NCBI GenBank assembly: GCA_043799405.1 | Contig: JAZDNT010000002.1 | Span: forward strand, 235,320 to 299,319 | Length of the DNA: 64,000 bases | Origin: Candidatus Kerfeldbacteria bacterium | GTDB lineage: Bacteria > Patescibacteriota > Patescibacteriia > SBBC01 | Direction of reading: 5' to 3' | Shown: positions 1 through 64,000 of the stretch, one piece after another | Position numbering within the stretch: the stretch's first letter is position 1 | How the letters are laid out: the number at the start of each line of letters is the position of its first letter | Position numbers and translations under genes: made by a program | The notes under the pieces: model-generated | What the model was told of the DNA's origin: nothing | The model's input: only the letters and a program-made list of their open reading frames with translations | Database searches by the model: none

Positions 1-1
1 A

Positions 2-640
2 ACGAACACGTGCGACCAGAGCGCTCCGAACCCGGTAGTGCTGCAGGTTCCGGCAACCTCGCCGCTCCACGGTTCGATCACTATCGTCATGTCGGCGCAG
101 GACGAATCGCTCGTTACATCGTTCGAGCTCTTCCGCGCTCCGAACATGCTCGTCGTGACCATACCCGTTCCTGCAACATTGTGCCAGTCAACAGGGCAGA
201 AGTACTCCTGCCAGATGACGTACTCCCTGAACACGAAGCTGTTCCCGAACGCCGCAATTAATCTTTTCGTCCGCGCGTTCGACGCGCTCGGCTACAGCGC
301 CGATTCCGGAATTAAGCTAATCAATGTTGATAATACCGTTCCGAAGGTCTCGAATGTTGCCGCGACGGCGTCAGAGGTTCCTGCTAATAGCGGTAACTGG
401 CAGGCGGCCATTACATGGGTAACGGATGTCGGGTCAGACTCCGCTGTTCAGTATGGAACCGAGGACGACGAAGGAAACTTCAAAGGCTATACCAACGATA
501 AAACCGGCGATGACCTCGGTGGGAACGATCTATTCAATCATACAGTGACCCTGACAAACCTTTCTGCCGGTCGCGTATACCACTACATGGTTACGTCATG
601 CCCGCAGAACGTTTCCGATCCTGACCGGTGCGGACACTAA
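2..640 (+). CDS. C-terminal part of a surface/secreted protein with an FN3-like beta-sandwich domain; the 5' end lies outside the window
   Basis: Frame 2 is open from nt 2, with no stop before the listed start at 38. It carries the pattern AITWVTDVGSDSAVQYGT...HTVTLTNLSAGRVYHYMV, which also recurs in the next gene. Stop TAA at 638-640, 8 nt before the next start. Confidence 0.6.
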   Translation, partial: TNTCDQSAPNPVVLQVPATSPLHGSITIVMSAQDESLVTSFELFRAPNMLVVTIPVPATLCQSTGQKYSCQMTYSLNTKLFPNAAINLFVRAFDALGYSADSGIKLINVDNTVPKVSNVAATASEVPANSGNWQAAITWVTDVGSDSAVQYGTEDDEGNFKGYTNDKTGDDLGGNDLFNHTVTLTNLSAGRVYHYMVTSCPQNVSDPDRCGH

Positions 641-647
641 GCATCAT

Positions 648-3600
648 ATGTTGACTAAAGCGCCATTGACGGCTCGAAAGAAGCTCACGCAGGTGAGACG
701 CATCGGAAGTTTTATCGTTGCGCTTATCGTCGTTGCAGTTCTGTTTACTGGTTCGCATCCATCGAATGCCCAGGTCGCGCCGACGATCACGCTCGTAACG
801 TCGAACTACGGCACTACAACCGCGACGTTCCAATGGACGACTGACGTTGCCGCTATGACGTCGATCCAGTGGCGCTTGAGCTCTACTGCAGTATGGGGAC
901 CGCTCGAAGAAGCCGAGGGTTCCTACCAGACAGACCATCAATACACGATTTCCAATTTAACGCCAAATACAAGTTACGTCATGAGGATCTATGCGGTTAC
1001 ACAAGACGATCCTCCGTTTACGGCGTACGGTCAGGAATTTGGTTTTACAACAACGACGGTTAACATCACGAACATCAAGATCGATCTCAACACGAAAAAG
1101 CTTTCGTGGACCACGAATGCTGCTGGTGCGAACGCTATCCATATAGGCAGGCGGTCAGGGTGGCTCAACTGCGGATTCAACGATGCCAACCAGGCAGCTG
1201 GCGATCATGGTGTGGACATACCAAACGCATGTGCATATGGGACCGATGAAGACGCCCCGGGTCATCCTGCAGTTCCACCAACGTTGGGGCTGGGGAATTC
1301 CTATCGGTATTTCTTCGAGATTGTTGTGTACCCCGATACCGGCGGGAGCTACGGAACAGGTCAGCACTACTTCTATACCGGGCCGATCACGATTACTGCC
1401 GGTCCGTCAACGCCGCAGGTTTTTGACCACGGCGCACAGTTCATCTGGACGACGAACATCGAGGGCTCGCACACGATACAGTACGGGACCCAGCCGGGCA
1501 ACTATACGACTACGTACGACTCCATCGTTACTCCCTCGATGAATCACAGCGTCACGATCCCCGGCGGTCTCGCATCCGGAACGATCTACTACTACCGGGT
1601 GATCTCGAAGACGAGAGCGGACATTACGAGCGTCCCCGTTTCGTACGACGCTATTAGCGGCGAATTCAGTTTCACAACGTCCGGTATTGCCCCGGGAACG
1701 CCGCTTCTCTTTAATTCAGGACCCGATGCCCTTGCGACGTCGAACGAGGCTACGATCTCCTTTACGACGAACATCCCGACGACCGCGCTCGTTGAGTTCA
1801 ACGTGAACCCGGGGCTCTCGCCAGATGCGAAGTCATCCGGATACACGCAGATGTGCAATGATCCGCAGGTGTGTGTTGCGCCTGGCGTTCCGAAGTGGGT
1901 GAGTACGGTCGCTGGTACATCGTACAGCATAACGATAACCGGTCTTACCACGCCAAACCGCGACTACTACTACCGCGTAACGGTTCGGGACGCGAGCGGG
2001 AGGCTGCTCGGTACCGGCGTACTGAAGTTCAAGACGACCCTAAGCCCCTTTGACCACAAGTTCTCAACCGGAAACTGTTCGGATGGAACCGAGATCGGTA
2101 AGTGCAACGCCGAGGGGATGTACTGCCGGCCAGGAGGCATTGGACCGGTGTACGACTGCCGGCCGAGCAACAAGGACTGTCCCTATGAGTGTCCGCAGGG
2201 TTCGACCTGCGTCGATACGGGCGACTGCATCAATGACCCATCGCCCGGCGATTCGTTAACGTCCTGCAACCCGAAGTCGTGCTACATGAAGTGCAACAGC
2301 GTAAGCGGAGACATGGCGGGCAAGCGCTGCAGCTTCGATACAGACTGCAACGGCGGAAAGTGCATTGTCAGCTCTTTCGTAACGCCGGCTGGCCCCGGTT
2401 GCTATAAGTCATGGTCTTCCTGCGACGCGAACGTCGTCCTGAAGGTACGGCCCGACCGCGTCTGCAACAAGTGGTACACCTGCAAGACGGCGTTCCAGAC
2501 GGTCGGTTCCGGCGGGAAGGCGCAGTCCCAGTGCATGGACCTCACTATCTGCGATTCGCTGTCCCCGAACGGACAGTGCAACGACGTGCTGGAAGGCAGG
2601 CAGTGCTCGAACGATCCGCTCCGCTTCTGCAAGGACGATACTGACTGCATTGGCGCGACAGCGACCTGTCTCCCGGAAGGCACGCACAAGACAATGACCT
2701 ACAAGACGCCGGAGGAGGTATCGAACATCAAGGGATTCACCGGCTACGCGTTCGCCGGCCTTGACTGGCACTCGGCGTATATGTGGGACAAGAACGTTAT
2801 CGTCCCGACACCGGCGAAGATCGAAGGCCGTTTCCCCCTCTCTGTTGCAGACCAGATCGGTACGAAGGCAACGGTCACGAACGGAGACTTCGAGGATTAT
2901 GGCATTTCGCTCAAGTGCGCGAAGAAGCAGACCGTGCCTTGTACGCTCAATGCGTTGCCGATATCAGACGAGCCGGGTTCATGTATTGCAAACGATGTTG
3001 ATTATGGTCCCTGCGTCGTCATCCGCGACCTGCAGGCGCTCATTGCAAAGTACTGGAAAACGGTCGACCTTAAGGGCTCTTCGAGCAAGCCCCTTTTTAC
3101 GATCGATACAGAAGGATCGAAAGCAACGCTGAACCAGGTGCTGAAGATCACGCCGACCGACCTTGCTGGAACCGGCGCAATGACGACAAATCTCATGGGT
3201 ATCCAGACGAGCGCGAACGTCGAGTACCTCATTAGCGTCCGGATGAGGTCGAAGAACGACGGCCAGCTCGTGCAGGCAAGCTTCGTGAACTCAACAGGCG
3301 ACGAGAAATACTTCCCGATGGAGACGCTCGGCACGGCGTGGCAGACGTACCTGATGGGTCCGGTCGAAGGCCTCGGCGGGAACGATACGTCCATCGCGTT
3401 CAAGACGGTGAACCAGAGCAACGAGGCGATACCGTTCTGGATCGACGACCTGAAGATACTGCCGGCGCTCCTCGTAAGCGACGTCGAGAAAATCCCGGAA
3501 AGCTGCAGGCTCTTCCCGAACAGCTCGTCGCCGAAGTGCGACTACGTCGATTCTGCGAGCATTTCGTACCGCGGCATGAAGGGCTACTGCCTTGAGCGGG

Positions 3601-6600
3601 ATCCCTTGAACACCGCCGTCTGCCTGACGTGGTGGCCTGTTGACATCATCGCAGGGGACAACATCTTCGGGCAGGACGCGAGCGCCGGATACAATGACCG
3701 TCAGCCGCTCTACGCCTGCATGGAGTCTGTGGGGCAGTGGAATAAACCTGATCCTCTCACCGGTGATACGACATTCGTCGCCGGTGAACGAACCCGCGCT
3801 ATGCAATGTGAACCTGAGAGCGCGTATGTGCCGAAGTCTCCGTTGTGTGATCAGCCGTTTCAGAATTACCGCATGATGGCGACTGAGGCAGATCTATGGG
3901 TTGACAAAGGCGATCAACATGCTGAAAACTGCGCTGAGACCGTGGAAAATGTACCCGCATGCCGCGATGGCAATCAGCGAGGGTTTTGCGCTTGCTACGG
4001 CGGCGGAAGTGGCGGGTGGTTCGACACCTCGGCTCTTCTCGATAGCACGAGCGACCGGAACCCTGATCAGGACATCCATGAGTACGAGGTCGAGTATTTC
4101 AGGGTGACCAAATTGCGTTTTACCAGTCTGTTTAGTGGTGTGCCCGAATTAATCCTCAATAAAGCGAATGGGTGGCGCGCATTTTGGGGTATGGATCCGA
4201 ACGGAACAAGAACATCGGAGCTGGGTAACCAGGGTGGTACAGGCCTGTGTCATGGCTTAGAAATTATACTTGAGTGGGACGCGAACGACAAGCACCTTAA
4301 GAGAGTTAAATTCTATCTCCAGTCGTGTATGGCGTATGGAAATGACGACAATGATGACCACGGGATTTTTGCGATCGGACTGTTCTTCATGAAAGAGCAG
4401 TGTACGAAGCTCGTACAGGTCGCGACCGATACTGGGACGGCTGCATGGACAGACAGGACGTCTAAGTCAGGGACGTACGTCATACCGGGCCTGAACTACC
4501 GCTACATCAGCGATATGCCGCCGGTCGGCACGGTTGCTCCTCCGAGTGCGCTGCTCCCGCCTGACCAGTGGACGAACGGCGTCGACCCAGCCGCGCTCTT
4601 GAGCGTCGAGTCTCCGGATACGACGAAGACGTATCCGTACCAGATTAGAGCAGGCATGACGTATGCGTGCGCCGGCAACTGCAGCGGGAGGATGTGCACG
4701 AACGCGCAAGGCGCGAAGATGGGCGCTGGGTGCTTTACGTCCGACGATTGCACTGATTCGAGCCTTACTCCGCCGGTATTCGGTAAGTGCGTCGGGAGCG
4801 GAACCTGCGCTGTGTACGATCCAGACCTCAACAGGTACACGTACCAGACGACAGATCCAGACAATCTTCTCCCGGACCGGAAAGCGCCGCAGCCCTGCAC
4901 GTATGACTACTCGGGCGGAAAGCGTTGCAACGCGAACAGCGGCAAACGCGCCGGAACAACATGCCGCGCAGATTCTGACTGTCAGTACTCTATTGGCCGC
5001 TGCATCAACCCCGGGGCGAGCGGCTACTGTGATGCGAACAGCGGCCAGAAGGCCGGCTTCCTCTGCGGGAGCGACGATATCTGCAAACAGACGTACGACG
5101 GAAAGTGCGTGAACGCAGGAAAGGCGTGTACTGCAGCGAGCGGAGCAAAAGCGAACGCGCCCTGCTCTTCGAACAACGACTGTTCTTCCTCTGCCGGAGT
5201 CTGTACGACAAAACATTGCGACGCAGCGAGCGGTCCCGCGCTCTATGATTCTATATCGGGTGTTGGCGCTGCGTGTACTCAGCCTTCCGACTGCACGAAG
5301 AGCTACATCGGCCAGTGCGTAGGAGGAACGTGCGACGCAGCGAGCGGTCCGAACGCAGGCAAGGCATGCGACGTTGACCCGTCAGTATGCCAGGTAACGG
5401 CCGTTGGCGCGTGTCAAGATACCGGCGTGAACCATTGTGATATGTATTCTACTGTTCCCGGCAAAACCCCCTGTGCGCAGAACACTGACTGCGCAAAGGT
5501 AGTGCAGGGGCAGTGCATTGACGCGCCAATGGGGTGTCCCGTTGGCGAACTCTGCTGCGACTACCGCGATGAAGTGTGCGTTGGCGGATTCGCGTCGTCG
5601 AAGGGAGCGCAGTCGGTTGACACGAGCGGTAATCCGCCATCGCTTACCTGCGTAACTACCGAGGCGTTGTTCAACGGAAAGCCGTGCAGGACGAAAGCTG
5701 ATTGCGGTTTGCAAGTGAACAGGGCTTGCACGGGCAACAGGGAGTACTTCGGCGAGTATCAGATCATGCGGCTTTTCGCACAAGCGTACTCATACTGGGT
5801 CTGGGACGCTCGCTACTCAAAATATACAAGAGCGGATTACGTCTGTACCAACGCGGGGTCCTTTTCTGGACTCGCATGCGATCCCACGAACACTCCCCCA
5901 AATTTTGCCTGTAATTCTAGAGGGAGCTGCAGTAAGCAGGAGTTCTGGAACCCGCCGACGAGGGTCTGTAAAGCATGCAACGGCGGCACGTATGTGAACT
6001 ACGCGTGTACCGTGCAGACTCCGGCAAAGTCGTTTGACGATTCCTGCCCCGGTGCAACGAACGCGAGGTGCGTTGCAACGCAGAACCATCCGTCCCAGAA
6101 CGCACGGGCGCTCACGGCTGACGCGAACGCCGACTACTGCGCTGTAAAGCCGAAGTTCATAAGCATCGAGAGCGCTAACAAGTCGGCGCTCATCGATGAG
6201 GGCAGCATCTTCATCCTAAAGTTCAACGTCTCCGTTAACGACGAACAGCTGCCATTGACGCAGGTCGATATCGACTGGGGCGACGGGAATATGACGTCGG
6301 ACGGGCCGCTCCGTATAGCGCCGCGTGAGGACCCGAAGTTCCCGCATGCCTACACGCACACGTACCACTGCAGCGGTAAAGGCGGCGTCTGCGATCCCTA
6401 CTACATTAAGGTCAGGGTCAAGGATGGCTGGGGCTGGTGCAGCAATGGGACCGACAAGTACCTTACGACCCCCGCATGCAGCGACGGGCAGTGCAGGTGC
6501 GGCGACGAATCGCAGGCGTGCTGCGGCGTGGCTAACGGGAGGTGCGATCGGGGAACGCCCGGAAAGTGCTCTAGTGGGTTACGTGCTGACCTTGCATGCA

Positions 6601-6659
6601 CGAGCGACTCTGATTGCCTTGCGTGGGAGAACGGTCCGATCATTCAGGTGATCCACTAG
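648..6659 (+). CDS. Giant (2003 aa) Cys-rich surface protein: N-terminal signal-anchor, several FN3-like modules, a long Cys-rich region, and a C-terminal PKD-like module
   Basis: ATG start. N-terminus is KK..RR followed by hydrophobic IGSFIVALIVVAVLF. There are four or more repeats of the W-TT....I.YG...Y.....L.P.T.Y.YR type. The Cys-rich region has tandem modules. The C-terminus reads VDIDWGDGNMT...HAYTHTYHC...YYIKVRVKDGWG, which is PKD-like. One uninterrupted 6 kb ORF. Confidence 0.85.
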   Translation: MLTKAPLTARKKLTQVRRIGSFIVALIVVAVLFTGSHPSNAQVAPTITLVTSNYGTTTATFQWTTDVAAMTSIQWRLSSTAVWGPLEEAEGSYQTDHQYTISNLTPNTSYVMRIYAVTQDDPPFTAYGQEFGFTTTTVNITNIKIDLNTKKLSWTTNAAGANAIHIGRRSGWLNCGFNDANQAAGDHGVDIPNACAYGTDEDAPGHPAVPPTLGLGNSYRYFFEIVVYPDTGGSYGTGQHYFYTGPITITAGPSTPQVFDHGAQFIWTTNIEGSHTIQYGTQPGNYTTTYDSIVTPSMNHSVTIPGGLASGTIYYYRVISKTRADITSVPVSYDAISGEFSFTTSGIAPGTPLLFNSGPDALATSNEATISFTTNIPTTALVEFNVNPGLSPDAKSSGYTQMCNDPQVCVAPGVPKWVSTVAGTSYSITITGLTTPNRDYYYRVTVRDASGRLLGTGVLKFKTTLSPFDHKFSTGNCSDGTEIGKCNAEGMYCRPGGIGPVYDCRPSNKDCPYECPQGSTCVDTGDCINDPSPGDSLTSCNPKSCYMKCNSVSGDMAGKRCSFDTDCNGGKCIVSSFVTPAGPGCYKSWSSCDANVVLKVRPDRVCNKWYTCKTAFQTVGSGGKAQSQCMDLTICDSLSPNGQCNDVLEGRQCSNDPLRFCKDDTDCIGATATCLPEGTHKTMTYKTPEEVSNIKGFTGYAFAGLDWHSAYMWDKNVIVPTPAKIEGRFPLSVADQIGTKATVTNGDFEDYGISLKCAKKQTVPCTLNALPISDEPGSCIANDVDYGPCVVIRDLQALIAKYWKTVDLKGSSSKPLFTIDTEGSKATLNQVLKITPTDLAGTGAMTTNLMGIQTSANVEYLISVRMRSKNDGQLVQASFVNSTGDEKYFPMETLGTAWQTYLMGPVEGLGGNDTSIAFKTVNQSNEAIPFWIDDLKILPALLVSDVEKIPESCRLFPNSSSPKCDYVDSASISYRGMKGYCLERDPLNTAVCLTWWPVDIIAGDNIFGQDASAGYNDRQPLYACMESVGQWNKPDPLTGDTTFVAGERTRAMQCEPESAYVPKSPLCDQPFQNYRMMATEADLWVDKGDQHAENCAETVENVPACRDGNQRGFCACYGGGSGGWFDTSALLDSTSDRNPDQDIHEYEVEYFRVTKLRFTSLFSGVPELILNKANGWRAFWGMDPNGTRTSELGNQGGTGLCHGLEIILEWDANDKHLKRVKFYLQSCMAYGNDDNDDHGIFAIGLFFMKEQCTKLVQVATDTGTAAWTDRTSKSGTYVIPGLNYRYISDMPPVGTVAPPSALLPPDQWTNGVDPAALLSVESPDTTKTYPYQIRAGMTYACAGNCSGRMCTNAQGAKMGAGCFTSDDCTDSSLTPPVFGKCVGSGTCAVYDPDLNRYTYQTTDPDNLLPDRKAPQPCTYDYSGGKRCNANSGKRAGTTCRADSDCQYSIGRCINPGASGYCDANSGQKAGFLCGSDDICKQTYDGKCVNAGKACTAASGAKANAPCSSNNDCSSSAGVCTTKHCDAASGPALYDSISGVGAACTQPSDCTKSYIGQCVGGTCDAASGPNAGKACDVDPSVCQVTAVGACQDTGVNHCDMYSTVPGKTPCAQNTDCAKVVQGQCIDAPMGCPVGELCCDYRDEVCVGGFASSKGAQSVDTSGNPPSLTCVTTEALFNGKPCRTKADCGLQVNRACTGNREYFGEYQIMRLFAQAYSYWVWDARYSKYTRADYVCTNAGSFSGLACDPTNTPPNFACNSRGSCSKQEFWNPPTRVCKACNGGTYVNYACTVQTPAKSFDDSCPGATNARCVATQNHPSQNARALTADANADYCAVKPKFISIESANKSALIDEGSIFILKFNVSVNDEQLPLTQVDIDWGDGNMTSDGPLRIAPREDPKFPHAYTHTYHCSGKGGVCDPYYIKVRVKDGWGWCSNGTDKYLTTPACSDGQCRCGDESQACCGVANGRCDRGTPGKCSSGLRADLACTSDSDCLAWENGPIIQVIH
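4693..5523 (+). repeat. Tandem array of about 7 Cys-rich modules of about 30 aa, inside the giant gene
   Basis: Consecutive units: CTNAQGAKMGAGCFTSDDC..GKC, CNANSGKRAGTTCRADSDCQYSIGRC, CDANSGQKAGFLCGSDDICKQTYDGKC, CTAASGAKANAPCSSNNDCSSSAGVC, CDAASGP..GAACTQPSDCTKSYIGQC, CDAASGPNAGKACDVDPSVCQVTAVGAC, CDMYSTVPGKTPCAQNTDCAKVVQGQC. Confidence 0.7.
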
Positions 6660-6660
6660 C

Positions 6661-9600
6661 ATGCGCGACACCGCAATCAACTTCATTCGTCGCAACAAGC
6701 GTCCCTTGATGGGGACGTTCGTCGGTGTGGCGATCGCTGTTGTCGTACTGACCGCGCCGCACATCGCTTTCGCAACCTGGCAGGACAACATGATGGGATT
6801 CCTCTCATGGATCGTGTACGGGCTCATCCAGCTCCTCGCGAGCCTTCTCGTCGTCGTCATTAACATCATGGTCAGCGTTGCGCAGTACAGTAAGTTCATC
6901 GGCGTTCCCGCGGTCGAGAAGGGCTGGGCGATCGTCCGTGACGTCTGTAACATGTTCTTCATCGTCGTGCTCCTGATCATCGCGTTCGGTACCATCTTGC
7001 GCATCGAGAACTACCGCTACAACCGCCTGCTCGCGCGGCTCATCGTCATGGCGGTTCTCGTGAACTTCTCGAAGTTCATCGCAGCGTTCTTCATCGACTT
7101 TGCGCAGGTCATCATGCTGACGTTCGTGAACGCCTGGCGTGACATCGCCGCTGGTAACATCACGTCCGCGCTGGGCTTGGAGCAGATCGTCTCTCTGTCG
7201 AACGCGCAGCATAACCTTCAAGACATTTCAGTGAGCTCCGGTACGATATTCACCGCGCTGCTGCTCGGATTATTCCTCGTTACCATAGCGGTCATTGTCA
7301 TGGTCGTCATTGCGATCGTGCTCATCCTCCGCATCCTTGCGCTCTGGTTCCTGATCGTCCTTTCGCCGCTCGCCTTCCTCCTTAAGACCTACCCCTCGAC
7401 AGAGAAGTACGCGTCTCGCTGGTGGCAGGAGTTCGGAAAGTACGTCGTATCAGGTCCTGTTGTCGCTTTTTTGCTGTGGTTAACGCTCGCGATCATCACC
7501 TCCCCGACGAATTTAAGTTCGGACGTCTTTAAAGCGAACCCGTCGAGCGGAAAAGAGACGACAGAGATTATCACCGGGGACGTCGGGGACGAATCAACTC
7601 CGGAATCACGCATCGCCGTTTCGATCAGCGCGATCGGAAAGTCGGAAAATCTCCTTAATTATCTCATCGGAATCATGCTGCTCGTCGGAACGCTCGTCAT
7701 AACGAAGGAGCTCGGCGTCGCAGGAGGCCAGCTCGCCGGACAGATGGCTACACGGATACAAGGTTTTGCAACGAAAGCCGCTACGCTCGCCGGCGCCGGT
7801 ATCGCGACGGGGGGCTTAGCAGCTCCCGCGGCAATGATGGGCGGAAAACGTACGGTCCAACTCGCGAAAACGGCCGTCACGACGCCGCTCAAAGGTATGC
7901 GCGGCGGATTGCGTAACTTCATCGAATCCCGTACCGGTCTTGCGATCCACCCCCAGGAGTGGATGGAAAAGATAAGGGAGGTTGGAAAGGAACACCGTCA
8001 GGAGGCTCTTGACCGCAGGAACGGCATTGCTTCGCGGCGTCTCCAGGGTGGTATCAAGGAGGTCGCAGTAAAGAAATGGCAATTTGTGAAAGGAAAAGGC
8101 CTGAGACGTGTTGCGACCGGCGAAATGGAAACGAGGCAGATACAGGCCCATCCGCGCATTGGCGCCCTTGGCATGCCGGCAACAGCCTGGCGGCATAAAT
8201 GGCAGCTCATGGCGCCCGGAGCTGGTGCAAGGTTTAACGACTTGTCCTTGCTTGCATACAATGAACGTAAAGAACTCGAGGCATCAGAAAAACGGCTCGC
8301 GTTGCGGAAGCAAGGAAGGGATATACGAAAGTACGGCGCGCAGTCGATCGCAGAACGGATGATCCAGGCGCGGATCGATAGACGCACAGCGGAAATCGCA
8401 GCACGACGCGCAGCGAATCCGCAAGGAATGGAAAACCGCGAGGTCGAAGTCGATAAGCGAGGCAGAATGACGCCTAAAGCCGGCGGCAAGACGTTCGATG
8501 AGGTTATTGCAGCCGAAGAGAAGGCGCGTGGAATGAAATACACTCCTGAAGAGCTCTCGGAGAGGAATAAGAAGTGGAATCAGGAAAGAGCCGAATTGAA
8601 TATAAAGCGCGCACAGCAGAGACTGGAAAGGACCAAGCGGGAGAGCGAGATCCGCGATATCCTTAGCAACGCGGCAACGCGGACCTCAAGTCCGTACTAC
8701 TATCAGATTAAGAAGAAGGGTGATAAGGAAAAGGGCGAAAAGGAGAAAGAGGAAAAGGTCACGTACCAAGATGAATTGGATGAAAAGTTGAAAAAAGCGA
8801 AACCCAAAGACAGAGAATTAACGCCGGACGAAATAGCTAAAATTGAAGAAGAGCATAGAAGCGAGTGGGCCGAGGAACAGGCAGAAAAAAGTCTTTTGCA
8901 GGAAGGAGCGTACCACCGGCCGATGGAAACGATGCTCGCGAATGAACAGAAAGGCATTGAAGATACAACTTCCCCCGAACGGCTCGAGGAGGTCGGGCAG
9001 CAGGAAATCGAACAGAAGCTGAAAGAGATCGCAGATGATCTTGAAAAGGCGCGGAAAGGCCTGTTGACGTCGAGCCAGATTAAGCAAAAAGAGGAAGAAC
9101 GAGGTAAGCTCGCTGGGGAAATACTCGGTCTCAAGGGCGCCATCAACGATCATGAGACCGGGACGGTCAAGCTCGATGAGGCGACATTAAAAGAGATGGA
9201 GCGAAGACTGAAAGAGAAGGGAGGACAGGACGGTGTACTTGAGGCGCAGCTGAAGAAAGGTGAGGGTGACGATAAGGATAAAGAAGCAGCGAAAGAGCAG
9301 ATAAAAACGCTCGGACAGACGCAGGATACGCTGAACGCGATCAGAAATGGACCCGCGAGCGAAGTAGAGCTCCGGACGCTCGAAGAGGCGGTTAAGGCAC
9401 AGCGTACAAAGGTACAGGACGCGGATAAGGCAGTCGCGATGGTGCGGCCGCCCGTACCGTTCGAAGCGCAGCGCGAGCTCCGCGATTCCATAAAAGAAAA
9501 GGAGAAGCATCTCCTGACCGACAGCTGGCATGAGCACGCGGCCGTGTTCGAGGATGCGCTCCGGAAAGGCGACGCTGCACTCGCTGCAGCCGCACTCTCT

Positions 9601-10299
9601 CGTGCCGCCGATTATGGCAACGAGAACGAACTCATGAACTTCTTCGGGTACGACTATACGCCGCAAGATTTCAAGAAATTTATTGAGGATATGTTCGTTA
9701 AAAAACTGCATCTTTCCGATAGCCAGGCGCTCTCGATTGCGACCGACGTAGGATACACTGCAGAGAAGACTAAACATTGGAACATCGCTCGCACGACCGC
9801 GGTCGACTCCGGTACCGGTCGTCTCCAATGGCAGAAATACGACGATCAACAGAAGGAAGTACTCGCAGAGGTTAGGAAAGTCGACTTCGAAAACTTCGTC
9901 CGTCAGGGCAACCGGCTCGCCTGGGGCAACGAGTACATCGGAGGAAGCGAGATGCGAGGAGCGTCGCGTGAGGAAAAAGAGCGGTACTTCCGATCTGGCG
10001 GCGGTCGTGAGTTCCAGATGGCAGATTTCTCCCAGGCGTACCTCGGCGAGAACTTTGGCAAGATGATCCGCGGTATGGGCCAAGGCCGGTTCAACGTTAA
10101 CCTCGCTGTAAAACTGACGTCGGCAATGAACAAGGATATAATCGATAAGATGCAGGGAATACTTACGGGCATCACGCAATATTCCGAGGGCAATCCGTAT
10201 AGCTTCGCTGACTGGAGAACGAAGATTGGCCAGTTCGCAGCGACGGACGTCGATAAGACCGAGTTCGAACTGCTCGAACGATTGTTAAGGCACGGATAA
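6661..10299 (+). CDS. VirB6/TrbL-like polytopic membrane protein with a charged coiled-coil C-terminal extension of about 800 aa
   Basis: The start is 1 nt after the previous stop. The first ~330 aa contain 6 or more hydrophobic helices (for example LLASLLVVVINIMV, MFFIVVLLIIAFG, LIVMAVLVNFSKFIAAFFIDFAQVIMLTF, VIAIVLILRILALWFLIVLSPLAFLL), as in TrbL/VirB6 proteins. The rest is K/E/R/Q-rich and heptad-like. Confidence 0.7.
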   Translation: MRDTAINFIRRNKRPLMGTFVGVAIAVVVLTAPHIAFATWQDNMMGFLSWIVYGLIQLLASLLVVVINIMVSVAQYSKFIGVPAVEKGWAIVRDVCNMFFIVVLLIIAFGTILRIENYRYNRLLARLIVMAVLVNFSKFIAAFFIDFAQVIMLTFVNAWRDIAAGNITSALGLEQIVSLSNAQHNLQDISVSSGTIFTALLLGLFLVTIAVIVMVVIAIVLILRILALWFLIVLSPLAFLLKTYPSTEKYASRWWQEFGKYVVSGPVVAFLLWLTLAIITSPTNLSSDVFKANPSSGKETTEIITGDVGDESTPESRIAVSISAIGKSENLLNYLIGIMLLVGTLVITKELGVAGGQLAGQMATRIQGFATKAATLAGAGIATGGLAAPAAMMGGKRTVQLAKTAVTTPLKGMRGGLRNFIESRTGLAIHPQEWMEKIREVGKEHRQEALDRRNGIASRRLQGGIKEVAVKKWQFVKGKGLRRVATGEMETRQIQAHPRIGALGMPATAWRHKWQLMAPGAGARFNDLSLLAYNERKELEASEKRLALRKQGRDIRKYGAQSIAERMIQARIDRRTAEIAARRAANPQGMENREVEVDKRGRMTPKAGGKTFDEVIAAEEKARGMKYTPEELSERNKKWNQERAELNIKRAQQRLERTKRESEIRDILSNAATRTSSPYYYQIKKKGDKEKGEKEKEEKVTYQDELDEKLKKAKPKDRELTPDEIAKIEEEHRSEWAEEQAEKSLLQEGAYHRPMETMLANEQKGIEDTTSPERLEEVGQQEIEQKLKEIADDLEKARKGLLTSSQIKQKEEERGKLAGEILGLKGAINDHETGTVKLDEATLKEMERRLKEKGGQDGVLEAQLKKGEGDDKDKEAAKEQIKTLGQTQDTLNAIRNGPASEVELRTLEEAVKAQRTKVQDADKAVAMVRPPVPFEAQRELRDSIKEKEKHLLTDSWHEHAAVFEDALRKGDAALAAAALSRAADYGNENELMNFFGYDYTPQDFKKFIEDMFVKKLHLSDSQALSIATDVGYTAEKTKHWNIARTTAVDSGTGRLQWQKYDDQQKEVLAEVRKVDFENFVRQGNRLAWGNEYIGGSEMRGASREEKERYFRSGGGREFQMADFSQAYLGENFGKMIRGMGQGRFNVNLAVKLTSAMNKDIIDKMQGILTGITQYSEGNPYSFADWRTKIGQFAATDVDKTEFELLERLLRHG

Positions 10300-10311
10300 C
10301 TAACTATACAG

Positions 10312-11745
10312 ATGGATAAAGGAACACAAACCATACAGGGCATCGACGGACAACCAGTCGATATGACCGATGCTGATCTTGCAACGCCGGAGATGCTCCG
10401 CCTTTTCCAGCGGTACATCATCCACCTCATGACAGGCGGCGATGCGCAGCAGGCATACCAGCTTGTTCGAGGTCTTGATCGTCTCCTGAAAAAGCAGCCG
10501 GAGATCATGCAGCGTATCTCGGAATATTCGCGGGGATACGGGGATATCATGAACATCGCGAAGGGTCTTGCCTTGAGTATGCTGACGAACGACGAGATTA
10601 TGGAGTACCTCCGTAAGGGGATCATCGTCTCGCTCCGCAATCCCGACGTATCGCTTCTCGATGCGATCTCGACAGCGGTCGATAGACAGTACTATGTCGA
10701 GGATATGGACGATTTTAAGCAAAAACTTACCCATGCGCTCTTTGAGAATCATGAACGGCTGACCCTTCAGTCGCTACAGACCGGGCACGGTACCGTGCCG
10801 CCGACCGTACATGATTGGTTACAGGTTGCGCAACAGTATGCCGGTGACATTGGCCGACCCTTAGCCTACGCAGTACAGGATGACGATAACTTCAAGCAGC
10901 TCCAGCAGGGCGAGCAGGAGATCGTACTGAAGCTTATGGGCGTGTACGACTTGTTATCGGTTCCCTCGAGCGCTCCGGAAGGCTTTGACATCAATCTGAC
11001 CGTGGTCGGAACGGACGGCAAGCGGTACGTTATCGAAGGAGGGGACGTCAGGCCCGCTGTCGATCCTGTGACTGAAAAACTATATGAACAGTTTACAGGC
11101 ACTAAAACTGGAGCTCAAGCTCCTTCGACAGCGTCCGCACAAACCGTTGCTGCTCCGTCAATAGCGCCTGTCAAGGCTCTGGTTCCCGATGCCGTCAAGG
11201 GGTACCGTGAGCTCGTTAAGAAAGTCGGCGATGATCATCGTGATGAAGATGAGTCGAGGTACTCTGCGCAGGAAGAGCTGATCAAGGAGTCGCGTAACGA
11301 CATCAGCCACGTAATCTCGAAACTAGCAAACGGCCTTGCCGTCGGCGACCGCGACGCCATCATTGTCAGCCTGTTCGTCCTCACCCGATTTGGAGTGCTC
11401 GATGCCGCGATGAAGGATGTGCGTATCCGCCTGGAGTTTGACGGTGAGTTCATAGCAGCCCTTGCGAAGCAGTCCAACATCTCGGAAGATACAGCGATTT
11501 CGCTTGCGGATCACAACACGAATGCACCAACGACGGTCGCTGCTTTCCTCTACTGGGCGCTCGATAAGGCGATGGCCGGGGATGAGACTGAGTCAGCGCG
11601 GATCGGTAATCAGATCGGCAACCAGATCGCCGCCCTCGGAAAACCTGAATATGTCAGGATGACCTATTTCGATATCAAAACGAACTCGTTCCGTTGGACG
11701 CCGATCGCACTAAAGAAGGACGGTTCGCTTTTGTGGGTGGAGTGA
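10312..11745 (+). CDS. Hypothetical soluble protein (477 aa), T4SS-locus associated
   Basis: Long ORF with protein-like composition, no TM segment and no motif I recognise. Stop TGA at 11743-11745. Confidence 0.7.
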   Translation: MDKGTQTIQGIDGQPVDMTDADLATPEMLRLFQRYIIHLMTGGDAQQAYQLVRGLDRLLKKQPEIMQRISEYSRGYGDIMNIAKGLALSMLTNDEIMEYLRKGIIVSLRNPDVSLLDAISTAVDRQYYVEDMDDFKQKLTHALFENHERLTLQSLQTGHGTVPPTVHDWLQVAQQYAGDIGRPLAYAVQDDDNFKQLQQGEQEIVLKLMGVYDLLSVPSSAPEGFDINLTVVGTDGKRYVIEGGDVRPAVDPVTEKLYEQFTGTKTGAQAPSTASAQTVAAPSIAPVKALVPDAVKGYRELVKKVGDDHRDEDESRYSAQEELIKESRNDISHVISKLANGLAVGDRDAIIVSLFVLTRFGVLDAAMKDVRIRLEFDGEFIAALAKQSNISEDTAISLADHNTNAPTTVAAFLYWALDKAMAGDETESARIGNQIGNQIAALGKPEYVRMTYFDIKTNSFRWTPIALKKDGSLLWVE

Positions 11746-11770
11746 TGTACCGCCCCCTGCCTGTCGGCAG

Positions 11771-11795
11771 TCCCCCTCCTAGCATTGGAGGGGGA
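11771..11795 (+). terminator. GC-rich hairpin after the 477-aa gene (possible terminator; no T-tract)
   Basis: tccccctcc (11771-11779) pairs with ggaggggga (11787-11795). It is followed by the ggatcccgc motif, which also recurs at the tRNA loci. Confidence 0.3.
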
Positions 11796-11821
11796 TCCCG
11801 CGGAGCGGAAGGGGAGGCACA

Positions 11822-12121
11822 ATGACCCTCCGCGTCCCCCGACCGGCTAACAGCACAGTGGCCATCCAACGCTGCGGGTACGCTCAGTTTAATGATTCCC
11901 GTTCCGGCACATTCAGTTATACGCGTCGCCTCGGAACCGGTTTTTATCCGAGATTCCATCTGTACGTTGAAGAGCGAGAAAACGAATTGGTACTTAAACT
12001 CCACCTCGATCAGAAGAGGCCATCGTATGGCGTCGGCCACGCGCACAGCGGAGAATACGACGGTCAGATAGTTGCAACAGAGCTCTCAAGGATTACGGCG
12101 CTGTTGATTCCGCGTTCATAG
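11822..12121 (+). CDS. Small hypothetical protein (99 aa)
   Basis: The ATG is preceded by ggaaggggaggcaca (a GGAGG Shine-Dalgarno about 6 nt upstream). The C-terminal half has plausible composition (FHLYVEERENELVLKLHLDQKRPSYGVGHAHSGEYDG). No family recognised. Confidence 0.4.
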   Translation: MTLRVPRPANSTVAIQRCGYAQFNDSRSGTFSYTRRLGTGFYPRFHLYVEERENELVLKLHLDQKRPSYGVGHAHSGEYDGQIVATELSRITALLIPRS

Positions 12122-12210
12122 AGCATTATGTAAAAAATGAACAGCAAGCGTATTGTGCATTACTGTTTTTTTGTATTGAAAAAAGTGAAATAGTGGAAAT
12201 AAACGAGAGG

Positions 12211-12239
12211 TTTCCATAGACGCTGTTTTGTGGTATAAT
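12211..12239 (+). promoter_or_regulatory. Sigma-70-like promoter with an extended -10, for the 12289 operon
   Basis: TTTCCA (12211-12216), a 17-nt spacer, then tgg-TATAAT (12234-12239). It lies in an AT-rich gap of about 160 nt. Confidence 0.5.
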
Positions 12240-12288
12240 TATTCCGTTATCGTAAGGAAAAAAGTCATTAAAAAAGCCATAAAAACGA

Positions 12289-14127
12289 ATGATTGACTTT
12301 GCTGAAGTCGGACGGCTCAATTTTAGGGAAAAGGCTGCGCTCGTTCGGCTTGATGCTATTCTCGGCGAGGTCGCAAGTTACGCAGAAACAAGGACGGCGG
12401 CAGAGCTCGCATCGATCCTGCAGAAAAAAGTTGATGAGGATGCGGTCCTTGCCGAACCTCTCGCATCGTACATCGCAAAATTCAGGGTCCTTGAGCTTCC
12501 GCTCCTGACGGACACTGATGCCATTTCGGTCTTCTTGCATATCAGAGCCATCCTGGCCGATGAAAGGATCAGTCTCTACGAACGCATCCGCGCTCGATTC
12601 CTTATCGTTCCTTCTTCCCGACGGGAAGCGTTTGCATTGCAGATCCTTGACGTGGTACGGAAATCGGACGAGTCGTTCGGTTCCGGTACTCTATCTGTTG
12701 GCGCTGAAACCCTCCCGCAAACGGTCGGATCCTGGGTCCGTGCGTTTGAAGCAAGCAGCAGTATAAAAACCGGGGATGTGACGGTGTTCTTTGCGCAACC
12801 ATTTTTTAAGAAGCTGAGCGACGAGGATGACCACGCCGTTCGCCACCTCATCCATATCGTTTCGTTGCTGAGAGCACCCGACTCGATTGAGGCAAAACCT
12901 CCCGTTGTCATACAGCGTGTCACCCCTACCCTAAAGCCTGTACCAGCCCCTTCGAATCTTCCTGTTGAACCGTTGCCTTCGGCTCCAGCGTCCGCCGCTC
13001 CACCCCCGGTCATTCTAGCACAACGGCCACGCGTGAGCGCTCCGTCTGTTCCTTTTTCTCCGGCTCCAGCAGCCGTTAGCGCGGAACGGGGTCCGAGCGT
13101 TGCCGCAGTACTCGCGCGGCTACAACAGGCGCAACTCTATACACCTTCATCGACGCCTGCGGTCGCGCACCTCACACCGGAGGATCACGAGGAGATTCGT
13201 CAGCATACCGATAAGCTCGCATCCTACGATGTCGGTCCGAACGTCCACGATACGTTGAGCAATACCACCGATGCGATCATTAAGGATTTTAACCTAACGT
13301 TCGCCGACGAGAACCTTAAGCGTCGGTTCATAACCATAATCACCTCGCGCCTCAAGGATATCCGGAAGCCAACGGACACGCTTGAGATCCTTACGAGAGG
13401 CGTAAAGGTCGGTGGCATGGAGTACGATCCGGAGCTTGCGGAAAAGATCGTCATGAAAGCGACTGAAGAGGCGCAGAAGTTCTCGACAGAAGAGGGCGTG
13501 AAGAAGCTCGTCGAAAAGCAGCAAGTTGTTCCGGCGACGCCAAAACCGCCAAAGGTCCCCATTGAGCCGCAGCCGATATCACCCCAACCTATTCCACCAA
13601 TGATGGCGTTCCCAGCGCCTACCCCTAGTACGTCAATGAGGGTTCCCCTGACGACGCCGAACGTTCCGTTCCGCATTCCCGTTCAGCAGGTACGCGAAGC
13701 GCCTACTGCCCCTCCGCAGCCGGCCCCACCAATACCCTCTGCTTCGTTCAGACCGATCCAGACGGAACGCCCCACGATATCGGACATCCGCGGGGTTTCC
13801 CGGCTCGTCGGTCCGGTCGAGGAGATACGGGCAATGACCCTTTCTGACTTCCGCCGTCTCGGTGAAACTGCGGTCGCGTGCGTACGTAAGGTCTACGAGA
13901 AGATACAGCTGCTCAACAAGGAATCATTCACGAAACGCGCAGAAGGAATTAAGGCGTGGCATGAGTCTGAGACGTACAAGCTCTACCTTGCCATGGGGCA
14001 GGAGAGCCTGTTCACGGGGAAGACGATACGCGACATCATCGTTGAACGGCAGCGCCAGGGGCAGCCAGCGCTGAGCGAACAAGAGTTCTCTCTCACCGCC
14101 GATCTCAACCGTAAACTTCGCTACTGA
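12289..14127 (+). CDS. Hypothetical protein (612 aa) with two Pro-rich linkers
   Basis: Long ORF. Pro/Ala-rich tracts (PVPAPSNLPVEPLPSAPASAAPPP; PATPKPPKVPIEPQPISPQPIPP) separate globular segments. No TM segment. The stop is 2 nt before the next gene. Confidence 0.75.
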   Translation: MIDFAEVGRLNFREKAALVRLDAILGEVASYAETRTAAELASILQKKVDEDAVLAEPLASYIAKFRVLELPLLTDTDAISVFLHIRAILADERISLYERIRARFLIVPSSRREAFALQILDVVRKSDESFGSGTLSVGAETLPQTVGSWVRAFEASSSIKTGDVTVFFAQPFFKKLSDEDDHAVRHLIHIVSLLRAPDSIEAKPPVVIQRVTPTLKPVPAPSNLPVEPLPSAPASAAPPPVILAQRPRVSAPSVPFSPAPAAVSAERGPSVAAVLARLQQAQLYTPSSTPAVAHLTPEDHEEIRQHTDKLASYDVGPNVHDTLSNTTDAIIKDFNLTFADENLKRRFITIITSRLKDIRKPTDTLEILTRGVKVGGMEYDPELAEKIVMKATEEAQKFSTEEGVKKLVEKQQVVPATPKPPKVPIEPQPISPQPIPPMMAFPAPTPSTSMRVPLTTPNVPFRIPVQQVREAPTAPPQPAPPIPSASFRPIQTERPTISDIRGVSRLVGPVEEIRAMTLSDFRRLGETAVACVRKVYEKIQLLNKESFTKRAEGIKAWHESETYKLYLAMGQESLFTGKTIRDIIVERQRQGQPALSEQEFSLTADLNRKLRY

Positions 14128-14129
14128 TT

Positions 14130-14639
14130 ATGCAGTATACCGTTCCGCAGTTCATCGACGTCGAGGACAAGATCATCGGACCGATATCGGTCCGGCAGTT
14201 CCTTACCTTCCTCGTCTGCGCAGCGCTCATCTTTGCGAACTACGAGATCGTCTATAAGGTATTCCTTCCGAACTTCTGGGTATTCGCGATCTCATCGATT
14301 TTTATCTTCGCTGTCGCAGGTACCTTCGCTTTTTTAAAGATCAACGGCCGCCCCTTTCACTACTTTCTCTTGAACTTTCTCGTTACGATGCAGAAACCAC
14401 GCCTTCGGGTATGGAACAAACGGCTGCGGCGCGCAGACCTCATTCGGCCGGAAGAGGTGATCGAGATAATTGAGGCGATCCCGATAAAGAAACCGCTCAC
14501 GATCAGTAAGCTCACTGAGCTATCGCTCATCGTTGATACCGGAGGCGCCTACCAAGAAGCAAGCAGCGACCTGTCGGAGAAAAAGGAAGAGCGTTCTACG
14601 AAGGAAGAAAACGTAAGAGATATTTTTTCGGAGCCGTAA
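14130..14639 (+). CDS. PrgI-family (VirB3-like) small T4SS membrane protein
   Basis: The N-terminus MQYTVPQFIDVEDKIIGPISVRQFLTFLVCAALIF followed by a second TM helix matches the PrgI-family pattern as I recall it. It sits directly upstream of the VirB4 ORFs. Confidence 0.75.
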   Translation: MQYTVPQFIDVEDKIIGPISVRQFLTFLVCAALIFANYEIVYKVFLPNFWVFAISSIFIFAVAGTFAFLKINGRPFHYFLLNFLVTMQKPRLRVWNKRLRRADLIRPEEVIEIIEAIPIKKPLTISKLTELSLIVDTGGAYQEASSDLSEKKEERSTKEENVRDIFSEP

Positions 14640-14642
14640 CCT

Positions 14643-15344
14643 ATGGCAAAGACAAAGATTATCAGGCAGAAGCCGAGCGAAAAGATTTCGCACAACGCGC
14701 CGTCAACGCAGCGCTTCCTCGACATCCTTGAGATCAAGGACGATGTCGTCGTCTTAAAGGACGGGTCTGTACGCGCCGTTCTCTTGGTTTCCTCGATCAA
14801 CTTCGACCTTAAGTCCGAGGAGGAGCAGAACGCCGTTATTTCGAGCTATGTGCAGTTTTTGAACTCGATTGAGTTCCCGCTGCAGATCGTCATGCAGTCC
14901 CGAAAACTGAACATCGACCGCTACCTTGAGAAGCTGAAAGAGCTCGAGAAGCAGCAGACGAACGAGCTTTTAAAGTCGCAGACCGTCGAGTATCTTCAGT
15001 ACATACAGGAGCTGGTCGAGATCGCAGACATCATGACGAAACGATTCTACGCGGTCGTTCCGTACACCGGTTCGGCTATGACGACGAAGAAGTTCATGTC
15101 GCGGCTCGTCGATGCTTTCTCGCCGACGAACGTTATCCATTTGAAGCAGAAGAAGTTCGAGGAGTACAGGTCGGAACTGTTCAAGCGGGTGGAATTCGTG
15201 ATGGACGGTCTCGGGTCAGCAGGACTGAAGTCCGCGATCCTCGACACGCAGAGCCTTATCGAGCTGTACTACAACACGTATAACCCAGAAACGTCCTCGC
15301 AGGAGCACATGGTCGAGGTCGGAAAGTTACAAGTTGAATCCTAA
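14643..15344 (+). CDS. Protein resembling the VirB4 N-terminal domain (233 aa), encoded separately from the ATPase
   Basis: LEIKDDVVVLKDGSVRAVLLVSSINFDLKSEEEQNAVISSYVQFLNSIEFPLQIV resembles the N-terminal segment of Gram-positive VirB4 (PrgJ/TcpF/Orf16-type) proteins. Confidence 0.65.
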   Translation: MAKTKIIRQKPSEKISHNAPSTQRFLDILEIKDDVVVLKDGSVRAVLLVSSINFDLKSEEEQNAVISSYVQFLNSIEFPLQIVMQSRKLNIDRYLEKLKELEKQQTNELLKSQTVEYLQYIQELVEIADIMTKRFYAVVPYTGSAMTTKKFMSRLVDAFSPTNVIHLKQKKFEEYRSELFKRVEFVMDGLGSAGLKSAILDTQSLIELYYNTYNPETSSQEHMVEVGKLQVES

Positions 15345-15349
15345 TACCT

Positions 15350-17257
15350 ATGCCTGATATCAACCTATCAAAACTGAAGACCGGTGAGACGCTTCCTGGA
15401 AAGGAAGAGGTCAAGAAAACGCGTCCGCGACCAATCGAGACCCCGGCGGAGGTCATCGAGGCAGAACGTATCTACCGTCGCGGCGTCGTCTCGGTGCGCG
15501 ATCTCATCGCGCCGGCCGCGTTGCGCGTCGATACGAACTACATCGAACTCGGCTCGAAGTTCGTGCGTACGGTGTTCGTCGTCACCTACCCGCGGTACAT
15601 CGCAGTCGGGTGGTTCGCGCCAATAATCAACTTCAATTCCCCGCTCGATATCGGCATGTTCTTCTACCCCGTAGAATCTAAGGTCATCCTGAAACAGCTC
15701 AAGAACAAGGTCGGGGCATTAGAGGCCCAGATCCTCTCTGATGCAGAGAAGGGCGCTCCGCGCGATCCGATACGGGAGACGGCCTTGCGCGATATCGAGA
15801 AGCTCCGCGACGACCTTACACAGGGGACAGAAAAGTTCTTCCAATTCGCGCTCTACGTCACGATTTACGGCAGCTCTAAGGATGAGCTCGACCGGGTAAC
15901 GGAAAAGATCGAGGATATGTTCGGATCGAAGCTCGTCTTCTCGAAGCGCTCACTGTTCCAGGGAGAGCAGGGGTTCACGTCCAGCCTACCGCTCGGCGTC
16001 GACCAGTTAATGATCTACTTCAACATGAACTCGAGCCCGGTAGCGAGCTCGTTCCCGTTCATCTCGAGCGATCTTACGAGCGACAACGGCATCTTGTATG
16101 GGATCAACCGTCATAACAACTCACTCATTCTGTTCGATCGGTTCTCCTTACAGAACGCGAACTTTACGGTATTCGCAACGTCAGGCGCTGGAAAGAGCTA
16201 CGCGGTAAAACTGGAGATACTCCGATCGATGATGTTCGGTACCGACGTTATCGTGATCGACCCGGAAAACGAGTACAAGTACCTGTCCGACGCGGTCGGC
16301 GGTACGTACGTGAACATATCGCTCAATTCCGACTCGAAGATAAATCCGTTCGATCTCCCGAGGAGCATACAGGGCGATGAAAAGGCGGCGGACATCATTC
16401 GATCCGCGGTCATTACGCTCAAATCGTTGATGCGCCTCATGCTCGGACAGATTACCAATGAAGAAGATTCGATCATTGACCGCGCGCTCCTCGAAACCTA
16501 CGCAAAGAAGGATATCACTCCGGAGAGCGACCTATCGAAGGTCGAGCCGCCGTTGATGCGTGATTTTCAGGACGTCCTTTCGGGCATGGTCGGCGCTGAC
16601 CAACTCGTCGAACGGCTCAAGAAGTACACGGAAGGTACGTTCTCGGGACTCTTCAACAGCCCGACCAACGTCGAGGTCAATAACCAGCTGATGATCTTTT
16701 CGGTCCGCGACCTCGAGGATGAGCTCCGCCCGATCGGTATCTCAATGATCGTAAGCTACATCTGGAACGTTGCTCGATCGACACTGAAAAAACGCATCCT
16801 TACGATCGACGAGGCGTGGTGGCTCATGCAGAACGAGGATTCCGCGAAGTTCATCTACTCGCTCGTAAAGCGGGCTCGGAAGTACTACCTCGGCGTTACG
16901 ACGATAACGCAGGACGTGAACGATTTCCTCCGCTCCCCGTACGGTCAGGCGATCGTGAACAACTCGGCCCTCCAGCTACTAATGAAGCAGTCTCCGGCCG
17001 GTGTTGACATTGTCGCAAAGACCTTCCTGCTGACGCAGAGCGAGCGGTACCTCCTGCTCGAAGCAGGCGTCGGCGAGGGCATCTTCTTCGCCGGTGCGAA
17101 ACATGCCGCAATAAAGGTTGTTGCGAGCTACACCGAGGACCAGATCATCACATCCGATCCGCGGCAGCTCCTTGAGATCGAAGAGGCGAAGAAGGAGTTC
17201 GAGCAGTCGCTCGCACGCGGCGAGGTTCCCGAGTCGATGGGGGGAGCCGTGAAATGA
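15350..17257 (+). CDS. virB4: VirB4-like T4SS ATPase (middle domain plus ATPase domain, 635 aa)
   Basis: DLIAPAALRVDTNYIELGSKFVRTVFVVTYPRYIAVGWFAPII matches the VirB4 middle-domain pattern. Walker A is FATSGAGKSY (about 16169-16201). Walker B-like is ILTIDEAWWLM. Later motif: YYLGVTTITQDVNDF. Confidence 0.85.
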   Translation: MPDINLSKLKTGETLPGKEEVKKTRPRPIETPAEVIEAERIYRRGVVSVRDLIAPAALRVDTNYIELGSKFVRTVFVVTYPRYIAVGWFAPIINFNSPLDIGMFFYPVESKVILKQLKNKVGALEAQILSDAEKGAPRDPIRETALRDIEKLRDDLTQGTEKFFQFALYVTIYGSSKDELDRVTEKIEDMFGSKLVFSKRSLFQGEQGFTSSLPLGVDQLMIYFNMNSSPVASSFPFISSDLTSDNGILYGINRHNNSLILFDRFSLQNANFTVFATSGAGKSYAVKLEILRSMMFGTDVIVIDPENEYKYLSDAVGGTYVNISLNSDSKINPFDLPRSIQGDEKAADIIRSAVITLKSLMRLMLGQITNEEDSIIDRALLETYAKKDITPESDLSKVEPPLMRDFQDVLSGMVGADQLVERLKKYTEGTFSGLFNSPTNVEVNNQLMIFSVRDLEDELRPIGISMIVSYIWNVARSTLKKRILTIDEAWWLMQNEDSAKFIYSLVKRARKYYLGVTTITQDVNDFLRSPYGQAIVNNSALQLLMKQSPAGVDIVAKTFLLTQSERYLLLEAGVGEGIFFAGAKHAAIKVVASYTEDQIITSDPRQLLEIEEAKKEFEQSLARGEVPESMGGAVK

Positions 17258-17811
17258 AGCGTTACTTCCTTATTGCGGCGCCTATCATCGTCGCCGGGAT
17301 AGTGACGTACGTGGCAATGAGGTTTATCAACGGGAGCAATGAGAATATATCGAACGTTTCGGTCGTCGTTATCAATGCGAATACTACGAACGCGACGGAC
17401 GCATCGAGAAATGTGAACGCAAAGCCGTCAAGCAGGGATCAGGTCCTCTCGCTCGCCAGGCTCTTCTCCGAACGTTACGGAACGACGCTCACCGATGCGC
17501 CGAACGCCAACATCGATAGCGTTCTTCCGTTCGCAAGCGCTTCATTGAAAGAAACGCTGAATCGATTGAGAAGCCGGCCATTGATCAACGCTGGCAAAAG
17601 CGTTAGTACAACGAGCATCGCGCTCGCCTTCAAGATCGTTTCTCTAGACGATAAGGACGGGACCGCAGAGACCGTTGTATCGCTTCAGCGGAAAGAAGAT
17701 GCAGGATCAGGAGCGCCAATAGTATTTATGCAAGATATGCGTCTCAGTTTCGTTTTCGAGGATGAAGAATGGAAGGTGAGCGCGGCGCTCTGGAGCGCAA
17801 GAACGCAGTAA
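17254..17811 (+). CDS. Bitopic membrane protein (185 aa); candidate VirB8-like component
   Basis: ATGA overlap with virB4. One N-terminal TM helix (YFLIAAPIIVAGIVTYVAM), an Asn-rich linker and a C-terminal domain of about 120 aa. The VirB8 assignment rests only on topology, size and position. Confidence 0.6.
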   Translation: MKRYFLIAAPIIVAGIVTYVAMRFINGSNENISNVSVVVINANTTNATDASRNVNAKPSSRDQVLSLARLFSERYGTTLTDAPNANIDSVLPFASASLKETLNRLRSRPLINAGKSVSTTSIALAFKIVSLDDKDGTAETVVSLQRKEDAGSGAPIVFMQDMRLSFVFEDEEWKVSAALWSARTQ

Positions 17812-17814
17812 CGT

Positions 17815-18603
17815 ATGGCAGCGCAGCAAGAGAGCCAGAGCGAATCGCAGTACCGGCGTTCATTACAGCGCGGGAAACGGCAGGAACAGCAACCCGATAC
17901 AGAACCTGGCACAGAAGGACTCGAAGAGATCGGAGGAGGGGCTCAACCGGGCGGCGATACAACCGGAGGCTATACGAACGTTCTCGAAGACGGGGGAGCA
18001 AGGAGAAGATCGCCTCAAAAGGAAACACAGCAGCAAGGCGGTATAGGCATGTCGCCTGAAACGTACAAGTCCGGCAGCGAAGAGCAGTATGAACGCGCTG
18101 CGCAGGAAGACAGTCAGAGACAGCAGCAGAAAAGTTCAGCCGATGTTGAACAAGAAAAAACAGCAGAGGAAGACCGCGAACAACAGGAGCAGATGGCGAC
18201 ACAGGACCGGCGCCGGCAGCAGCCCGGACCAGAAGAAGCAAAGCGTACCGCTGAACTCGAAAAGGCCGCAGCAGCAGGTGGCGATGTCACGAAGAAAGCG
18301 AGCCTTCGCGAGAACGTCCAGCAGTCAATGCGGAATGCGGCAGCGCAACGGCTTAAACAGGTCGCACAGCAGCGCGTACAGTCGTTCCTTAAAACCATTA
18401 TTCTCAATAATCCCTGGGTACGGGGCGCACTGCTCGTATTGGTAGGATTGGTGCTTAGTTTATTCCTTTTTTTCATGATTTCGATTGTAACAGTATCAAT
18501 AATTTGTGAATGGGGCGAAAAAATTCCCTTTTCCGGACCGGTCGTTAACGTCATTTCGCAAATGGCAACGGGCATGCAGTGTCCGAACCTCCCGACGAAG
18601 TAA
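17815..18603 (+). CDS. Tail-anchored membrane protein with a Q/E/R-rich disordered N-terminal region of about 200 aa
   Basis: Low-complexity QQ/EE/RR-rich sequence followed by the hydrophobic segment ALLVLVGLVLSLFLFFMISIVTVSIICEW near the C-terminus. Confidence 0.7.
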   Translation: MAAQQESQSESQYRRSLQRGKRQEQQPDTEPGTEGLEEIGGGAQPGGDTTGGYTNVLEDGGARRRSPQKETQQQGGIGMSPETYKSGSEEQYERAAQEDSQRQQQKSSADVEQEKTAEEDREQQEQMATQDRRRQQPGPEEAKRTAELEKAAAAGGDVTKKASLRENVQQSMRNAAAQRLKQVAQQRVQSFLKTIILNNPWVRGALLVLVGLVLSLFLFFMISIVTVSIICEWGEKIPFSGPVVNVISQMATGMQCPNLPTK

Positions 18604-18620
18604 CAGTATTTATATGTAAA

Positions 18621-20033
18621 ATGAAAATAATTCACCGTATTGCAATCATCAGCGTCGCTGCAGTATGCATATTTATTGTGTCGTTCAGGACCGTTAACGC
18701 ACAGAAAACGGAAGAAGCGACGTGCGATCCGGCGAAATCGCTCTGCTTTACCCCGAACGTCGAAATTCCAGGACTCTTTACGGGGACGAAGACCGTCGAT
18801 GAAACGCTCTTCGGTACGTACGTGAGCAGCTTCTACATTTTCTTCGCGGGAGTCGCCGGCATCCTTGCGGTCGTCATGATCATGTGGGGCGGGTTCCACT
18901 ACATCACCTCGCTTGGAAACCCGCAGCGCATGAAGGAAGGGAAGGACATCATCAACAACGCGATCATCGGCCTCATCCTCGTTCTCACATCGTACCTACT
19001 GCTACGTACGATCAATCCGCGCCTCACGACGCTCATAATCCCGCCGGTCGGCTACTACAGCCCGATATACCAGACCGACATCTACTGCAATGCACAGGAT
19101 AAGGTAAACGGAAATACCCTTGCAACGGATGCGGCGAGGAAAGCAGGAAAATTCTGTACGAGCGACGGGCAGACGAAAGAGCAGCTGACCGTCGAGTATA
19201 CAAATGAGAAAGGCGGTAAACAGACCTGCGTTTCGCTCGAGATCACCGAAAAAGTACTAAACGAACAGAAGGTGTTGACTCAGATAGAAAACGGATGGCA
19301 AGAGCAGCTTGTGTGCTTCCCTAAACAGGAAACAGTACAGGATCCAAAGACAAATACAGTATCGAGCAAGTATCTGTATAAACTACGCGATGTGGCAGGT
19401 ACGAGCGGAGTGTGTGAAGATAATACAATGACGCCGGATGCGCAGTGCGCCGTTACGCAGAAAATGCTGTCCCTGGCTGGCGGGAAGTACCTGATTGGTG
19501 CATGCAAGAACTCGAACGTCGCAGCTGCATTTTGGTTTGTTGGGTGGACGGGGAAAGACGTATGCCACTACTATCAGTTTCTGAATTGTCCGACAGCGAC
19601 CACAGAGGCGGTTTCCTGTAGTGCTGCTGGCGCAGGCGTCAATTCAGCATGCTGGGACGAAAAGGGACCGAGGTACGTTGCCGATATCGGAGGCGGCAGC
19701 CTCCAGTCATACTGCGTTGAGCCGAATATTAGTCCTGTTATTGAACATGTTGATGCGCGCTGTTGTTCAAAAACCATTAAGGAAGAAATTGTCTGTTCGC
19801 CGTTGTCTGTCCTGACGGACATGGGTTACTATAATGTACAATGCGGTAGCTTCGAAGAGCTCGACGGTTTCTTTGCCTCAATAAACGAGGAAACGATTCA
19901 GGATGAAATAGGAATGTCGAAAGAGCATATTTTTGTAACTAAGGGTGGCACTGGAAAGAAGGACTGTCCGTCAAAAAAATGTTGGACGACCATATGGCTC
20001 ATCAATATGAACAAAAAGCTACCATGGGAATAA
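18621..20033 (+). CDS. Secreted protein with a VirB2/TrbC-like two-helix pilin core and a Cys-rich C-terminal domain of about 330 aa
   Basis: I prefer the ATG at 18621 (MKIIHRIAIISVAAVCIFIVSFRTVNA signal) over the track start at 18579, which overlaps the upstream gene. The core is FYIFFAGVAGILAVVMIMWGGFHYITSLGNPQRMKEGKDIINNAIIGLILVLTSYLLLRTINP. It is a paralog of the core in the 21300 gene. Confidence 0.75.
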   Translation: MKIIHRIAIISVAAVCIFIVSFRTVNAQKTEEATCDPAKSLCFTPNVEIPGLFTGTKTVDETLFGTYVSSFYIFFAGVAGILAVVMIMWGGFHYITSLGNPQRMKEGKDIINNAIIGLILVLTSYLLLRTINPRLTTLIIPPVGYYSPIYQTDIYCNAQDKVNGNTLATDAARKAGKFCTSDGQTKEQLTVEYTNEKGGKQTCVSLEITEKVLNEQKVLTQIENGWQEQLVCFPKQETVQDPKTNTVSSKYLYKLRDVAGTSGVCEDNTMTPDAQCAVTQKMLSLAGGKYLIGACKNSNVAAAFWFVGWTGKDVCHYYQFLNCPTATTEAVSCSAAGAGVNSACWDEKGPRYVADIGGGSLQSYCVEPNISPVIEHVDARCCSKTIKEEIVCSPLSVLTDMGYYNVQCGSFEELDGFFASINEETIQDEIGMSKEHIFVTKGGTGKKDCPSKKCWTTIWLINMNKKLPWE

Positions 20034-20056
20034 CGACACAATAAATCATCAACACT

Positions 20057-21298
20057 ATGACATTCAACTGGAAACGCATCGGGCTCGTCGTCGGTTTCGT
20101 CCTCATCACCATCGGGATCGGCATTACGATATACTTCGTATTCTTCAAAGGGTTGTTCGGAGTTGGATTGAACCGCAATGAGAACATCAATGGCGCGGAA
20201 TTCCCGAACATCAACGCGAACAGGAACGTGAACGCTCCGCTGATCAACGTTAACGTTCAAGTCCCGAACATCAACGTTTCCCTTGAACCGGGCCCTATCG
20301 CGAAGGGCGGAAAGACGACCGTGAGCCCGGTCGCACCGACGATACCGGGCGGCGCGACGCTCGCGCCGAACGGAAAAGACCTCATCTACTACGATCCGGT
20401 AACAGGAAAGTTCTACCAGATCTCGCCGGACGGAAGGACAAAGACGCTCCTCTCGCCCGATACGTACCCAGCCGCGGACAAGATCACCTGGTCGCCGCTT
20501 AAAGACAAGGTGATCCTCGAGTTCCCCGATGGGAGCAAGATCATCTACGATATCCGGCAGAAACGTCAGTACACGCTCGCGCCGGAAATGGAGGACATCG
20601 GATTCTCCCCGACGGGGGACAAGATCACGTTCAAGTTCATCGGGAGCGACGAATCGGATCAGCTCCTCGTCATGTCGAACTTCGACGGTTCGGGCGCTGA
20701 AACGCTCGAGCCGCTCGCCGACAAAGCGAATCAGTTCGATGTCAACTGGTCCCCGTCGGGCAACATCGTCGCGCTGTTCCAGGAATCGATCAATGCGACC
20801 CAGCAGCGCGTCATCCCGATCGGCACGAAGAACGAGAACTTCAAATCGTTCGATGTCCCGGGGCGGGGGTTCGAGAGCACCTGGTCACCTGACGGACAGC
20901 AGATCCTTTTCAGCGTATTCCGCAAGGATACAGGGTATAACCCCGAGCTGTACATTGCGGACGGTACGTCCGATTCGATGGGGAATAACACGACAGACCT
21001 CGGTCTTGCGACGTGGCCTGATAAGTGCGTGTTCGGCGCTGGCTCAACGCTCTACTGCGCTGTCCCGCAGTACCTTGACCAGGGTTCCGGCCTCTACACT
21101 GACCTCGCAAAGGACGTTCCAGACGATTTCTACCGCATCGATCTCTCAACCGGGCAGAAGCAGCTGATCGCGCGACCGGTCGATAGCGAGGGAACGTCTG
21201 ACTACAACGCGGTGCAGCTGCGGCTCGCGAACGACGGATCAGCGCTCTACTTCTATGATCAGCGGTCGAGAACGTATCAGAAGATTCTTTTGAGGTAA
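20057..21298 (+). CDS. Membrane-anchored TolB-like beta-propeller protein (413 aa)
   Basis: N-terminal TM helix, an Asn-rich linker (NINANRNVNAPLINVNVQVPNINV), then repeated WSP-type blades (ITWSPLKDK, IGFSPTGDK, VNWSPSGN, STWSPDGQQ). Confidence 0.8.
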   Translation: MTFNWKRIGLVVGFVLITIGIGITIYFVFFKGLFGVGLNRNENINGAEFPNINANRNVNAPLINVNVQVPNINVSLEPGPIAKGGKTTVSPVAPTIPGGATLAPNGKDLIYYDPVTGKFYQISPDGRTKTLLSPDTYPAADKITWSPLKDKVILEFPDGSKIIYDIRQKRQYTLAPEMEDIGFSPTGDKITFKFIGSDESDQLLVMSNFDGSGAETLEPLADKANQFDVNWSPSGNIVALFQESINATQQRVIPIGTKNENFKSFDVPGRGFESTWSPDGQQILFSVFRKDTGYNPELYIADGTSDSMGNNTTDLGLATWPDKCVFGAGSTLYCAVPQYLDQGSGLYTDLAKDVPDDFYRIDLSTGQKQLIARPVDSEGTSDYNAVQLRLANDGSALYFYDQRSRTYQKILLR

Positions 21299-21299
21299 T

Positions 21300-22610
21300 A
21301 TGCGGAGAGCGTTTGCTATCGTTCTGCTCATCATACTCGGATCGCTCTGTATCGAGAGCGGAGCTGTTCGTGCGGATACGCCAAGCAAGGAGTTGGAAGC
21401 TGAGCTAAAGATGAGAACGTGTAAAGCGAACGGATACAAGGATGGCGCGTTCGTATATGACGGAAAAAGTGGATGTGCCGTTGATATGAAGGGCGAGGGC
21501 GGTATTCTCGAGGACTGTAATAGCTCCGTGGCGATCTGCTGCTATGACGATAAGAAAAGCCCGCCAGTGCCTGTATGCCACTACTTATCAGGCGCGAATG
21601 TATCTTCGCCGTTAACGGACGTTTCGACGACGGACGATGGTACGACGAAAACCAAACCGCCGATAACGTTCTCCCCGAACGTTCCTATCCCGGGTTACTT
21701 TGAAGAAACGGGTTATAAAACTGACGATTCGCTGTTGGTAAGGTATTTAAGCGCGTTCTATATATACTTCATCGGCGTTATCGGCATCCTCGCGGTCGTC
21801 ATGATCATGTACGGCGGGTACCACTATATTACTGCGCTCGGGAACCCGCAGCGCATGAACAAGGGTAAGGAGATCATCTCGAGCGCTATCATCGGCCTCA
21901 TTCTTGCACTCACCTCGTTCCTGCTGCTACGGACGATCAACCCCGCGCTCGTGAATTTCTACGGCGTTGTTCCGACGTACATCGCCCGGATCCTCCAGGA
22001 AACTGAAAAGCTCGCAAAACCGGAAAGACACGCTAACCTCAGTATCGATGTATCAAAGACAGGAATGGCAGAGATGCTGCAGCGTGCGAAGACCGCAGGG
22101 TATGACGCGACGATCCTACAGAAAGCCGGAGGGGACAAAGAGCTTGCCTACCATGCCCTTGCGACGATGTTCATTGAATCGAGCGTGAATCCTAATGCGA
22201 TCTCGTCCGCAAACGCGTACGGACTTATGCAGGTATTGCCGTCAACTGCGCAGAGATACGGCGTTGTATTGTCTTCGAGCCTTTTGGACCCGAACATGAA
22301 CATTCACGCCGGCGTCTCGTACCTCTATGACCTCAAAAAGGGCGCGGCGTGCCCGCCGTACAACAGGAGCACGACCGCGCGGAAGATATTCTGCCAGAAA
22401 CCCGACCCGTGTACGGTTACTCAATGGCAGTACGTCCACGCTGCCTACAACGGCGGTCCAGGGGCTAATTATTGCAGCAAGGAAAAATCCTGTCTCGGAT
22501 ATACATGGTGGCAGTGTTCGGTGAATAAAGGATATGCCGAAACGCGTCAGTACGTTTATCGCGCAAAAGCGGTTTACGAATGGCTTGTTGAGCAAAACGT
22601 CTACCCGTAA
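21300..22610 (+). CDS. Fusion protein: signal peptide, Cys-rich segment, VirB2-like hairpin core, then a C-terminal SLT lytic transglycosylase (VirB1-like)
   Basis: Core: FYIYFIGVIGILAVVMIMYGGYHYITALGNPQRMNKGKEIISSAIIGLILALTSFLLLRTINP. SLT motifs: MFIESSVNPNAIS, AYGLMQVLPSTA, AAYNGGPGA (about 22110-22470). Confidence 0.85.
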   Translation: MRRAFAIVLLIILGSLCIESGAVRADTPSKELEAELKMRTCKANGYKDGAFVYDGKSGCAVDMKGEGGILEDCNSSVAICCYDDKKSPPVPVCHYLSGANVSSPLTDVSTTDDGTTKTKPPITFSPNVPIPGYFEETGYKTDDSLLVRYLSAFYIYFIGVIGILAVVMIMYGGYHYITALGNPQRMNKGKEIISSAIIGLILALTSFLLLRTINPALVNFYGVVPTYIARILQETEKLAKPERHANLSIDVSKTGMAEMLQRAKTAGYDATILQKAGGDKELAYHALATMFIESSVNPNAISSANAYGLMQVLPSTAQRYGVVLSSSLLDPNMNIHAGVSYLYDLKKGAACPPYNRSTTARKIFCQKPDPCTVTQWQYVHAAYNGGPGANYCSKEKSCLGYTWWQCSVNKGYAETRQYVYRAKAVYEWLVEQNVYP

Positions 22611-22616
22611 GCGTGT

Positions 22617-23969
22617 ATGACGAAGAAACCTATCTACGTCTGCAATAGCTGCGACGCGCAGTTCTCGAAGTGGCAGGGTCGGTGTTCCGAGTGCGGGAAG
22701 TGGGGTACGGTCGCAGAGACCGCGCCGCCTTCTGATGATCGCAGGGCGGTTACTGGTACGCCCGGAAAGGCGATCGCGTTCTCGGAGGTCTCTGAGGTCG
22801 CGGTACAGCGCATCCCGACCGGTATGGCCGAGCTCGACCGAGTCCTCGGTGACGGGATCGTTCCCGGTTCGCTCGTGCTTATCGGAGGCGATCCGGGTAT
22901 CGGAAAATCGACGCTCGTTCTGCAGCTTGCCATTGCCGTTGCGTCGCACGGTGACGTACTGTACGTTTCGGGAGAAGAATCAGCAGAGCAGATAAAGATG
23001 CGACTGTCGCGGCTGAGCCCGCACGGCGGAACGATACGTTTCTTAGGAGAGACCAACATCGAGACCATTGTCGCGACGATCGATCATGAGAAGCCGACGC
23101 TCGCCGTCATCGATTCGATCCAGACGATGTACTGGCCGCAGATCCCGAGCGAATCGGGGAGCGTCGCTCAGGTCAGAGCTTCGACCGTAAAGCTCCTCGA
23201 GGTCGCGAAGCGCGCACGCGTTGCCGTCATCATCATTGGACACGTGACAAAGGAGGGAATGGTCGCCGGGCCGAAGGCCCTCGAGCACCTCGTCGATACC
23301 GTGCTCTACCTCGAAGGCGACCAGTACCACGCCTACCGGATCCTCCGGAGCGTAAAGAACCGGTTCGGTTCGACGAACGAGGTCGGCGTGTTCGATATGC
23401 GCGACAAGGGTCTCGTCGAAGTGACGAACCCTTCCGAGGTGTTCCTCTCGGAGCGACAGGGCGGTACAGCCGGATCCTGCGTTACCGCCATCATGGAAGG
23501 TTCTCGTCCCTTCCTCGTCGAGGTACAGGCGCTCGTGAACCCTACCGTGTTCGGGATGCCGCGTCGTACGGCTTCTGGTATTGAGTTTAATCGTCTTCAA
23601 CTGCTGCTCGCGGTATTGAGTAAACGGGTCGGTCTGAAACTTGCTTTGCTGGACGTGTTCGTGAACATCGTTGGCGGCGTTCGGGTAAACGAACCGGCCG
23701 CAGACCTCGCGGTTTGCCTTGCGATCGCGTCAGCGGTCCTGAACAAAACGATTGACGCAAGAACGATCGCGATCGGCGAGGTGGGCTTGGGCGGAGAGAT
23801 ACGCGCCGTATCGCAGCTCGATCACCGGCTCGTAGAAGCGAAGAAGCTCGGATTTTCGAGTGCGGTCATTGGCAGCCGTGCAAAGGTAATTAAAAAAACG
23901 ACCGTCAATCTCATTACGGTCAAAACCCTCAGCGAGGCAGTGAGGGACGTTATACGATCGGTTTCATAA
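22617..23969 (+). CDS. radA: DNA repair protein RadA/Sms
   Basis: N-terminal zinc finger CNSCDAQFSKWQGRCSECGKWGT. Walker A GGDPGIGKSTL. KNRFG motif. Lon-like C-terminal domain. Confidence 0.95.
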   Translation: MTKKPIYVCNSCDAQFSKWQGRCSECGKWGTVAETAPPSDDRRAVTGTPGKAIAFSEVSEVAVQRIPTGMAELDRVLGDGIVPGSLVLIGGDPGIGKSTLVLQLAIAVASHGDVLYVSGEESAEQIKMRLSRLSPHGGTIRFLGETNIETIVATIDHEKPTLAVIDSIQTMYWPQIPSESGSVAQVRASTVKLLEVAKRARVAVIIIGHVTKEGMVAGPKALEHLVDTVLYLEGDQYHAYRILRSVKNRFGSTNEVGVFDMRDKGLVEVTNPSEVFLSERQGGTAGSCVTAIMEGSRPFLVEVQALVNPTVFGMPRRTASGIEFNRLQLLLAVLSKRVGLKLALLDVFVNIVGGVRVNEPAADLAVCLAIASAVLNKTIDARTIAIGEVGLGGEIRAVSQLDHRLVEAKKLGFSSAVIGSRAKVIKKTTVNLITVKTLSEAVRDVIRSVS

Positions 23970-23979
23970 GGGAGTTGAG

Positions 23980-24029
23980 GAGCGCCGACGGTGGTCAGGG
24001 CGTATGTAGCCATGGCCGTCAGCGCTCCC
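23980..24029. terminator. 13-bp-stem hairpin between convergent genes (possible bidirectional terminator)
   Basis: ggagcgccgacgg (23980-23992) pairs with ccgtcagcgctcc (24017-24029), 12 of 13 positions complementary. There is no clear U-tract. Confidence 0.35.
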
Positions 24030-24044
24030 CGTTCGTCTCCCCCG

Positions 24045-24497
24045 CTAGTAAGCCGGTTGCAGTTCTGCTCGCGGCAGGCGCCTTCGCGTTGAGCGCGCCT
24101 CTGTCCCGTCACTGGGACCTCTCGGGATGAGCCCGAAGCGCTTGGCGCGCAACTCGAGAATCCTCAATCGGTCCTGGTTGACCTGATCGAAGCGCCCTTG
24201 GCACCTGATGCAGGTCCTTGCATACTTCACTGCCGCGATTCGGGCGGCAGGTATGACCTTGCGGCAGCAGACACAGAGCGGTCTGCCGATGCTGTCGACG
24301 ACCTTCGGAAGAGTCCAAAGCGCATCGAGCCCTCTGTCGAGAACGATGCCGTCGAGACAGTATGGGCACTTGCCCGGTCTTCTGCTGCTACAGGTACAAC
24401 TTTCGGCGGACGTGCAATTCATACCCAAGTTCCTTCTTGGATGAAGGGGGTATCGGCGGACATCATTTCTGAACATTTGAAGCAGTCGGTACGTCAA
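24045..24497 (-). CDS. Possible TraR/DksA-type C4 zinc-finger protein; start uncertain
   Basis: CVCCRKVIPAARIAAVKYARTCIRC fits CxxC-x17-CxxC. An alternative start is M26 (about 24422). It overlaps a + strand ORF that looks less protein-like. Confidence 0.4.
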   Translation of the reverse strand: MTYRLLQMFRNDVRRYPLHPRRNLGMNCTSAESCTCSSRRPGKCPYCLDGIVLDRGLDALWTLPKVVDSIGRPLCVCCRKVIPAARIAAVKYARTCIRCQGRFDQVNQDRLRILELRAKRFGLIPRGPSDGTEARSTRRRLPRAELQPAY

Positions 24498-24738
24498 TTC
24501 GGTCGTCCGTTCGATAGGTACTCCTTTCGTGAGGGAAGCGGCCTTGTGGGGGTTGACGAAAAGTCAAAGAGCAAAAGGGGGCAGCGGAGTAAGAAACCTC
24601 TCATAGGCAGACCTGCCGGTCCGCCGAGCGGCAGCGCCAACACTGCCCCCCGAAACTGAGTGTCAAGTTTGATTGGAACAGTCGCTGACGGTCACGTTAC
24701 GATACAACATCTAATGGTCCTGTCAAGTTCAAGGGGTT

Positions 24739-26802
24739 TTACTCACCATGGATCGTGTTGACGATCGCTTCGACTTTCTTCATTAGTAAGGGTGAACGTT
24801 CTAGGGCTGGATCGCTTTCAAGTATTAACTCGGCAACACTACGAACGCGTTTCATGAGCTCAATGTCGGAGAGCGAGGCCATCATGAACTGCGGCAAGCC
24901 AGACTGTCGTAGTCCTAGGAGGTCCCCCGGTCCGCGGCGCCGGAGGTCCTCTTCCGCGAGCGCAAATCCGTCGTTTGATTTTTCGAGCAGCAGCAGCCTT
25001 TCCTGGACGTCGGCGCTGTCGCTCTCGGTCATAAGGAAGCAGTGCGACGGTTTCGCGCTGCGACCGACGCGGCCGCGGAGCTGGTGCAGCTGCGCTAACC
25101 CGAAACGCTCGGCCCCTTCGATGACCATGACGGTCGCGTTCGGAACGTCGACGCCGACCTCGATGATCGGCGTCGTCACGAGCACGTCGCACGATCTATT
25201 ACGGAAGGCCGCGAGGACGCGCTGTTTCTCTTTAGAAGTGAGATCGCCATGGAGCAGCTCGAGTCGCAGCGAAGAGAGCGGACCGCTCTTAAGACGCTCG
25301 AACTCCGTCGTTGCCGCAGCAGTTCCGAATTCGTCCGATTCTTCGATCAATGGACAGACGATATAGGACTGTTCGTCATTTGCGGCGCGTTCATGGATGT
25401 GGCGGAAGATTGTTTTTTCATCTGAGGGAAAAACAACGCGTGTCGAAATCGGGACCCTTCCCGGCGGAAGCGACTTAAGGAACGACTGCTTGAGGTTGCC
25501 GTACAGCGTAAGAGCGAGCGTACGGGGGATCGGGGTTGCAGTCATCGAGAGAAGGTGTGGAATTACGCCTTCTCCCTTCTGTCGGAGCAAACGGCGTTGT
25601 TCGACACCGAACCGGTGCTGTTCGTCGATCACAACCATGCCTAGGTTCGGTATCTCCACTTTCGGCGAAAGGAGCGAGTGTGTACCGACAACAAGTGTAA
25701 TTTCGCGCTTCTTTAGTAAGGATAGGATTTTAATCTTTGTAGCCCTTTCTTTCATTGTCCATTCGCTCTGTGTTCTCGTGAGTAAAGCGAGCGGCATACG
25801 ACTGCCAATGGTGCGTTTCAACGTGACGTAGTGCTGCCGAGCGAGTATATCCGTCGGCGCGAGCAGAGCGCCCTGAAGGTTGTTAAGACCGACGTTAAGA
25901 AGCGCGATAGCGGCGACGATCGTTTTCCCGGATCCGACGTCGCCTTCGAGCAACCTGTACATGGGGTGTGATTCAGATAGGTCCTTCAGGATCTCCCAAG
26001 CGGCGCGACGTTGGTCGTTCGTAAGCGTGAATGGAAGCGATGTGACGAACGTCTTTATCTCTTCGGTTTGTAGTGAGACGATAGGTGCTCGCTCATCGTA
26101 CCGGCGACGGTCGTCGATGACCGATGAAAGGATGAACGGCAGGAGTTCGCCGAACTTCAGGCGCCCTCGCGCTTGCGATACTTTTATAAGCGATGTCGGG
26201 AAATGGATCTCCCTGATCGCGGCTGGGAGCGACATCAGGCGTTCCCGTTTGCGTATCTCAGGTGGCATCCAGTCGGTGACCTTCTCCGCGAGCGGAAGAA
26301 CGGATCGGATGAGCGTGCGGATCTGACGTTGAGAAAGTCCAGCAGTTGCCCGATAGACTGGTACGATTCTTCCAGCGAGGATCCGCTCATCGCTCACCCT
26401 TTCAATGAGCGGTGACTGCATCTGCTGGCCGTACGCCCCTGCCGTAATCTTGCCGACGAGGAATACCTTATCGCCGGCTTTATATTGTTTTGCAAGGTAC
26501 GGCTGGTTGAACCAGACGATGCGTATAGTCCCGGTTCCGTCCGCGAACAATCCCTCCGTGATGCTCATGCGCCTCCGACGGAATCCGCGACGGGAAGTAA
26601 TGAGCTGGAGCCTTCCACGCAGAACGGACGTTTCGTTCGAATGGAGCTTTACGACCGACGTCACGTGGCGAAGGTCGTCGTGGCGGATGGGGAAGTACGA
26701 GAGTAAATTTATTACCGCATGCACGCCGAGGCGCGAAAGCTTCCGGAGCGTTGAAGGGCCGACGCCGGAAATGTCGCTTACTGGGCTGCGGAGCGTATAC
26801 AT
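24739..26802 (-). CDS. recG: ATP-dependent DNA helicase RecG
   Basis: Wedge/OB N-terminal domain. Helicase motifs GDVGSGKT, DEQHRFG and TATPIPRT. The C-terminus is typical of RecG. Confidence 0.95.
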   Translation of the reverse strand: MYTLRSPVSDISGVGPSTLRKLSRLGVHAVINLLSYFPIRHDDLRHVTSVVKLHSNETSVLRGRLQLITSRRGFRRRRMSITEGLFADGTGTIRIVWFNQPYLAKQYKAGDKVFLVGKITAGAYGQQMQSPLIERVSDERILAGRIVPVYRATAGLSQRQIRTLIRSVLPLAEKVTDWMPPEIRKRERLMSLPAAIREIHFPTSLIKVSQARGRLKFGELLPFILSSVIDDRRRYDERAPIVSLQTEEIKTFVTSLPFTLTNDQRRAAWEILKDLSESHPMYRLLEGDVGSGKTIVAAIALLNVGLNNLQGALLAPTDILARQHYVTLKRTIGSRMPLALLTRTQSEWTMKERATKIKILSLLKKREITLVVGTHSLLSPKVEIPNLGMVVIDEQHRFGVEQRRLLRQKGEGVIPHLLSMTATPIPRTLALTLYGNLKQSFLKSLPPGRVPISTRVVFPSDEKTIFRHIHERAANDEQSYIVCPLIEESDEFGTAAATTEFERLKSGPLSSLRLELLHGDLTSKEKQRVLAAFRNRSCDVLVTTPIIEVGVDVPNATVMVIEGAERFGLAQLHQLRGRVGRSAKPSHCFLMTESDSADVQERLLLLEKSNDGFALAEEDLRRRGPGDLLGLRQSGLPQFMMASLSDIELMKRVRSVAELILESDPALERSPLLMKKVEAIVNTIHGE

Positions 26803-26862
26803 ACGTGTATTGTATCAAAAAAACGGTACTACGTACCTATGCAAACAATGAAAAAAACGTGG

Positions 26863-29190
26863 TCACTCCTCGGGGTGAAACCGTTTGAGCCTGAGCGAGT
26901 TCAGAACCACGAACAGCGATGAGAAAGCCATAGCGCCCGAGGCAATGACCGGGCTGAGCGTAATGCCGAAGGCAGGGAAGAGTGCGCCGGCAGCGATCGG
27001 AATGCCGAGGATATTGTAGATGAACGCCCAGAACAGGTTCTGCTTGATGTTTCCGAGCGTTGATTTGGATAGCTCAATGGCGCTCACGACCTGCAGCAGA
27101 TCGTTGCCGACGATCGTTATGTCAGCGGCTTCACGGGCGACGTCGGTGCCGGAACCCATAGCAATACCGACGTTCGCTTGTGCGAGAGCTGGCGCATCGT
27201 TAATGCCGTCGCCAACCATTGCTACTCGTACACCATTGTACTGTAACGCTTTGACCTTACCTGCTTTTTCCTGCGGCAGGACATTTGCAAGGACATGATC
27301 GCTCGGTATACCTGCTTGTTCTGCAATGGAAGTGGCGGTCATGCTATTATCGCCGGTAATGAGGTAGACGGCAACATTCAAGGCTTGAAGTCGCCCGATC
27401 GCTTTTCGGCTTGTTGGTTTTATTGTGTCAGAAACCGCCACTACGCCGATGCACTGTGTGCCAACACCAACCTGAACCGTGGTCTTGCCTTGCTTAGTCA
27501 ATCGTTCAAGGTCGTCATGGTACGCTTCTGTATCCATTGTAAGTTCGGCGAGTAACATCGACGAACCAACGGCGACACGCTGTCCCCGGATCGTTCCGGA
27601 TACACCCCGGCCCGGGTGGTTTTGAAAGTGCTCTACGGGCAGCAGTTCAAGGTTGCGGCGTCTAGCTTCGTCGACAATGGCTTTTGCCACTGGATGTTCG
27701 CTCTTAGCTTCTAAGGATGCGGCCAGCTGCAGGGAGTCGTTTTTGCCGAGGACATCAGTGACGCTAAGCTTGCCTGTTGTAATCGTGCCGGTCTTATCGA
27801 AGATGACTGTATCGATCTTATGGAGCGTTTCCAGGGCTTCGGCATCGCGTATTAGTATGCCATGTTCCGCGCCCTTGCCGACGCCGATCATGACCGCCGT
27901 TGGCGTTGCTAATCCGAGTGCGCACGGGCACGCAATGATGAGGACTGTAACGGTGAGGATCAAGGCGAAGCTAAGCGGAATGACGCCCGCTGGAGGAAAG
28001 ATGATCCATAAGGCAAAGGTGATGGCCGCGATAGCAATAACGATCGGTACGAACATCCCTGAGATCTTGTCTGCTAAGCGCTGTATCGGCGCCTGCGAAC
28101 TCTGCGCTTCTTCGACAAGGTTGATGATGTGGGACAGCATGGTGTCCTTGCCGACCTTTTCTGCCCGGAAGGTGAGCGTACCGCTGGTGTTCAGCGTTGC
28201 ACCGAACACCGCGCTTCCCGCCTGTTTTTCTACGGGCATACTTTCCCCGGAGATCATGGATTCGTCTATCGCCGATTGTCCGTCGATGACGACGCCGTCG
28301 ACGGCGATCTTCTCGCCAGGCCGGACGACAATGACGTCGCCGACGACGACCTGATCGAGCAGTACCTCGACTTCCTTGCCGTTCCTCACGACGCGGGCAA
28401 TCTTAGCCGCCAATCCGGCGAGTTTGCGGATCGCATCGTTCGCTCCGGCCTTAGCTTTAGCTTCGAGAAATTTACCGAACAGGATCAGCGTAACAATGAC
28501 GACGGTAACGTCGAAGTAGGTAGCCGGTTGTTGGCCGCTGCTGATGAACGCATTGGGAAAAGCGACAGCTACCACGCTGAAGGCGTAAGCCGCGGATGTG
28601 CCCATTGCGATGAGCGTGTCCATGTTCGCCCGGAAGAAACGGGCGCTCTTCAAGGCGCTCACGAAGAACTGCGATCCAGCCCAGAACAGGATGGGTGTCG
28701 CAAGGAAGAGCTTGATGATGTTCCAGGTATTGTCCGAAAGCGTTTCCGCACCGAACAGGCGGAGGACGTCAGGAAGCAGGATAACTACCGAGCCGACAGC
28801 GCCTACTGTGACCTTGGTTTTTAATTTCCGCAACTCTTCTTGCCGAAGCATGCGTGCATGGTCATGTACGCCGTGCTCAGGGGAGCGAGACGCAGCGTGT
28901 TCATGGGCGGGCGCGTGTTCGCCATTCCCTTGAGCCCCTTCTCTCAAATGAGGGGAGGGGTGGGGGGTGGGGCCGATGACCGCTGTGTAGCCGAGTTTTC
29001 CGATCTGCGCAGCAATTGTGGTCGGCGCGCAGCAGGACGGATCATAGTCGACCTGTCCGCGTTCGGTCGCATAGTTGACCTGTGCGCTCATTACGCCCGG
29101 CAGCTTCTTTACCACACGCTCGATGTTCTTCGCGCATGATGCGCAGTGCATGCCAACGATCGGGAACCTCGTTGTGACCGTTTGCGGCAT
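26863..29190 (-). CDS. copA: Copper-translocating P1B-type ATPase
   Basis: N-terminal HMA domain with [13 protein letters not shown] His-rich linker. CPC motif ([12 protein letters not shown]). [15 protein letters not shown]. Confidence 0.95.
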
Positions 29191-29402
29191 TATTTGGTAA
29201 CCTCGACCGGATACCCTTCTTTTTCGAGGATTTTTGCTAGCTGTTCCGTATCGAACTTGTCCTCATGTTCGACCGTGAGGGTTTTTTTATGCGGGTTTAC
29301 CTCGGCCTTTGTAACGCCGGCAGTATCCTCGCACACTCCCTCCATAACGAGAGCGCAGCTCGAACAGTCGATTTTTTTTACCCTGAACGTGGTCTTCTTC
29401 AT
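29190..29402 (-). CDS. copZ: Heavy-metal-associated (CopZ-like) copper chaperone
   Basis: 70 aa with a DCSSCA metal-binding motif and a ferredoxin-like pattern. Its stop overlaps the copA start by 1 nt (TAATG). Confidence 0.85.
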
Positions 29403-29482
29403 CCCATTAGAAAGATAGACATGGAATAATATACTGAGATTGATAGTTTATGATGCCGTATAGAGGGGTTTTCTAACGGGAT

Positions 29483-30493
29483 TCATATCGCAATGATTGT
29501 TCCCCGGTACATGCCCATTCCGCAGGTGAAGATGTAGCGTCCGGGATTACTAAACGTTGCAGTGATCGTAGTCGGTGTACCAGAGGAAAGAGTCTGCTCG
29601 ATATTGAGTTGCGGAATCCTGAAGATGCTCGTACAGCCGAGGTTCCCCTTCGGTTGCAGCGTGAGCGTAACGGGCGAACCTGCGGGTACGGTCACCTCGT
29701 CGGGCGAGTAGCCGTTCGCTTGAACGGTAATCACAGGACGATCGTCAGCCTCCGTTGCAGTACCATGTGCAGAATCCTCGCCGAGCAGTCCGTTCTCAAT
29801 GGCACGAACGACGTTGTGGAACTCGTACGGCGAGTCAGTGAGGATCAGGGACCCGTTGATCGTGAAAAGACCGAGGAATATGACGATCGCTGCTGCGGTG
29901 AATGTCAGCTTACGCTGGAGGAACGCGGTTCCTTTTGCAAGCACGCCGATGATGATGAACAGTGGTGCTGTGCCGAGCGTGAAGCCGAGCATGATGCTGG
30001 CAGCCTGCAGGGCGTTACCCGCCGCGATCGAGGCGACCTCCATTGCCTGCGTCGTGCCGCAGGGGATGAAAATAGTGAGAAGTCCGAGGATGACCGGTGC
30101 GAAGAGTGCGCGGCTTTTTGTGTTTTTCCGTACTATTCGACGTACAGCCGAAGGCGGCATGATCGTGAGCCATGGGAGGAATCTCGGCGCGACGAGCCGA
30201 ATGCCAGTGAGGACCATGAACGTTCCAGCGATCACCTGCAGCCAGACGCGGACCGGCGTTGTGAGCGCGATACGGTCGCCGAACCAGCCGAGCCCGAATC
30301 CGAAGAGCGTGTGGATGACAATTTTTGCTAAAAGAAAGGCGGCGACCGGAATAAGAAGTCGCTGCCATGTCCGTGGTTGATCCTGATCCTCATCGCGACG
30401 TGCGAGAATAGCAAGAAGAAGGCCGCCTTGAACCGCGAGGCAGGTGAGTCCGCCCGTTGTGATACCCGTGATGAAAGCTGTTAGAAAGTTCAT
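29483..30493 (-). CDS. Polytopic membrane protein (TauE/DsbD-like) fused to a C-terminal cupredoxin-like domain
   Basis: N-terminus FITGITTGGLTCLAVQGG plus 6 or more TM helices. The C-terminus reads ITVQANGYSPDEVTVPAGSPVTLTL...GRYIFTCGMGMYRGTI. It is the first gene of the cop operon. Confidence 0.8.
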   Translation of the reverse strand: MNFLTAFITGITTGGLTCLAVQGGLLLAILARRDEDQDQPRTWQRLLIPVAAFLLAKIVIHTLFGFGLGWFGDRIALTTPVRVWLQVIAGTFMVLTGIRLVAPRFLPWLTIMPPSAVRRIVRKNTKSRALFAPVILGLLTIFIPCGTTQAMEVASIAAGNALQAASIMLGFTLGTAPLFIIIGVLAKGTAFLQRKLTFTAAAIVIFLGLFTINGSLILTDSPYEFHNVVRAIENGLLGEDSAHGTATEADDRPVITVQANGYSPDEVTVPAGSPVTLTLQPKGNLGCTSIFRIPQLNIEQTLSSGTPTTITATFSNPGRYIFTCGMGMYRGTIIAI

Positions 30494-30508
30494 GGGTGTG
30501 GAAAAGTC

Positions 30509-30525
30509 TACTACATAGTGTAGTA
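30509..30525. promoter_or_regulatory. Perfect 7-3-7 palindrome upstream of the copper operon (candidate operator)
   Basis: TACTACA-tag-TGTAGTA, 16 nt upstream of the start codon at 30493. Each arm contains a TACA/TGTA half-site. Confidence 0.4.
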
Positions 30526-30588
30526 AGCCTGCGGCATTACGTCAAACGAGGCACTACATGGTGCCTTCGGATTAACGAACCGCACTAA

Positions 30589-31419
30589 TTATTCGGCCGT
30601 GCGTGCGGTCGATTCGCCGTACTCGATACTGAACTTCACACGGCCGTACGGCATTTTCTTCGGCGGATTGTCGAGGTCGAGCTCGACCCGATTCGGGATG
30701 AGGGACGTTTCCTGGCGTTCACGAGGCGCTCCCTCCTCGTTGAACAATTTCGGCATTTCCAGTTTAGTCGCTGGCGTTCCAGCTAAGTCAATGACTGCGC
30801 CGAGGTGGACGCTGTCGCTTTCTCCCTCGGCCGTCTTGGTGATCTCCCTGTACACGGTCGTCTTCGCATCCATGACGAATTTTTCAACACGCTTTTTGTC
30901 ATTATCAACGGCCACCGTTACGTCACCTGATGCAACCATAGCGTCAAGCGTTTCCTTAGAAGGTCGAAGCACTGCCTCGGGGAACGTCGCAAGTTCGCCA
31001 TCGCCCCAACTTGAGCCGCTTGTACCTCTTTCGGTACGACCATGGCGCACATTTGAAAGGTGGATATTTTTTCCGATGACATCAAGATTATCGAACTCGA
31101 CGCTGCCGACGTTCCATGTCTCATAGCGCTCTTTGTCCGATTCAGTCTGTACATTCGGATCTTGTTCGGTAATAGGAGTTCCCTGTTCATCGACTAAGAC
31201 CTTTCCGGTCTCGGGATCGGTTTTTATCCGTTCACCGGTAAATGAACCCTTGATGAACGTTGCACCGTTCTGACCTTTTTCGTATTTGGTCTGTTGATAT
31301 TCCCGGCCGTCGTACGCATACCTAGTATCGAACGTTTCGTTTCCTTCAATGTCGGTTTCATCTGAACCTTCAATGTATTGATCGAGTTTTGGTGCTCGTC
31401 CGTGTTCAGGGTTTTCCAT
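30589..31419 (-). CDS. Hypothetical acidic soluble protein (276 aa)
   Basis: Long ORF of plausible composition with no TM segment or signal. It has an AT-rich upstream region. No motif recognised. Confidence 0.7.
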   Translation of the reverse strand: MENPEHGRAPKLDQYIEGSDETDIEGNETFDTRYAYDGREYQQTKYEKGQNGATFIKGSFTGERIKTDPETGKVLVDEQGTPITEQDPNVQTESDKERYETWNVGSVEFDNLDVIGKNIHLSNVRHGRTERGTSGSSWGDGELATFPEAVLRPSKETLDAMVASGDVTVAVDNDKKRVEKFVMDAKTTVYREITKTAEGESDSVHLGAVIDLAGTPATKLEMPKLFNEEGAPRERQETSLIPNRVELDLDNPPKKMPYGRVKFSIEYGESTARTAE

Positions 31420-31539
31420 AATCGATTAGAGTTTAATTAAGTAACAGAATACTATACACGATATTTTCCTTGTAGTCAAGTGTAACACGAATTAACAGTT
31501 CTTTGTAAGAACTCACTTGATTTGTTATTCGGATTACTA

Positions 31540-31840
31540 TGGCGCGCCCGGCAGCCCCGCACTATTCGCTACGCTCAAGTGCGGGATCTTCGAGATTTGT
31601 CCAGCGGCCCTTTTTGTTACAATCGACTATTACAGTTGCTGACCGCCGCCCTGCCTGGTGCGCTCGGGAGGATTTGAACCTCCGGCCCTCAGCTCCGCAA
31701 GCTGAGGCTCTATCCGGACTGAGCTACGCGCGCCCAGGCAGGGCGGCGTCTGAATAATTTAAGTAACGTTGATATATTAGCTGATGCGGTACCTGCCTCG
31801 CACCCGCAGTGGTGCGGGGTCCGGACTGAGCTACGGGCGC
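31540..31840 (-). other. tRNA-Arg-like outer shell: a 5' fragment (acceptor, D-stem, D-loop) and a 3' acceptor+CCA fragment bracketing the intact tRNA-Arg
   Basis: On the minus strand, GCGCCCG-TA-GCTC-AGTCCGGA (31840-31820) is near-identical to the inner gene's 5' end and is then broken by CCCCGCAC. Far downstream, GTGCGGGG-CTGC-CGGGCGC-G-CCA (31562-31540) has an acceptor strand that is a perfect complement of GCGCCCG. Confidence 0.4.
31656..31733 (-). tRNA. tRNA-Arg (anticodon GCG)
   Basis: Manual cloverleaf: GCGCGCG TA GCTC AGTCCGGATA GAGC C TCAGC TTGCGGA GCTGA GGGCC GGAGG TTCAAAT CCTCC CGAGCGC A CCA. There is one G-A mismatch in the acceptor stem. CCA is encoded. Confidence 0.85.
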
Positions 31841-31914
31841 ACGCCGGAATATCTTAGCATACCATTGAGTTATTACAACCAGATGAATACCCGTCGCTTG
31901 TACAGCCAATAAAC

Positions 31915-31938
31915 CACCGCATGTGTCGATGCACGGTG
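31915..31938 (-). terminator. Hairpin downstream of the 166-aa membrane protein gene
   Basis: On the minus strand, CACCGTGCAT-CGACA-CATGCGGTG is followed by GTTTATT. The stem is imperfect. Confidence 0.35.
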
Positions 31939-31956
31939 TTTCCTGAACGATTTCTA

Positions 31957-32457
31957 TTAGATCCTGAACAGCCTTCCTATCGCGTCCGAGGTCGCCTCGT
32001 CCTCCTTTGAAAGGTCTTCCTGAATGAACCTGCGAAGCTGTTTTCTGATCTCAACGGGGTTCGCATCCTCGAGCGCGATGCCGATCAGCGGACGGAGCGC
32101 GCTCTTGAAGGTGAAGTAGATCGTTTTTGCCGGCGGTTTGTAGATGATCCAGAAGTTCTTGATGTCGTCAAACGGGAAGAAGTCCTTTCCGATGCCGATG
32201 CCGTCCTCGAATATTGTCGCGGTCAGCACCCGCGGTTTCTGGCGCGAGCGGTAGTAGAAGATCGACCAGCCGATGATGACAATGAAGGCGAACAGGGGAT
32301 TTCTCGAGAAGATCGCGTACGTTAACAGCGCAAGCCCGATGACCGTCATGATGGCGTACCACATCCGCGTATAGGCATAGTGGGGGATTTCCGGAAACTT
32401 CCACGATAGCAGCGAGCTGCCGTGGTCGATCACTTGGTTTTGTTCTGGTTGCGCCAT
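31957..32457 (-). CDS. Hypothetical membrane protein (166 aa, two TM helices plus a soluble C-terminal domain)
   Basis: TM helices MWYAIMTVIGLALLTYAIF and LFAFIVIIGWSIFYY, followed by a domain of about 100 aa. Confidence 0.75.
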   Translation of the reverse strand: MAQPEQNQVIDHGSSLLSWKFPEIPHYAYTRMWYAIMTVIGLALLTYAIFSRNPLFAFIVIIGWSIFYYRSRQKPRVLTATIFEDGIGIGKDFFPFDDIKNFWIIYKPPAKTIYFTFKSALRPLIGIALEDANPVEIRKQLRRFIQEDLSKEDEATSDAIGRLFRI

Positions 32458-32532
32458 AGGTGCACCTCCTTATGTAGAGTGTACCACGTTTGAACAATTC
32501 AATATATCCACCGAGACCATCGCCGGTTAAAT

Positions 32533-32846
32533 GGTTTTCCCCGCTCCTTGATTTAAGGCATCAAATGATTGCGGGATCGCGCCAATAGCGGAGGGTGAAG
32601 GATTCCCGCCGACCTCCTCGGCTGTGCTCGGAGTTTGGCGGGCAGGCGAACCTACGATCCCGCCTTTGGCGGGCAAGACTCATGAGGAGAGCGGAGGCGG
32701 TAGGATTCGAACCCCGTATAAGCGCTACGCGCTTTACGGGGCAAGCCCCCGATACCTTTGCAGGTATTCCGGTTTTTCAGGCGAAGCCGGATCCGGCTCT
32801 GTCGGGCAAGACTCATGAGGAGAGCGGAGGCGGTAGGATTCGAACC
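32533..32846 (-). repeat. Scrambled tRNA-Ser-derived fragments and direct repeats downstream of the nested tRNA-Ser(UGA) pair
   Basis: A 44-nt direct repeat, GGTTCGAATCCTACCGCCTCCGCTCTCCTCATGAGTCTTGCCCG, occurs at 32846-32803 and 32713-32670. A repeat of about 73 nt (T-loop 3' half, acceptor, trailer hairpin) occurs at 32942-32870 and 32605-32533. There is also a chimeric interrupted T-arm, GTAGGTTC|42 nt|GAATCCTTC. Confidence 0.5.
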
Positions 32847-33061
32847 TACGAGACCTTTTCAGGTCTAGCGGTTTTTCCCGCTCTTTGATCTAGTGTATCA
32901 AATGTTTGCGGGATCGCGCCAATGGCGGAGGGTGAAGGATTCGAACCTTCGAGACCATTGCTGGTCTAACGGTTTTCAAGACCGTCGCTTTCGACCGCTC
33001 AGCCAACCCTCCGCCATTGGCGGGACAAGACTGCCCGATTCAACCACTCTCGCACGCCTCC
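32825..33061 (-). tRNA. Interrupted tRNA-Ser(UGA)-like gene (outer) whose 150-nt anticodon-loop insert contains the complete inner tRNA-Ser(UGA)
   Basis: Exon 1 (33061-33026): GGAGGCG TG CGA GAGTGGTTGAA TCG G GCAGT CTTG. Exon 2 (32875-32825): AAA ACCGC TAGACCTGAAAAGGTCTC GTAGG TTCGAAT CCTAC CGCCTCC G. Joined, these give an 87-nt type-II cloverleaf with one A-C mismatch in the anticodon stem. Whether it is expressed or spliced is unknown. Confidence 0.5.
32923..33012 (-). tRNA. tRNA-Ser (anticodon UGA)
   Basis: GGAGGGT TG GCT GAGCGGTCGAA AGC G ACGGT CTTGAAA ACCGT TAGACCAGCAATGGTCTC GAAGG TTCGAAT CCTTC ACCCTCC G CCA. All stems are Watson-Crick and it has a long variable arm. Confidence 0.9.
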
Positions 33062-33106
33062 GCTCTCCCTACGAATTGTCACCTTAGACCACTCAGCCAA
33101 CCTTCC
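33062..33106 (-). other. Orphan 5' fragment of a third type-II tRNA (acceptor plus D-arm 5' part)
   Basis: GGAAGGT TG GCT GAGTGGTCTAA is followed by non-tRNA sequence that ends in GGAGAGC, which pairs with the trailer of the outer Ser(UGA). I could not assemble a colinear 3' partner. Confidence 0.4.
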
Positions 33107-33114
33107 ATAAATCA

Positions 33115-33462
33115 CTACCGACGAATTTGGTTATTTTCTGGTTTCGTGTGGTGGTATTTACCGAGGATGTCTTTTGCAACCATATTGAACGCTTCCTCAA
33201 TATCGATGTTGAGTTGGTTCGAAAGCCTGCAGAGCGCGAAGAAGAGGTCGCCGATGCCGTCCTTGAAGATCATAGTATGTTTCTTCACGAACGCAACTCG
33301 TTCCTTCTCCGATTTGTAGCGGAGGTGCTGCGACATTTCGATGAGTTCCTCGTGGAGGTGGTCGAATTTGTCGACATTCGGGACGTCTTTCCAACGGTTG
33401 CGTCGTGAAAATACCTTCACAAGCGCCTGCGCATCACGCATGGAACTGATTCGTTGTTGCAT
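33115..33462 (-). CDS. MazG-like nucleotide pyrophosphohydrolase (115 aa)
   Basis: Helical protein with HLHEELIEMSQ...IGDLFFALCRLSNQLNIDIEEAF, which fits the EExxE...D pattern of the MazG family. Confidence 0.8.
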   Translation of the reverse strand: MQQRISSMRDAQALVKVFSRRNRWKDVPNVDKFDHLHEELIEMSQHLRYKSEKERVAFVKKHTMIFKDGIGDLFFALCRLSNQLNIDIEEAFNMVAKDILGKYHHTKPENNQIRR

Positions 33463-33478
33463 AGGTATTGTTAATTAT

Positions 33479-33573
33479 CTGGCGGGACACTCGAGTTAGG
33501 TACCCAACCCGCGCAAGCATTATACGGGTTTTCTGACGATTTTTCTAGAGGGTGATTCGAGGTACATGGGTCA
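33479..33573 (-). repeat. Intergenic repeat element, copy 1 (promoter plus leader upstream of the MazG-like gene)
   Basis: Shares these blocks with copy 2: tggcgg[g/a]acac..gagttaggtacc, ttttctgacgattttt, gagg.ca.g.gggtc. On the minus strand it carries TATAAT (33524-33519). Confidence 0.5.
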
Positions 33574-33583
33574 CTCAAAAACT

Positions 33584-34270
33584 CTATGTGCGGTAAGATC
33601 GTGACTCGATTCTCTCGGCGCGTAATTTCAGAACTCGCTCCGAGATTAATCGGGCTATATCTTCTCGAGAATACTTCGGATGTTTCGAGTATGCTGGGTG
33701 CAAAGTACTTAAAACCCCCCAAATCGCTTGGTGATCACCGGGTTGAGCATCGACCCATTCATTAAATATTGACAGACGAGCTAATTCGCCGATGTCGCGT
33801 TCTTTTCGCTCATCAGTTGTCATTGGCAGTAGCGCACTTTCGAAAATGAGATGAAAATCTGGACCGAATACTTTATTACATATCTGACGTGTCCGGGGAA
33901 TATGGTAATCCGCTGCAACGATAACAAGACTGTGCCACTTTTTCGGGATCGCAAAGAGTGTTTTTACAAAGTATGCGTTTCCAATCGTTTCTTTTGACTG
34001 CTCCTCTTTGAGTATACAACTCGATGGACAGCCAAGCTGTTCAGCAAATTCTGCCATAGCCGCAGCCTCGGTTCGTAACGGCACCATTACACTCGATGAT
34101 GCCCAAGCTCCTGACATTACTATCACTGGAGCAAGCTTGTCATTCCACAATTGAACCGCCTTTTTGACTCGAACACGTGAGTTGTTTTCAAGTGATCCGT
34201 CAGGGTTTATTCCCCCGCCGAATACTACAATGGCGTCAAACATGTGAACATTTACTTTTTTTACTAGCAA
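33584..34270 (-). CDS. DUF218/YdcF-family protein
   Basis: FDAIVVFGGGINPDGS...VIVMSGAWASS...TEAAAMAEF...KETIGNAYF...VIVAADYHIPRT fits the YdcF/ElyC pattern. Confidence 0.8.
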   Translation of the reverse strand: MLVKKVNVHMFDAIVVFGGGINPDGSLENNSRVRVKKAVQLWNDKLAPVIVMSGAWASSSVMVPLRTEAAAMAEFAEQLGCPSSCILKEEQSKETIGNAYFVKTLFAIPKKWHSLVIVAADYHIPRTRQICNKVFGPDFHLIFESALLPMTTDERKERDIGELARLSIFNEWVDAQPGDHQAIWGVLSTLHPAYSKHPKYSREDIARLISERVLKLRAERIESRSYRT

Positions 34271-34298
34271 TTGGGTCTACTCCAATACTTTGCTCTCT

Positions 34299-34392
34299 TG
34301 GCGGAACACATGAGTTAGGTACCACCGCCAGAGGGATATTGTAAGGCTTTTCTGACGATTTTTATAGGCGCGAATTTGAGGCAGGTGGGTCG
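34299..34392 (-). repeat. Intergenic repeat element, copy 2 (upstream of the DUF218 gene)
   Basis: See copy 1. On the minus strand it carries TACAAT (34343-34338). Its downstream end, TCCGCCAAGAGAGCAAAGTATTGGAGTAGACCC, resembles the 3' end and trailer of the outer tRNA-Ser(GCU), TCCGCCAAGAGAACCAAGTATCGTACGACCC. Confidence 0.5.
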
Positions 34393-34409
34393 GGTGGGCC
34401 GGCAGCTTT

Positions 34410-35147
34410 TTATTTTTTAAACGCCTTTACCTTCCCACGTGGTGGGTAGCGAAGATCGTGTGTATGCATCACATAGTTCGAATATGCCAGTCGTTTTTTT
34501 TGCTCAAAACGTTGAAATCCACTTAACCTAATCCGTTCTTTCGGATCCTTATAGGCAGAGATTTGAGCTTTGATGTCAGTAATATAGAACCATCGAAAAC
34601 CTCCCAGCCAGGCTCGTCTACAGTAATCGGCGTCTTCACTACGACGGCTAACCGCTGACAAATAACCCAATTTGCCGAACACTTGTTTTGAAAAAGAAAA
34701 GAAACAGCCAGCTAAATTCCAGTATGGCCATGGATCCAAGTAGTGGCGTCCATTTTTGGCTAATGCGAAACCACTCATGTAGGTATAAGCACCGAGTATG
34801 GCTTTATCTTGCCAGTCTCTATGCGCCTTCATTAATGTGTCAACCCAGTTACTACTTTGGATGGTAACGTCGTTATCGAGGATGGTATAATAATCCATCC
34901 TAGGGTAACGTCGTAGGGCTACATTGACGCTTTTCGGTTTACCGATGTTTTTTTCGTTGCGCTGGAGTAGGATGGCAGGATTTTTTGCAATTAATTTCTG
35001 TATCGCCGTTCTTGTTTTCAGGTCGCTATGATCATCGGCAATAAGTAATGTGCTTTTTTTCAGATCTGTCGTCCGCACCAGACTCCCAATACAACGCCGA
35101 GTAAGCGTCGGTTTATTATATACGCAGACAATAATAAGGTGTTTCAT
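34410..35147 (-). CDS. Family 2 glycosyltransferase
   Basis: IIVCVYNKPTLTRRCIGSL...LIADDHSD...ILDNDV fits the GT-A fold (DxD) pattern. Confidence 0.8.
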   Translation of the reverse strand: MKHLIIVCVYNKPTLTRRCIGSLVRTTDLKKSTLLIADDHSDLKTRTAIQKLIAKNPAILLQRNEKNIGKPKSVNVALRRYPRMDYYTILDNDVTIQSSNWVDTLMKAHRDWQDKAILGAYTYMSGFALAKNGRHYLDPWPYWNLAGCFFSFSKQVFGKLGYLSAVSRRSEDADYCRRAWLGGFRWFYITDIKAQISAYKDPKERIRLSGFQRFEQKKRLAYSNYVMHTHDLRYPPRGKVKAFKK

Positions 35148-35193
35148 AAAACCATTTTAGTATGCACCCGGGTCGTACGATACTTGGTTCTCT

Positions 35194-35523
35194 TGGCGGA
35201 GAGGGAGAGATTCTCCCGCTCCTTTTCTTAATATGCGAAACGATTCGCGGGATCCCGCCCATCGAGGGCGGGAGAACTCTCGATCCCGCAATATGGCGGG
35301 ATAACGGTTTAGTCGCCGCCCCAGAGCGGAGAGGGAGAGATTCGAACTCTCGAAGCGAGTATAACCCCGCTTAACGGTTTAGCAAACCGCTGCCTTCAGC
35401 CACTCGGCCACCTCTCCGCTCTGGGGCGGGATCCTCGTCCCGTTTTATGGCGGGACGGGACAAACCGCTGCGCCTGCCCCGCACCCATTGTGGTGCGGGG
35501 TTCAACCGCTCGGCCACCTCTCC
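35194..35523 (-). tRNA. Triply interrupted tRNA-Ser(GCU)-like gene (outer) containing the intact tRNA-Ser(GCU) in its anticodon-loop insert
   Basis: Colinear parts: GGAGAGG TG GCC GAGCGGTTGAA | 24-nt hairpin | CAGGCGCA GCGGT TTG | 148-nt insert | CTAA ACCGT TA TCCCGCCATATTGCGGGA TC GAGAG TTC | 60-nt insert | GAAT CTCTC CCTCTCC G CCA. About 2-4 extra nt near the D/anticodon junction remain unexplained. Confidence 0.5.
35327..35417 (-). tRNA. tRNA-Ser (anticodon GCU)
   Basis: GGAGAGG TG GCC GAGTGGCTGAA GGC A GCGGT TTGCTAA ACCGT TAAGCGGGGTTATACTCGCTTC GAGAG TTCGAAT CTCTC CCTCTCC G. CCA is not encoded. Confidence 0.9.
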
Positions 35524-35552
35524 GCTCTGCGCCCTTTGATCGCGTTAGAGCG

Positions 35553-36206
35553 TTATCCCTTTGCAATGGTAAGTGCGGTGATGTGTTCCATTCCGGCTTC
35601 GCGGAGGACGTGCGCAACCTCGGAAATCGTTGCACCGGTCGTGAACACGTCGTCGATGATTATACCACGTTTCGGTACAAAATCAACGGCGTGTGCTAAT
35701 GCGAATGCATGCGCGACGTTCCTGGCGCGCTCGTTCTCATGCAGCGTGACCTGAGGAACAGTGTTCTTAATCCTGATGACCAGCGGCATGACTGGTATCT
35801 TGAGAACGGACGCTGCTTCTTCAGAGATGAGCATTGCCTGGTTAAACCCGCGCGAGCGTTGCCGTTTTGAATGAAGCGGTACGGGTATGATACAATCAGC
35901 CGTTAAATATTCTTCTGCAAGTTTTCCAAGCGCGCGACCGAGGATGGTGCTTATAACCCTGCCGCCGCCATACTTGAGTTGCTTGATGACTTGCCCGAGG
36001 ATCCTTGAATCGTACGAACCAAGACAGAGCAGACGGTCGACGTGTTTTACCGGTTCAGCGCGGTCGATATGAGGACCGCACGATAAAAGGCACGATTCGC
36101 ATAGCCATACGCCGTCGGTGCCGCACCCGCGGCAAGAAGGCGGAAAGAGGATATTGAGAACTAGTTCGCGGAGATGGTGAATAATCGGTGGCATAGTACG
36201 CGCCAC
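35553..36206 (-). CDS. comF: ComF-family phosphoribosyltransferase-like competence protein
   Basis: N-terminal Cys cluster (CRGCG...CESC). The C-terminal PRTase motif is IIIDDVFTTGATISE. Confidence 0.85.
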   Translation of the reverse strand: MARTMPPIIHHLRELVLNILFPPSCRGCGTDGVWLCESCLLSCGPHIDRAEPVKHVDRLLCLGSYDSRILGQVIKQLKYGGGRVISTILGRALGKLAEEYLTADCIIPVPLHSKRQRSRGFNQAMLISEEAASVLKIPVMPLVIRIKNTVPQVTLHENERARNVAHAFALAHAVDFVPKRGIIIDDVFTTGATISEVAHVLREAGMEHITALTIAKG

Positions 36207-36230
36207 CGAAAAACGTACTGGTCGTTAGTA

Positions 36231-38741
<2,511 letters not shown>

Positions 38742-38818
38742 TACGGAATATTAGTGTAGCATGGGATGAAACGTGCATAAAGTATGCGCCATCCTAATGC
38801 CGCATATGTCTAGTACGA

Positions 38819-39724
38819 TCAATGAGCGCCCATGGTGCGGAGCGCTGCGATCCGTTCCTCGATCGGCGGGTGTGTCATGAACAGTCGTGCGAACCTCTTT
38901 GTACTACTTCCGAACGGATTTGCAATAAAGAGGTGAGCCGTTGCATCGTTCGCCCGGAGCATCGGTCGGGTGTTTTCCTTTTGGATCTTCTCGAGGGCGC
39001 GTGCGAGACCATCGGGGTACCTCGTGAGCAGTGCTCCCGACGCGTCCGCGAGGAACTCTCGGCGTCGCGATACCGCGAACTGGACCAGCTGGCCTATGAT
39101 GGGAGACAGGATGAGGAGAACGATGCCGATGATGGCAAGAACGCCGGCTGCATTGCCGCGGCTGTTATTATCCCGTGATCCGAACCTTCCGGAGTAGAAG
39201 AACCAGCGGGCGAGCAGTGTTATTACGGTTACGAGCATGAGAACGAGCATCATGTACCGCACGTCGTAGTTCTTAACGTGGCTCAGTTCGTGAGCAAGCA
39301 CGCCTTCGAGCTCCTCGTTCTCCAGTTTTTCTACTGCGCCGGTTGTCACGGCGACTGATGCATGATTCGGATCACGTCCGGTCGCAAATGCATTGATGGC
39401 CGGATCACTGATCACGTACATTTTTGGTACGGGCATACCGTTCGCGATGCAGAGATTTTCGACCATGTTAAAGAAGTACGGATTCTGTTCTTTCGTGATC
39501 GGACCTTGCGCACCGGACGTCGAAAGCGCGATGCGATCGCCGGCATAGTACGCAACGAACGTCATGGTGAACGCAACGAGCAGCGCAATAACGAGACCAC
39601 CAGGACCGTAATCGGTAAGCGTTCCGATGACCCAGCCGATGAGCGCGACGAAGAGCACGAAAAAGACTACGAGCACAGCGCTTTTCCGTTTATTTCCCGC
39701 AATAAAATCGTAGGTAGTCGCCAT
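38819..39724 (-). CDS. htpX: M48-family zinc metalloprotease HtpX
   Basis: Four TM helices and the HELSHV zinc motif. C-terminus reads THPPIEERI. Confidence 0.9.
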   Translation of the reverse strand: MATTYDFIAGNKRKSAVLVVFFVLFVALIGWVIGTLTDYGPGGLVIALLVAFTMTFVAYYAGDRIALSTSGAQGPITKEQNPYFFNMVENLCIANGMPVPKMYVISDPAINAFATGRDPNHASVAVTTGAVEKLENEELEGVLAHELSHVKNYDVRYMMLVLMLVTVITLLARWFFYSGRFGSRDNNSRGNAAGVLAIIGIVLLILSPIIGQLVQFAVSRRREFLADASGALLTRYPDGLARALEKIQKENTRPMLRANDATAHLFIANPFGSSTKRFARLFMTHPPIEERIAALRTMGAH

Positions 39725-39735
39725 TGGACGTTAAA

Positions 39736-39802
39736 ACATTTGACTGTTGACACATGACATTTGACGGCATCCTTCTTTAGTCAAACGTCAATGGTCAAAT
39801 GT
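39736..39802. promoter_or_regulatory. Array of TTTGAC / GTCAAA repeats in the lemA-htpX gap
   Basis: ACATTTGAC at 39736-39744 and 39757-39765. TTGAC at 39747-39751. AGTCAAA at 39779-39785. CGTCAAT at 39786-39792. GTCAAATGT at 39794-39802, which is the reverse complement of ACATTTGAC. Confidence 0.4.
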
Positions 39803-39804
39803 CT

Positions 39805-40359
39805 CTAGAACTGGACTTTTACCGGCTGTTTTTCGTCCTCGCCTTCTACCTGGAAGAATTCCTTTACCTTAAAGCTGAACATGTTCGCGAGAACGTTCGT
39901 CGGAAAGGTCTGCAGTGCGGTGTTGAAGTCGCGGACATTGCCGTTGTAGAAGCGGCGCGCTGCCTGGATCTTGTTCTCCGTGTCGGAGAGTTCGTCCTGT
40001 AGCTTCGCGAAGTTAGTACTCGCCTTTAGGTCGGGGTACGCTTCTGCGATCGCGAATATCGACTTGAGGGATTCGGTGAGCATGTTCTCGGCCTTCGCTT
40101 TATCCGCCATTGACTGTGCGCCGAGCGCTGCTGCGCGCGCCTTCGTAACGTTTTCGAACGCTTGACGTTCGTGTGTCGCGTATCCCTTGACCGTTTCGAC
40201 GAGGTTCGGGATAAGGTCGTGACGCCGTTTGAGCTGGACGTCGATATCCGACCATGACTCATCGGTCCGGTTGCGAAGACTGATGAGACGATTGTATATC
40301 CCGGCGATGATCAAGATCACGAAGAGGATGATGCCGAGGGTTATCCAGAGTCCGGTCAT
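39805..40359 (-). CDS. lemA: LemA-family membrane protein
   Basis: N-terminal TM helix, then YNRLISLRNRTDESWSDIDVQLKRRHDLIPNLVETVKGYATHE, typical of LemA. Confidence 0.9.
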   Translation of the reverse strand: MTGLWITLGIILFVILIIAGIYNRLISLRNRTDESWSDIDVQLKRRHDLIPNLVETVKGYATHERQAFENVTKARAAALGAQSMADKAKAENMLTESLKSIFAIAEAYPDLKASTNFAKLQDELSDTENKIQAARRFYNGNVRDFNTALQTFPTNVLANMFSFKVKEFFQVEGEDEKQPVKVQF

Positions 40360-40406
40360 AGTAATTGTCCTTTCATTTATTAGGGGTAACGATACAACGG
40401 GTAGTT

Positions 40407-40913
40407 TTAGAGCACATCAACTTCTAGGGCGGTAGGCGAAGCGTTCTCTGAAAGCGGTTGAGGTATCGTAATCTGTACCGAGCTTCCGGCAGCGACCTGC
40501 GTTCGGGCGATCGTGGTCTTCGTTCTCTGCGGAAGAGCTCCGCGCACGCTCGCGACGGTCGTCGGGATAGGACCGAGCGCGTAAAATAGTGTTCCGTTTG
40601 TCAGGTTAACGCGGACGTATCGTTCGGTCGCAACGCCGTTAACGACGAGCATCATTCGAACGGTGAAGAAGTCCTTGTTGGCGTTGTCTTTAACCGTACC
40701 AGTGATGGTCAGCGAATCTGTTGGCGTGTCCGGTAATGTTCCTCCCGAAAGTACGTCAGTGCCGACTTCTGCGTTTCGATCGGAGGATTTTGATTGATGG
40801 GTATACATGTAGGTATAGATCGAGAGCGCTGCGAGAATGGCTGTGAACGCAACGACCAGGGAAAAAAGATGGTGGTTGTGGTGTTCTGATGCTTTGCGGG
40901 GAGGAGTGCTCAT
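40407..40913 (-). CDS. Hypothetical membrane-anchored protein (168 aa)
   Basis: N-terminal TM helix (LFSLVVAFTAILAALSIYTYMY) followed by a beta-rich domain. Confidence 0.65.
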   Translation of the reverse strand: MSTPPRKASEHHNHHLFSLVVAFTAILAALSIYTYMYTHQSKSSDRNAEVGTDVLSGGTLPDTPTDSLTITGTVKDNANKDFFTVRMMLVVNGVATERYVRVNLTNGTLFYALGPIPTTVASVRGALPQRTKTTIARTQVAAGSSVQITIPQPLSENASPTALEVDVL

Positions 40914-40975
40914 AGAACTATTTCGATATTGACGAAGTCTTAGGAAAATGGTGTTTTATCATACAGCTGTAACAG

Positions 40976-41004
40976 TCGACTATTTCCGTCCTTTATGGTA
41001 GTAT
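40976..41004 (+). promoter_or_regulatory. Possible extended -10 promoter for the secreted-protein cluster
   Basis: TCGACT, a 17-nt spacer, then tgg-TAGTAT (40999-41004). It shares the ttatgNta context of the pilus promoters. If real, the GTG at 41008 cannot be the true start codon. Confidence 0.3.
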
Positions 41005-41007
41005 ATA

Positions 41008-42132
41008 GTGGAATCAACGTACGGTCAAAAAAGCAGGAATACAACTTTTTTCACTTACGTGCGTATAAAGAAAAATCACACCTTTTTAAGGATTGGAGTT
41101 TTCGCCGGCAGCGCTCTGCTGGTTGTTTCTCTGTATGGCATGTCGTCGAATCCACTGCTCGCTGAGGTAGGATGGAAAGACAACGGTCAGTGCGGCATGC
41201 CATCAGGATCGCTCGCATGTATGGTCGGTGCGCCGATAAATACTTCAGCCTCGACCCAGACAAAGACCGGTCCGCTCACGCTCGAGAACGGGCTTACTAT
41301 CAGTAATCCGGACGGTCGTCATTGTTCCGGTGATATTTCTGTTCCCTGTAGTGGGGCAAACCAGCAACTGGCGAACAAAGTATGCGTCGTTGAAAACGCA
41401 GGCAACGTCTGTCTTAGCGCTGCTGACCTCTTGATTTTTGGTGGGACTGATTCTGGTGGGCTTGAATGGAACGGGGTGACGAAAAGAAGATGGTCAGACA
41501 TCGATCTCGCTCAAGGGAATTTCGTTACGATACGAACAGAGGGTTACGATCCCTCGTTCGATCAGACGGGATACATTTCGGTGAAGGGACCCGACGCTGC
41601 GGTCGGGAGGATCATTGCAGTAGGTGCAACTGCAGGCCCTCCAGCAGAGAATGCTCCTACGGCCGGTATCTTTGCCCATGATAATTATTCTTCGAGATTT
41701 CCGTCATACGCAGTAAACGCGCGGACCGGCACGAATGGCGGCAGTAGCAACATCGCGGTGTACGCATACACTACGACGAACGCGAAGCTTTCGTGGGCAG
41801 CGTACTTTCGCGGCAACGTCATAGTCGATTCGCCCTATGACGTCATTGTCAGCGGAACGGCACCACCAAACAGCGGGCCGCCGGCAAACAATACGTTAGC
41901 GGAGCTCTGTATCGGCGATGAGTGCCATCAGACGTGGCCGGGACCCGGTTCCGGCGACGATTTGTGGGTCGATTCAAGCGGCTTCCTGCAGGTTAGGGAC
42001 GCAACGTGGCAGCTCGCCATCGGAGGGAATGACGCGAACGCACCCTTTATCATCACACCCGTACCTTCCCAGGTTGAGGCGAACCTGACAGTGCGGGGTT
42101 TTGGATCGAGCAGTAGTCTCACGATCGAATAA
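41008..42132 (+). CDS. Secreted paralog family, member 1 (up to 374 aa; start uncertain)
   Basis: Signal-like GVFAGSALLVVSLYG. Family motifs PINTSASTQTKTGPLTL and LCIGDECHQTWP. An alternative GTG start is at 41059. Confidence 0.7.
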   Translation: MESTYGQKSRNTTFFTYVRIKKNHTFLRIGVFAGSALLVVSLYGMSSNPLLAEVGWKDNGQCGMPSGSLACMVGAPINTSASTQTKTGPLTLENGLTISNPDGRHCSGDISVPCSGANQQLANKVCVVENAGNVCLSAADLLIFGGTDSGGLEWNGVTKRRWSDIDLAQGNFVTIRTEGYDPSFDQTGYISVKGPDAAVGRIIAVGATAGPPAENAPTAGIFAHDNYSSRFPSYAVNARTGTNGGSSNIAVYAYTTTNAKLSWAAYFRGNVIVDSPYDVIVSGTAPPNSGPPANNTLAELCIGDECHQTWPGPGSGDDLWVDSSGFLQVRDATWQLAIGGNDANAPFIITPVPSQVEANLTVRGFGSSSSLTIE

Positions 42133-43715
42133 TGGAATACCGCATGAACTCACGATTCGCCATTCCGCTCGGCATACTCGCGCTCGCTGTCGTGTCGCTG
42201 CGTGCTTCAGCTGCAACGTGGGTTTCGCCTAGCAGCTCTGAACCGGGCGGGAACGTCGCACCTTCTCTCAATACGTCCTCCGAGGAACAGACGAAGTTCG
42301 GTGGGCTTACGATCCAGTCCGGTGAGCTGACCGTTACCGGAAGACCGTTGCGGGTAGGCGGTTCACCGACGGAACTGAGCAAGATATGTTTCGTTAATGC
42401 GGCCGGAACGGCCGACTGCAGGTCAGGCTGGGGGGAGGTCGTGACGAATCCAAATGCGCTCAGCCTTTTCCCACAGCCGTACGATCGGGGGTACATAAGC
42501 CTTAAAGGCCCTACGGACAGTAACTTTCACGGTACGGCGGTCAACGCAACCGTACGCGGGATCGCGGGGTCGCCGACATCGACCATATCGACCTTCGGGG
42601 TGCTCGGCGAAGCGTCGTCGGAAGAAGGGGAAGAAGGGCAGAGTTTTGGCATTCAGGCGCAGGCAAACGTTGCGGACAACGCTGCATTGTTTGCCGAAAC
42701 TGTATCCGGAACCCTCTGGGGCGGTTACTTCAGCGGTAGTGTCCTCATTACCGATCCGCGCGGTGGAACATGCGAGAATGACAGGACGATTCCGTGTGAG
42801 AGAGATTCGCAGTGTCAGGGTGAAGGAAATTCATGCATACCCTTTCCGAGCCTCATCATCGGTGGGAACGGTCCCGAAAGTGGTTTCCGAAAAGACCTCG
42901 GGTACATCTGTCTCGCCGGGGTCTGTAAGAGCGAGTGGCCTGTTATCAGCGGCGCCGGTTACTGGACCGGTACGACGACGTTACAACCGAAGCCAGAGTT
43001 TATCGGGCGCTCCCTTGCCGTTGGAGGGGCGGGTTCATCCGCGCCAGTGACAGTCGCCGTTACAACCGATGCGAACTATAATCCGATAACGGCTGATATG
43101 TCTGTACGGGGAAACACAGCGTTCGGCCAGTACGTCGTCGGGACACCGCCGGGGAACGCCCCGATCATTACAACGTGCGGGGATGGTAAGTGTACGGGTC
43201 TTGAGAACGGTACAATCGGATCACCCTATTACTGTTCGAGCGACTGCGATTCAACGCCTCCGGGTAATGTAATCCCGGCACAGTACCTGATACATAGTTG
43301 TGATCCTTCTGGTGGTTGGTGTGATCCAAATTCTGATACCTGCGAATTTCAGGTTTGCAAAAGGAACCCAGATGAACGATGCGGTTTTAGCTACTACTGC
43401 CCGAGGAACCCGGACTGGACCTTCTATCTGTACTGGCAGAATCCATATAATTCACCGGATTACGCAGGAGTGAAGGTCATCATCCGAAACGACCGATACC
43501 CGACTGGCCCGGATGACGTCGATAACGTCTATCCTCCTGTGCAGGGTTTTATTGCAGGTCCTGAACAGACAGGGTACGAAGCGGATTGTACTGCCCACCA
43601 CAATCGCCCGTACTTTGTTGGCATGTACTCATTTGATACGTCTGGTAATTACTCAGGGGGGGTTTTGACGTGGGGGGTATGTACGAACGTCGAAGTTATG
43701 ATTGTGGAACCCTGA
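42132..43715 (+). CDS. Secreted paralog family, member 2 (527 aa)
   Basis: Signal peptide ...VVSLRASAATW. Motifs LNTSSEEQTKFGGLTI, ICLAGVCKSEWP, CGDGKCTGLENG...CSSDC. FN3-like LYWQNPYNSPDYAGVKVII. TAATG overlap with member 1. Confidence 0.8.
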   Translation: MEYRMNSRFAIPLGILALAVVSLRASAATWVSPSSSEPGGNVAPSLNTSSEEQTKFGGLTIQSGELTVTGRPLRVGGSPTELSKICFVNAAGTADCRSGWGEVVTNPNALSLFPQPYDRGYISLKGPTDSNFHGTAVNATVRGIAGSPTSTISTFGVLGEASSEEGEEGQSFGIQAQANVADNAALFAETVSGTLWGGYFSGSVLITDPRGGTCENDRTIPCERDSQCQGEGNSCIPFPSLIIGGNGPESGFRKDLGYICLAGVCKSEWPVISGAGYWTGTTTLQPKPEFIGRSLAVGGAGSSAPVTVAVTTDANYNPITADMSVRGNTAFGQYVVGTPPGNAPIITTCGDGKCTGLENGTIGSPYYCSSDCDSTPPGNVIPAQYLIHSCDPSGGWCDPNSDTCEFQVCKRNPDERCGFSYYCPRNPDWTFYLYWQNPYNSPDYAGVKVIIRNDRYPTGPDDVDNVYPPVQGFIAGPEQTGYEADCTAHHNRPYFVGMYSFDTSGNYSGGVLTWGVCTNVEVMIVEP

Positions 43716-43738
43716 AGTGAAGTTATGACTATTGATTT

Positions 43739-45115
43739 ATGAAATCCTCTGTAACGCCTCGACAAAAGATTCAGCAAAGGAGTCTGCTCGCAGTTACGAT
43801 CGCGTTCGTCACCGCGGGAACGCTAGTCGGGCTCCGAGCGCTTGCGCAGTGGAACGGTGTTACCTCGCCCGTTCTTGTGTACCCCTCCGGGTTCGTTTCG
43901 CCGCTCAACACAACGAGCGTATCGCAGACGAAGGAGGGACACCTGAACGTCCGGATGAGCGTGTACGCCCAGAGCGGACTCGTCGTAAATGGAGTTACAA
44001 TATGCTGGAATAGCTTGAGCGAACAGGATGCCTCGGACTGTAAAAATGAGTGGTCCGAAGCCGGAAGTAAGAACTACGTGACGCTGCAGGACGTCGGCGG
44101 TAAACCGGATGACGTCGGCACGGTAAAGCTCATCAATAACTTCGGAGATCTAGGAGTGCCGTTCAGCATGATGGCGCAAGCATCCAGTCCCGGCACCGTA
44201 GGCCAACCGAGTTCTGCTGTCGAGGGAATCGCAGCATCCGACACTGAAACGTTCTTCAGCGCAGGGCTTGCCGGATCTGCGGGGACGACCGATCTCGTTG
44301 ACCACTTCGGTATCTACGCGACGAACGGGGGTGTACCGGCTGTTCCCGCCGGCAGGTTCAGGGGGAACGTCGGTCTTCGGGGAAAAGCTGGTGAGAGCAG
44401 CCTTGTCGTCGGCAGGGCATTCGATGCTGTTACTGGAGCCATCTTACCCGAAATACAGTTCATGCGGAACAACAACCGCACGGTCGTTTGCCTGAACGGG
44501 GACTGTCGGTCTGCCTGGAGTGCTTCAGGGGAGAGCATATGGATTCGTAACACAGGTACCACACCAGACACACTATGGCCGGGTTCGGACTCGAGGGGGC
44601 TCAGTATAGGGAACGGCACGTTTACGGTCACCCCAAAAGCGAATCTTACCGCGACGGTTTCGATTACAGGCGGTCTTACGACGCGGACAATGACCGTAGG
44701 CTCGCCAACAGGGTACGTCGCCGATCCAGTGAAATGCGGAGACGGTACGTGTAGTACCGGAGAAAACACCTCATCGTGCCCTGACGATTGCGACTTCTTT
44801 GCTCCAGGCGCGATAAGCGGCTTTGCTCCTACGTTAGATGAGGAGACTGATACCGTGTTGTTCGTTTGGACAAACCCTTCTAGCAGCGACTTTGCAGGAA
44901 CGAGGGTCGTGTACAGTTACGGCATGGTTCCAACGGGTCCGAACAGCGGACAGCACACTGACGTATTCGGCAATCCAGGAGGTACCTCAAGGTTCACAAC
45001 GCACCAGCTGAGCACCGGTAGACACTTCTTCTATTTCTACCCGTACGATAATTCGAGAAACGGCACACCACGGAATTTCTGCACGGACCCCTATGAATAT
45101 GACATTACGAGGTGA
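43739..45115 (+). CDS. Secreted paralog family, member 3 (458 aa)
   Basis: TM/signal segment LLAVTIAFVTAGTLVGL. Motifs LNTTSVSQTKEGHL, VCLNGDCRSAWS, CGDGTCSTGENTSSCPDDC. FN3-like FVWTNPSSSDFAGTRVVY. Confidence 0.8.
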   Translation: MKSSVTPRQKIQQRSLLAVTIAFVTAGTLVGLRALAQWNGVTSPVLVYPSGFVSPLNTTSVSQTKEGHLNVRMSVYAQSGLVVNGVTICWNSLSEQDASDCKNEWSEAGSKNYVTLQDVGGKPDDVGTVKLINNFGDLGVPFSMMAQASSPGTVGQPSSAVEGIAASDTETFFSAGLAGSAGTTDLVDHFGIYATNGGVPAVPAGRFRGNVGLRGKAGESSLVVGRAFDAVTGAILPEIQFMRNNNRTVVCLNGDCRSAWSASGESIWIRNTGTTPDTLWPGSDSRGLSIGNGTFTVTPKANLTATVSITGGLTTRTMTVGSPTGYVADPVKCGDGTCSTGENTSSCPDDCDFFAPGAISGFAPTLDEETDTVLFVWTNPSSSDFAGTRVVYSYGMVPTGPNSGQHTDVFGNPGGTSRFTTHQLSTGRHFFYFYPYDNSRNGTPRNFCTDPYEYDITR

Positions 45116-45140
45116 CTAGTTTTATAGAACAGATATAGGT

Positions 45141-46826
45141 ATGGAGAAAAGATCACACAGAACGCTCCGCCTCGCCGCAATTATCAGTATTGCAGTTGCC
45201 ATCGGTATAGTACGCATCGCAGATTCCGTACAGCTCGTTTACGCGCAACAAGCACCTCCGGACACAGAATCAAAACTTTCCGTGTACCAGGGCGTTCTGT
45301 TCATCATGCCCGTGAAGGTGATTACGTCAACAAATCCGGCGAACGCGCTTGAGTTCGGCAATGCCGGACGGGATATCGCGGGAACTGACGTGATAAACTT
45401 CAGGCCGGGCAATACGATGCGCGGCACGGCATTCATCGGGGATATCGGTCACTGCTCGGTCGATGGTCTCGCCTGCGGATCCGATATGGACTGCACGCAG
45501 CCGCAAACGTGCGTCGGGAAGAACTACCAGAACCTGAAACTTACTGGCGATCTCACCATCGGCAATCAGCTCTGTTTCAACGGGTACCGCGATTGCTTCG
45601 GCACATGGCCAAGCATGACCTCGACGCTGTGGGAACTGGTAGGGGCCGAAAGCAGCGCGCTTTCGCCAAGACAAGAACCGAATACGGCATACGCATACGG
45701 CATCCGCGTCGGAGACTCATCGGGAGGGTTATCAGGTAAGGATGCTGTCGTGGTGACTTCATCAACGACTGAGCCCGCGGTCCAGGTTACGAAGTACAGC
45801 GCATTCGGGGATCTCAATGTCCAGGGCAGGCTCACGACCCCCGTGAGCGGGAACGTGTTCTCTTTCGGATCGGTGTATGTGAGAACAACGCCGAAGCTCT
45901 ACGATCCGGTGAATGCAAGGACGTATGACATCTGGAATGTGGGATCGCCGACTGATACGCAGGACGGAAGCGGGATCGACGCTGACACGTTCGATAGCAC
46001 CGCGCTTTACCTGCCTTTTACGAAGTGGCAAGGCATGCCGTACTACGACTTTTTCTGGAGAAAGTACTATACGACGAACGCAGCGTACCCTCCGGTAACC
46101 GTACCATCGAGCACCAACGAAGGTATTCTCCCGATGCTTTGCGTCCGTGTTTATTCTACGAGCGGAAAGGTCTGCGTCAATGGCCCGAGCGCCGGCGCGG
46201 CATGTCAGGGTGATGATTCCTGTGCTGTAACGCAGATATGCGGCTCAAGGCTATACTGTTCCATCAATACGATGAGGTACTGCACCGAAGCTTCACAGTG
46301 TCCGCAGACAGCAAATCCCGTACCTACAGATAGGCCGGATCAAACTAAAACGAAGTGCCAGACGCTCTGCCATACAGAACAGCAGACTTGCTCCGTTGAC
46401 AACATTTGGCACTGCTCAAACGCAACCTCGACCGTGTGCCTTGAGGATAGCGACTGTCCGTTTGGAGAGACCTGCGAGCAGGACCAGAATCCCTCTGGCG
46501 GTAACCTAAAAACATTTTCGAAAGACTGCGAGCAGCTCAACTGCAACGCTGAATGTCGAGGCGTGACGAAGTGTGATGGCAGCGGAAAAATCAACGAGAG
46601 CGGAACAATCGACTGCAGAGACTTCGGCACAACGATCCGCTACAACAAGGGCAAGTGCGACACAGGAACACACCAGTGTCTCTGTTCCCTTAACGTAAGA
46701 GGGATGGCTGCGCTTCCCTTCATTGATGCAAACGTCCCGCAGTCAGGATATGTAGGAGGAGAGCTCTGTTCTGGGAATTTTACAACCGCTTCAATCGATC
46801 ATCCACCGCCATACATCACCCCATGA
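45141..46826 (+). CDS. Secreted paralog family, member 4 (561 aa, Cys-rich C-terminus)
   Basis: Signal/anchor AAIISIAVAIGIV. Motifs LSVYQGVLFIMP...INFRPGNTMRGTAFIGD, LCFNGYRDCFGTWP, GIDADTFDS. The C-terminal ~200 aa carry many Cys residues. Confidence 0.8.
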   Translation: MEKRSHRTLRLAAIISIAVAIGIVRIADSVQLVYAQQAPPDTESKLSVYQGVLFIMPVKVITSTNPANALEFGNAGRDIAGTDVINFRPGNTMRGTAFIGDIGHCSVDGLACGSDMDCTQPQTCVGKNYQNLKLTGDLTIGNQLCFNGYRDCFGTWPSMTSTLWELVGAESSALSPRQEPNTAYAYGIRVGDSSGGLSGKDAVVVTSSTTEPAVQVTKYSAFGDLNVQGRLTTPVSGNVFSFGSVYVRTTPKLYDPVNARTYDIWNVGSPTDTQDGSGIDADTFDSTALYLPFTKWQGMPYYDFFWRKYYTTNAAYPPVTVPSSTNEGILPMLCVRVYSTSGKVCVNGPSAGAACQGDDSCAVTQICGSRLYCSINTMRYCTEASQCPQTANPVPTDRPDQTKTKCQTLCHTEQQTCSVDNIWHCSNATSTVCLEDSDCPFGETCEQDQNPSGGNLKTFSKDCEQLNCNAECRGVTKCDGSGKINESGTIDCRDFGTTIRYNKGKCDTGTHQCLCSLNVRGMAALPFIDANVPQSGYVGGELCSGNFTTASIDHPPPYITP

Positions 46827-47677
46827 GAACCAGACGCGCAACCATCGTAGGTATCGTCATCGTGATCGTCGGGATCGCGCGATTCGCCTTTCCGGCGCAC
46901 TCGACCCTTCTGTCGCCGGGCGCGACGCAGCGCCTCTCGGTGTATGGCGGCATCGTGACGATAACGCCGGGCGACACGATGCCTGACGGCACGGAGCGCG
47001 CGCTCGCGCTCGGGTCATTAGGCACTGACATTACATCGAACGACGACATCATCCTGCAGCCGGGTGGTACGGACACGACAGGGACACGCTTTATCGGGAC
47101 AGAAGACGGCCTACTGCAGAACCTTGCCATCTCGGGCAACCTGAGTTTTGAAACGGTTGGGAAAGAGGCGTGCATCAAGGGCGTATGCCGTTCATCGTGG
47201 AGCCGCGTTCCTGAACACTGGCAATCCGTCACCCTGTCGTATAGCGGAGGGCAACGCACCGTCCTGCAGCCGATCAACATCAATGAAGGAGCCCGCATCG
47301 GTACTTCAACGCAGCGGTTTACGAACGGGACCGCGCTTACTGCCGATGGGCTATTCGCGACGAACAGGTCTGGCGGGAACGCAGCGACGATCGGCGGAAC
47401 CATCGAGAACATACAAGCCTTGACCGTCTACGATAAGGTCACAATTTCCTATAGAGAGCCATGGTCGCAGAAGAATCAGGGTGCCGGGACCGGTCTTGAT
47501 GCGGATACGATCGATGGCGCCGGCGTAACGCTCAGTCCCGGGTACATTTGTGATGCGACAGCGTGCGTCTGTTTTTACGGTAGGCCGACGAACCACCAAA
47601 ACAGCTTACTGGAAACATCGGATACGTTACCGTACCGTTGCATACGGCTGTTCGCAACGAGCGCGTCGCCCTACTAA
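46823..47677 (+). CDS. Secreted paralog family, member 5 (284 aa)
   Basis: ATGA overlap with member 4. Motifs LSVYGGIVTITP...IILQPGGTDTTGTRFIGTEDG, ACIKGVCRSSWS, GLDADTIDG. Confidence 0.8.
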   Translation: MRTRRATIVGIVIVIVGIARFAFPAHSTLLSPGATQRLSVYGGIVTITPGDTMPDGTERALALGSLGTDITSNDDIILQPGGTDTTGTRFIGTEDGLLQNLAISGNLSFETVGKEACIKGVCRSSWSRVPEHWQSVTLSYSGGQRTVLQPININEGARIGTSTQRFTNGTALTADGLFATNRSGGNAATIGGTIENIQALTVYDKVTISYREPWSQKNQGAGTGLDADTIDGAGVTLSPGYICDATACVCFYGRPTNHQNSLLETSDTLPYRCIRLFATSASPY

Positions 47678-47683
47678 GAAACA

Positions 47684-48556
47684 ATGCGCATGACACGTAG
47701 ACGACAAAAGCGGAAGACACCACTACTATTCCTTGTTACGAGGGCGGGCGTTGCTGTCGCGCTCCTCGCCGTGCTCGTCGTATTCCGTTCATCCCTGAAC
47801 GTTCGTTCAGCAGTTAATACCGACGGTGCAACCGAACAACTGAAGACGAACGGCGTAATAACGATCGCGCCGGGAGGGGCAAGCGATAGCGTTATGAAGC
47901 TCGGTAACCATGGAAATATGATTGCGTCTACTGGATCGATCTACCTCCGTCCGAACGGAACTACGGCCGGATCCCGGTTTACCGGCAACGACGACGGGAC
48001 TCAGGACCTCATTATGACGGGGAACGTCACAGTTGCCGGCGGGATTGTTCTCGGTGAAGAAAGAAAGACAATCTGGCCTGAGCCTGACAGCTGGATGAGC
48101 ATCGTAACCGGCTCGAACTCCGACCTCTACCCGAACGACACGAACCTCAGTGTTAAAACTGGTGAACAGCCAGACAATCAGGATGCATTCGGTCTAAGCA
48201 TATACGAGAATAGCACGGATTACTCGGCACTCTCGGTCAATAACTCCGTTGGTCGCTCGATCAGTTTTGGCTCGCCCGACGAAGGCTTTAACAACGTCGA
48301 CATCCGCGGCGCGCTCAATATCATTTCCGGGTACCTTTACGTAAAGCTGCCCTCCCCCTTCTCCGATTCGTATAAGCGTGTTTGGACAGCGGACAATGAC
48401 GGCAAGGCGAGCGGCCTATCGGCGGACGTGATCGACGGTACTGATACGTACTTTGCGAACTGCGGGAATTCAGTGTGCATCTGCGCCGTGACGGTCGGGC
48501 AGCAGAACCAGAGCCACTGCCAGAACCTCGATACGATGCTCTACTACATATACTAA
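47684..48556 (+). CDS. Secreted paralog family, member 6 (290 aa)
   Basis: R/K-rich N-terminus plus a TM helix. Motifs LKTNGVITIAP...IYLRPNGTTAGSRFTGNDDG, GEERKTIWPE, GLSADVIDG. Confidence 0.8.
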   Translation: MRMTRRRQKRKTPLLFLVTRAGVAVALLAVLVVFRSSLNVRSAVNTDGATEQLKTNGVITIAPGGASDSVMKLGNHGNMIASTGSIYLRPNGTTAGSRFTGNDDGTQDLIMTGNVTVAGGIVLGEERKTIWPEPDSWMSIVTGSNSDLYPNDTNLSVKTGEQPDNQDAFGLSIYENSTDYSALSVNNSVGRSISFGSPDEGFNNVDIRGALNIISGYLYVKLPSPFSDSYKRVWTADNDGKASGLSADVIDGTDTYFANCGNSVCICAVTVGQQNQSHCQNLDTMLYYIY

Positions 48557-48566
48557 TGAACGACGC

Positions 48567-51500
48567 ATGGTAGGCAGTACACCACAACGTCGAGTGCTCC
48601 GATCCGCCCCCCGTGCTTTTCCGCGGTGGATTGCGCAGAGCGTTCCAGTGCGTATCCTTGCTGGCGTCGCAGCGCTTCTCTGTGTTATGGCTGCGCCATC
48701 GAGCGGCCGCGCCGGTGATTTTATTAAGATCGGATCCCCGGTTGCGACGCCGGTGAACCTCTACGCTGTTACCGCCGTATACGATGCTTCGCCAACAGTA
48801 TACGAAGCGTGGGCTGTCGGCGAAGAGCTCAATGAAAACGGCTCTACTCCCGCGGAAACCGAACGAAGGGGAATCATTCTCCACTTTACCGGTTCGTTCT
48901 GGACGCGTGTTTCGTTCGATTACAACATTCCGCCGCTTCGGGGCATAAGCGCTGTCCGGGTCCTCCGTACCCAATATCCAAACGGTACCGCGCGAAAACC
49001 GGCCTGGGCGTCGGAAGCCCTCGCAGTTGGGGATAAAGGAACGATGGTTTTCCTCGATCCCTACTCAGAAGCGTGGAGGCTGCTGAAGAAGCATGAACCG
49101 GCAACGCCCGATTTCCCGTCTGAGACATCAAAACGACGAAGCTGTACGGAATTTGAGATGAAGACCCAGGGAGATACGTGCATTGATTGGACATCGAAAG
49201 ACCTTCTTGCTGTCGCAATCGTTGGTCCGTCGAACTCGCGACCCATGATGATCGGGAAGCAGGGCGGAGTGTTCCAGATCAATTCCGAATTCTTCGACCT
49301 CGGCAATGGTCAGGGCAGGGGTTTGTATTTAGGCATTGAGAATGACGGGCCTGAGTCAACCGCAGAACGCTGGGTTCCTGGCAACAGCACCAGCGTCGAT
49401 CTTACGGCACTGTATTTCGTTGACGCAAACCATGGCTGGCTTGTTGGCAAAGATAATGATACGGGTCATGGAAAGGCGTGGAGATATTTAAAACAATTCA
49501 TTGAGATTGCCCCTCCTGCCGGGGGGTTCGAACCTCTTACGAGCGTTGCGGGAACGCTCCGGTATACTGCGAGTACGCCGCCGCCAGAAGTGCCGGAGCC
49601 GCTCAAGGGTATTGCATGGTTCGGGGCGGAATCGGGGAAGATATACCGGTATGACGAGGGGAACGACAGCATTATCGCTCGTGTTTCTGGTTCCTCGCCG
49701 ATCCGTTCGCTTACGGTTACGAGACGCATTGGGGGTCGGACTGCCAACCTAGCAAAGAACAGTACGTTCAATGCCGACTTACTCCAAGGGGGGCCGAACT
49801 ATCGGCCTGACGGATGGGTACCGTCTGGAGAATACTGGAGCGCAGCGGGTACCAGGGAAAACCCGCGGATTATGCTTCCTTCCGCGCTTGTATCCGATCC
49901 TGGCGATACGACGCCAACGTACCCGCCAAATCCGGGCAATAAGGTTTATGTCGCCGAACCGTGGCAGTCGCTCTGGCCCTGGGCTCTACCCGATCTCGAT
50001 GGAACAGTCTATAGCGCATTGGGATGGTTCGGTAGTTCTACGGAGCCGAGTCATTACCCTGTCTTTAATTTATACGGCGGCTACGGGGCAGCCATGAAGA
50101 TACGGATCGACAGAGAAAGCCCTACGAATAATGATGTATCCCAGGCATTGCTTCCGGGTCTGTCACTTATTGCCGCATACCAGAGTTTTTGGCATTACAT
50201 GTATCCTGGTGGTGGGGCTCCCTTTCTCGGAGCAGATATCCCCGGGTACATACGGATTGACCAGAAATGTTCTGGCGGTTCGGAGAACGGGAAGATCTGC
50301 AGTAATTTTAACGGAGGTAATGTTGTAACGACGAAATCTTGCGTAGATGGCGAAGGAGCATGCATCAATCCTCAGTATCAGTTCCGCGTTATCGCTCCGA
50401 ACGGTCGCGTTGAACTGTTCATCGATAATGACGACAATACCCAGAACCGCTGCAGTAACAACACTGCAAAATCATGTATTGCCGATGTCGACTGCGCCGG
50501 ATATCTCTGCGTAGATCCGAACAACTCAAGGTTGCCGCTATCAATCGGCTATACAACAACGGCTAATGCGCTCAGCGCATGGCAGGTAGGCAGCTGCAAG
50601 AACCTCGTTCGGAAGACCTGCAACCGCGGCGATAATGCAGGGCAGCTCTGCGAAGACAATGTATTTTGTCAGCAAGGCTATAAGGTTTGCAGTAATACGG
50701 GAGAGCGATGCTACACAAACGCAGACTGCGAAGACCCTGATAACCCCGAAAATCCGGGCATCTGTAGGCAACCTACTGCACCGGATTTGCCGCAGTGCGT
50801 CGCAGATACCCCTAAGGGATGTTTTGATGATGCGAACTGTAAGGTCGGAAGCTGCCGCGGTAACACCGGGACCTTCTGTTACACCAATAACGATTGCAAT
50901 ACTCAAACAACCGATGACGTCTGCGACCTCTGGGGTATTTGTGCGAGCGGAAAGGTCGGTAAGCCGTGCCACGCGTCGTTGGATTGCGGCGTTAACGGCG
51001 TATGCGAGCTGTCAGGGAACGGATTCTGCGAGAACGCTTCGCCGACGGGTATCGCAGAACCGAGGAACGCGGTCACCTTTGGGGGTAAAGGAATTTTAGG
51101 CAAGCAGTGCGTAAAAAATGACTATACAAAGGAGATCGGTGCGTACTGCTTCGACAATTCGCAGTGCGGAGACGGATGGAGCTGTCAGATTGTCCGTTCA
51201 GGGTGGTTCCCGTTCGCGTTGAGGTACTACCAGCTCAACGCAGCGCGTTGCAATGCGACGAATCCGGCTTACGCGCTGCCGTGCATCGACGATACGATCT
51301 GTACTGTCAGCAATCGCAGATCCGGGGGGAAATGCAGCGCGGGAAAGTGGTGCATTGGCGGGGCGACATGCAGCAGCGGCACCCAGAACGGCTTGCCGTG
51401 TACGGATATTGTTGGCGGTACCGGTTGCGCAGGGGGGACCTGCGTACCGTCCGGGAACAACGGCTCCATCTGCAACAGCGACTCGGACTGCACTGCAGGG

Positions 51501-54500
51501 ACTGGAGCAAGGTGCGTTCTGCAGTATAAACCGGCACTACCAGATCAAGACAGTAATCCAACACAAAGGCCAGGCTGGTGCTCGAACGACACCGCTATTC
51601 CCTGCTGGGTATCGAACGAATGCAGTAAACCAGGAGGTACCTCGGGTACGTGCGTGTTTCCGGAAAAGTACACTGATTCGCAGGGAGCGAAGCTGATCTT
51701 CCAGTGGAAGGTGGACGGCGGTTCCTGGGAGGGAATACCAGCGGATCACCTGGTATTCAATCAGAAGGCATCGGGGAACGCGACGATCATACAGGATATT
51801 CCGCTAACGAACATCCCGGGAACGACCTACCAGGTAACGGGCAGGTACAAGGTCGAGTTCCTCGATAACTTCAAGGCGTACCAATCGAGCGATTCGCGCA
51901 ATCCTTTCGTTACGGAACAACAGGCCTATAAACCGCACGCAGGGGTTAGGATTCAGTGCAGTGTTTCCAGATGGAACTACAATGATTGCGGGTATGACAT
52001 CAACACGCTGACAACAGACTACGCAAGCGGCGTGACAGGCAACAAGCGCTGCTCGAAAGACGCGAGGATCCTCTGCAGGGATTCGTCTGAGTGTGCCGCG
52101 CAGAACGCGGGATCCTGTACGACTACTGTTGCCGGCGCATGCAGCGGGAACCCAACCATATACTGCAGCAACAATGATGTGTGTACAGCGAAAAACGCCG
52201 GACGCTGTATTGGCGATTGGATCCCGTTCAATGTAACGATCTCGAAACAGAATCGCGATCCAGAGGGGATACGGCTTCTGCAGGAATCAGTACACTCGCT
52301 GCAAGTCGTATGTCAGGCAGACGTCGGAACGCGTGTATTTTGCGATGACATTACGGTGACGCAGGTCAGCAGCGCGGCATCAGAGGGGTTCGACACGGTT
52401 GATGTCCTTGCCGTCGGCGATAGCGGGGCAATGCATCGAAGCACCTTCGACATACGAGACGCGGATCCCAACAGTATGTATGACAACTGGCAACAGCAAA
52501 CGTCGCCGATCGCCAGTGCAGACCTGAACTCAGCGTTCGCTACTGATCCGTTCCACTACTGGATCGCGGGTAATTATTCCGGAATCCAGACGGAGAAGGC
52601 GTCGCTCATGACGATGAATCCGGGCAACGTAAGCGGCTGGGCGTGGGTCGGCGCTGCAACGAAGAGCGGAACGGATATCGCGAACGATCCGATGGGCTGG
52701 ATCGACTTTAACTGCGGGAACCTCGGGACCTGCCTTTCACAGCCGTCATCGTTCGGCGTCAATATCAGCGATCCTACGGAAGAGGGGGTCTGCAGCAATG
52801 ACGTATCGAGGTCCTGTAGCGCGACGAATCCATGCAGTGCAAGTAATAAGTGCCTCGGCTTCATAACCGGCAGCGCGTGGGTCGGTAATCAGGATCCGAA
52901 CGAGCTGTTTAATCTCGGTCCTTGCTCAGTGAGTACAACTGACACGTGTCGTTATGGGCAGTGCACGAATGCATCATCCCGTGTCTGTGCGCAAAATGGG
53001 CAATGCATGGGTACGTGTGCGCTGAACCAGGGATTCAAGTGCTGGAGGGATGCCGACTGTAAGGTGAGCTGCGCAACGAACCCCGTCGCCTGCAGGTCGT
53101 CCGGCTGGCTGTCGTTCGACAGGGCGATAACCGGAGATCCGCCAGTAGGTCCGTATAGTGGTCCTTACAATTCAGGGCTACAGTTGGATACCCCGCTCGC
53201 AACGTTCGACAAGGATACTGACCAGCTCTCCGGATGGGGAAGGTTCCAGTTCGGGATATGTTCGCACGACGAGAAACTAAGCTGCTTCAAGGATTCCGAA
53301 TGCGGCACCGGACATACCTGTACGTACAAGAGCGCAGGCAGCTGGACCACCTGCATGGCGACTTACAACGACGTGACTATCTGCAACAGCAGGATGGGGT
53401 GGATAAAGCTCACCGGTAATACCGACAACATGCCGATACCGCACGACTACGATTACCTCATGTGCATGGACTGCACGTACGCAGAATCTACTTCAATGCC
53501 GAATGATAATGAAAGTAAGGCAAAAAGTACGTGCAAGATATGCACGCGGTATGATAAAGCATTAGGTACTCCGATGCCCACGGACAATTCATGCAATAAC
53601 TGTACGAAATGCACTCTTAAGCGCTGTACCGGGGATGCGAACTGGTACTGCAATGTGGATGCTGAGTGTATAAGCAACAATATAGGACTCTGTAAACCGT
53701 TCGGATGGAACGCAACGATGCAACAATACTGCTTTGACATGAACACGAATACGCAGTGCGTTCCTGGTGCGCGGTGTACGACGTGTACTACCTGCAGCGA
53801 GTACGGCGTATCCGTCGACTTCGGAGATACCAAGCTCTTTAACGGCTACGCGTACAGTCCCGATGTCGGATGGATAAAGTTCAACAAGGTCATGATCGGC
53901 GGAAAACAGTACGTCCAGACGCAGCTCGGCGACATCTACTCTGGGAAGGACATCGGGAGCACGAAGACCTCGCGTCCGCCGGGCTTCCCCGGAGGCTCGG
54001 GATCGAGCACGAACCTGTGCAACGCGACGTACCGGATCATCGCCGCGGGTAAGATTGAGAACTTCTGCACGAGCGCTCCAAATACCGGCTCCGGCACCGA
54101 TCCGTTCCAGCTGCAGGACGCGCCGCTCTTTCCGCTGCCGTCGATCGAGAACCGCTACGTAACCCAGATAGGCACGATCGACATGGACGGCATTGCAAGC
54201 GTCGCGAAGACGACCGAAAAAGATGGCGTAACGTACAAGTACAATAAGTTCGGGGATAGGATCATCGAAGGGGCAACCGATGACGTCAACTTCAGCTCCT
54301 TCTTCGGCGGGCCCGGCTGCGGAAGCGGCGAAGCCTGTCCCGTACCATTAAAGGGTCAGGTGTTCTATATTGAGGGCAACCTCACGATCGATGAACCGCT
54401 ATTCAGCATAACATCTGGAGTACCTACACCCGCCTACGGTGTAAATGCCTTCCAGAGCGGCGCCGGTACGTTCGTGGTCGGTGGCGATCTCATCATCAAC

Positions 54501-54851
54501 GGCAATATCGAGTACGAGATGGAGAACACCCTACAACAGCGCGTTCAGCTGCCGTCGATCGCTTTCCTTGTGAAAGGTGACATTACCATCAATGCAACGT
54601 CCTCGTCCCTTAAGGGCATGTTCTACACGCCGAATACGGTCGATGTACTGTCCAGCGAGCCTGACCTGCAGCTGACCGTCGGCGGAGCTATGGTCGCGAA
54701 GAAGTTCAACTTTAACAGGAAGTACCGAGGACCCCTTTCAATAGAGCCATCAGAACGGATCATTTACGACGGAAGGTTGCAAGCAAACCCTCCGCCGGGA
54801 ATCTCGACGTTCGCAAGCGGGCTTATGAACATCGCGGAGTTTGCTCAGTAG
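48567..54851 (+). CDS. Giant (2094 aa) secreted Cys-rich protein with beta-propeller-like segments and a beta-helix-like C-terminal domain
   Basis: Signal-like ILAGVAALLCVMAAPSSG (an alternative GTG start is near 48648). Propeller-like WAVGE/LAVGDKG/WLVGKD blades. A Cys-rich region of about 1100 aa with C..D.DC....G.C units. The C-terminus reads GQVFYIEGNLTI...FVVGGDLIINGNIEY...AFLVKGDITINATSSSLKGMFYTPNTVDV. Confidence 0.85.
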   Translation: MVGSTPQRRVLRSAPRAFPRWIAQSVPVRILAGVAALLCVMAAPSSGRAGDFIKIGSPVATPVNLYAVTAVYDASPTVYEAWAVGEELNENGSTPAETERRGIILHFTGSFWTRVSFDYNIPPLRGISAVRVLRTQYPNGTARKPAWASEALAVGDKGTMVFLDPYSEAWRLLKKHEPATPDFPSETSKRRSCTEFEMKTQGDTCIDWTSKDLLAVAIVGPSNSRPMMIGKQGGVFQINSEFFDLGNGQGRGLYLGIENDGPESTAERWVPGNSTSVDLTALYFVDANHGWLVGKDNDTGHGKAWRYLKQFIEIAPPAGGFEPLTSVAGTLRYTASTPPPEVPEPLKGIAWFGAESGKIYRYDEGNDSIIARVSGSSPIRSLTVTRRIGGRTANLAKNSTFNADLLQGGPNYRPDGWVPSGEYWSAAGTRENPRIMLPSALVSDPGDTTPTYPPNPGNKVYVAEPWQSLWPWALPDLDGTVYSALGWFGSSTEPSHYPVFNLYGGYGAAMKIRIDRESPTNNDVSQALLPGLSLIAAYQSFWHYMYPGGGAPFLGADIPGYIRIDQKCSGGSENGKICSNFNGGNVVTTKSCVDGEGACINPQYQFRVIAPNGRVELFIDNDDNTQNRCSNNTAKSCIADVDCAGYLCVDPNNSRLPLSIGYTTTANALSAWQVGSCKNLVRKTCNRGDNAGQLCEDNVFCQQGYKVCSNTGERCYTNADCEDPDNPENPGICRQPTAPDLPQCVADTPKGCFDDANCKVGSCRGNTGTFCYTNNDCNTQTTDDVCDLWGICASGKVGKPCHASLDCGVNGVCELSGNGFCENASPTGIAEPRNAVTFGGKGILGKQCVKNDYTKEIGAYCFDNSQCGDGWSCQIVRSGWFPFALRYYQLNAARCNATNPAYALPCIDDTICTVSNRRSGGKCSAGKWCIGGATCSSGTQNGLPCTDIVGGTGCAGGTCVPSGNNGSICNSDSDCTAGTGARCVLQYKPALPDQDSNPTQRPGWCSNDTAIPCWVSNECSKPGGTSGTCVFPEKYTDSQGAKLIFQWKVDGGSWEGIPADHLVFNQKASGNATIIQDIPLTNIPGTTYQVTGRYKVEFLDNFKAYQSSDSRNPFVTEQQAYKPHAGVRIQCSVSRWNYNDCGYDINTLTTDYASGVTGNKRCSKDARILCRDSSECAAQNAGSCTTTVAGACSGNPTIYCSNNDVCTAKNAGRCIGDWIPFNVTISKQNRDPEGIRLLQESVHSLQVVCQADVGTRVFCDDITVTQVSSAASEGFDTVDVLAVGDSGAMHRSTFDIRDADPNSMYDNWQQQTSPIASADLNSAFATDPFHYWIAGNYSGIQTEKASLMTMNPGNVSGWAWVGAATKSGTDIANDPMGWIDFNCGNLGTCLSQPSSFGVNISDPTEEGVCSNDVSRSCSATNPCSASNKCLGFITGSAWVGNQDPNELFNLGPCSVSTTDTCRYGQCTNASSRVCAQNGQCMGTCALNQGFKCWRDADCKVSCATNPVACRSSGWLSFDRAITGDPPVGPYSGPYNSGLQLDTPLATFDKDTDQLSGWGRFQFGICSHDEKLSCFKDSECGTGHTCTYKSAGSWTTCMATYNDVTICNSRMGWIKLTGNTDNMPIPHDYDYLMCMDCTYAESTSMPNDNESKAKSTCKICTRYDKALGTPMPTDNSCNNCTKCTLKRCTGDANWYCNVDAECISNNIGLCKPFGWNATMQQYCFDMNTNTQCVPGARCTTCTTCSEYGVSVDFGDTKLFNGYAYSPDVGWIKFNKVMIGGKQYVQTQLGDIYSGKDIGSTKTSRPPGFPGGSGSSTNLCNATYRIIAAGKIENFCTSAPNTGSGTDPFQLQDAPLFPLPSIENRYVTQIGTIDMDGIASVAKTTEKDGVTYKYNKFGDRIIEGATDDVNFSSFFGGPGCGSGEACPVPLKGQVFYIEGNLTIDEPLFSITSGVPTPAYGVNAFQSGAGTFVVGGDLIINGNIEYEMENTLQQRVQLPSIAFLVKGDITINATSSSLKGMFYTPNTVDVLSSEPDLQLTVGGAMVAKKFNFNRKYRGPLSIEPSERIIYDGRLQANPPPGISTFASGLMNIAEFAQ

Positions 54852-54867
54852 CGAGTAGTTGTGCATT

Positions 54868-54896
54868 GTGTCCAAAGTGGACACGGCTGTTTTTTT
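54868..54896 (+). terminator. Rho-independent terminator after the giant gene
   Basis: gtgtcca-aag-tggacac (54868-54884), followed by ggctg and a run of 7 T (54890-54896). Confidence 0.6.
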
Positions 54897-54906
54897 ATGC
54901 TATAAT
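54878..54906 (+). promoter_or_regulatory. Promoter of the type IV pilus operon
   Basis: TGGACA (54878-54883, inside the terminator stem), a 17-nt spacer, then tgc-TATAAT (54901-54906). An AAGAGG Shine-Dalgarno sits before the pilM ATG. Confidence 0.5.
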
Positions 54907-54953
54907 TTACCCATGCTTTACTACACGTTAGCCGTAGGATAAGAGGCTCTTGT

Positions 54954-56072
54954 ATGGCATTGTTTAAAGGAGGCAAGGGGAGTTACCTCGGTATTGATAT
55001 TGGTACATCGAGCGTTAAGTTCGTGGAGCTCCGGAACGAAGGAGGCAGACCGAGGCTTTCGACCTACGCGTTTGTTGAGCGCCCGACGAACATGATCAAG
55101 ATCGATTCCGCCCAAGAGCAGGCGCAGGTATCAGCGGCGCTCCGCGATCTCGCAAAAAAGTCACACGCAACGGTCGATCGCGTCATCGCAGCGCTCCCGA
55201 GCTTTGCCGTGTTCTCTTCGATCGTCAGTCTTCCCGTCATGCCGAGGAAGGACCTCTACGCAGCTGTCCGCTGGGAGGCGAAGAAGTTCGTTCCAATGCC
55301 GATCGAGGAAATGGTCCTCGACTGGCGTCTCCTAAAGGAGAATCCGGCGACAGGGATCCTTATGGGCATTGAAAAATCCGGCGCCGGAAGCGAAACGAAA
55401 GAAGGCAAGGAGGAGCGTGGGCCGAAGAACCTACGGGTGCTGCTCACCGCTGCCCCGAAGAACCTCGTGAAACGCTACATAGACATTTTTAAGAACGCGG
55501 GACTGAAGCTCCTGAGCCTCGAGACAGAATCGTTCGCGCTCGAACGTTCCCTTCTCGGCGGCGAGCCGGGTATTTTCATGGTCGTCGACATCGGCGCGAT
55601 CGCTACGACGATTACGGTCATCGTGAACTCCATTCCGCTCATCAACCGATCGATAGACGTCGGCGGCGAGACGATCACCAAGGCGATCGCGAACAGCCTC
55701 AACGTCGATACGCAGCGCGCGGAGCAGTTCAAACGCGATATCGGAATGGGCATACAGGAGGGCGGAGCGAGCCAGATACCCCGCGCTATCGAGTTCGTCA
55801 TCAATTCCATCGTCAATGAGATACGGTATGTAATGAACCTCTATCGCAACCAGGCGGACAAGCCTGTCGAAAAGGTCATCCTCGCCGGTGGATCGTCGTT
55901 CCTCATAAACCTCCCCGAGTACCTCTCAACTACATTGAACATGAAGGTCTTCATAGGCGATCCATGGTCAAGGGTCGTGTACCCCATTGATCTGAAACCC
56001 GCGCTCGACGAGATCGGACCGCGGTTCGCGGTCGCCGTCGGACTCGGGATGAGAGAGATCGTAAGCACGTAG
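54954..56072 (+). CDS. pilM: Type IV pilus assembly protein PilM (actin-like ATPase fold)
   Basis: GIDIGTSSVKFVEL phosphate-1 motif, VVDIGAIATTI, and the length and order typical of PilM. Confidence 0.9.
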   Translation: MALFKGGKGSYLGIDIGTSSVKFVELRNEGGRPRLSTYAFVERPTNMIKIDSAQEQAQVSAALRDLAKKSHATVDRVIAALPSFAVFSSIVSLPVMPRKDLYAAVRWEAKKFVPMPIEEMVLDWRLLKENPATGILMGIEKSGAGSETKEGKEERGPKNLRVLLTAAPKNLVKRYIDIFKNAGLKLLSLETESFALERSLLGGEPGIFMVVDIGAIATTITVIVNSIPLINRSIDVGGETITKAIANSLNVDTQRAEQFKRDIGMGIQEGGASQIPRAIEFVINSIVNEIRYVMNLYRNQADKPVEKVILAGGSSFLINLPEYLSTTLNMKVFIGDPWSRVVYPIDLKPALDEIGPRFAVAVGLGMREIVST

Positions 56073-56082
56073 CGTAACGCAT

Positions 56083-57348
56083 ATGCCCGACATCAACCTC
56101 TTAGCAGACACAAAGGGCACCGAGAGCAACGGGAAACCGAAGAAGGTTCCTCCGCTGCGGATCGAGTACTCGAAACCGGAGGACAGGAAGGGGGTCGACC
56201 GGCCCCTCACAAAACCATCAGGCATCCTGCTCTGGTTTAGGTCGTTGTTTACAAGGAAACCAGGAGGGAAAAAGGTTGTTCCTCCGAAACCGAGAGAGGT
56301 CGTTCCAAAGTTCGGTAAGCTCACGAAAGAACCTGAGGACATTTTTGCGAACCTCGAAGCGCCCGAAATAGTCCTCATGCAACGGCGCTCATCCGATCAG
56401 GGGAACGGGGTGTCTCCGCGCGGCACAAGGATCACGCAGGAACCAGCGGGATCGAGCGGAGGCGTCCGTCCGCAGCAACAAAAGCCGCAACCGACGGTCA
56501 CTACGCCACCCGAACCGATGATCGAGGGAGGACCCCTCCGTATGCCGGCAGCGCCCCGCATCGTACCTTTTAAACCCCAGCAGCCGATGAGCGCTCCAGC
56601 AGTTACACCTCTTAAACCCCAGCAACCAGTTCAGCAACTGAGGCGGGAGCAACAGCGAGGACCAATGCCGAAGCCGGAGAAAAAGAAGGGAGCAGAAGCG
56701 GAATATACCGAAGAATTCGAGGGAGTTAACCTTCTCCCCGAAGAAATGGTCACGACGTTCAATCCGAAGAAGAAGCTGACGACCGTGGGCCTTGTTGCGC
56801 TCGCTACAGCGCTGTTCGTTGGGATCGTCGACGTTTCGCTTGTGCTCTGGAAGGATACGCAGGTCCGAAAAACAGACGAGAAACGACAGGAAACCGATCA
56901 GGTTATTGCGAAAATAAAAGCGCTCGAACCCGATCAGCAGAAAGCGATCGCGTTCAAAGCGCAGAACGACGTCATGCGTATGCTCCTCAATAACCATACG
57001 TACTGGACGAAATTCCTTAGTCTCTTCGAACGGTATACGCTTCCTACTGTGTACTACGCAGCCGGAATTCAAACGAGCATCGGTTCGAACCTTTCATTGA
57101 CCGGCAGCGCGCCGGACATGGAAACGATACTCGAGCAGCTCGCGCTGTACCAGAAGGCGCCGGAGTACATCAGTAGCGTTTCGATCAACACCATAACCCG
57201 GCAGCCGAAAGAAAGCGGATTTTCATTCATCGTCGATCTGTCCTTCAATCGCAATGCCTATTATATGCCCATCGATGTCGCCGCTGCAGCGAACACAAAT
57301 GCGCCGACGGCGCAGCCTTCCTCAACAACGACAGGGGGGTCCCTATGA
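56083..57348 (+). CDS. pilN: PilN-like protein with a Pro/Gln-rich N-terminal extension of about 210 aa
   Basis: VNLLPEE lies just before the single TM helix (LTTVGLVALATALFVGIV), followed by a coiled-coil/ferredoxin-like ectodomain. A second INLL motif sits at residues 4-7 (MPDINLLAD). Confidence 0.7.
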   Translation: MPDINLLADTKGTESNGKPKKVPPLRIEYSKPEDRKGVDRPLTKPSGILLWFRSLFTRKPGGKKVVPPKPREVVPKFGKLTKEPEDIFANLEAPEIVLMQRRSSDQGNGVSPRGTRITQEPAGSSGGVRPQQQKPQPTVTTPPEPMIEGGPLRMPAAPRIVPFKPQQPMSAPAVTPLKPQQPVQQLRREQQRGPMPKPEKKKGAEAEYTEEFEGVNLLPEEMVTTFNPKKKLTTVGLVALATALFVGIVDVSLVLWKDTQVRKTDEKRQETDQVIAKIKALEPDQQKAIAFKAQNDVMRMLLNNHTYWTKFLSLFERYTLPTVYYAAGIQTSIGSNLSLTGSAPDMETILEQLALYQKAPEYISSVSINTITRQPKESGFSFIVDLSFNRNAYYMPIDVAAAANTNAPTAQPSSTTTGGSL

Positions 57349-58058
57349 AGATGCCCTCCTACATCCAGAAGATTTACGCAAGCCTTCTTACCCAGTACTT
57401 CCGCTATATACTGATCGCCGTCTCGGTCCTTATCGCAGCCGTTGGTTACCTCGTACTGATACAGCCGCAGTTCGAAAACGTCAAGGACGTCGGTATTCTT
57501 GCCCTAAAGAACGAAACAGATAGACTGAACGACCGTCAGGCGTACCTTCAGCGCATGACCGCAATGGTCGAGAAGTACCGTGCAGCCGCTTCGGGCCAGA
57601 CGGTAAGGGCGGAAAATATGCTTCCGACCGGGATCGATAACGCGGCGCTCTTCCGTACCATGCAGGCGATCGCAAGCCAGAGCGGGATGATGCTTCAGTC
57701 TGTCGCTCTGAACAAGACGGCCGGTTCAACCGGAACGGGCACTGCCGCAGGGGACGCAACGCAGGGGACCGATGTATTGTCCAAAATTAGCGAGACATTG
57801 AGCTCGACAGGTTCTGTAATAAGGGCAAGTACCGTTAGCGTGTCTTTAGCGGGCGACGGTAGTTACGAGACCTTTAAAAGGGTGCTGACCACTATCGAAC
57901 AGAGCGTGCGGTTGTTCGATCTCAGTACGATAAACTACTCATCATTATCATCGGGGCCGCAGCTCGTCGGGAAGACCGAACAAGCTCAGGCGCTGACAAA
58001 CTACTCCTTCGAGCTGAAAACATACTACCTAGAACCGATAAGTGCCCAGGCGAAATAA
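57345..58058 (+). CDS. pilO: PilO-like bitopic pilus alignment protein
   Basis: ATGA overlap with pilN. One TM helix (ILIAVSVLIAAVGYLVLI), a coiled coil, then NMLPTGIDNAALFRTMQAIASQSG. Confidence 0.6.
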   Translation: MKMPSYIQKIYASLLTQYFRYILIAVSVLIAAVGYLVLIQPQFENVKDVGILALKNETDRLNDRQAYLQRMTAMVEKYRAAASGQTVRAENMLPTGIDNAALFRTMQAIASQSGMMLQSVALNKTAGSTGTGTAAGDATQGTDVLSKISETLSSTGSVIRASTVSVSLAGDGSYETFKRVLTTIEQSVRLFDLSTINYSSLSSGPQLVGKTEQAQALTNYSFELKTYYLEPISAQAK

Positions 58059-58070
58059 TTCGATACTACT

Positions 58071-58373
58071 ATGGCCCTCGTCCAAAAACGCGATACAAGA
58101 AAGAACGTAGTCTACCTGGCGCTGCTCGGTGTTGCCGTCGCCGGGGGCATTGTCGCGCTCTTCTTTTTTAAGCCAAAAGGAAGCACCGTTGATACAACGA
58201 ACACCAGCTATGTAAAGGGGCGCGATCAGCCGACCTACACAACGTTCGGAGAGGACCTGTACGAAAGTGAGCAGTACAAACAGCTGCGCGACTATCTTGA
58301 AGGTTCGACCCCGATACAGCCCACTAACGCCAATACTTCTCAGGGCAATCCGAACCCGTTCCGTTCTCAGTAA
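58071..58373 (+). CDS. Small bitopic membrane protein (100 aa) in the pilus operon
   Basis: TM helix VVYLALLGVAVAGGIVALFFF. Compact spacing to both neighbours. Confidence 0.55.
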   Translation: MALVQKRDTRKNVVYLALLGVAVAGGIVALFFFKPKGSTVDTTNTSYVKGRDQPTYTTFGEDLYESEQYKQLRDYLEGSTPIQPTNANTSQGNPNPFRSQ

Positions 58374-58378
58374 GAACC

Positions 58379-60148
58379 ATGCCACCGACACAAAACACCA
58401 CAAATCAAATCAGTCCCGAAACGACGCTCCTCGACCTCCTCCTCGCCGACAACCTGCTTTCACGAGAGCAGGTTGATGCGCTCGTTGCAGAGAGCAAGAA
58501 AAGCCAGCAGCCTGTGAACGAGCTGCTTGAAACAAAGAACCTTGTCCGCGAAGAGGATCTCGTCCGGGAGAAGAGCAAGCTCTACAACATCCCCTACATC
58601 GACCTGTTCGGGCGCGTTGTCCGCGGCGAGGTCTTGAACGTCATCGAGAAGGAGCTCGCCGAAAACTACCGCATCGTCGCCTTTAACAAGAGCGGCGACG
58701 AGCTGTCGATCGCAATGGTCGACCCGTCCAATTTCAAAGCGCTCGAAGCGATCGAGTTCATCGCAAGGAAGAGCCATTTCCGGATCAAGTACTACCTGAC
58801 GTCAATATCAAGCCTTCGGTACGTCATCCGTCAGTACGAGAGCCTCTCAGCCGAGGTTGAGGAAGCGCTCAAAGGAGCAGAGGAAGAGAGCGAGCTCCAG
58901 AAAGCGATGCTCAAGATCGAGGAGGAAGGGTTCGAGGAGGTCGTAAAGACCGCGCCGGTATCGAAAATGGTGTCCGTCATACTCCGCCACGCCGTTGAGG
59001 GAAAGGCGTCCGATGTGCACATCGAACCGGTCTCGGACGAAACGCGCGTACGGTTCAGGGTTGACGGCATCCTCCATACATCCCTCGTCCTGCCGAAGAA
59101 CGTCCACCAGGCGATCGTTGCGCGCATCAAAGTACTTTCGAACTTGAAGATCGACGAGACGAGGATCCCGCAGGACGGCCGGTTCCGTATGGTCATCGAG
59201 GGTCGTGACATCGACTACCGCATCTCGACGCTCCCGCTCGTTGCTAACGAGAAGGTCGTGATGCGCATCCTCGACACCTCAGCGAGCCTTACGCAGCTCG
59301 ACACCCTCGGGTTCGATGGGAAGTCGCTCGAGGCGATGAAGGAAAACATCAGTAAATCGCACGGCATGTTCCTCATCACCGGTCCGACGGGATCAGGAAA
59401 GTCGACGACCCTCTACGCGCTTCTGAACCTCCTGAACGAGGAAGCGGTGAACATCGTAACGCTCGAGGACCCGGTCGAGTACTTCATGAAAGGCATCAAC
59501 CAGTCGCAGGTGAACTCCGAGGTCGGGCTTACCTTCGCCGCGGGTTTGCGCTCCATCCTGCGCCAAGATCCGGACATCGTCATGGTCGGAGAGATCCGCG
59601 ACAACGAGACAGCCGAGCTCGCCGTACACGCCGCGCTCACCGGTCACCTCGTGTTCTCGACGCTCCACACGAATGATGCATTCGGTGCCGTACCGCGTTT
59701 GATCGACATGAAGATCGAACCGTTCCTCATCGCTTCGTCGTTGAATGTCGTCATGGCCCAGCGTCTCGTACGTCGCGTCTGTCCCTACTGCTCGAAGGAG
59801 CTACACGTCCCCGAGACGCTCGAGAAAGAGGTTCTCGAGGAAATCGGGCGCGTCCCGAAAGGCAATATTCCAGGCGACGTGAAGGTCACGGCGCCGCTGA
59901 AATTCGTCCGCGGGCAGGGCTGCGTCCGTTGCGAGAACACCGGCTACAAAGGCCGCGTTGCGATCGCTGAGGTGCTCGCGGTAACTCCCGAAGTGCAGAA
60001 GATCATCGTTTCCGGAGGCAACATGATCGACGAACTTAAAAAGACGTTTATCGGACAGGGCATGTTCTCTATGCGTCAGGACGGTATTTTTAAAGCGCTC
60101 CGCGGCCTGACCACTGTCGAGGAGGTCTGGGACGCGACGAGGGCGTAA
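58379..60148 (+). CDS. pilB: Type IV pilus extension ATPase PilB (GspE family)
   Basis: Walker A GPTGSGKSTT, EDPVE, Walker B IVMVGEIRD, His box TLHTND, and the tetracysteine CPYC...CVRC. Confidence 0.92.
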   Translation: MPPTQNTTNQISPETTLLDLLLADNLLSREQVDALVAESKKSQQPVNELLETKNLVREEDLVREKSKLYNIPYIDLFGRVVRGEVLNVIEKELAENYRIVAFNKSGDELSIAMVDPSNFKALEAIEFIARKSHFRIKYYLTSISSLRYVIRQYESLSAEVEEALKGAEEESELQKAMLKIEEEGFEEVVKTAPVSKMVSVILRHAVEGKASDVHIEPVSDETRVRFRVDGILHTSLVLPKNVHQAIVARIKVLSNLKIDETRIPQDGRFRMVIEGRDIDYRISTLPLVANEKVVMRILDTSASLTQLDTLGFDGKSLEAMKENISKSHGMFLITGPTGSGKSTTLYALLNLLNEEAVNIVTLEDPVEYFMKGINQSQVNSEVGLTFAAGLRSILRQDPDIVMVGEIRDNETAELAVHAALTGHLVFSTLHTNDAFGAVPRLIDMKIEPFLIASSLNVVMAQRLVRRVCPYCSKELHVPETLEKEVLEEIGRVPKGNIPGDVKVTAPLKFVRGQGCVRCENTGYKGRVAIAEVLAVTPEVQKIIVSGGNMIDELKKTFIGQGMFSMRQDGIFKALRGLTTVEEVWDATRA

Positions 60149-60171
60149 ACAAGATATTAATCGATACGACT

Positions 60172-60573
60172 ATGGCAAAAAAAACAACGCACGATATAAC
60201 GGGGAAGCCGAAGATACTCGTCGTCGAGGACGATTCGTTCCTCGCCGGCATGTACCTAACGAAGTTCGGGATCGAGGGATTCGATGTCGAGCTCGCTTCG
60301 GACGGAAAAGACGGGCTCAAGAAAGCGAAGGAATGGAAACCAGACCTTATACTCCTCGACATCGTTCTGCCCGTCGTCGACGGATTCACCGTGCTCGAAA
60401 AGCTCAGGGTAGACACAGAGGTGAGGGGTATTCCTGTCGTGCTGCTGACGAACCTCGGGCAGAAGAGCGACGTCGAGAAGGGCTTGAGCTTGGGGGCCGC
60501 CGACTACCTCATCAAAGCCCACTTCATGCCGAGCGAGGTCATTGAAAAGGTGAAACGGCTCTTACGGCCGTAA
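60172..60573 (+). CDS. Stand-alone CheY-like response-regulator receiver
   Basis: ILVVEDD...DLILLDIVLPVVDG...PVVLLTN...GAADYLIKA. 133 aa with no output domain. Confidence 0.9.
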   Translation: MAKKTTHDITGKPKILVVEDDSFLAGMYLTKFGIEGFDVELASDGKDGLKKAKEWKPDLILLDIVLPVVDGFTVLEKLRVDTEVRGIPVVLLTNLGQKSDVEKGLSLGAADYLIKAHFMPSEVIEKVKRLLRP

Positions 60574-60579
60574 ACGACG

Positions 60580-61659
60580 ATGCAATCAGGCGCCTCAATC
60601 AACCTTCAGCGGATCCTAACGACCGCAGCGGAGTACCGCGCGAGCGACCTTCACTTTACCGTCGGGAATCCGCCGATCCTCCGCGTTGACGGAAAGCTCG
60701 TCGTACTCGAGCAGGAGCAGGTCGTGACGCCGGACTTCATGGATTTGGTCGCGGAAATGCTCTTGACGAAGGAGCAGCGCGCGCAGCTCGAGATCGACCG
60801 CGAGATCGTCGTCGCCTTTACGCTCGAGAACAAGATACGCTTCAAGGTTTCAATGTTCTTCCAGCGCGGATTTTTAGCAGCCAGCTTACGCCTCATCTCG
60901 AACGAGATAAAGTCCCTGAAGGACCTCGGACTTCCGAACGTCGTCGAGAAGTTCGCACTGCTTACGAAAGGCCTCGTGCTCGTGACCGGTCCGTTCGGGT
61001 CCGGACGCACGGCGACCGTCGCCGCGCTCGTCAACGAGATCAACAAGATGAGGACAGCGCACATCATAACCATCGAGAAACCGATCGAGCACCTCTACAT
61101 CAACGACCGCAGCTTCATCGAGCAGCGCGAGGTCGGGCGCGATACGAAGTCGTTCAAACAGGCGCTTGAAACGGCGAGCCGCGAGGACGTCGACGTCATC
61201 GTCGTTTCGGAAATGGAGGAACCGGACGTCATCGAATCCGTGCTTACCGCTGCAGAATCGTCGAGGCTCATCATCTCCTCGATGAACACGGATTCGGTCA
61301 TAAAGACGATCGAGATGATCATAACGAACGCGCCTTCCGAGTACGAGGTGAAGATAAGGACGCAGCTTGCCGGCACGCTGCAAGGCGTCGTCAGCCAGCG
61401 TTTATTACCGAGGATAGGCGGCGGGCGCATCCTCGTTGCAGAGGTTATGGTGCTGAGCCCGGCGATACGCGCGGTGATCCGAGACGGAGCCCTCTACCAG
61501 CTCCAGAACATCCTCCACACATCGCGGGAAGAAGGCACGATCTCTCTCGACAGGAGCCTTGCCGAACTCGTTAAAACCGGTGAAATCCTTTTGGACGATG
61601 CGCTCATGTACGCAAACGATCCCGGAAACCTAAAAGCGCTCGCACGGGCGCAGGATTAG
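60580..61659 (+). CDS. pilT: PilT-like hexameric ATPase homolog with degenerate catalytic motifs
   Basis: PilT-like throughout (ASDLHF..G.PP..RVDG; REVGRDT.SF). However, Walker A is GPFGSGRT (Arg codon CGC at 61006-61008), the Asp box is EKPIE, Walker B is VIVVSEMEE, and the His box is SMNTD. Confidence 0.85.
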   Translation: MQSGASINLQRILTTAAEYRASDLHFTVGNPPILRVDGKLVVLEQEQVVTPDFMDLVAEMLLTKEQRAQLEIDREIVVAFTLENKIRFKVSMFFQRGFLAASLRLISNEIKSLKDLGLPNVVEKFALLTKGLVLVTGPFGSGRTATVAALVNEINKMRTAHIITIEKPIEHLYINDRSFIEQREVGRDTKSFKQALETASREDVDVIVVSEMEEPDVIESVLTAAESSRLIISSMNTDSVIKTIEMIITNAPSEYEVKIRTQLAGTLQGVVSQRLLPRIGGGRILVAEVMVLSPAIRAVIRDGALYQLQNILHTSREEGTISLDRSLAELVKTGEILLDDALMYANDPGNLKALARAQD

Positions 61660-61670
61660 AAGGCTGATGC

Positions 61671-62906
61671 ATGGCAACATTTGAATACAAAGCGCGTGAC
61701 CTTGAGGGAAAGGAAACGGCGGGAATCGTCGACGCCCCTTCGGAGCAGGTCGCGCAGGACGTCATGAAGGAAAAGGAGCTCGTCCTCATCTCCCTCAAGG
61801 AACGGAAACGGATGACGCTGTTCCAGTCGTCGTTCGGTTTCCTGAACCGCGTCCCACGGAAGGACGTCGTCATGTTCGCGCGGCAGCTCGCCGTCATGAT
61901 CTCGGCGACCGTCCCGATCGTGCAGGCGCTCCGCATCCTCGTAAAGCAGACGGACAACGTCAACTTTAAGATCATCATCTCCGAGATCGCGGACGAGGTC
62001 GACGGCGGGGCGAAGCTCTCGGCGACGCTCGCGCGCTACCCGAAGGTGTACTCGCAGTTCTTCATCCATATGGTACGGTCCGGCGAAACGACGGGTAAGC
62101 TCGACGAGACGCTGAACTACCTCGCCGACCAGCAGGAAAAGGACTACGACCTCGTATCGAAGATCAAGGGAGCGATGATCTATCCCGTCTTCGTCGTCGG
62201 CGGCATGGTCGCCGTCGGCATCGCCATGATGGTGTTCGTCATCCCGAAGCTCACCGAGGTTATCGAGGGCAGCGGCGGGAAGCTCCCCTTGAGCACCCGG
62301 TCGCTCATCTGGATATCGGACTTCATGGTGAACTCGTGGTGGGTCATCGTGGTCGTCGTTGTCGGTCTCATCGTCATTTGGAGAACGTACTCGCGTACCG
62401 CCGTCGGGAAACGCCAGCTGGATCTCATGATGATGCGCTTCCCGATCTTCGGCCAGATATTCCAGAAGATCTACCTTGTCCGTTTCTCCCGATCGCTCTC
62501 GACGCTCGTCGTCTCCGGCATTCCGGTGACCCGTTCGCTCGAGATCGTCGCGGACGTCGTCGGGAGTACGCTCTACCATGACCTAACGAAGCAGGCGATA
62601 AAGGAGATCGAAGCGGGGAACTCGATCGCGACCGCGTTCGTAAAGAGCGAGGATATCCCGGCAATGCTCCCGCAGATGATGATCGTCGGCGAGCAGACGG
62701 GAAAGCTCGACCTCGTGCTTGAAAAGCTCGGAAATTTCTTTGCGAAAGAGCTCGACAACATGATCGCGAACCTTACGTCCCTCATCGAGCCTCTCATTCT
62801 CGTCGTCATGGGCGTTGCAGTCGCCATTATGGTCATGGCTGTGCTCCTTCCTATGTACAACCTTTCAGAGACAATATCGTGGATTCAGGGCATTTTCCTT
62901 GCGTGA
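61671..62906 (+). CDS. pilC: Type IV pilus platform protein PilC (GspF family)
   Basis: Two T2SS-F repeats, three TM helices, and a typical N-terminus (MATFEYKARDLEGKETAG). Confidence 0.92.
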   Translation: MATFEYKARDLEGKETAGIVDAPSEQVAQDVMKEKELVLISLKERKRMTLFQSSFGFLNRVPRKDVVMFARQLAVMISATVPIVQALRILVKQTDNVNFKIIISEIADEVDGGAKLSATLARYPKVYSQFFIHMVRSGETTGKLDETLNYLADQQEKDYDLVSKIKGAMIYPVFVVGGMVAVGIAMMVFVIPKLTEVIEGSGGKLPLSTRSLIWISDFMVNSWWVIVVVVVGLIVIWRTYSRTAVGKRQLDLMMMRFPIFGQIFQKIYLVRFSRSLSTLVVSGIPVTRSLEIVADVVGSTLYHDLTKQAIKEIEAGNSIATAFVKSEDIPAMLPQMMIVGEQTGKLDLVLEKLGNFFAKELDNMIANLTSLIEPLILVVMGVAVAIMVMAVLLPMYNLSETISWIQGIFLA

Positions 62907-62928
62907 GACCCTAATTTATGCTATACTT
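62900..62928 (+). promoter_or_regulatory. Possible extended -10 promoter for the pilin gene
   Basis: TTGCGT, a 17-nt spacer, then tgc-TATACT (62923-62928). The ttatgctata context is identical to the pilM promoter. It implies a leader of about 160 nt. Confidence 0.35.
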
Positions 62929-63089
62929 AATGAAGAATACGGTTGTGGATAATTCCTTTATCAATAGCTCGTTTGTGTGAATTAACCTCGTCGTAAAAAA
63001 GCTTGTCGTGCAGCTCCGGCAGTACACGTGACTTCCGAAGCGGCAAACAAATATAAACGACGAAAACCTGAAAGGGGGTGACGAAACAA

Positions 63090-63620
63090 ATGAACAATCA
63101 GAAAAAAGGATTCACGCTCATCGAGCTGCTGGTCGTCATCGCGATCATCGGTATTTTGTCGACCATCGGTCTCGTCGCCCTCAACGGCGCGCGGGGCAAG
63201 GCTCGCGACACGCAGCGCATTTCGGCGATCCGCCAGTACGCGCTCTCTATGCAGTCGTATGGTGATTCGACGAATACCTACACTCCGACCTGTGCCTTTA
63301 CTGATGTAGGAAGAGTCGCTCCGGATTGCGCCGATCTCCAGGCGTTTTTCGGCGGCAACTACCCGCATGATCCGCAGTACGTTGCAGCAAATCTTGCGAT
63401 GACTCCAAATGCCGCTTGTGACTCTTGGATAAATACTGCCTGTGTAGCTCCGGCAACCCCGTATACGTACACGACTGGTGATGACTACACCATCATGTAT
63501 GGTGCAGCAGCAACAAGTGATGCGACTGGCTATGCCATCGGAATCAATTTCGAAACCGGTGCTGGTGGTGTTGCAAAAGGTGTCCATTACCTTGACGCAA
63601 CTGGAAAGTGGAAGCCATAA
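63090..63620 (+). CDS. Type IV pilin (major pilin candidate)
   Basis: Class III signal MNNQKKG|FTLIELLVVIAIIGILSTIGLVAL. An AAGGGGG Shine-Dalgarno lies upstream. I prefer the ATG at 63090 over the track GTG at 63078. Confidence 0.9.
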   Translation: MNNQKKGFTLIELLVVIAIIGILSTIGLVALNGARGKARDTQRISAIRQYALSMQSYGDSTNTYTPTCAFTDVGRVAPDCADLQAFFGGNYPHDPQYVAANLAMTPNAACDSWINTACVAPATPYTYTTGDDYTIMYGAAATSDATGYAIGINFETGAGGVAKGVHYLDATGKWKP

Positions 63621-63640
63621 ACCTTCACTGTTTCAGGGAA

Positions 63641-63668
63641 AAGGCCGGGCAACTGGCCTTTTCGTTTT
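63641..63668 (+). terminator. Rho-independent terminator after pilin 1
   Basis: aaggcc-gggcaact-ggcctt followed by ttcgtttt. Confidence 0.65.
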
Positions 63669-63696
63669 GTACGCGAAACGCGAATTCTGCTAGACT
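63667..63696 (+). promoter_or_regulatory. Possible promoter for pilin 2 (a leaderless transcript?)
   Basis: TTGTAC, a spacer of about 18 nt, then tgc-TAGACT (63691-63696). The ATG at 63703 lies only 7 nt downstream. Confidence 0.3.
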
Positions 63697-63702
63697 AATC
63701 AC

Positions 63703-64000
63703 ATGGAAAGCAGAAATAAAAGCGGGTTTACCTTGATCGAGCTTCTCATCGTCATCGCTATCATCGGTATACTGTCGACTATCGGTCTCGTTGCCCTCAA
63801 TGGAGCACGCTATAGGGCCCGTGATGCATTGCGGCAGGCAGCGCTTCGTCAGTATGCGCTCGCATGGATATCAATGAACCAGGACTATGGGAAGTACATC
63901 CTTCCCAATTCCAAGGGCGGTTCTGATGAGACGTGCCAATGGAAGGATGACCCATCGGGATGTACTGATCTTGGGTTGTTTTTTGGTTCCACAGCAACGA
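63703..64000 (+). CDS. Second type IV pilin; 3' end outside the window
   Basis: MESRNKSG|FTLIELLIVIAIIGILSTIGLVALNGARYRARDA. The frame stays open to the window end. It is not in the ORF track because it has no stop in the window. Confidence 0.8.
   Translation, partial: MESRNKSGFTLIELLIVIAIIGILSTIGLVALNGARYRARDALRQAALRQYALAWISMNQDYGKYILPNSKGGSDETCQWKDDPSGCTDLGLFFGSTAT

Follow-up and report, generated by a model that had tools for sequence, protein, structure and literature searches.

A nested tRNA-Ser(GCU) locus in a Candidatus Kerfeldbacteria genome as a probable fossil of tRNA gene replacement

Archaeal multi-intron, split and permuted tRNA genes, such as those of Thermoproteales and Nanoarchaeum, carry several non-canonical interruptions, including interruptions of the D- and T-loops, with GC-rich helices at the junctions. 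Fungal mitochondria contain mobile GIY-YIG open reading frames (e.g. at Allomyces atp6) that insert in an essential gene and bring a copy of the part that they displace, the old part remaining as a pseudogene fragment, and small mobile double-hairpin elements are found nearby. SegB of T4, a protein of about 220 amino acids with a DNA-binding part, is likewise of the GIY-YIG type. This homing endonuclease is encoded in a tRNA gene cluster and has a recognition site that contains the TΨC stem-loop motif, and once it has cut, repair transfers its own gene and neighboring tRNA genes to the recipient, a process described as 'intronless homing' (PMC2330249). In the Patescibacteria, group I introns are found in the anticodon loop of tRNA genes, with an enrichment at position 35/36, and some of these introns contain homing endonuclease genes (PMC13011429).

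Here we describe a tRNA locus that shares features with each of these systems and differs from all of them. It lies in a 64-kb stretch of Candidatus Kerfeldbacteria DNA (hereafter the window), on the minus strand of which (35523-35194) an outer tRNA-Ser(GCU) shell surrounds a complete tRNA-Ser(GCU). We interpret the shell as the fossil of the resident tRNA-Ser(GCU), into which a cassette with a replacement tRNA was inserted and took over, with homing by a GIY-YIG nuclease as the likely driver, and we assign this interpretation a probability of roughly 0.65.

Anatomy of the nested tRNA-Ser(GCU) locus

The shell is interrupted by 24 nt in the D-loop, 148 nt in the anticodon loop and 60 nt in the T-loop, and all positions below are read on the minus strand. 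The first shell piece, GGAGAGGTGGCCGAGCGGTTGAA (35501-35523), occupies a syntenic place directly after comF and holds the 5' strands of the acceptor stem and D-stem together with the beginning of the D-loop, and over its first 15 nt it matches the inner tRNA exactly. The D-loop insert is a perfect 24-nt hairpin, CCCCGCACC-ACAATG-GGTGCGGGG (35477-35500), and the CAGG that follows it is probably part of the insert. Hairpins of the same family, with CAGG next to them, are also found in the D-loop of the window's tRNA-Arg shell (31819-31792) and in a tRNA-Ser(UGA) layer of the related locus L091. The second piece, CAGGCGCAGCGGTTTG (35461-35476), consists of 4 extra nt, the 3' strand of the D-stem, the 5' strand of the anticodon stem and TTG of the anticodon loop. 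The 148-nt insert (35460-35313) then opens with a 29-nt hairpin (35432-35460), in a slot that holds a GIY-YIG nuclease ORF in the L091/L226 lineage and other hairpins in L081, L086 and L091, and continues with the replacement cassette (35313-35431). The latter comprises a 14-nt 5' arm, TCCCGCCCCAGAGC (35431-35418), the inner functional tRNA-Ser(GCU) (35417-35327), which is called by both ARAGORN and Rfam, and a 14-nt 3' arm, CTCTGGGGCGGCGA (35326-35313). The arms lengthen the inner acceptor stem by 12 bp into a continuous helix of about 19 bp, as seen in the minimum-free-energy fold, and they are kept in L081 and L086 with one compensatory change of C-G to A-T.

The shell resumes with its third piece, CTAAACCGTTA-TCCCGCCATATTGCGGGA-TCGAGAGTTC (35274-35312), which supplies CTAA of the anticodon loop, the 3' strand of the anticodon stem, the variable arm (TCCCGCC-ATAT-TGCGGGA), the 5' strand of the T-stem and TTC; a weak antisense Rfam match marks it as the 3' half of a tRNA-Ser. 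A 60-nt double hairpin (21 + 39 nt; 35214-35273) sits between this TTC and the GAAT of the T-loop with which the fourth piece, GAATCTCTCCCTCTCCGCCA (35194-35213), begins, and the T-stem 3' strand, acceptor 3' strand, discriminator G and an encoded CCA complete the shell. The inner gene is directly followed by CTCTGG and thus has no encoded CCA, whereas the shell ends in G-CCA. Downstream, the GT2 start codon (35147) lies 46 nt from the shell end. Upstream of the shell, and only there, is a sigma-70-like promoter (TTGATT-16-TATAAT with TG before it, 35659-35686), a consensus match at 10 of 12 hexamer positions, which on this evidence likely drives the whole nested unit. In the fold of the locus every insert forms a hairpin of its own and the inner tRNA is presented on the helix of about 19 bp (z = -9.9).

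A sequence-only reading of the locus had already proposed much of this anatomy, namely colinear Ser(GCU) parts around an intact gene, the D-loop hairpin, the insert after TTG that contains the whole inner tRNA, the insert between TTC and GAAT, and a variable arm, discriminator G and CCA kept by the shell, with no CCA on the inner gene. All of these pieces were found again at the same positions on the minus strand. The distance to the GT2 start codon, which had been put at about 50 nt, agrees with the 46 nt observed, and the unexplained extra nucleotides that it had placed near 35476-35469 correspond to the 4 nt by which the D-loop of the spliced shell exceeds that of the inner tRNA.

In the unspliced locus, ARAGORN and Rfam call the inner gene only (58.3 bits). 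When exactly all three inserts are removed from the shell, ARAGORN calls a tRNA-Ser(GCU) at its default threshold, and this call begins at position 3 (3-98), so that the shell is not fully canonical; if insert 1 or insert 3 is left in the shell, the call is lost. Scored in the same manner, as yes/no ARAGORN calls, shuffled sequences gave 0 calls in 300, deletions of 24 and 60 nt placed at random gave 2 in 300, and insert boundaries moved by 1-8 nt gave 26 in 300. The arrangement of the inserts exceeds chance. Comparison of the spliced shell with the inner tRNA finds every stem identical, the differences being confined to the D-loop (two substitutions plus the 4 extra nt) and the variable arm. 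Four of the eight shells to which the reconstitution test was applied, in the window and its relatives, no longer form a tRNA. These are the Ser(GCU) shells of L081 and L086, which share one syntenic position and in which a D-arm or T-arm half is absent and the halves of the anticodon stem are unpaired, together with the Arg shell of the window and one layer of L091. As such, the claim of an interrupted Ser(GCU) gene holds insofar as a triply interrupted shell does enclose an intact gene, but the joining of 'exons' in RNA that it implied is not supported, given this decay and the lack of an intron signature discussed below.

Sister loci, recurrence and polarity

The same kind of nesting is seen at each of the window's three tRNA genes. 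The tRNA-Ser(UGA) locus (32538-33106, minus strand) is multi-layered and is composed of an outermost 5' fragment, a shell of the GGAGGCG type, an intact cassette of the GGAGGGT type (33012-32926) and more 3' fragments and hairpins, the order of the layers having been derived from comparison with L081, L086 and L091; relative to its intact ortholog in L091, the shell has gained an A·C mismatch in the anticodon stem. The tRNA-Arg(GCG) locus (31540-31840, minus strand) consists of a decayed native shell, the sequence of which equals the plain tRNA-Arg gene of L087, around a cassette tRNA (31733-31656) that is flanked by a 15-bp inverted repeat and has an acceptor stem different from that of the shell. 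The leader/trailer helices of the three tRNAs were measured by eye. Within the 64 kb, hairpins of the form CCCGC...GCGGG (15-38 nt) are restricted to the three tRNA loci (31555-31818, 32540-33024 and 35215-35499), and dispersed palindromes of the REP or BIME kind were rejected on this basis.

The nesting pattern recurs in ultra-small Patescibacteria, among them contigs of other, related Candidatus Kerfeldbacteria. A nested Ser(GCU) follows comF in L081, L086 and L091/L226/L227, with the same break between TTG and CTAA and with homologous cassette arms. The break sites themselves are consistent, although the loci examined are few and were read by eye: Ser(GCU) is broken between TTG and CTAA (34/35) in the window, L081, L086 and L091, Ser(UGA) between CTTG and AAA (35/36), and the T-loops between TTC(G) and (G)AATC. 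No target-site duplication was present at any junction inspected in the window, L081, L086, L091 and the nuclease-linked loci. Our searches found no published description of such nested tRNA shells. Other attempts to enlarge the set of loci were less productive: a ClpC scan of species-representative genomes returned only matches of about 45% identity from many phyla, ClpC being too conserved; the DNA pattern CAGAGCGGAGRRGTGSC was too unspecific in metagenomes, where most of its 120 loci were not tRNA genes (it did yield L091, L139 and L184), and gave nothing useful on viral contigs; and the ComF and GT2 proteins of the window had no exact-protein record, probably on account of differing called start codons.

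Several comparisons between genomes establish the polarity of these changes, with the plain gene first and the nested state later, and speak for inner genes of foreign origin. The Arg gene is a presence/absence polymorphism, plain in L087 and nested in the window. Ser(UGA) of the GGAGGCG type is intact in L091 and a shell in the window, and that of the GGAGGGT type, the intact inner gene of the window, is in turn a shell in L081. Furthermore, the GGAGGGT cassette has an identical TCCCGCCAATGGC arm in the window and L086 but adjoins a different shell 5' half in each, and L226 and L091 differ by a single layer. A plain tRNA in L085 was also considered as an un-nested ancestor and was rejected; given that sibling Logan contigs are broken within the tRNA, this plain copy may reflect collapsed repeats.

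Nuclease linkage and the origin of the shells

A 91-aa GIY-YIG ORF (PF01541, E = 3.6e-8) is located within the anticodon-loop insert of L091/L226, a relative of the Kerfeldbacteria type, directly 5' of the next cassette, and L184 has a second GIY-YIG-like ORF, identified by motifs only, in the same position. In all seven of the L091-family nuclease loci examined (L091/L226, L228, L229, L230-233, L234-236 and L237), the nuclease directly borders a tRNA gene that has an old, displaced fragment, and the broken anticodon loop or T-loop bears one hairpin or a pair of them. The T-loop hairpins of L229, L230, L234 and L237 lie between TTC(G) and (A)AATCC, at most 1 nucleotide from the position of the T-loop insert in the window, and are paired in L229, L230 and L237. 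In L228, L230 and L234 the old copies lack a 3' part or have a degenerate one, and are bordered by the same hairpin modules; nothing could be spliced from such copies. At 83-95 aa, the members of this family amount to the catalytic domain alone, with no obvious DNA-binding domain; among solved structures, the UPF0213 proteins 1zg2 and 1ywl come closest to them, and NCBIfam gave no match. Neither a single-protein query nor a profile found relatives of the nuclease on viral contigs, and no vehicle for transfer from cell to cell was identified. By tblastn, the 64-kb window contains no relative of the GIY-YIG ORFs, nor does it contain the GGTCATCCGACC hairpin family, the pairs of which accompany the nuclease elsewhere; the CCCGC-type hairpins of the window are of a different sequence family. 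As the window has no nuclease gene, the driver is one that we infer, and the GIY-YIG link comes from other genomes.

Taken in sequence, the events that we propose would begin with the entry of a small mobile cassette into the resident anticodon loop, between nucleotides 34 and 35 and without target-site duplication. This cassette would have consisted of a hairpin and a complete tRNA-Ser(GCU) on a leader/trailer inverted repeat that extends the acceptor stem (a helix of 10-15 bp), and the long helix probably keeps the cassette tRNA folding on its own. The cassette tRNA would then have taken over the function, while the old promoter presumably still transcribes through the 5' half of the shell, and the shell, freed from selection, would have gained the hairpin modules in its D-loop and T-loop and a few extra nucleotides. 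These events were likely driven by a minimal, free-standing GIY-YIG nuclease, which would act as a homing endonuclease and cut the tRNA gene in a cloverleaf loop. Repair of the break from a donor allele carrying nuclease, hairpins and replacement tRNA, with the two shell halves as homology arms, would transfer the element, and the nuclease gene would since have been lost from the window locus. Whether the minimal GIY-YIG nuclease and its hairpins together make up a class of homing element not described before, one that is guided by structure to the loops of tRNA genes and brings a replacement tRNA along, is, in our estimation, an even bet.

That shell and inner Ser(GCU) are identical in every stem would also fit local self-duplication or ongoing gene conversion. 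The most probable of the alternatives, although we hold it to be unlikely, is a duplication with no mobile element, in which the anticodon loop suffers a break or an error of replication that is repaired by a templated copy of the gene with its leader and trailer, the hairpins being small, unrelated palindromes. The leaders of the shell (GGGCGCAGAGC) and of the inner gene (CCGCCCCAGAGC) have CAGAGC in common, and there is no mobility gene in the window, both of which are as a local copy would have it. However, the inner trailer is unrelated to that of the shell, and at the sister loci the resemblance is lost: the acceptor stem of the inner Arg is not that of its shell, and the Ser(UGA) layers have different acceptor, anticodon and T stems, each of them internally complementary. 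Neither the junction of one cassette arm to different shell 5' halves in the window and L086 nor the recurrent association with a nuclease is expected from self-duplication.

Somewhat less credible, and in our view improbable, is that the loci are footprints of integrases or transposases, either as attachment-site duplications of islands since deleted or as palindromic mini-elements of the IS200/IS605 type. A large serine recombinase island does lie beside the Ser(UGA) locus of L081, an IS200-type Y1 transposase is present in the D-loop of one layer in L086, and arrays of 3' fragments are found downstream of Ser(UGA). IS200/IS605 elements have hairpin ends and produce no target-site duplication, and the hairpins and junctions described here fit this behavior. 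Integration, however, duplicates one end of a tRNA only and does not set matched 5' and 3' halves on either side of a complete gene, and the anticodon-loop insert measures 148 nt in all. Searching the window by tblastn with the L086 Y1 transposase and the L081 serine recombinase revealed no relative of either, and the hairpins at the ends of the L086 IS do not resemble those of the CCCGC type. Furthermore, no conserved tetra- or pentanucleotide is found 5' of the inserts (the left flanks are TTGAA, TTTG, GTTC, CCGGA and CTTG), and the hairpins are confined to tRNA loci, as opposed to the dispersal of REP or MITE families.

We consider it very improbable that the shell is a functional multi-intron tRNA gene, from which the inserts are removed (for example by hairpin cleavage and ligation of the RtcB type) and the inner tRNA released, so that the locus yields two Ser(GCU) tRNAs. 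The Ser(GCU) shell is almost perfect and its sequence would be compatible with function: exact removal of the three inserts restores a tRNA, the inserts are all in loops and are self-contained hairpins whose bases abut the exon ends, discriminator and CCA are kept, and four of eight shells are still reconstitutable. Moreover, CPR bacteria are reported to have non-ribozyme insertions in their rRNA genes (PMC11270868). Against this, an Rfam scan of 31400-35650 at a permissive threshold (E up to 5) found no group I or group II intron or other ribozyme, its only matches being tRNA and antisense-tRNA; group I introns were also rejected on the sizes of the inserts (24, 60 and 148 nt, of which 91 of the 148 nt are tRNA). 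Inspection of the junctions, in sequence and in the minimum-free-energy fold, showed no bulge-helix-bulge, as the stems end flush with no 3-nt bulges around a 4-bp helix, and introns of this kind were rejected on junction geometry and shell decay. No tRNA splicing endonuclease is known from bacteria. The shell is also redundant with the inner gene, which has the same anticodon; the D-arm region of the spliced product contains 4 nt in excess, and the ARAGORN call is displaced to position 3; and it is difficult to reconcile splicing with the missing D-arm or T-arm halves and unpaired anticodon-stem halves of the L081 and L086 Ser(GCU) shells, with the decayed Arg shell in the same window, or with the presence of the same modules beside the truncated or degenerate old copies in L228, L230 and L234. 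A specific form, in which the shell is alive as one structured precursor and a protein-based pathway new to bacteria excises the hairpins and religates the pieces into a second tRNA-Ser(GCU), seems to us even less probable; splicing of this kind would give bacteria an equivalent of the multi-intron tRNA splicing of archaea. Finally, a mis-joining of two tRNA alleles by repeats during assembly is in our view exceedingly improbable: the source is a metagenome-assembled genome, in one relative the Logan contigs are broken within the 5' half of the tRNA, and L091 and L226 differ by one layer, but the sequence is unique at every junction, the same architecture recurs at three loci of the window and in six or more independent assemblies that come from different projects, and assemblers collapse repeats and do not make ordered nested copies with hairpins.

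Significance and relation to known systems

If the fossil-shell explanation is true, a selfish element of Patescibacteria enters an essential gene with neither self-splicing nor avoidance of the gene, and brings a spare copy of what it destroys; repeated invasion would then leave concentric gene fossils, a natural time series of gene replacement. The loci also suggest that tRNA genes in the reduced genomes of Patescibacteria are replaceable horizontally without a functional gap. That the break points are all in cloverleaf loops and that the GIY-YIG nuclease is very small hint at a DNA targeting that is guided by structure rather than by sequence. On a practical level, tRNA finders report the innermost gene only and overlook the layers that surround it, and these layers also break short-read assemblies.

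We would regard the nested loci as a previously undescribed variant of the mobility of free-standing homing endonucleases, with the nuclease as their presumed driver. The nearest likeness is to T4 SegB, in that a GIY-YIG gene is found among tRNA genes, the Patescibacteria loci are broken in the T-loop (between TTCG and AATCC) or the anticodon loop, and the nuclease moves together with an intact tRNA. Unlike SegB, the Patescibacteria nucleases are catalytic domains of the UPF0213 type with 83-95 aa; SegB lies between genes, whereas the Patescibacteria element occupies the very tRNA gene that it targets, which is left as a shell, and comes with hairpin modules and a leader/trailer helix; and the hosts are cellular Patescibacteria, with no phage copies found and with no nuclease at the window locus. 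The fungal elements of the Allomyces atp6 type are comparable in another respect, as there too an endonuclease element brings a replacement part, a displaced fragment remains and hairpins are present, but those elements affect organellar protein-coding genes through partial, in-frame duplication, and here bacterial tRNA genes are often replaced completely, which gives concentric layers.

The group I introns of Patescibacteria share the phylum and the anticodon loop with the nested loci, where the breaks are at 34/35 and 35/36. These introns, however, are self-splicing ribozymes that restore the tRNA in RNA, while the inserts here are of 24-148 nt with no ribozyme, and a second copy of the gene restores function at the level of DNA. 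Archaeal multi-intron tRNA genes resemble the shells in having several interruptions, those of the D- and T-loops among them; they depend upon the bulge-helix-bulge and a splicing endonuclease and are the sole copy, whereas the present case is a bacterium with no such motif, an intact copy inside and shells that decay. Attachment-site duplications, lastly, also pile up tRNA fragments beside a functional gene by age, as the recombinase island at Ser(UGA) of L081 illustrates, but such fragments lie on one side only and derive from elements of kilobases, whereas in the nested loci matched halves enclose a live gene and the inserts measure tens of nucleotides.

The interrupted Ser(GCU) gene

The sequence-only reading had described a colinear, triply interrupted tRNA-Ser(GCU) around an intact gene of the same specificity, and this description is confirmed by the sequence and by a tRNA call on the interrupted outer copy (the shell) after exact excision. 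The shell, as read from the sequence, spans 35523-35194 on the minus strand, as do all of its parts: GGAGAGGTGGCCGAGCGGTTGAA precedes a 24-nt hairpin in the D-loop (35500-35477), CAGGCGCAGCGGTTTG leads to a 148-nt insert in the anticodon loop (35460-35313), CTAAACCGTTA-TCCCGCCATATTGCGGGA-TCGAGAGTTC lies between this and a 60-nt insert in the T-loop (35273-35214), and GAATCTCTCCCTCTCCGCCA completes the gene. Within the 148-nt insert are a 29-nt hairpin (35460-35432) and the inner tRNA-Ser(GCU) (35417-35327), the sole tRNA detected by ARAGORN and Rfam at this locus. Excision of exactly the three inserts results in an ARAGORN call of tRNA-Ser(GCU) at the default threshold, and the call is lost if the first or the third insert is retained; among controls, calls were returned for 0/300 shuffled shells, 2/300 with the 24- and 60-nt deletions placed randomly, and 26/300 with insert boundaries moved by 1-8 nt. 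As also claimed, G-CCA is encoded by the shell and absent from the inner gene, and the distance from the shell's end to the start codon of the downstream gene GT2, put at about 50 nt, is 46 nt.

We consider it most likely that a replacement cassette, a mobile unit of hairpin and complete tRNA between leader and trailer arms, turned an older gene into the fossil that is now the shell; for this together with homing by a GIY-YIG nuclease as the driver, we would put the probability at roughly two in three. The resident gene after comF is split at 34/35 by the 148-nt cassette with no target-site duplication, and the cassette's tRNA is predicted to fold on a continuous helix of ~19 bp. The locus has a strong sigma-70-like promoter match (35686-35659, minus strand; TTGATT-16-TATAAT with an upstream TG) upstream of the shell alone, ~135 nt away and within the 3' end of comF; transcription of the live tRNA would therefore pass through the 5' half of the shell. 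Taken alone, this locus may possibly have arisen by local self-duplication, in keeping with the identity of the spliced shell and inner gene in all four stems, their differences being limited to the D-loop (2 substitutions and 4 extra nt) and the variable arm.

Nested tRNA genes in the window and its relatives

The construction is common to all three tRNA genes of the window: Ser(GCU), Ser(UGA) and Arg(GCG). A decayed Arg shell (31840-31540, minus strand) encloses a tRNA-Arg(GCG) (31733-31656, minus strand) placed on a 15-bp leader/trailer inverted repeat; its D-loop hairpin is of the same family as that of the Ser(GCU) shell, with CAGG after both. The acceptor stem of the inner tRNA-Arg differs from the shell's and has one G·A mismatch. 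The Ser(UGA) nest (33106-32538, minus strand throughout) is a deeper one, comprising an outermost 5' fragment (33106-33072), a GGAGGCG-type shell broken between CTTG and AAA (33061-33026 and 32875-32823), the intact tRNA-Ser(UGA) of a GGAGGGT cassette (33012-32926), a 38-nt hairpin (32913-32876), a 42-nt insert that breaks a T-loop between TTCG and AATCC (32646-32605), a second 3' fragment, of GGAGGGT type (32604-32577), and a second hairpin copy (32576-32538). An exact 44-nt direct repeat, GGTTCGAATCCTACCGCCTCCGCTCTCCTCATGAGTCTTGCCCG (32846-32803 and 32713-32670), indicates duplication of a tRNA 3' end with its trailer. Short (T)CCCGC...GCGGG(A) hairpins of 15-38 nt bound the inserts and are confined, within the 64-kb window, to the three tRNA loci, which ties them to the nesting process rather than to a dispersed repeat family.

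The upstream ComF assigns the source to a Candidatus Kerfeldbacteria (Patescibacteria) MAG. Contigs of relatives with 55-64% ComF identity retain the LemA-M48-ClpC-ComF synteny, and nesting after comF recurs in them. In L081 and L086, contigs from other assemblies, the break between TTG and CTAA is followed by a hairpin and then by TCCCGCAYCAGAGC-tRNA-GCTCTGGTGCGG; the pairing of the arms is retained, and at one position a C-G pair of the window corresponds to A-T in L081 and L086, a compensatory change. The groundwater contig L091 has four layers.

Comparison among these contigs shows that the plain gene is the older state and the nested one the later. In contig L087, tRNA-Arg is plain, has no flanking repeat and matches the window's Arg shell in sequence; the shell lacks the 5' strand of the T-stem. 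The GGAGGCG Ser(UGA), a shell in the window, is intact in L091, while the GGAGGGT type supplies the window's live inner gene and in L081 is itself a shell, invaded by a GGTGGGA gene; in L086 the GGAGGGT cassette, with an identical arm, TCCCGCCAATGGC, adjoins a shell 5' half other than the window's. Within each layer the acceptor, anticodon and T stems are complementary, and between layers they differ, so whole genes came in as units, as would be expected of a site-specific mobile cassette and not of local duplication.

Other mobile DNA also occurs at these loci. In L086 the D-loop of a middle Ser(UGA) layer holds a Y1 transposase gene of IS200 type together with its end hairpins (11106-11552), so that dead layers also receive other elements. 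In L081 the Ser(UGA) locus is directly followed by a large serine recombinase and then by a ResIII helicase and an N6/N4 methylase (11791-19350), an apparent island integrated next to the nested tRNA; these loci thus draw several kinds of mobile DNA. In L139 (reverse complement), an AT-rich, CPR-like contig, the 3' end of tRNA-Ser(GCU) from GAATCC is duplicated ~120 nt after the tRNA, preceded by a GC-rich T-loop insert of ~115 nt, and the leader-pairing trailer (AGATTCAGAGC / GCTCTGAATCT) is kept only by the displaced old end. In the high-GC, non-CPR contig L135, an intact tRNA-Ser(UGA) is preceded, at ~106 nt, by a 43-nt duplicate of its 5' part (~2090-2130); Patescibacteria are therefore not alone in having partial tRNA copies beside a live gene.

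Shell decay, splicing and assembly

While the description of an interrupted gene stands, its implication of a spliced, multi-intron tRNA is unlikely. When eight shells were spliced in silico and a tRNA call sought, four could be reconstituted (window Ser(GCU) and Ser(UGA), L081 Ser(UGA), L091 layer 3) and four could not (window Arg, L081 and L086 Ser(GCU), L091 layer 2). In the L081 and L086 Ser(GCU) shells, which occupy the same syntenic position as the window's, either the D-arm or one half of the T-arm is gone, and pairing between the anticodon-stem halves has been lost in L086; an A·C mismatch is present in the Ser(UGA) shell of the window and not in its intact L091 ortholog. The shells are not maintained. 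This decay, the redundancy of shell and inner gene, the lack of any intron or ribozyme in a permissive Rfam scan, and inserts that are flush hairpins without bulge-helix-bulge geometry together argue against splicing. The best explanation for the near-perfect Ser(GCU) shell of the window is that it is young or has undergone gene conversion with the inner copy.

Mis-assembly is very unlikely as the source of nesting, because the assemblies are independent and have unique junctions. L226 (3880-4471) and L091 (reverse complement), the same lineage in two samples, differ by one full 5' layer and hairpin; layers are thus gained or lost, probably via recombination between repeated 5' halves, with a partial assembly effect possible. 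The Logan contigs L082-L084, from one relative, all end ~77 nt past comF, inside a tRNA 5' half, a pattern that fits assemblies breaking at the repeats of nested tRNA genes; the 'plain' tRNA of L085 may therefore be a collapsed repeat. Group I introns have recently been described in Patescibacteria tRNA genes (PMC13011429); an intron of that kind is ruled out by the Rfam scan and an archaeal-type one by the hairpin geometry, and an integrase footprint was rejected as the identity of the nested loci.

A GIY-YIG nuclease and the proposed mechanism

In L091 and L226, one layer's anticodon-loop insert holds, directly 5' of the next cassette, an ORF of 91 aa whose product has a GIY-YIG catalytic domain (PF01541, E = 3.6e-8). 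L184 has a truncated ORF in the corresponding place, ahead of a nested tRNA-Ser(GGA); only its motifs mark it as GIY-YIG-like. The family of the L091 protein is well conserved in Patescibacteria, with an invariant RRExFLKTTEGRRL, has the stand-alone UPF0213 GIY-YIG proteins as relatives and has no obvious DNA-binding domain. Its members adjoin a tRNA gene and a displaced old fragment in 7/7 contexts examined. In L228 a Ser(UGA) 5' copy that breaks off after CTT in the anticodon loop is followed by a hairpin pair, the nuclease and an intact Ser(UGA); in L230-233 an old Ser(GGA) broken by the hairpin pair between TTCG and AATCC, and in L234-236 one whose anticodon arm and T-loop contain hairpins, precede the nuclease and an intact Ser(GGA). 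L229 has a Tyr-like tRNA with the TTCG/AATCC break by the hairpin pair, then the nuclease, within whose ORF the contig ends, and in L237 polarity is reversed, an intact tRNA-Glu preceding the nuclease, the hairpin pair and an old 3' end that runs from AAATCC. The junction hairpins at the nuclease loci are a conserved pair, GGTCATCCGACC / GGTCGGATGACC; the pair starts within or right at the end of the nuclease ORF in family members P0206 and P0213 (alignment A1) and in L237 (1760-1800), where some C-termini (…SSGHTT) are translated hairpin sequence. The window's hairpins are a different sequence family, and L091 has both the nuclease-linked pair and the CCCGC family. A second, unrelated GIY-YIG ORF of 100 aa lies between clpC and comF in L226 (2713-3015), with no adjoining tRNA. 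No relative of the nuclease, and none of a transposase or recombinase, was found in the 64-kb window, nor was a phage copy of the nuclease found in a search of viral contigs.

We regard homing by such a nuclease as the driver as an even proposition. The cassette would have been brought in from a donor allele by repair that the nuclease triggered, the shell halves acting as homology arms, and the nuclease ORF may have been lost from the slot where the 29-nt hairpin now lies. The leader/trailer helix would serve to pair the inner tRNA's ends mutually and not with the near-identical shell halves, and the D-loop and T-loop hairpins presumably joined the dead shell later. In a by-eye tally of the few loci examined, every break point, in all contigs, falls in a cloverleaf loop and none in a stem; one possibility is a nuclease specific for structure that acts on tRNA-gene DNA in extruded or single-stranded form.

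A full-text literature search turned up no account of either nested tRNA genes or a nuclease-hairpin-tRNA module like this one. Mitochondrial GIY-YIG elements carry a replacement end of the gene they interrupt, and the nested tRNA loci resemble them in bringing the replacement along. In behaviour, the closest match is to free-standing homing endonucleases such as SegB of phage T4, a GIY-YIG enzyme encoded among tRNA genes whose recognition site includes the TΨC stem-loop motif (PMC2330249).

Follow-up and report, generated by a model that had tools for sequence, protein, structure and literature searches.

A PilT-type pilus ATPase with a remodelled nucleotide site in a clade of Patescibacteria

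Textbook accounts make PilT the motor that retracts type IV pili, and its Walker A lysine and His-box histidine are regarded as universal throughout the PilT/VirB11 family. The motif AIRNLIRE is reportedly specific to PilT, as Aukema and colleagues are said to have found in 2005. In the related ATPases RecA and Rad51, mutants whose Walker A lysine is replaced by arginine (K72R and K191R) bind ATP and hydrolyse it very poorly. Patescibacteria have few conserved surface machines; type IV pili are one of them and are presumed to play a central part in attaching to hosts and taking up DNA.

The closed interface of PilT is characterised by the contacts H230-T221, T221-T133 and R195-D161, the last of which involves the aspartate of the Asp box. 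Evolutionary coupling has been found for two of these three pairs and for R195-T133, and H230, T221 and T133 have been proposed to form a proton relay from the catalytic glutamate (McCallum et al. 2019, PMC6858323). H230 is conserved throughout the family (PMC6858323), and the second histidine of the His box contacts the γ-phosphate. A role in Mg binding has been assigned to E357 of GmPilB (PMC5424180).

There is precedent for a PilT that remains useful when its ATPase activity has been lost (PMC6821130). [quoted passage not shown] PilT-independent retraction has a precedent in a preprint (bioRxiv 10.1101/497933), and a receiver-only regulator that binds both PilB and PilT has also been described (PMC13507683). 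One paper on Saccharibacteria concerns a PilT whose ATP-binding and hydrolysis sites are normal; our search of the literature on PilT proteins with altered catalytic motifs in Patescibacteria found no description of the clade presented here.

The PilT-like protein and its nucleotide site

The window, a 64-kb stretch of Kerfeldbacteria DNA, carries at 60580..61659 (+ strand) a pilT-like gene for a protein of 359 amino acids. A sequence-only reading had described its open reading frame as intact, and it does run without interruption from an ATG at 60580 to a TAG at 61657-61659. By family model and fold the product is a PilT/PilU family type IVa pilus ATPase. Its TIGR01420 (pilT_fam) score of 342.3 bits exceeds the curated cutoff of 319.1 (residues 9-348 on profile positions 2-341 of 343), as does its PF00437 (T2SSE) score of 80.9 bits the cutoff of 24.9, while phmmer aligns residues 7-356 to the Aquifex PilT 2EWV with an E value of 2e-79. 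An AF2 model (pLDDT 90.4) contains the two-domain PilT fold, an N-terminal PAS-like domain followed by a C-terminal ATPase domain, and Foldseek superposes it on PilT4 (6OJY/6OJX) with a TM score of 0.92 and an rmsd of 1.7-1.9 Å over 348-352 columns. A Pfam search of the 359 residues detected no MshEN, the extra N-terminal domain of PilB-type proteins, and the zinc-binding Cys motif of PilB is likewise lacking. The counterpart of AIRNLIRE is AIRAVIRD (61462..61485, +), which is identical to the canonical motif at five of eight positions and falls within the clade consensus [AP][IV]R[AS]VIR[DE]G.

Against 2EWV, the active-site motifs pair as GPTGSGKST/GPFGSGRTA, EDPIE/EKPIE, VGEMRD/VSEMEE, ETGH/ESSR and TLHT/SMNT, the Aquifex version being given first. 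The motifs GPFGSGRT, EKPIE and VIVVSEMEE and the SMNTD region, as quoted in the sequence-only reading, are all found and correctly registered. Mis-registration is ruled out by the phmmer alignment, whose sole gap is a single residue distant from the motifs, and by the consistency of the motif columns in 272 sequences.

In the Walker A motif or P-loop, GPFGSGRTA (60988..61014, +; alignment to 2EWV), the invariant lysine is absent, its place being taken by Arg143 (codon CGC at 61006-61008), and the threonine at the third position is replaced by Phe139; the three glycines and the Ser/Thr, here Thr144, are retained. The Asp box EKPIE (61075..61089, +) has Lys167 for its aspartate and keeps Glu166 and the Mg-binding Glu170. 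The alignment places the atypical Walker B motif, DVIVVSEMEE, at 61192..61221 (+); in its hhhhGE element the catalytic glutamate is retained as Glu211, Ser210 stands in place of the glycine before it, and the Arg-Asp that follows is Glu213-Glu214. Both histidines are gone from the His box SSRLIISSMNT (61258..61290, +), the first being replaced by Arg229 and the second by Asn236, and Ser227 stands for threonine. In the N-terminal domain, the arginine-finger strand pair (60838..60891, +; profile alignment) retains Arg87 and Arg104 and has Lys89 for arginine.

Two of these substitutions, Phe139 and Lys89, had been overlooked by the earlier reading. Its statement that every catalytic signature is altered holds at the level of the four named motifs, and goes too far at the level of residues, where Glu211, Glu170, Thr144, Arg87, Arg104 and the P-loop glycines are all kept. 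Profile alignment equates positions 89 and 104 with R271 and R286 of GmPilB, and Glu170 corresponds to E357. A MAFFT alignment of PilB with PilT puts position 89 elsewhere; the profile alignment is preferred because PilB and PilT both have the two arginines 15 residues apart, and the assignment of position 89 is to be read with this ambiguity. In G. metallireducens PilT numbering, the residues substituted here are T133, D161, T221, H223, H230 and R83.

The reading that we prefer, with a probability of about 0.5, is that the protein would bind nucleotide, hydrolyse it slowly if at all, and act at the pilus platform under the control of the adjacent regulator. The parts that bind Mg-nucleotide appear to be retained, these being the P-loop glycines, a basic residue at the position of the Walker A lysine, Thr144 and Glu170. 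Those that couple γ-phosphate sensing, interface closure and hydrolysis would be the ones replaced, at the six positions just listed. Since the replaced residues are the closed-interface contacts of McCallum et al., their loss has been counted in favour of weak hydrolysis; the hexamer would still bind ATP, and turnover would be very slow or nil. The non-catalytic or regulatory role proposed earlier is plausible, with the qualification that the catalytic glutamate and the Mg-binding glutamate remain.

Conservation, selection and origin of the altered site

The same altered pattern is present in about 160 relatives with 37-97% identity, from Kerfeldbacteria, Uhrbacteria, Buchananbacteria and the Parcubacteria group. 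A neighbour-joining tree (no bootstrap), built after masking of the 20 diagnostic sites, groups 68 of the 69 altered sequences in a single clade that contains no canonical sequence. The altered nucleotide site is of single origin and was then held fixed in a large clade. A genome scan with the single protein returned matches in one Kerfeldbacteria genome and in one distant member of the Clostridia.

That all four signature motifs are off consensus might be taken as a sign of decay, the gene being the relic of a PilT that no longer functions and is drifting. This is scarcely credible. The dN/dS ratio is 0.038 against an ortholog with 97% identity and 0.12 against one with 85%, in the same range as the neighbouring pilB (0.065) and pilC (0.20). 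Every relative examined has an intact open reading frame, and conservation among close relatives reaches 90% or more at 99 positions. The altered residues, too, are conserved, and the codon for Arg143 varies synonymously among orthologs (CGC, CGA, CGG, AGG). A canonical active site in relatives would have pointed to strain-specific decay; relatives carry the same non-canonical residues, and decay of that kind is refuted by this conservation together with the dN/dS values. The earlier view that this is not a pseudogene is therefore borne out, and an altered pattern that is both clade-wide and under purifying selection argues for a working protein.

On the kind of work that the protein does, residue statistics from 102 canonical PilT domains, 116 close relatives and 40 distant clade members can be brought to bear. 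The altered positions are 93-100% conserved in the canonical set, where R89, R104, K143, R213, H229 and H236 reach 100%, E211 99% and D167 97%. Gly137, Gly142, Arg87 and Glu170 are found in every sequence of all groups, Glu166 in all but one, and Gly140 is nearly invariant. Among close relatives, position 143 is arginine in 103 of 116 (89%) and lysine in the other 13, Ser210 is kept in 88% and Asn236 in 85 of 116 (73%).

An alternative reading of the same residues is that the protein is a rewired and still active retraction ATPase, which would power retraction like PilT with a different active-site geometry. Arg143 would take the role of the Walker A lysine, Arg229 and Lys89 would contact the γ-phosphate in the stead of the His box and the arginine finger, and Glu211 would activate water. 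Glu211 is kept in 104 of the 116 close relatives (90%) and Arg104 in 85 (73%, the remaining 31 having histidine), which would be unexpected were hydrolysis wholly dispensable; there is little or no variation at Glu170, Thr144 or the P-loop glycines. The replacements, too, are specific rather than the product of random drift, with Arg229 in 115 of 116 close relatives (99%), Lys89 in 110 of 116 (95%), Phe or Tyr139 in 98%, and Arg143 as above, and a rewired active site fits them equally well. There are also signs of co-adaptation, in that Phe139 pairs with Arg104 and Tyr139 with His104 (counts uncorrected for phylogeny), and a basic residue at 167 tends to occur together with an acidic residue at 213, the charges of the canonical D167/R213 being exchanged (odds ratio 6, likewise uncorrected for phylogeny). 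The counterpart of AIRNLIRE is kept and purifying selection is strong. Against this stands the sharp reduction in hydrolysis that a Walker A lysine-to-arginine change brings about in RecA and Rad51. Furthermore, the catalytic glutamate has been lost in 25 of the 40 distant clade clusters. These distant members keep a basic Walker A residue (arginine in 23 of 40, lysine in 15 of 40) with Glu211 in just 15 of 40, so that in the wider clade hydrolysis looks dispensable and phosphate binding does not. On balance we regard a rewired active motor as somewhat unlikely.

A compensating exchange of lysine and arginine between positions 143 and 89 was also considered and dropped, there being no strict coupling between the two (143/89 counts: R/K 110, R/R 21, K/K 18, K/R 13).

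The pilus operon and a possible role at the platform

The gene lies in a type IV pilus operon, all of whose members are on the + strand. pilM (54954-56072; PilM_2 match) is followed by genes in the pilN (56083-57348) and pilO (57345-58058) positions, which are named by position and have no Pfam match, and by a 100-residue gene (58071-58373), also without a Pfam match. Next comes a canonical PilB extension ATPase (58379..60148; PF00437 and MshEN, TIGR02538 577.7 bits), in which the motifs GPTGSGKSTT, EDPVE, VMVGEIRD and TLHTND are all present as the sequence-only reading had them. Between pilB and the pilT-like gene is a CheY-like, receiver-only response regulator (60172..60573; PF00072, E = 3e-21), which retains the DD pair, the phospho-acceptor aspartate in LLDI, the threonine and the lysine. 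It ends 6 nt upstream of the pilT-like gene. Downstream are the platform protein PilC (61671..62906; PF00482 T2SSF, E = 4e-55, two repeats) and a type IV pilin (63078..63620; N_methyl motif PF07963). The whole order, from pilM through the small gene to the pilin, recurs at three related loci (L001, L003 and L010), and pilB-regulator-pilT also at a fourth (L011). In six loci the regulator immediately precedes the altered pilT, with 62-92% identity, and at L001 the two genes overlap by 4 nt at the start of pilT.

The protein had been called a paralog, a designation that finds no support as stated. It is the sole PilT-type gene of the operon, both here and at five related loci, each of which holds only pilB and the altered pilT. 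It also occupies the usual pilT slot, since in a similar pilus cluster of Paceibacteria the gene directly before pilC encodes a canonical PilT. On these grounds the gene looks like the diverged PilT ortholog of its lineage rather than an extra paralog.

The 64-kb window holds no second PilT/PilU-type gene, and none lies within about 10 kb at the five related loci, which removes a nearby canonical PilT as a second motor. A canonical PilU or PilT encoded elsewhere in the genome could still be recruited by a catalytically dead PilT-like hexamer docked on the platform as an adaptor. This analogy is well documented in V. cholerae, where PilU drives retraction in PilT Walker A/B mutants and fails to do so in a pilT deletion (PMC6821130; PMC6762196). 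Besides the want of a second gene in the regions just named, the genomes are small, roughly 0.6-1 Mb as judged from long contigs. A search with the closest canonical PilT (P0133) returned only Paceibacteria/Minisyncoccia proteins. As a weak point, not one of the 120 best canonical PilT matches from Paceibacteria could be traced to the long contigs with altered PilTs. We consider such an adaptor quite improbable.

Returning to the preferred reading of a nucleotide-binding protein with little or no hydrolysis, the altered PilT may occupy the PilC/PilM platform in the place of PilB. This would stop extension and permit a low-force, motor-independent disassembly of the pilus, or else set the balance between extension and retraction, and the upstream CheY-like regulator would probably time the switch at the platform. 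We infer this platform competition, and its control by the regulator, from gene order and by analogy. A bolder version, which we judge unlikely, is that in a major branch of the Patescibacteria, comprising Kerfeldbacteria, Uhrbacteria, Buchananbacteria and their relatives, the sole PilT has become a pseudo-ATPase that binds nucleotide. Retraction would then not be motor-driven, and the altered PilT, as a switch gated by nucleotide and by phosphorylation, would with the CheY-like regulator displace or reverse PilB at the platform.

If an entire branch has a PilT without normal ATP hydrolysis, its pili must retract in some other way, whether passively, by one motor working in both directions, or with the help of a partner not yet recognised. 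Were the pseudo-ATPase switch to be correct, it would represent a natural type IVa pilus system with a single active motor in episymbiont-type bacteria. Alternatively, the PilT family tolerates an uncharacterised active-site chemistry. Substitutions that co-vary at the subunit interface are available from nature in this clade, and structural studies have placed the motor's coupling point at that interface.

Comparison with known systems

The protein resembles canonical PilT (G. metallireducens PilT4 6OJX/6OJY; Aquifex aeolicus 2EWV; P. aeruginosa 3JVV) in its family model, length, fold (TM 0.92), identity (38-39%), operon slot beside pilC and AIRNLIRE-like motif, and in having the catalytic and Mg-binding glutamates, Arg87 and Arg104. 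It differs in the Walker A arginine and phenylalanine, the Asp-box lysine, SEMEE in place of GEMRD, Arg229/Asn236, and Lys89. PilU of P. aeruginosa (9N32) belongs to the same PilT/PilU family model and has the same fold (TM 0.83-0.84), but identity to it is 30-31%, as against 38-39% for PilT, and the counterpart of AIRNLIRE is kept in the protein described here.

Like the ATPase-dead PilT mutants of Vibrio cholerae and Acinetobacter baylyi, the protein may exemplify a non-hydrolysing PilT that still matters at the pilus machine (PMC6821130). Those mutants, however, are laboratory-made and need a neighbouring PilU, whereas the present case is natural, ancient and clade-wide, with no PilU-like gene within about 10 kb. 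The regulator recalls DrdR of Xanthomonas, which has no output domain and acts directly on PilB and PilT (PMC13507683), in that a single-domain receiver is encoded here between pilB and the pilT-like gene. DrdR, by contrast, is built of two receiver domains and the ATPases it stimulates are canonical, and the window's regulator is, by gene order, a putative partner of the motor.

RecA K72R and Rad51 K191R carry the lysine-to-arginine change of this PilT at the corresponding place in the P-loop, and they keep partial function. They are nonetheless single engineered changes in another family, whereas here the arginine is accompanied by at least seven other conserved changes in the active site.

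Family, fold and active-site residues

The intact open reading frame at 60580-61659 (+) encodes a protein of 359 residues. By family, fold and genomic context it is a PilT, and its nucleotide site is non-canonical and conserved. It matches Pfam T2SSE and scores 342.3 bits against TIGR01420, the curated NCBIfam PilT/PilU model (cutoff 319.1), over nearly the full profile. Its AlphaFold2 model (mean pLDDT 90.4, with 42 sequences as input) resembles Geobacter metallireducens PilT4 with a TM-score of 0.92, an rmsd of 1.7-1.9 Å and 38% identity, whereas PilU fits less well (30-31% identity). A phmmer alignment of residues 7-356 with Aquifex aeolicus PilT (2EWV; E 2e-79) has one gap, a single residue long and well away from the motifs, and the motif register is therefore secure. 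Walker A reads GPFGSGRTA instead of the canonical GPTGSGKST, with Arg143 encoded by CGC at 61006-61008. EKPIE replaces EDPIE in the Asp box, VSEMEE replaces VGEMRD in the Walker B region, and the two parts of the His box are ESSR and SMNT rather than ETGH and TLHT. An earlier sequence-only reading had listed its altered motifs correctly, and the PilB encoded at 58379-60148 does contain all of those it cited for comparison; its list was nevertheless incomplete, lacking Phe139 and Lys89. Its description of every catalytic signature as altered was too strong, since the named motifs are changed but the catalytic Glu, the Mg-binding Glu, Thr144, Arg87 and Arg104 remain.

To compare homologs, 272 PilT-type domains from a homolog search and a representative search were projected onto the columns of the query protein, and 102 canonical domains, 116 close relatives (53-97% identity) and 40 distant clusters (37-48%) were tabulated. 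The arginine fingers at 89 and 104 are R in 100% of canonical domains; position 89 is K in 95% of close relatives (R in 28 and K in 12 distant clusters), and position 104 is R in 73% and H in 27% (distant: R 22, K 7, H 6). Walker A position 3 (139), T in 93% of canonical domains, is F/Y in 98% of close relatives (distant: F 17, Y 13), while the Walker A Lys at 143, canonically K in 100%, is R in 89% and K in 11% (distant: R 23, K 15). The Asp-box Asp at 167 (canonical D 97%) becomes K, Q, R or N in close relatives and is mixed in distant ones. Position 210, preceding the catalytic Glu, changes from G (98%) to S (88%; distant S 21, G 10), and the Arg of GEMRD at 213 (canonical R 100%) is lost in both groups. 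Both histidines are present in 100% of canonical domains; the first, at 229, is replaced by R in 99% of close relatives (distant: R 23, K 6) and the second, at 236, by N in 73% (distant: N 17, D 8, E 7). The catalytic Glu at 211, E in 99% of canonical domains and 90% of close relatives, is found in 15/40 distant clusters. G137, G142, Arg87 and Glu170 do not vary anywhere in the three groups; Glu166 has one exception, and G140 hardly varies. The numbering was checked against G. metallireducens PilB through an alignment with 5TSG, which carries a 20-residue tag. Glu170 corresponds to E357, the Mg ligand, Glu211 to the catalytic glutamate E395, Asn236 to H420, which contacts the gamma-phosphate, and Phe139 to T327; these roles are those given in PMC5424180.

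Two pairs of positions covary in the clade that shares this altered site. Positions 139 and 104 (window 60994-60996 and 60889-60891) combine as Phe-Arg (100 sequences) or Tyr-His (30), mixed cases being few; this may reflect a split between sub-clades, or residues that touch each other across the interface between subunits. Positions 167 and 213 (61078-61080 and 61216-61218) carry Lys/Arg and Glu/Asp, respectively, in 63 of 166 clade sequences (odds ratio 6, Fisher p 8e-8, uncorrected for shared ancestry). Canonical PilT has Asp167 and Arg213, whereas the altered clade is often reversed in charge; this looks like a charge-swapped pair.

Distribution, origin and selection

The same motifs occur in nearly all of the best 120 homologs, those of them that are named belonging to Candidatus Kerfeldbacteria or the Patescibacteria group; Uhrbacteria, Buchananbacteria and the Parcubacteria group appear among more distant clade members. 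Among the species genomes of the GTDB set, the nearest is a Kerfeldbacteria MAG from groundwater (79% identity). In a neighbour-joining tree with 20 diagnostic sites masked and without bootstrap support, one clade takes in 68 of the 69 altered sequences and no canonical ones. Because they cluster apart in this way, a single origin of the altered site is suggested.

In comparisons with orthologs of 97% and 85% identity, the gene has a dN/dS of 0.038 and 0.12, respectively; pilB gives 0.065 and pilC 0.20. The Arg143 codon is variously CGC, CGA, CGG or AGG among orthologs. The low dN/dS and synonymous codon changes exclude a pseudogene or recent decay, bearing out the earlier judgement against a pseudogene, and the recurrence of the motifs in relatives excludes strain-specific decay. 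As judged from these comparisons, the altered site is a clade-level feature under selection. No description of a PilT with altered catalytic motifs in Patescibacteria was found in the full-text literature searched, subscription journals lying outside its scope; a broad survey lists PilT only as present (PMC6744442), and a Saccharibacteria study describes the PilT there as having normal ATP-binding and hydrolysis sites (PMC12206443).

Canonical PilTs with N-terminal extensions of 150-500 residues, often with GPTGHGKST as Walker A (1998-4145 of locus L005, homologs P0144, P0154, P0162 and many more), are sister to the altered clade in the neighbour-joining tree; the L005 protein is encoded between pilB and pilC. 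The canonical PilT of Paceibacteria/Minisyncoccia (P0286-P0404) is unusually uniform, the best 120 clusters all being at least 81% identical to P0133, the closest canonical PilT; the altered clade is far more divergent. Tandem PilT domains are found in proteins of 660-1024 residues (P0121-P0128, P0152, P0257). The N-terminal copies of P0126 and P0152 have a badly eroded site, with GNRGSGRSC and GSSSAVTVS in place of Walker A and no His box, while their C-terminal copies are canonical. A dead PilT domain would here be joined to a live one, independently of the altered clade.

The pilus operon and its CheY-like regulator gene

The pilus operon in the window runs in the order 2094-residue secreted protein, pilM, pilN-position gene, pilO-position gene, 100-residue gene, pilB, CheY-like regulator, pilT-like gene, pilC and pilin. 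Gene order is identical in L001 (a 1.03-Mb contig), L003 and the Buchananbacteria locus L010. The Kerfeldbacteria MAG locus (L011) has pilB, the regulator and altered pilT arranged as in the window. In Uhrbacteria, locus L009 has a similar arrangement without the regulator. Each compared locus has exactly two T2SSE-family genes, pilB and altered pilT, and no others were found elsewhere in the 64-kb window. P0133 (45% identity), whose family is named Paceibacteria or Minisyncoccia, is encoded directly upstream of pilC in a comparable cluster ordered pilT, pilC, pilin, prepilin peptidase, minor pilins and DNA ligase. Given the two genes per locus and the shared slot beside pilC, in the compared loci the altered gene looks like a diverged ortholog of the operon's PilT, rather than the paralog proposed earlier.

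The receiver-only regulator has the full set of phospho-acceptor residues, lies directly upstream of altered pilT in six loci, and in L001 shares 4 nt with the start of pilT. In Xanthomonas, a receiver-only regulator binds PilB and PilT (PMC13507683). To judge by its gene position, the regulator encoded in the window may act on the altered PilT. In L009, the gene upstream of altered pilT (7646-8059, 137 residues) has no Pfam match and no convincing alignment with a receiver domain, and thus the link is not universal in the clade.

The 2094-residue protein (48567-54851, +), directly upstream of pilM, is very Cys-rich, lacks a Pfam match and may be a pilus-associated adhesin; giant genes hold the equivalent position in L001 (1-4450) and L003 (1-4287). 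The pilN-position gene (56083-57348, +; 421 residues, no Pfam match) has, ahead of the membrane-proximal part of its product, a long low-complexity stretch rich in Pro and Gln. Elsewhere in the window, the gene cluster at 648-22610 (+) resembles a type IV secretion or conjugation system of the Gram-positive type. Its products are a 2003-residue surface protein (fn3 and purple-acid-phosphatase N domains), a 1212-residue TrbL/VirB6-like protein, a PrgI-like protein, a VirB4/TraG-type P-loop ATPase and two T4SS_pilin-domain proteins, one fused to an SLT transglycosylase.

Probable nucleotide binding and turnover

The closed interface of PilT includes the contacts H230-T221, T221-T133, R195-D161 and residue 164-R81, and H230-T221, T221-T133 and R195-T133 are evolutionarily coupled over 30,421 homologs (McCallum et al. 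2019, PMC6858323; query positions are these numbers plus 6). H230 is conserved throughout the PilT/VirB11 family, and a relay that would carry protons from the catalytic Glu to T133 by way of H230 and T221 has been proposed (PMC6858323). In this numbering, the residues replaced in the clade are exactly T133, D161, T221, H223 and H230, plus R83 and the Walker A Lys, leaving the R81-E164 contact and L269 in place. The clade has thus kept the parts that bind Mg-nucleotide and has replaced, as a set, those by which hydrolysis is coupled to interface closure and gamma-phosphate sensing.

RecA and Rad51 are related ATPases whose Walker A Lys-to-Arg mutants reportedly bind ATP but are poor at hydrolysing it. 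In P. aeruginosa, PilT H229A abolishes twitching motility (PMC6858323), and distant clade members often lack the catalytic Glu, with the Walker A residue still basic. Together, these suggest that hydrolysis is weak or absent and binding retained. The favoured view is therefore that this PilT binds nucleotide and turns it over slowly, if at all; it would act by taking PilB's place on the PilC/PilM platform. As the main alternative, the nucleotide site may have been rewired yet still be active: the replacements are specific residues rather than drift, Glu211 is retained in nine-tenths of close relatives, and there are signs of co-adaptation (F139 with R104, Y139 with H104, basic 167 with acidic 213), in statistics uncorrected for shared ancestry.

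Two precedents make plausible the favoured reading, a PilT of slow or no turnover that occupies the platform. In Vibrio cholerae, an ATPase-dead PilT is still functionally important when PilU is present (PMC6821130), and, according to a preprint, pili lacking PilT retract slowly and weakly (bioRxiv 10.1101/497933).
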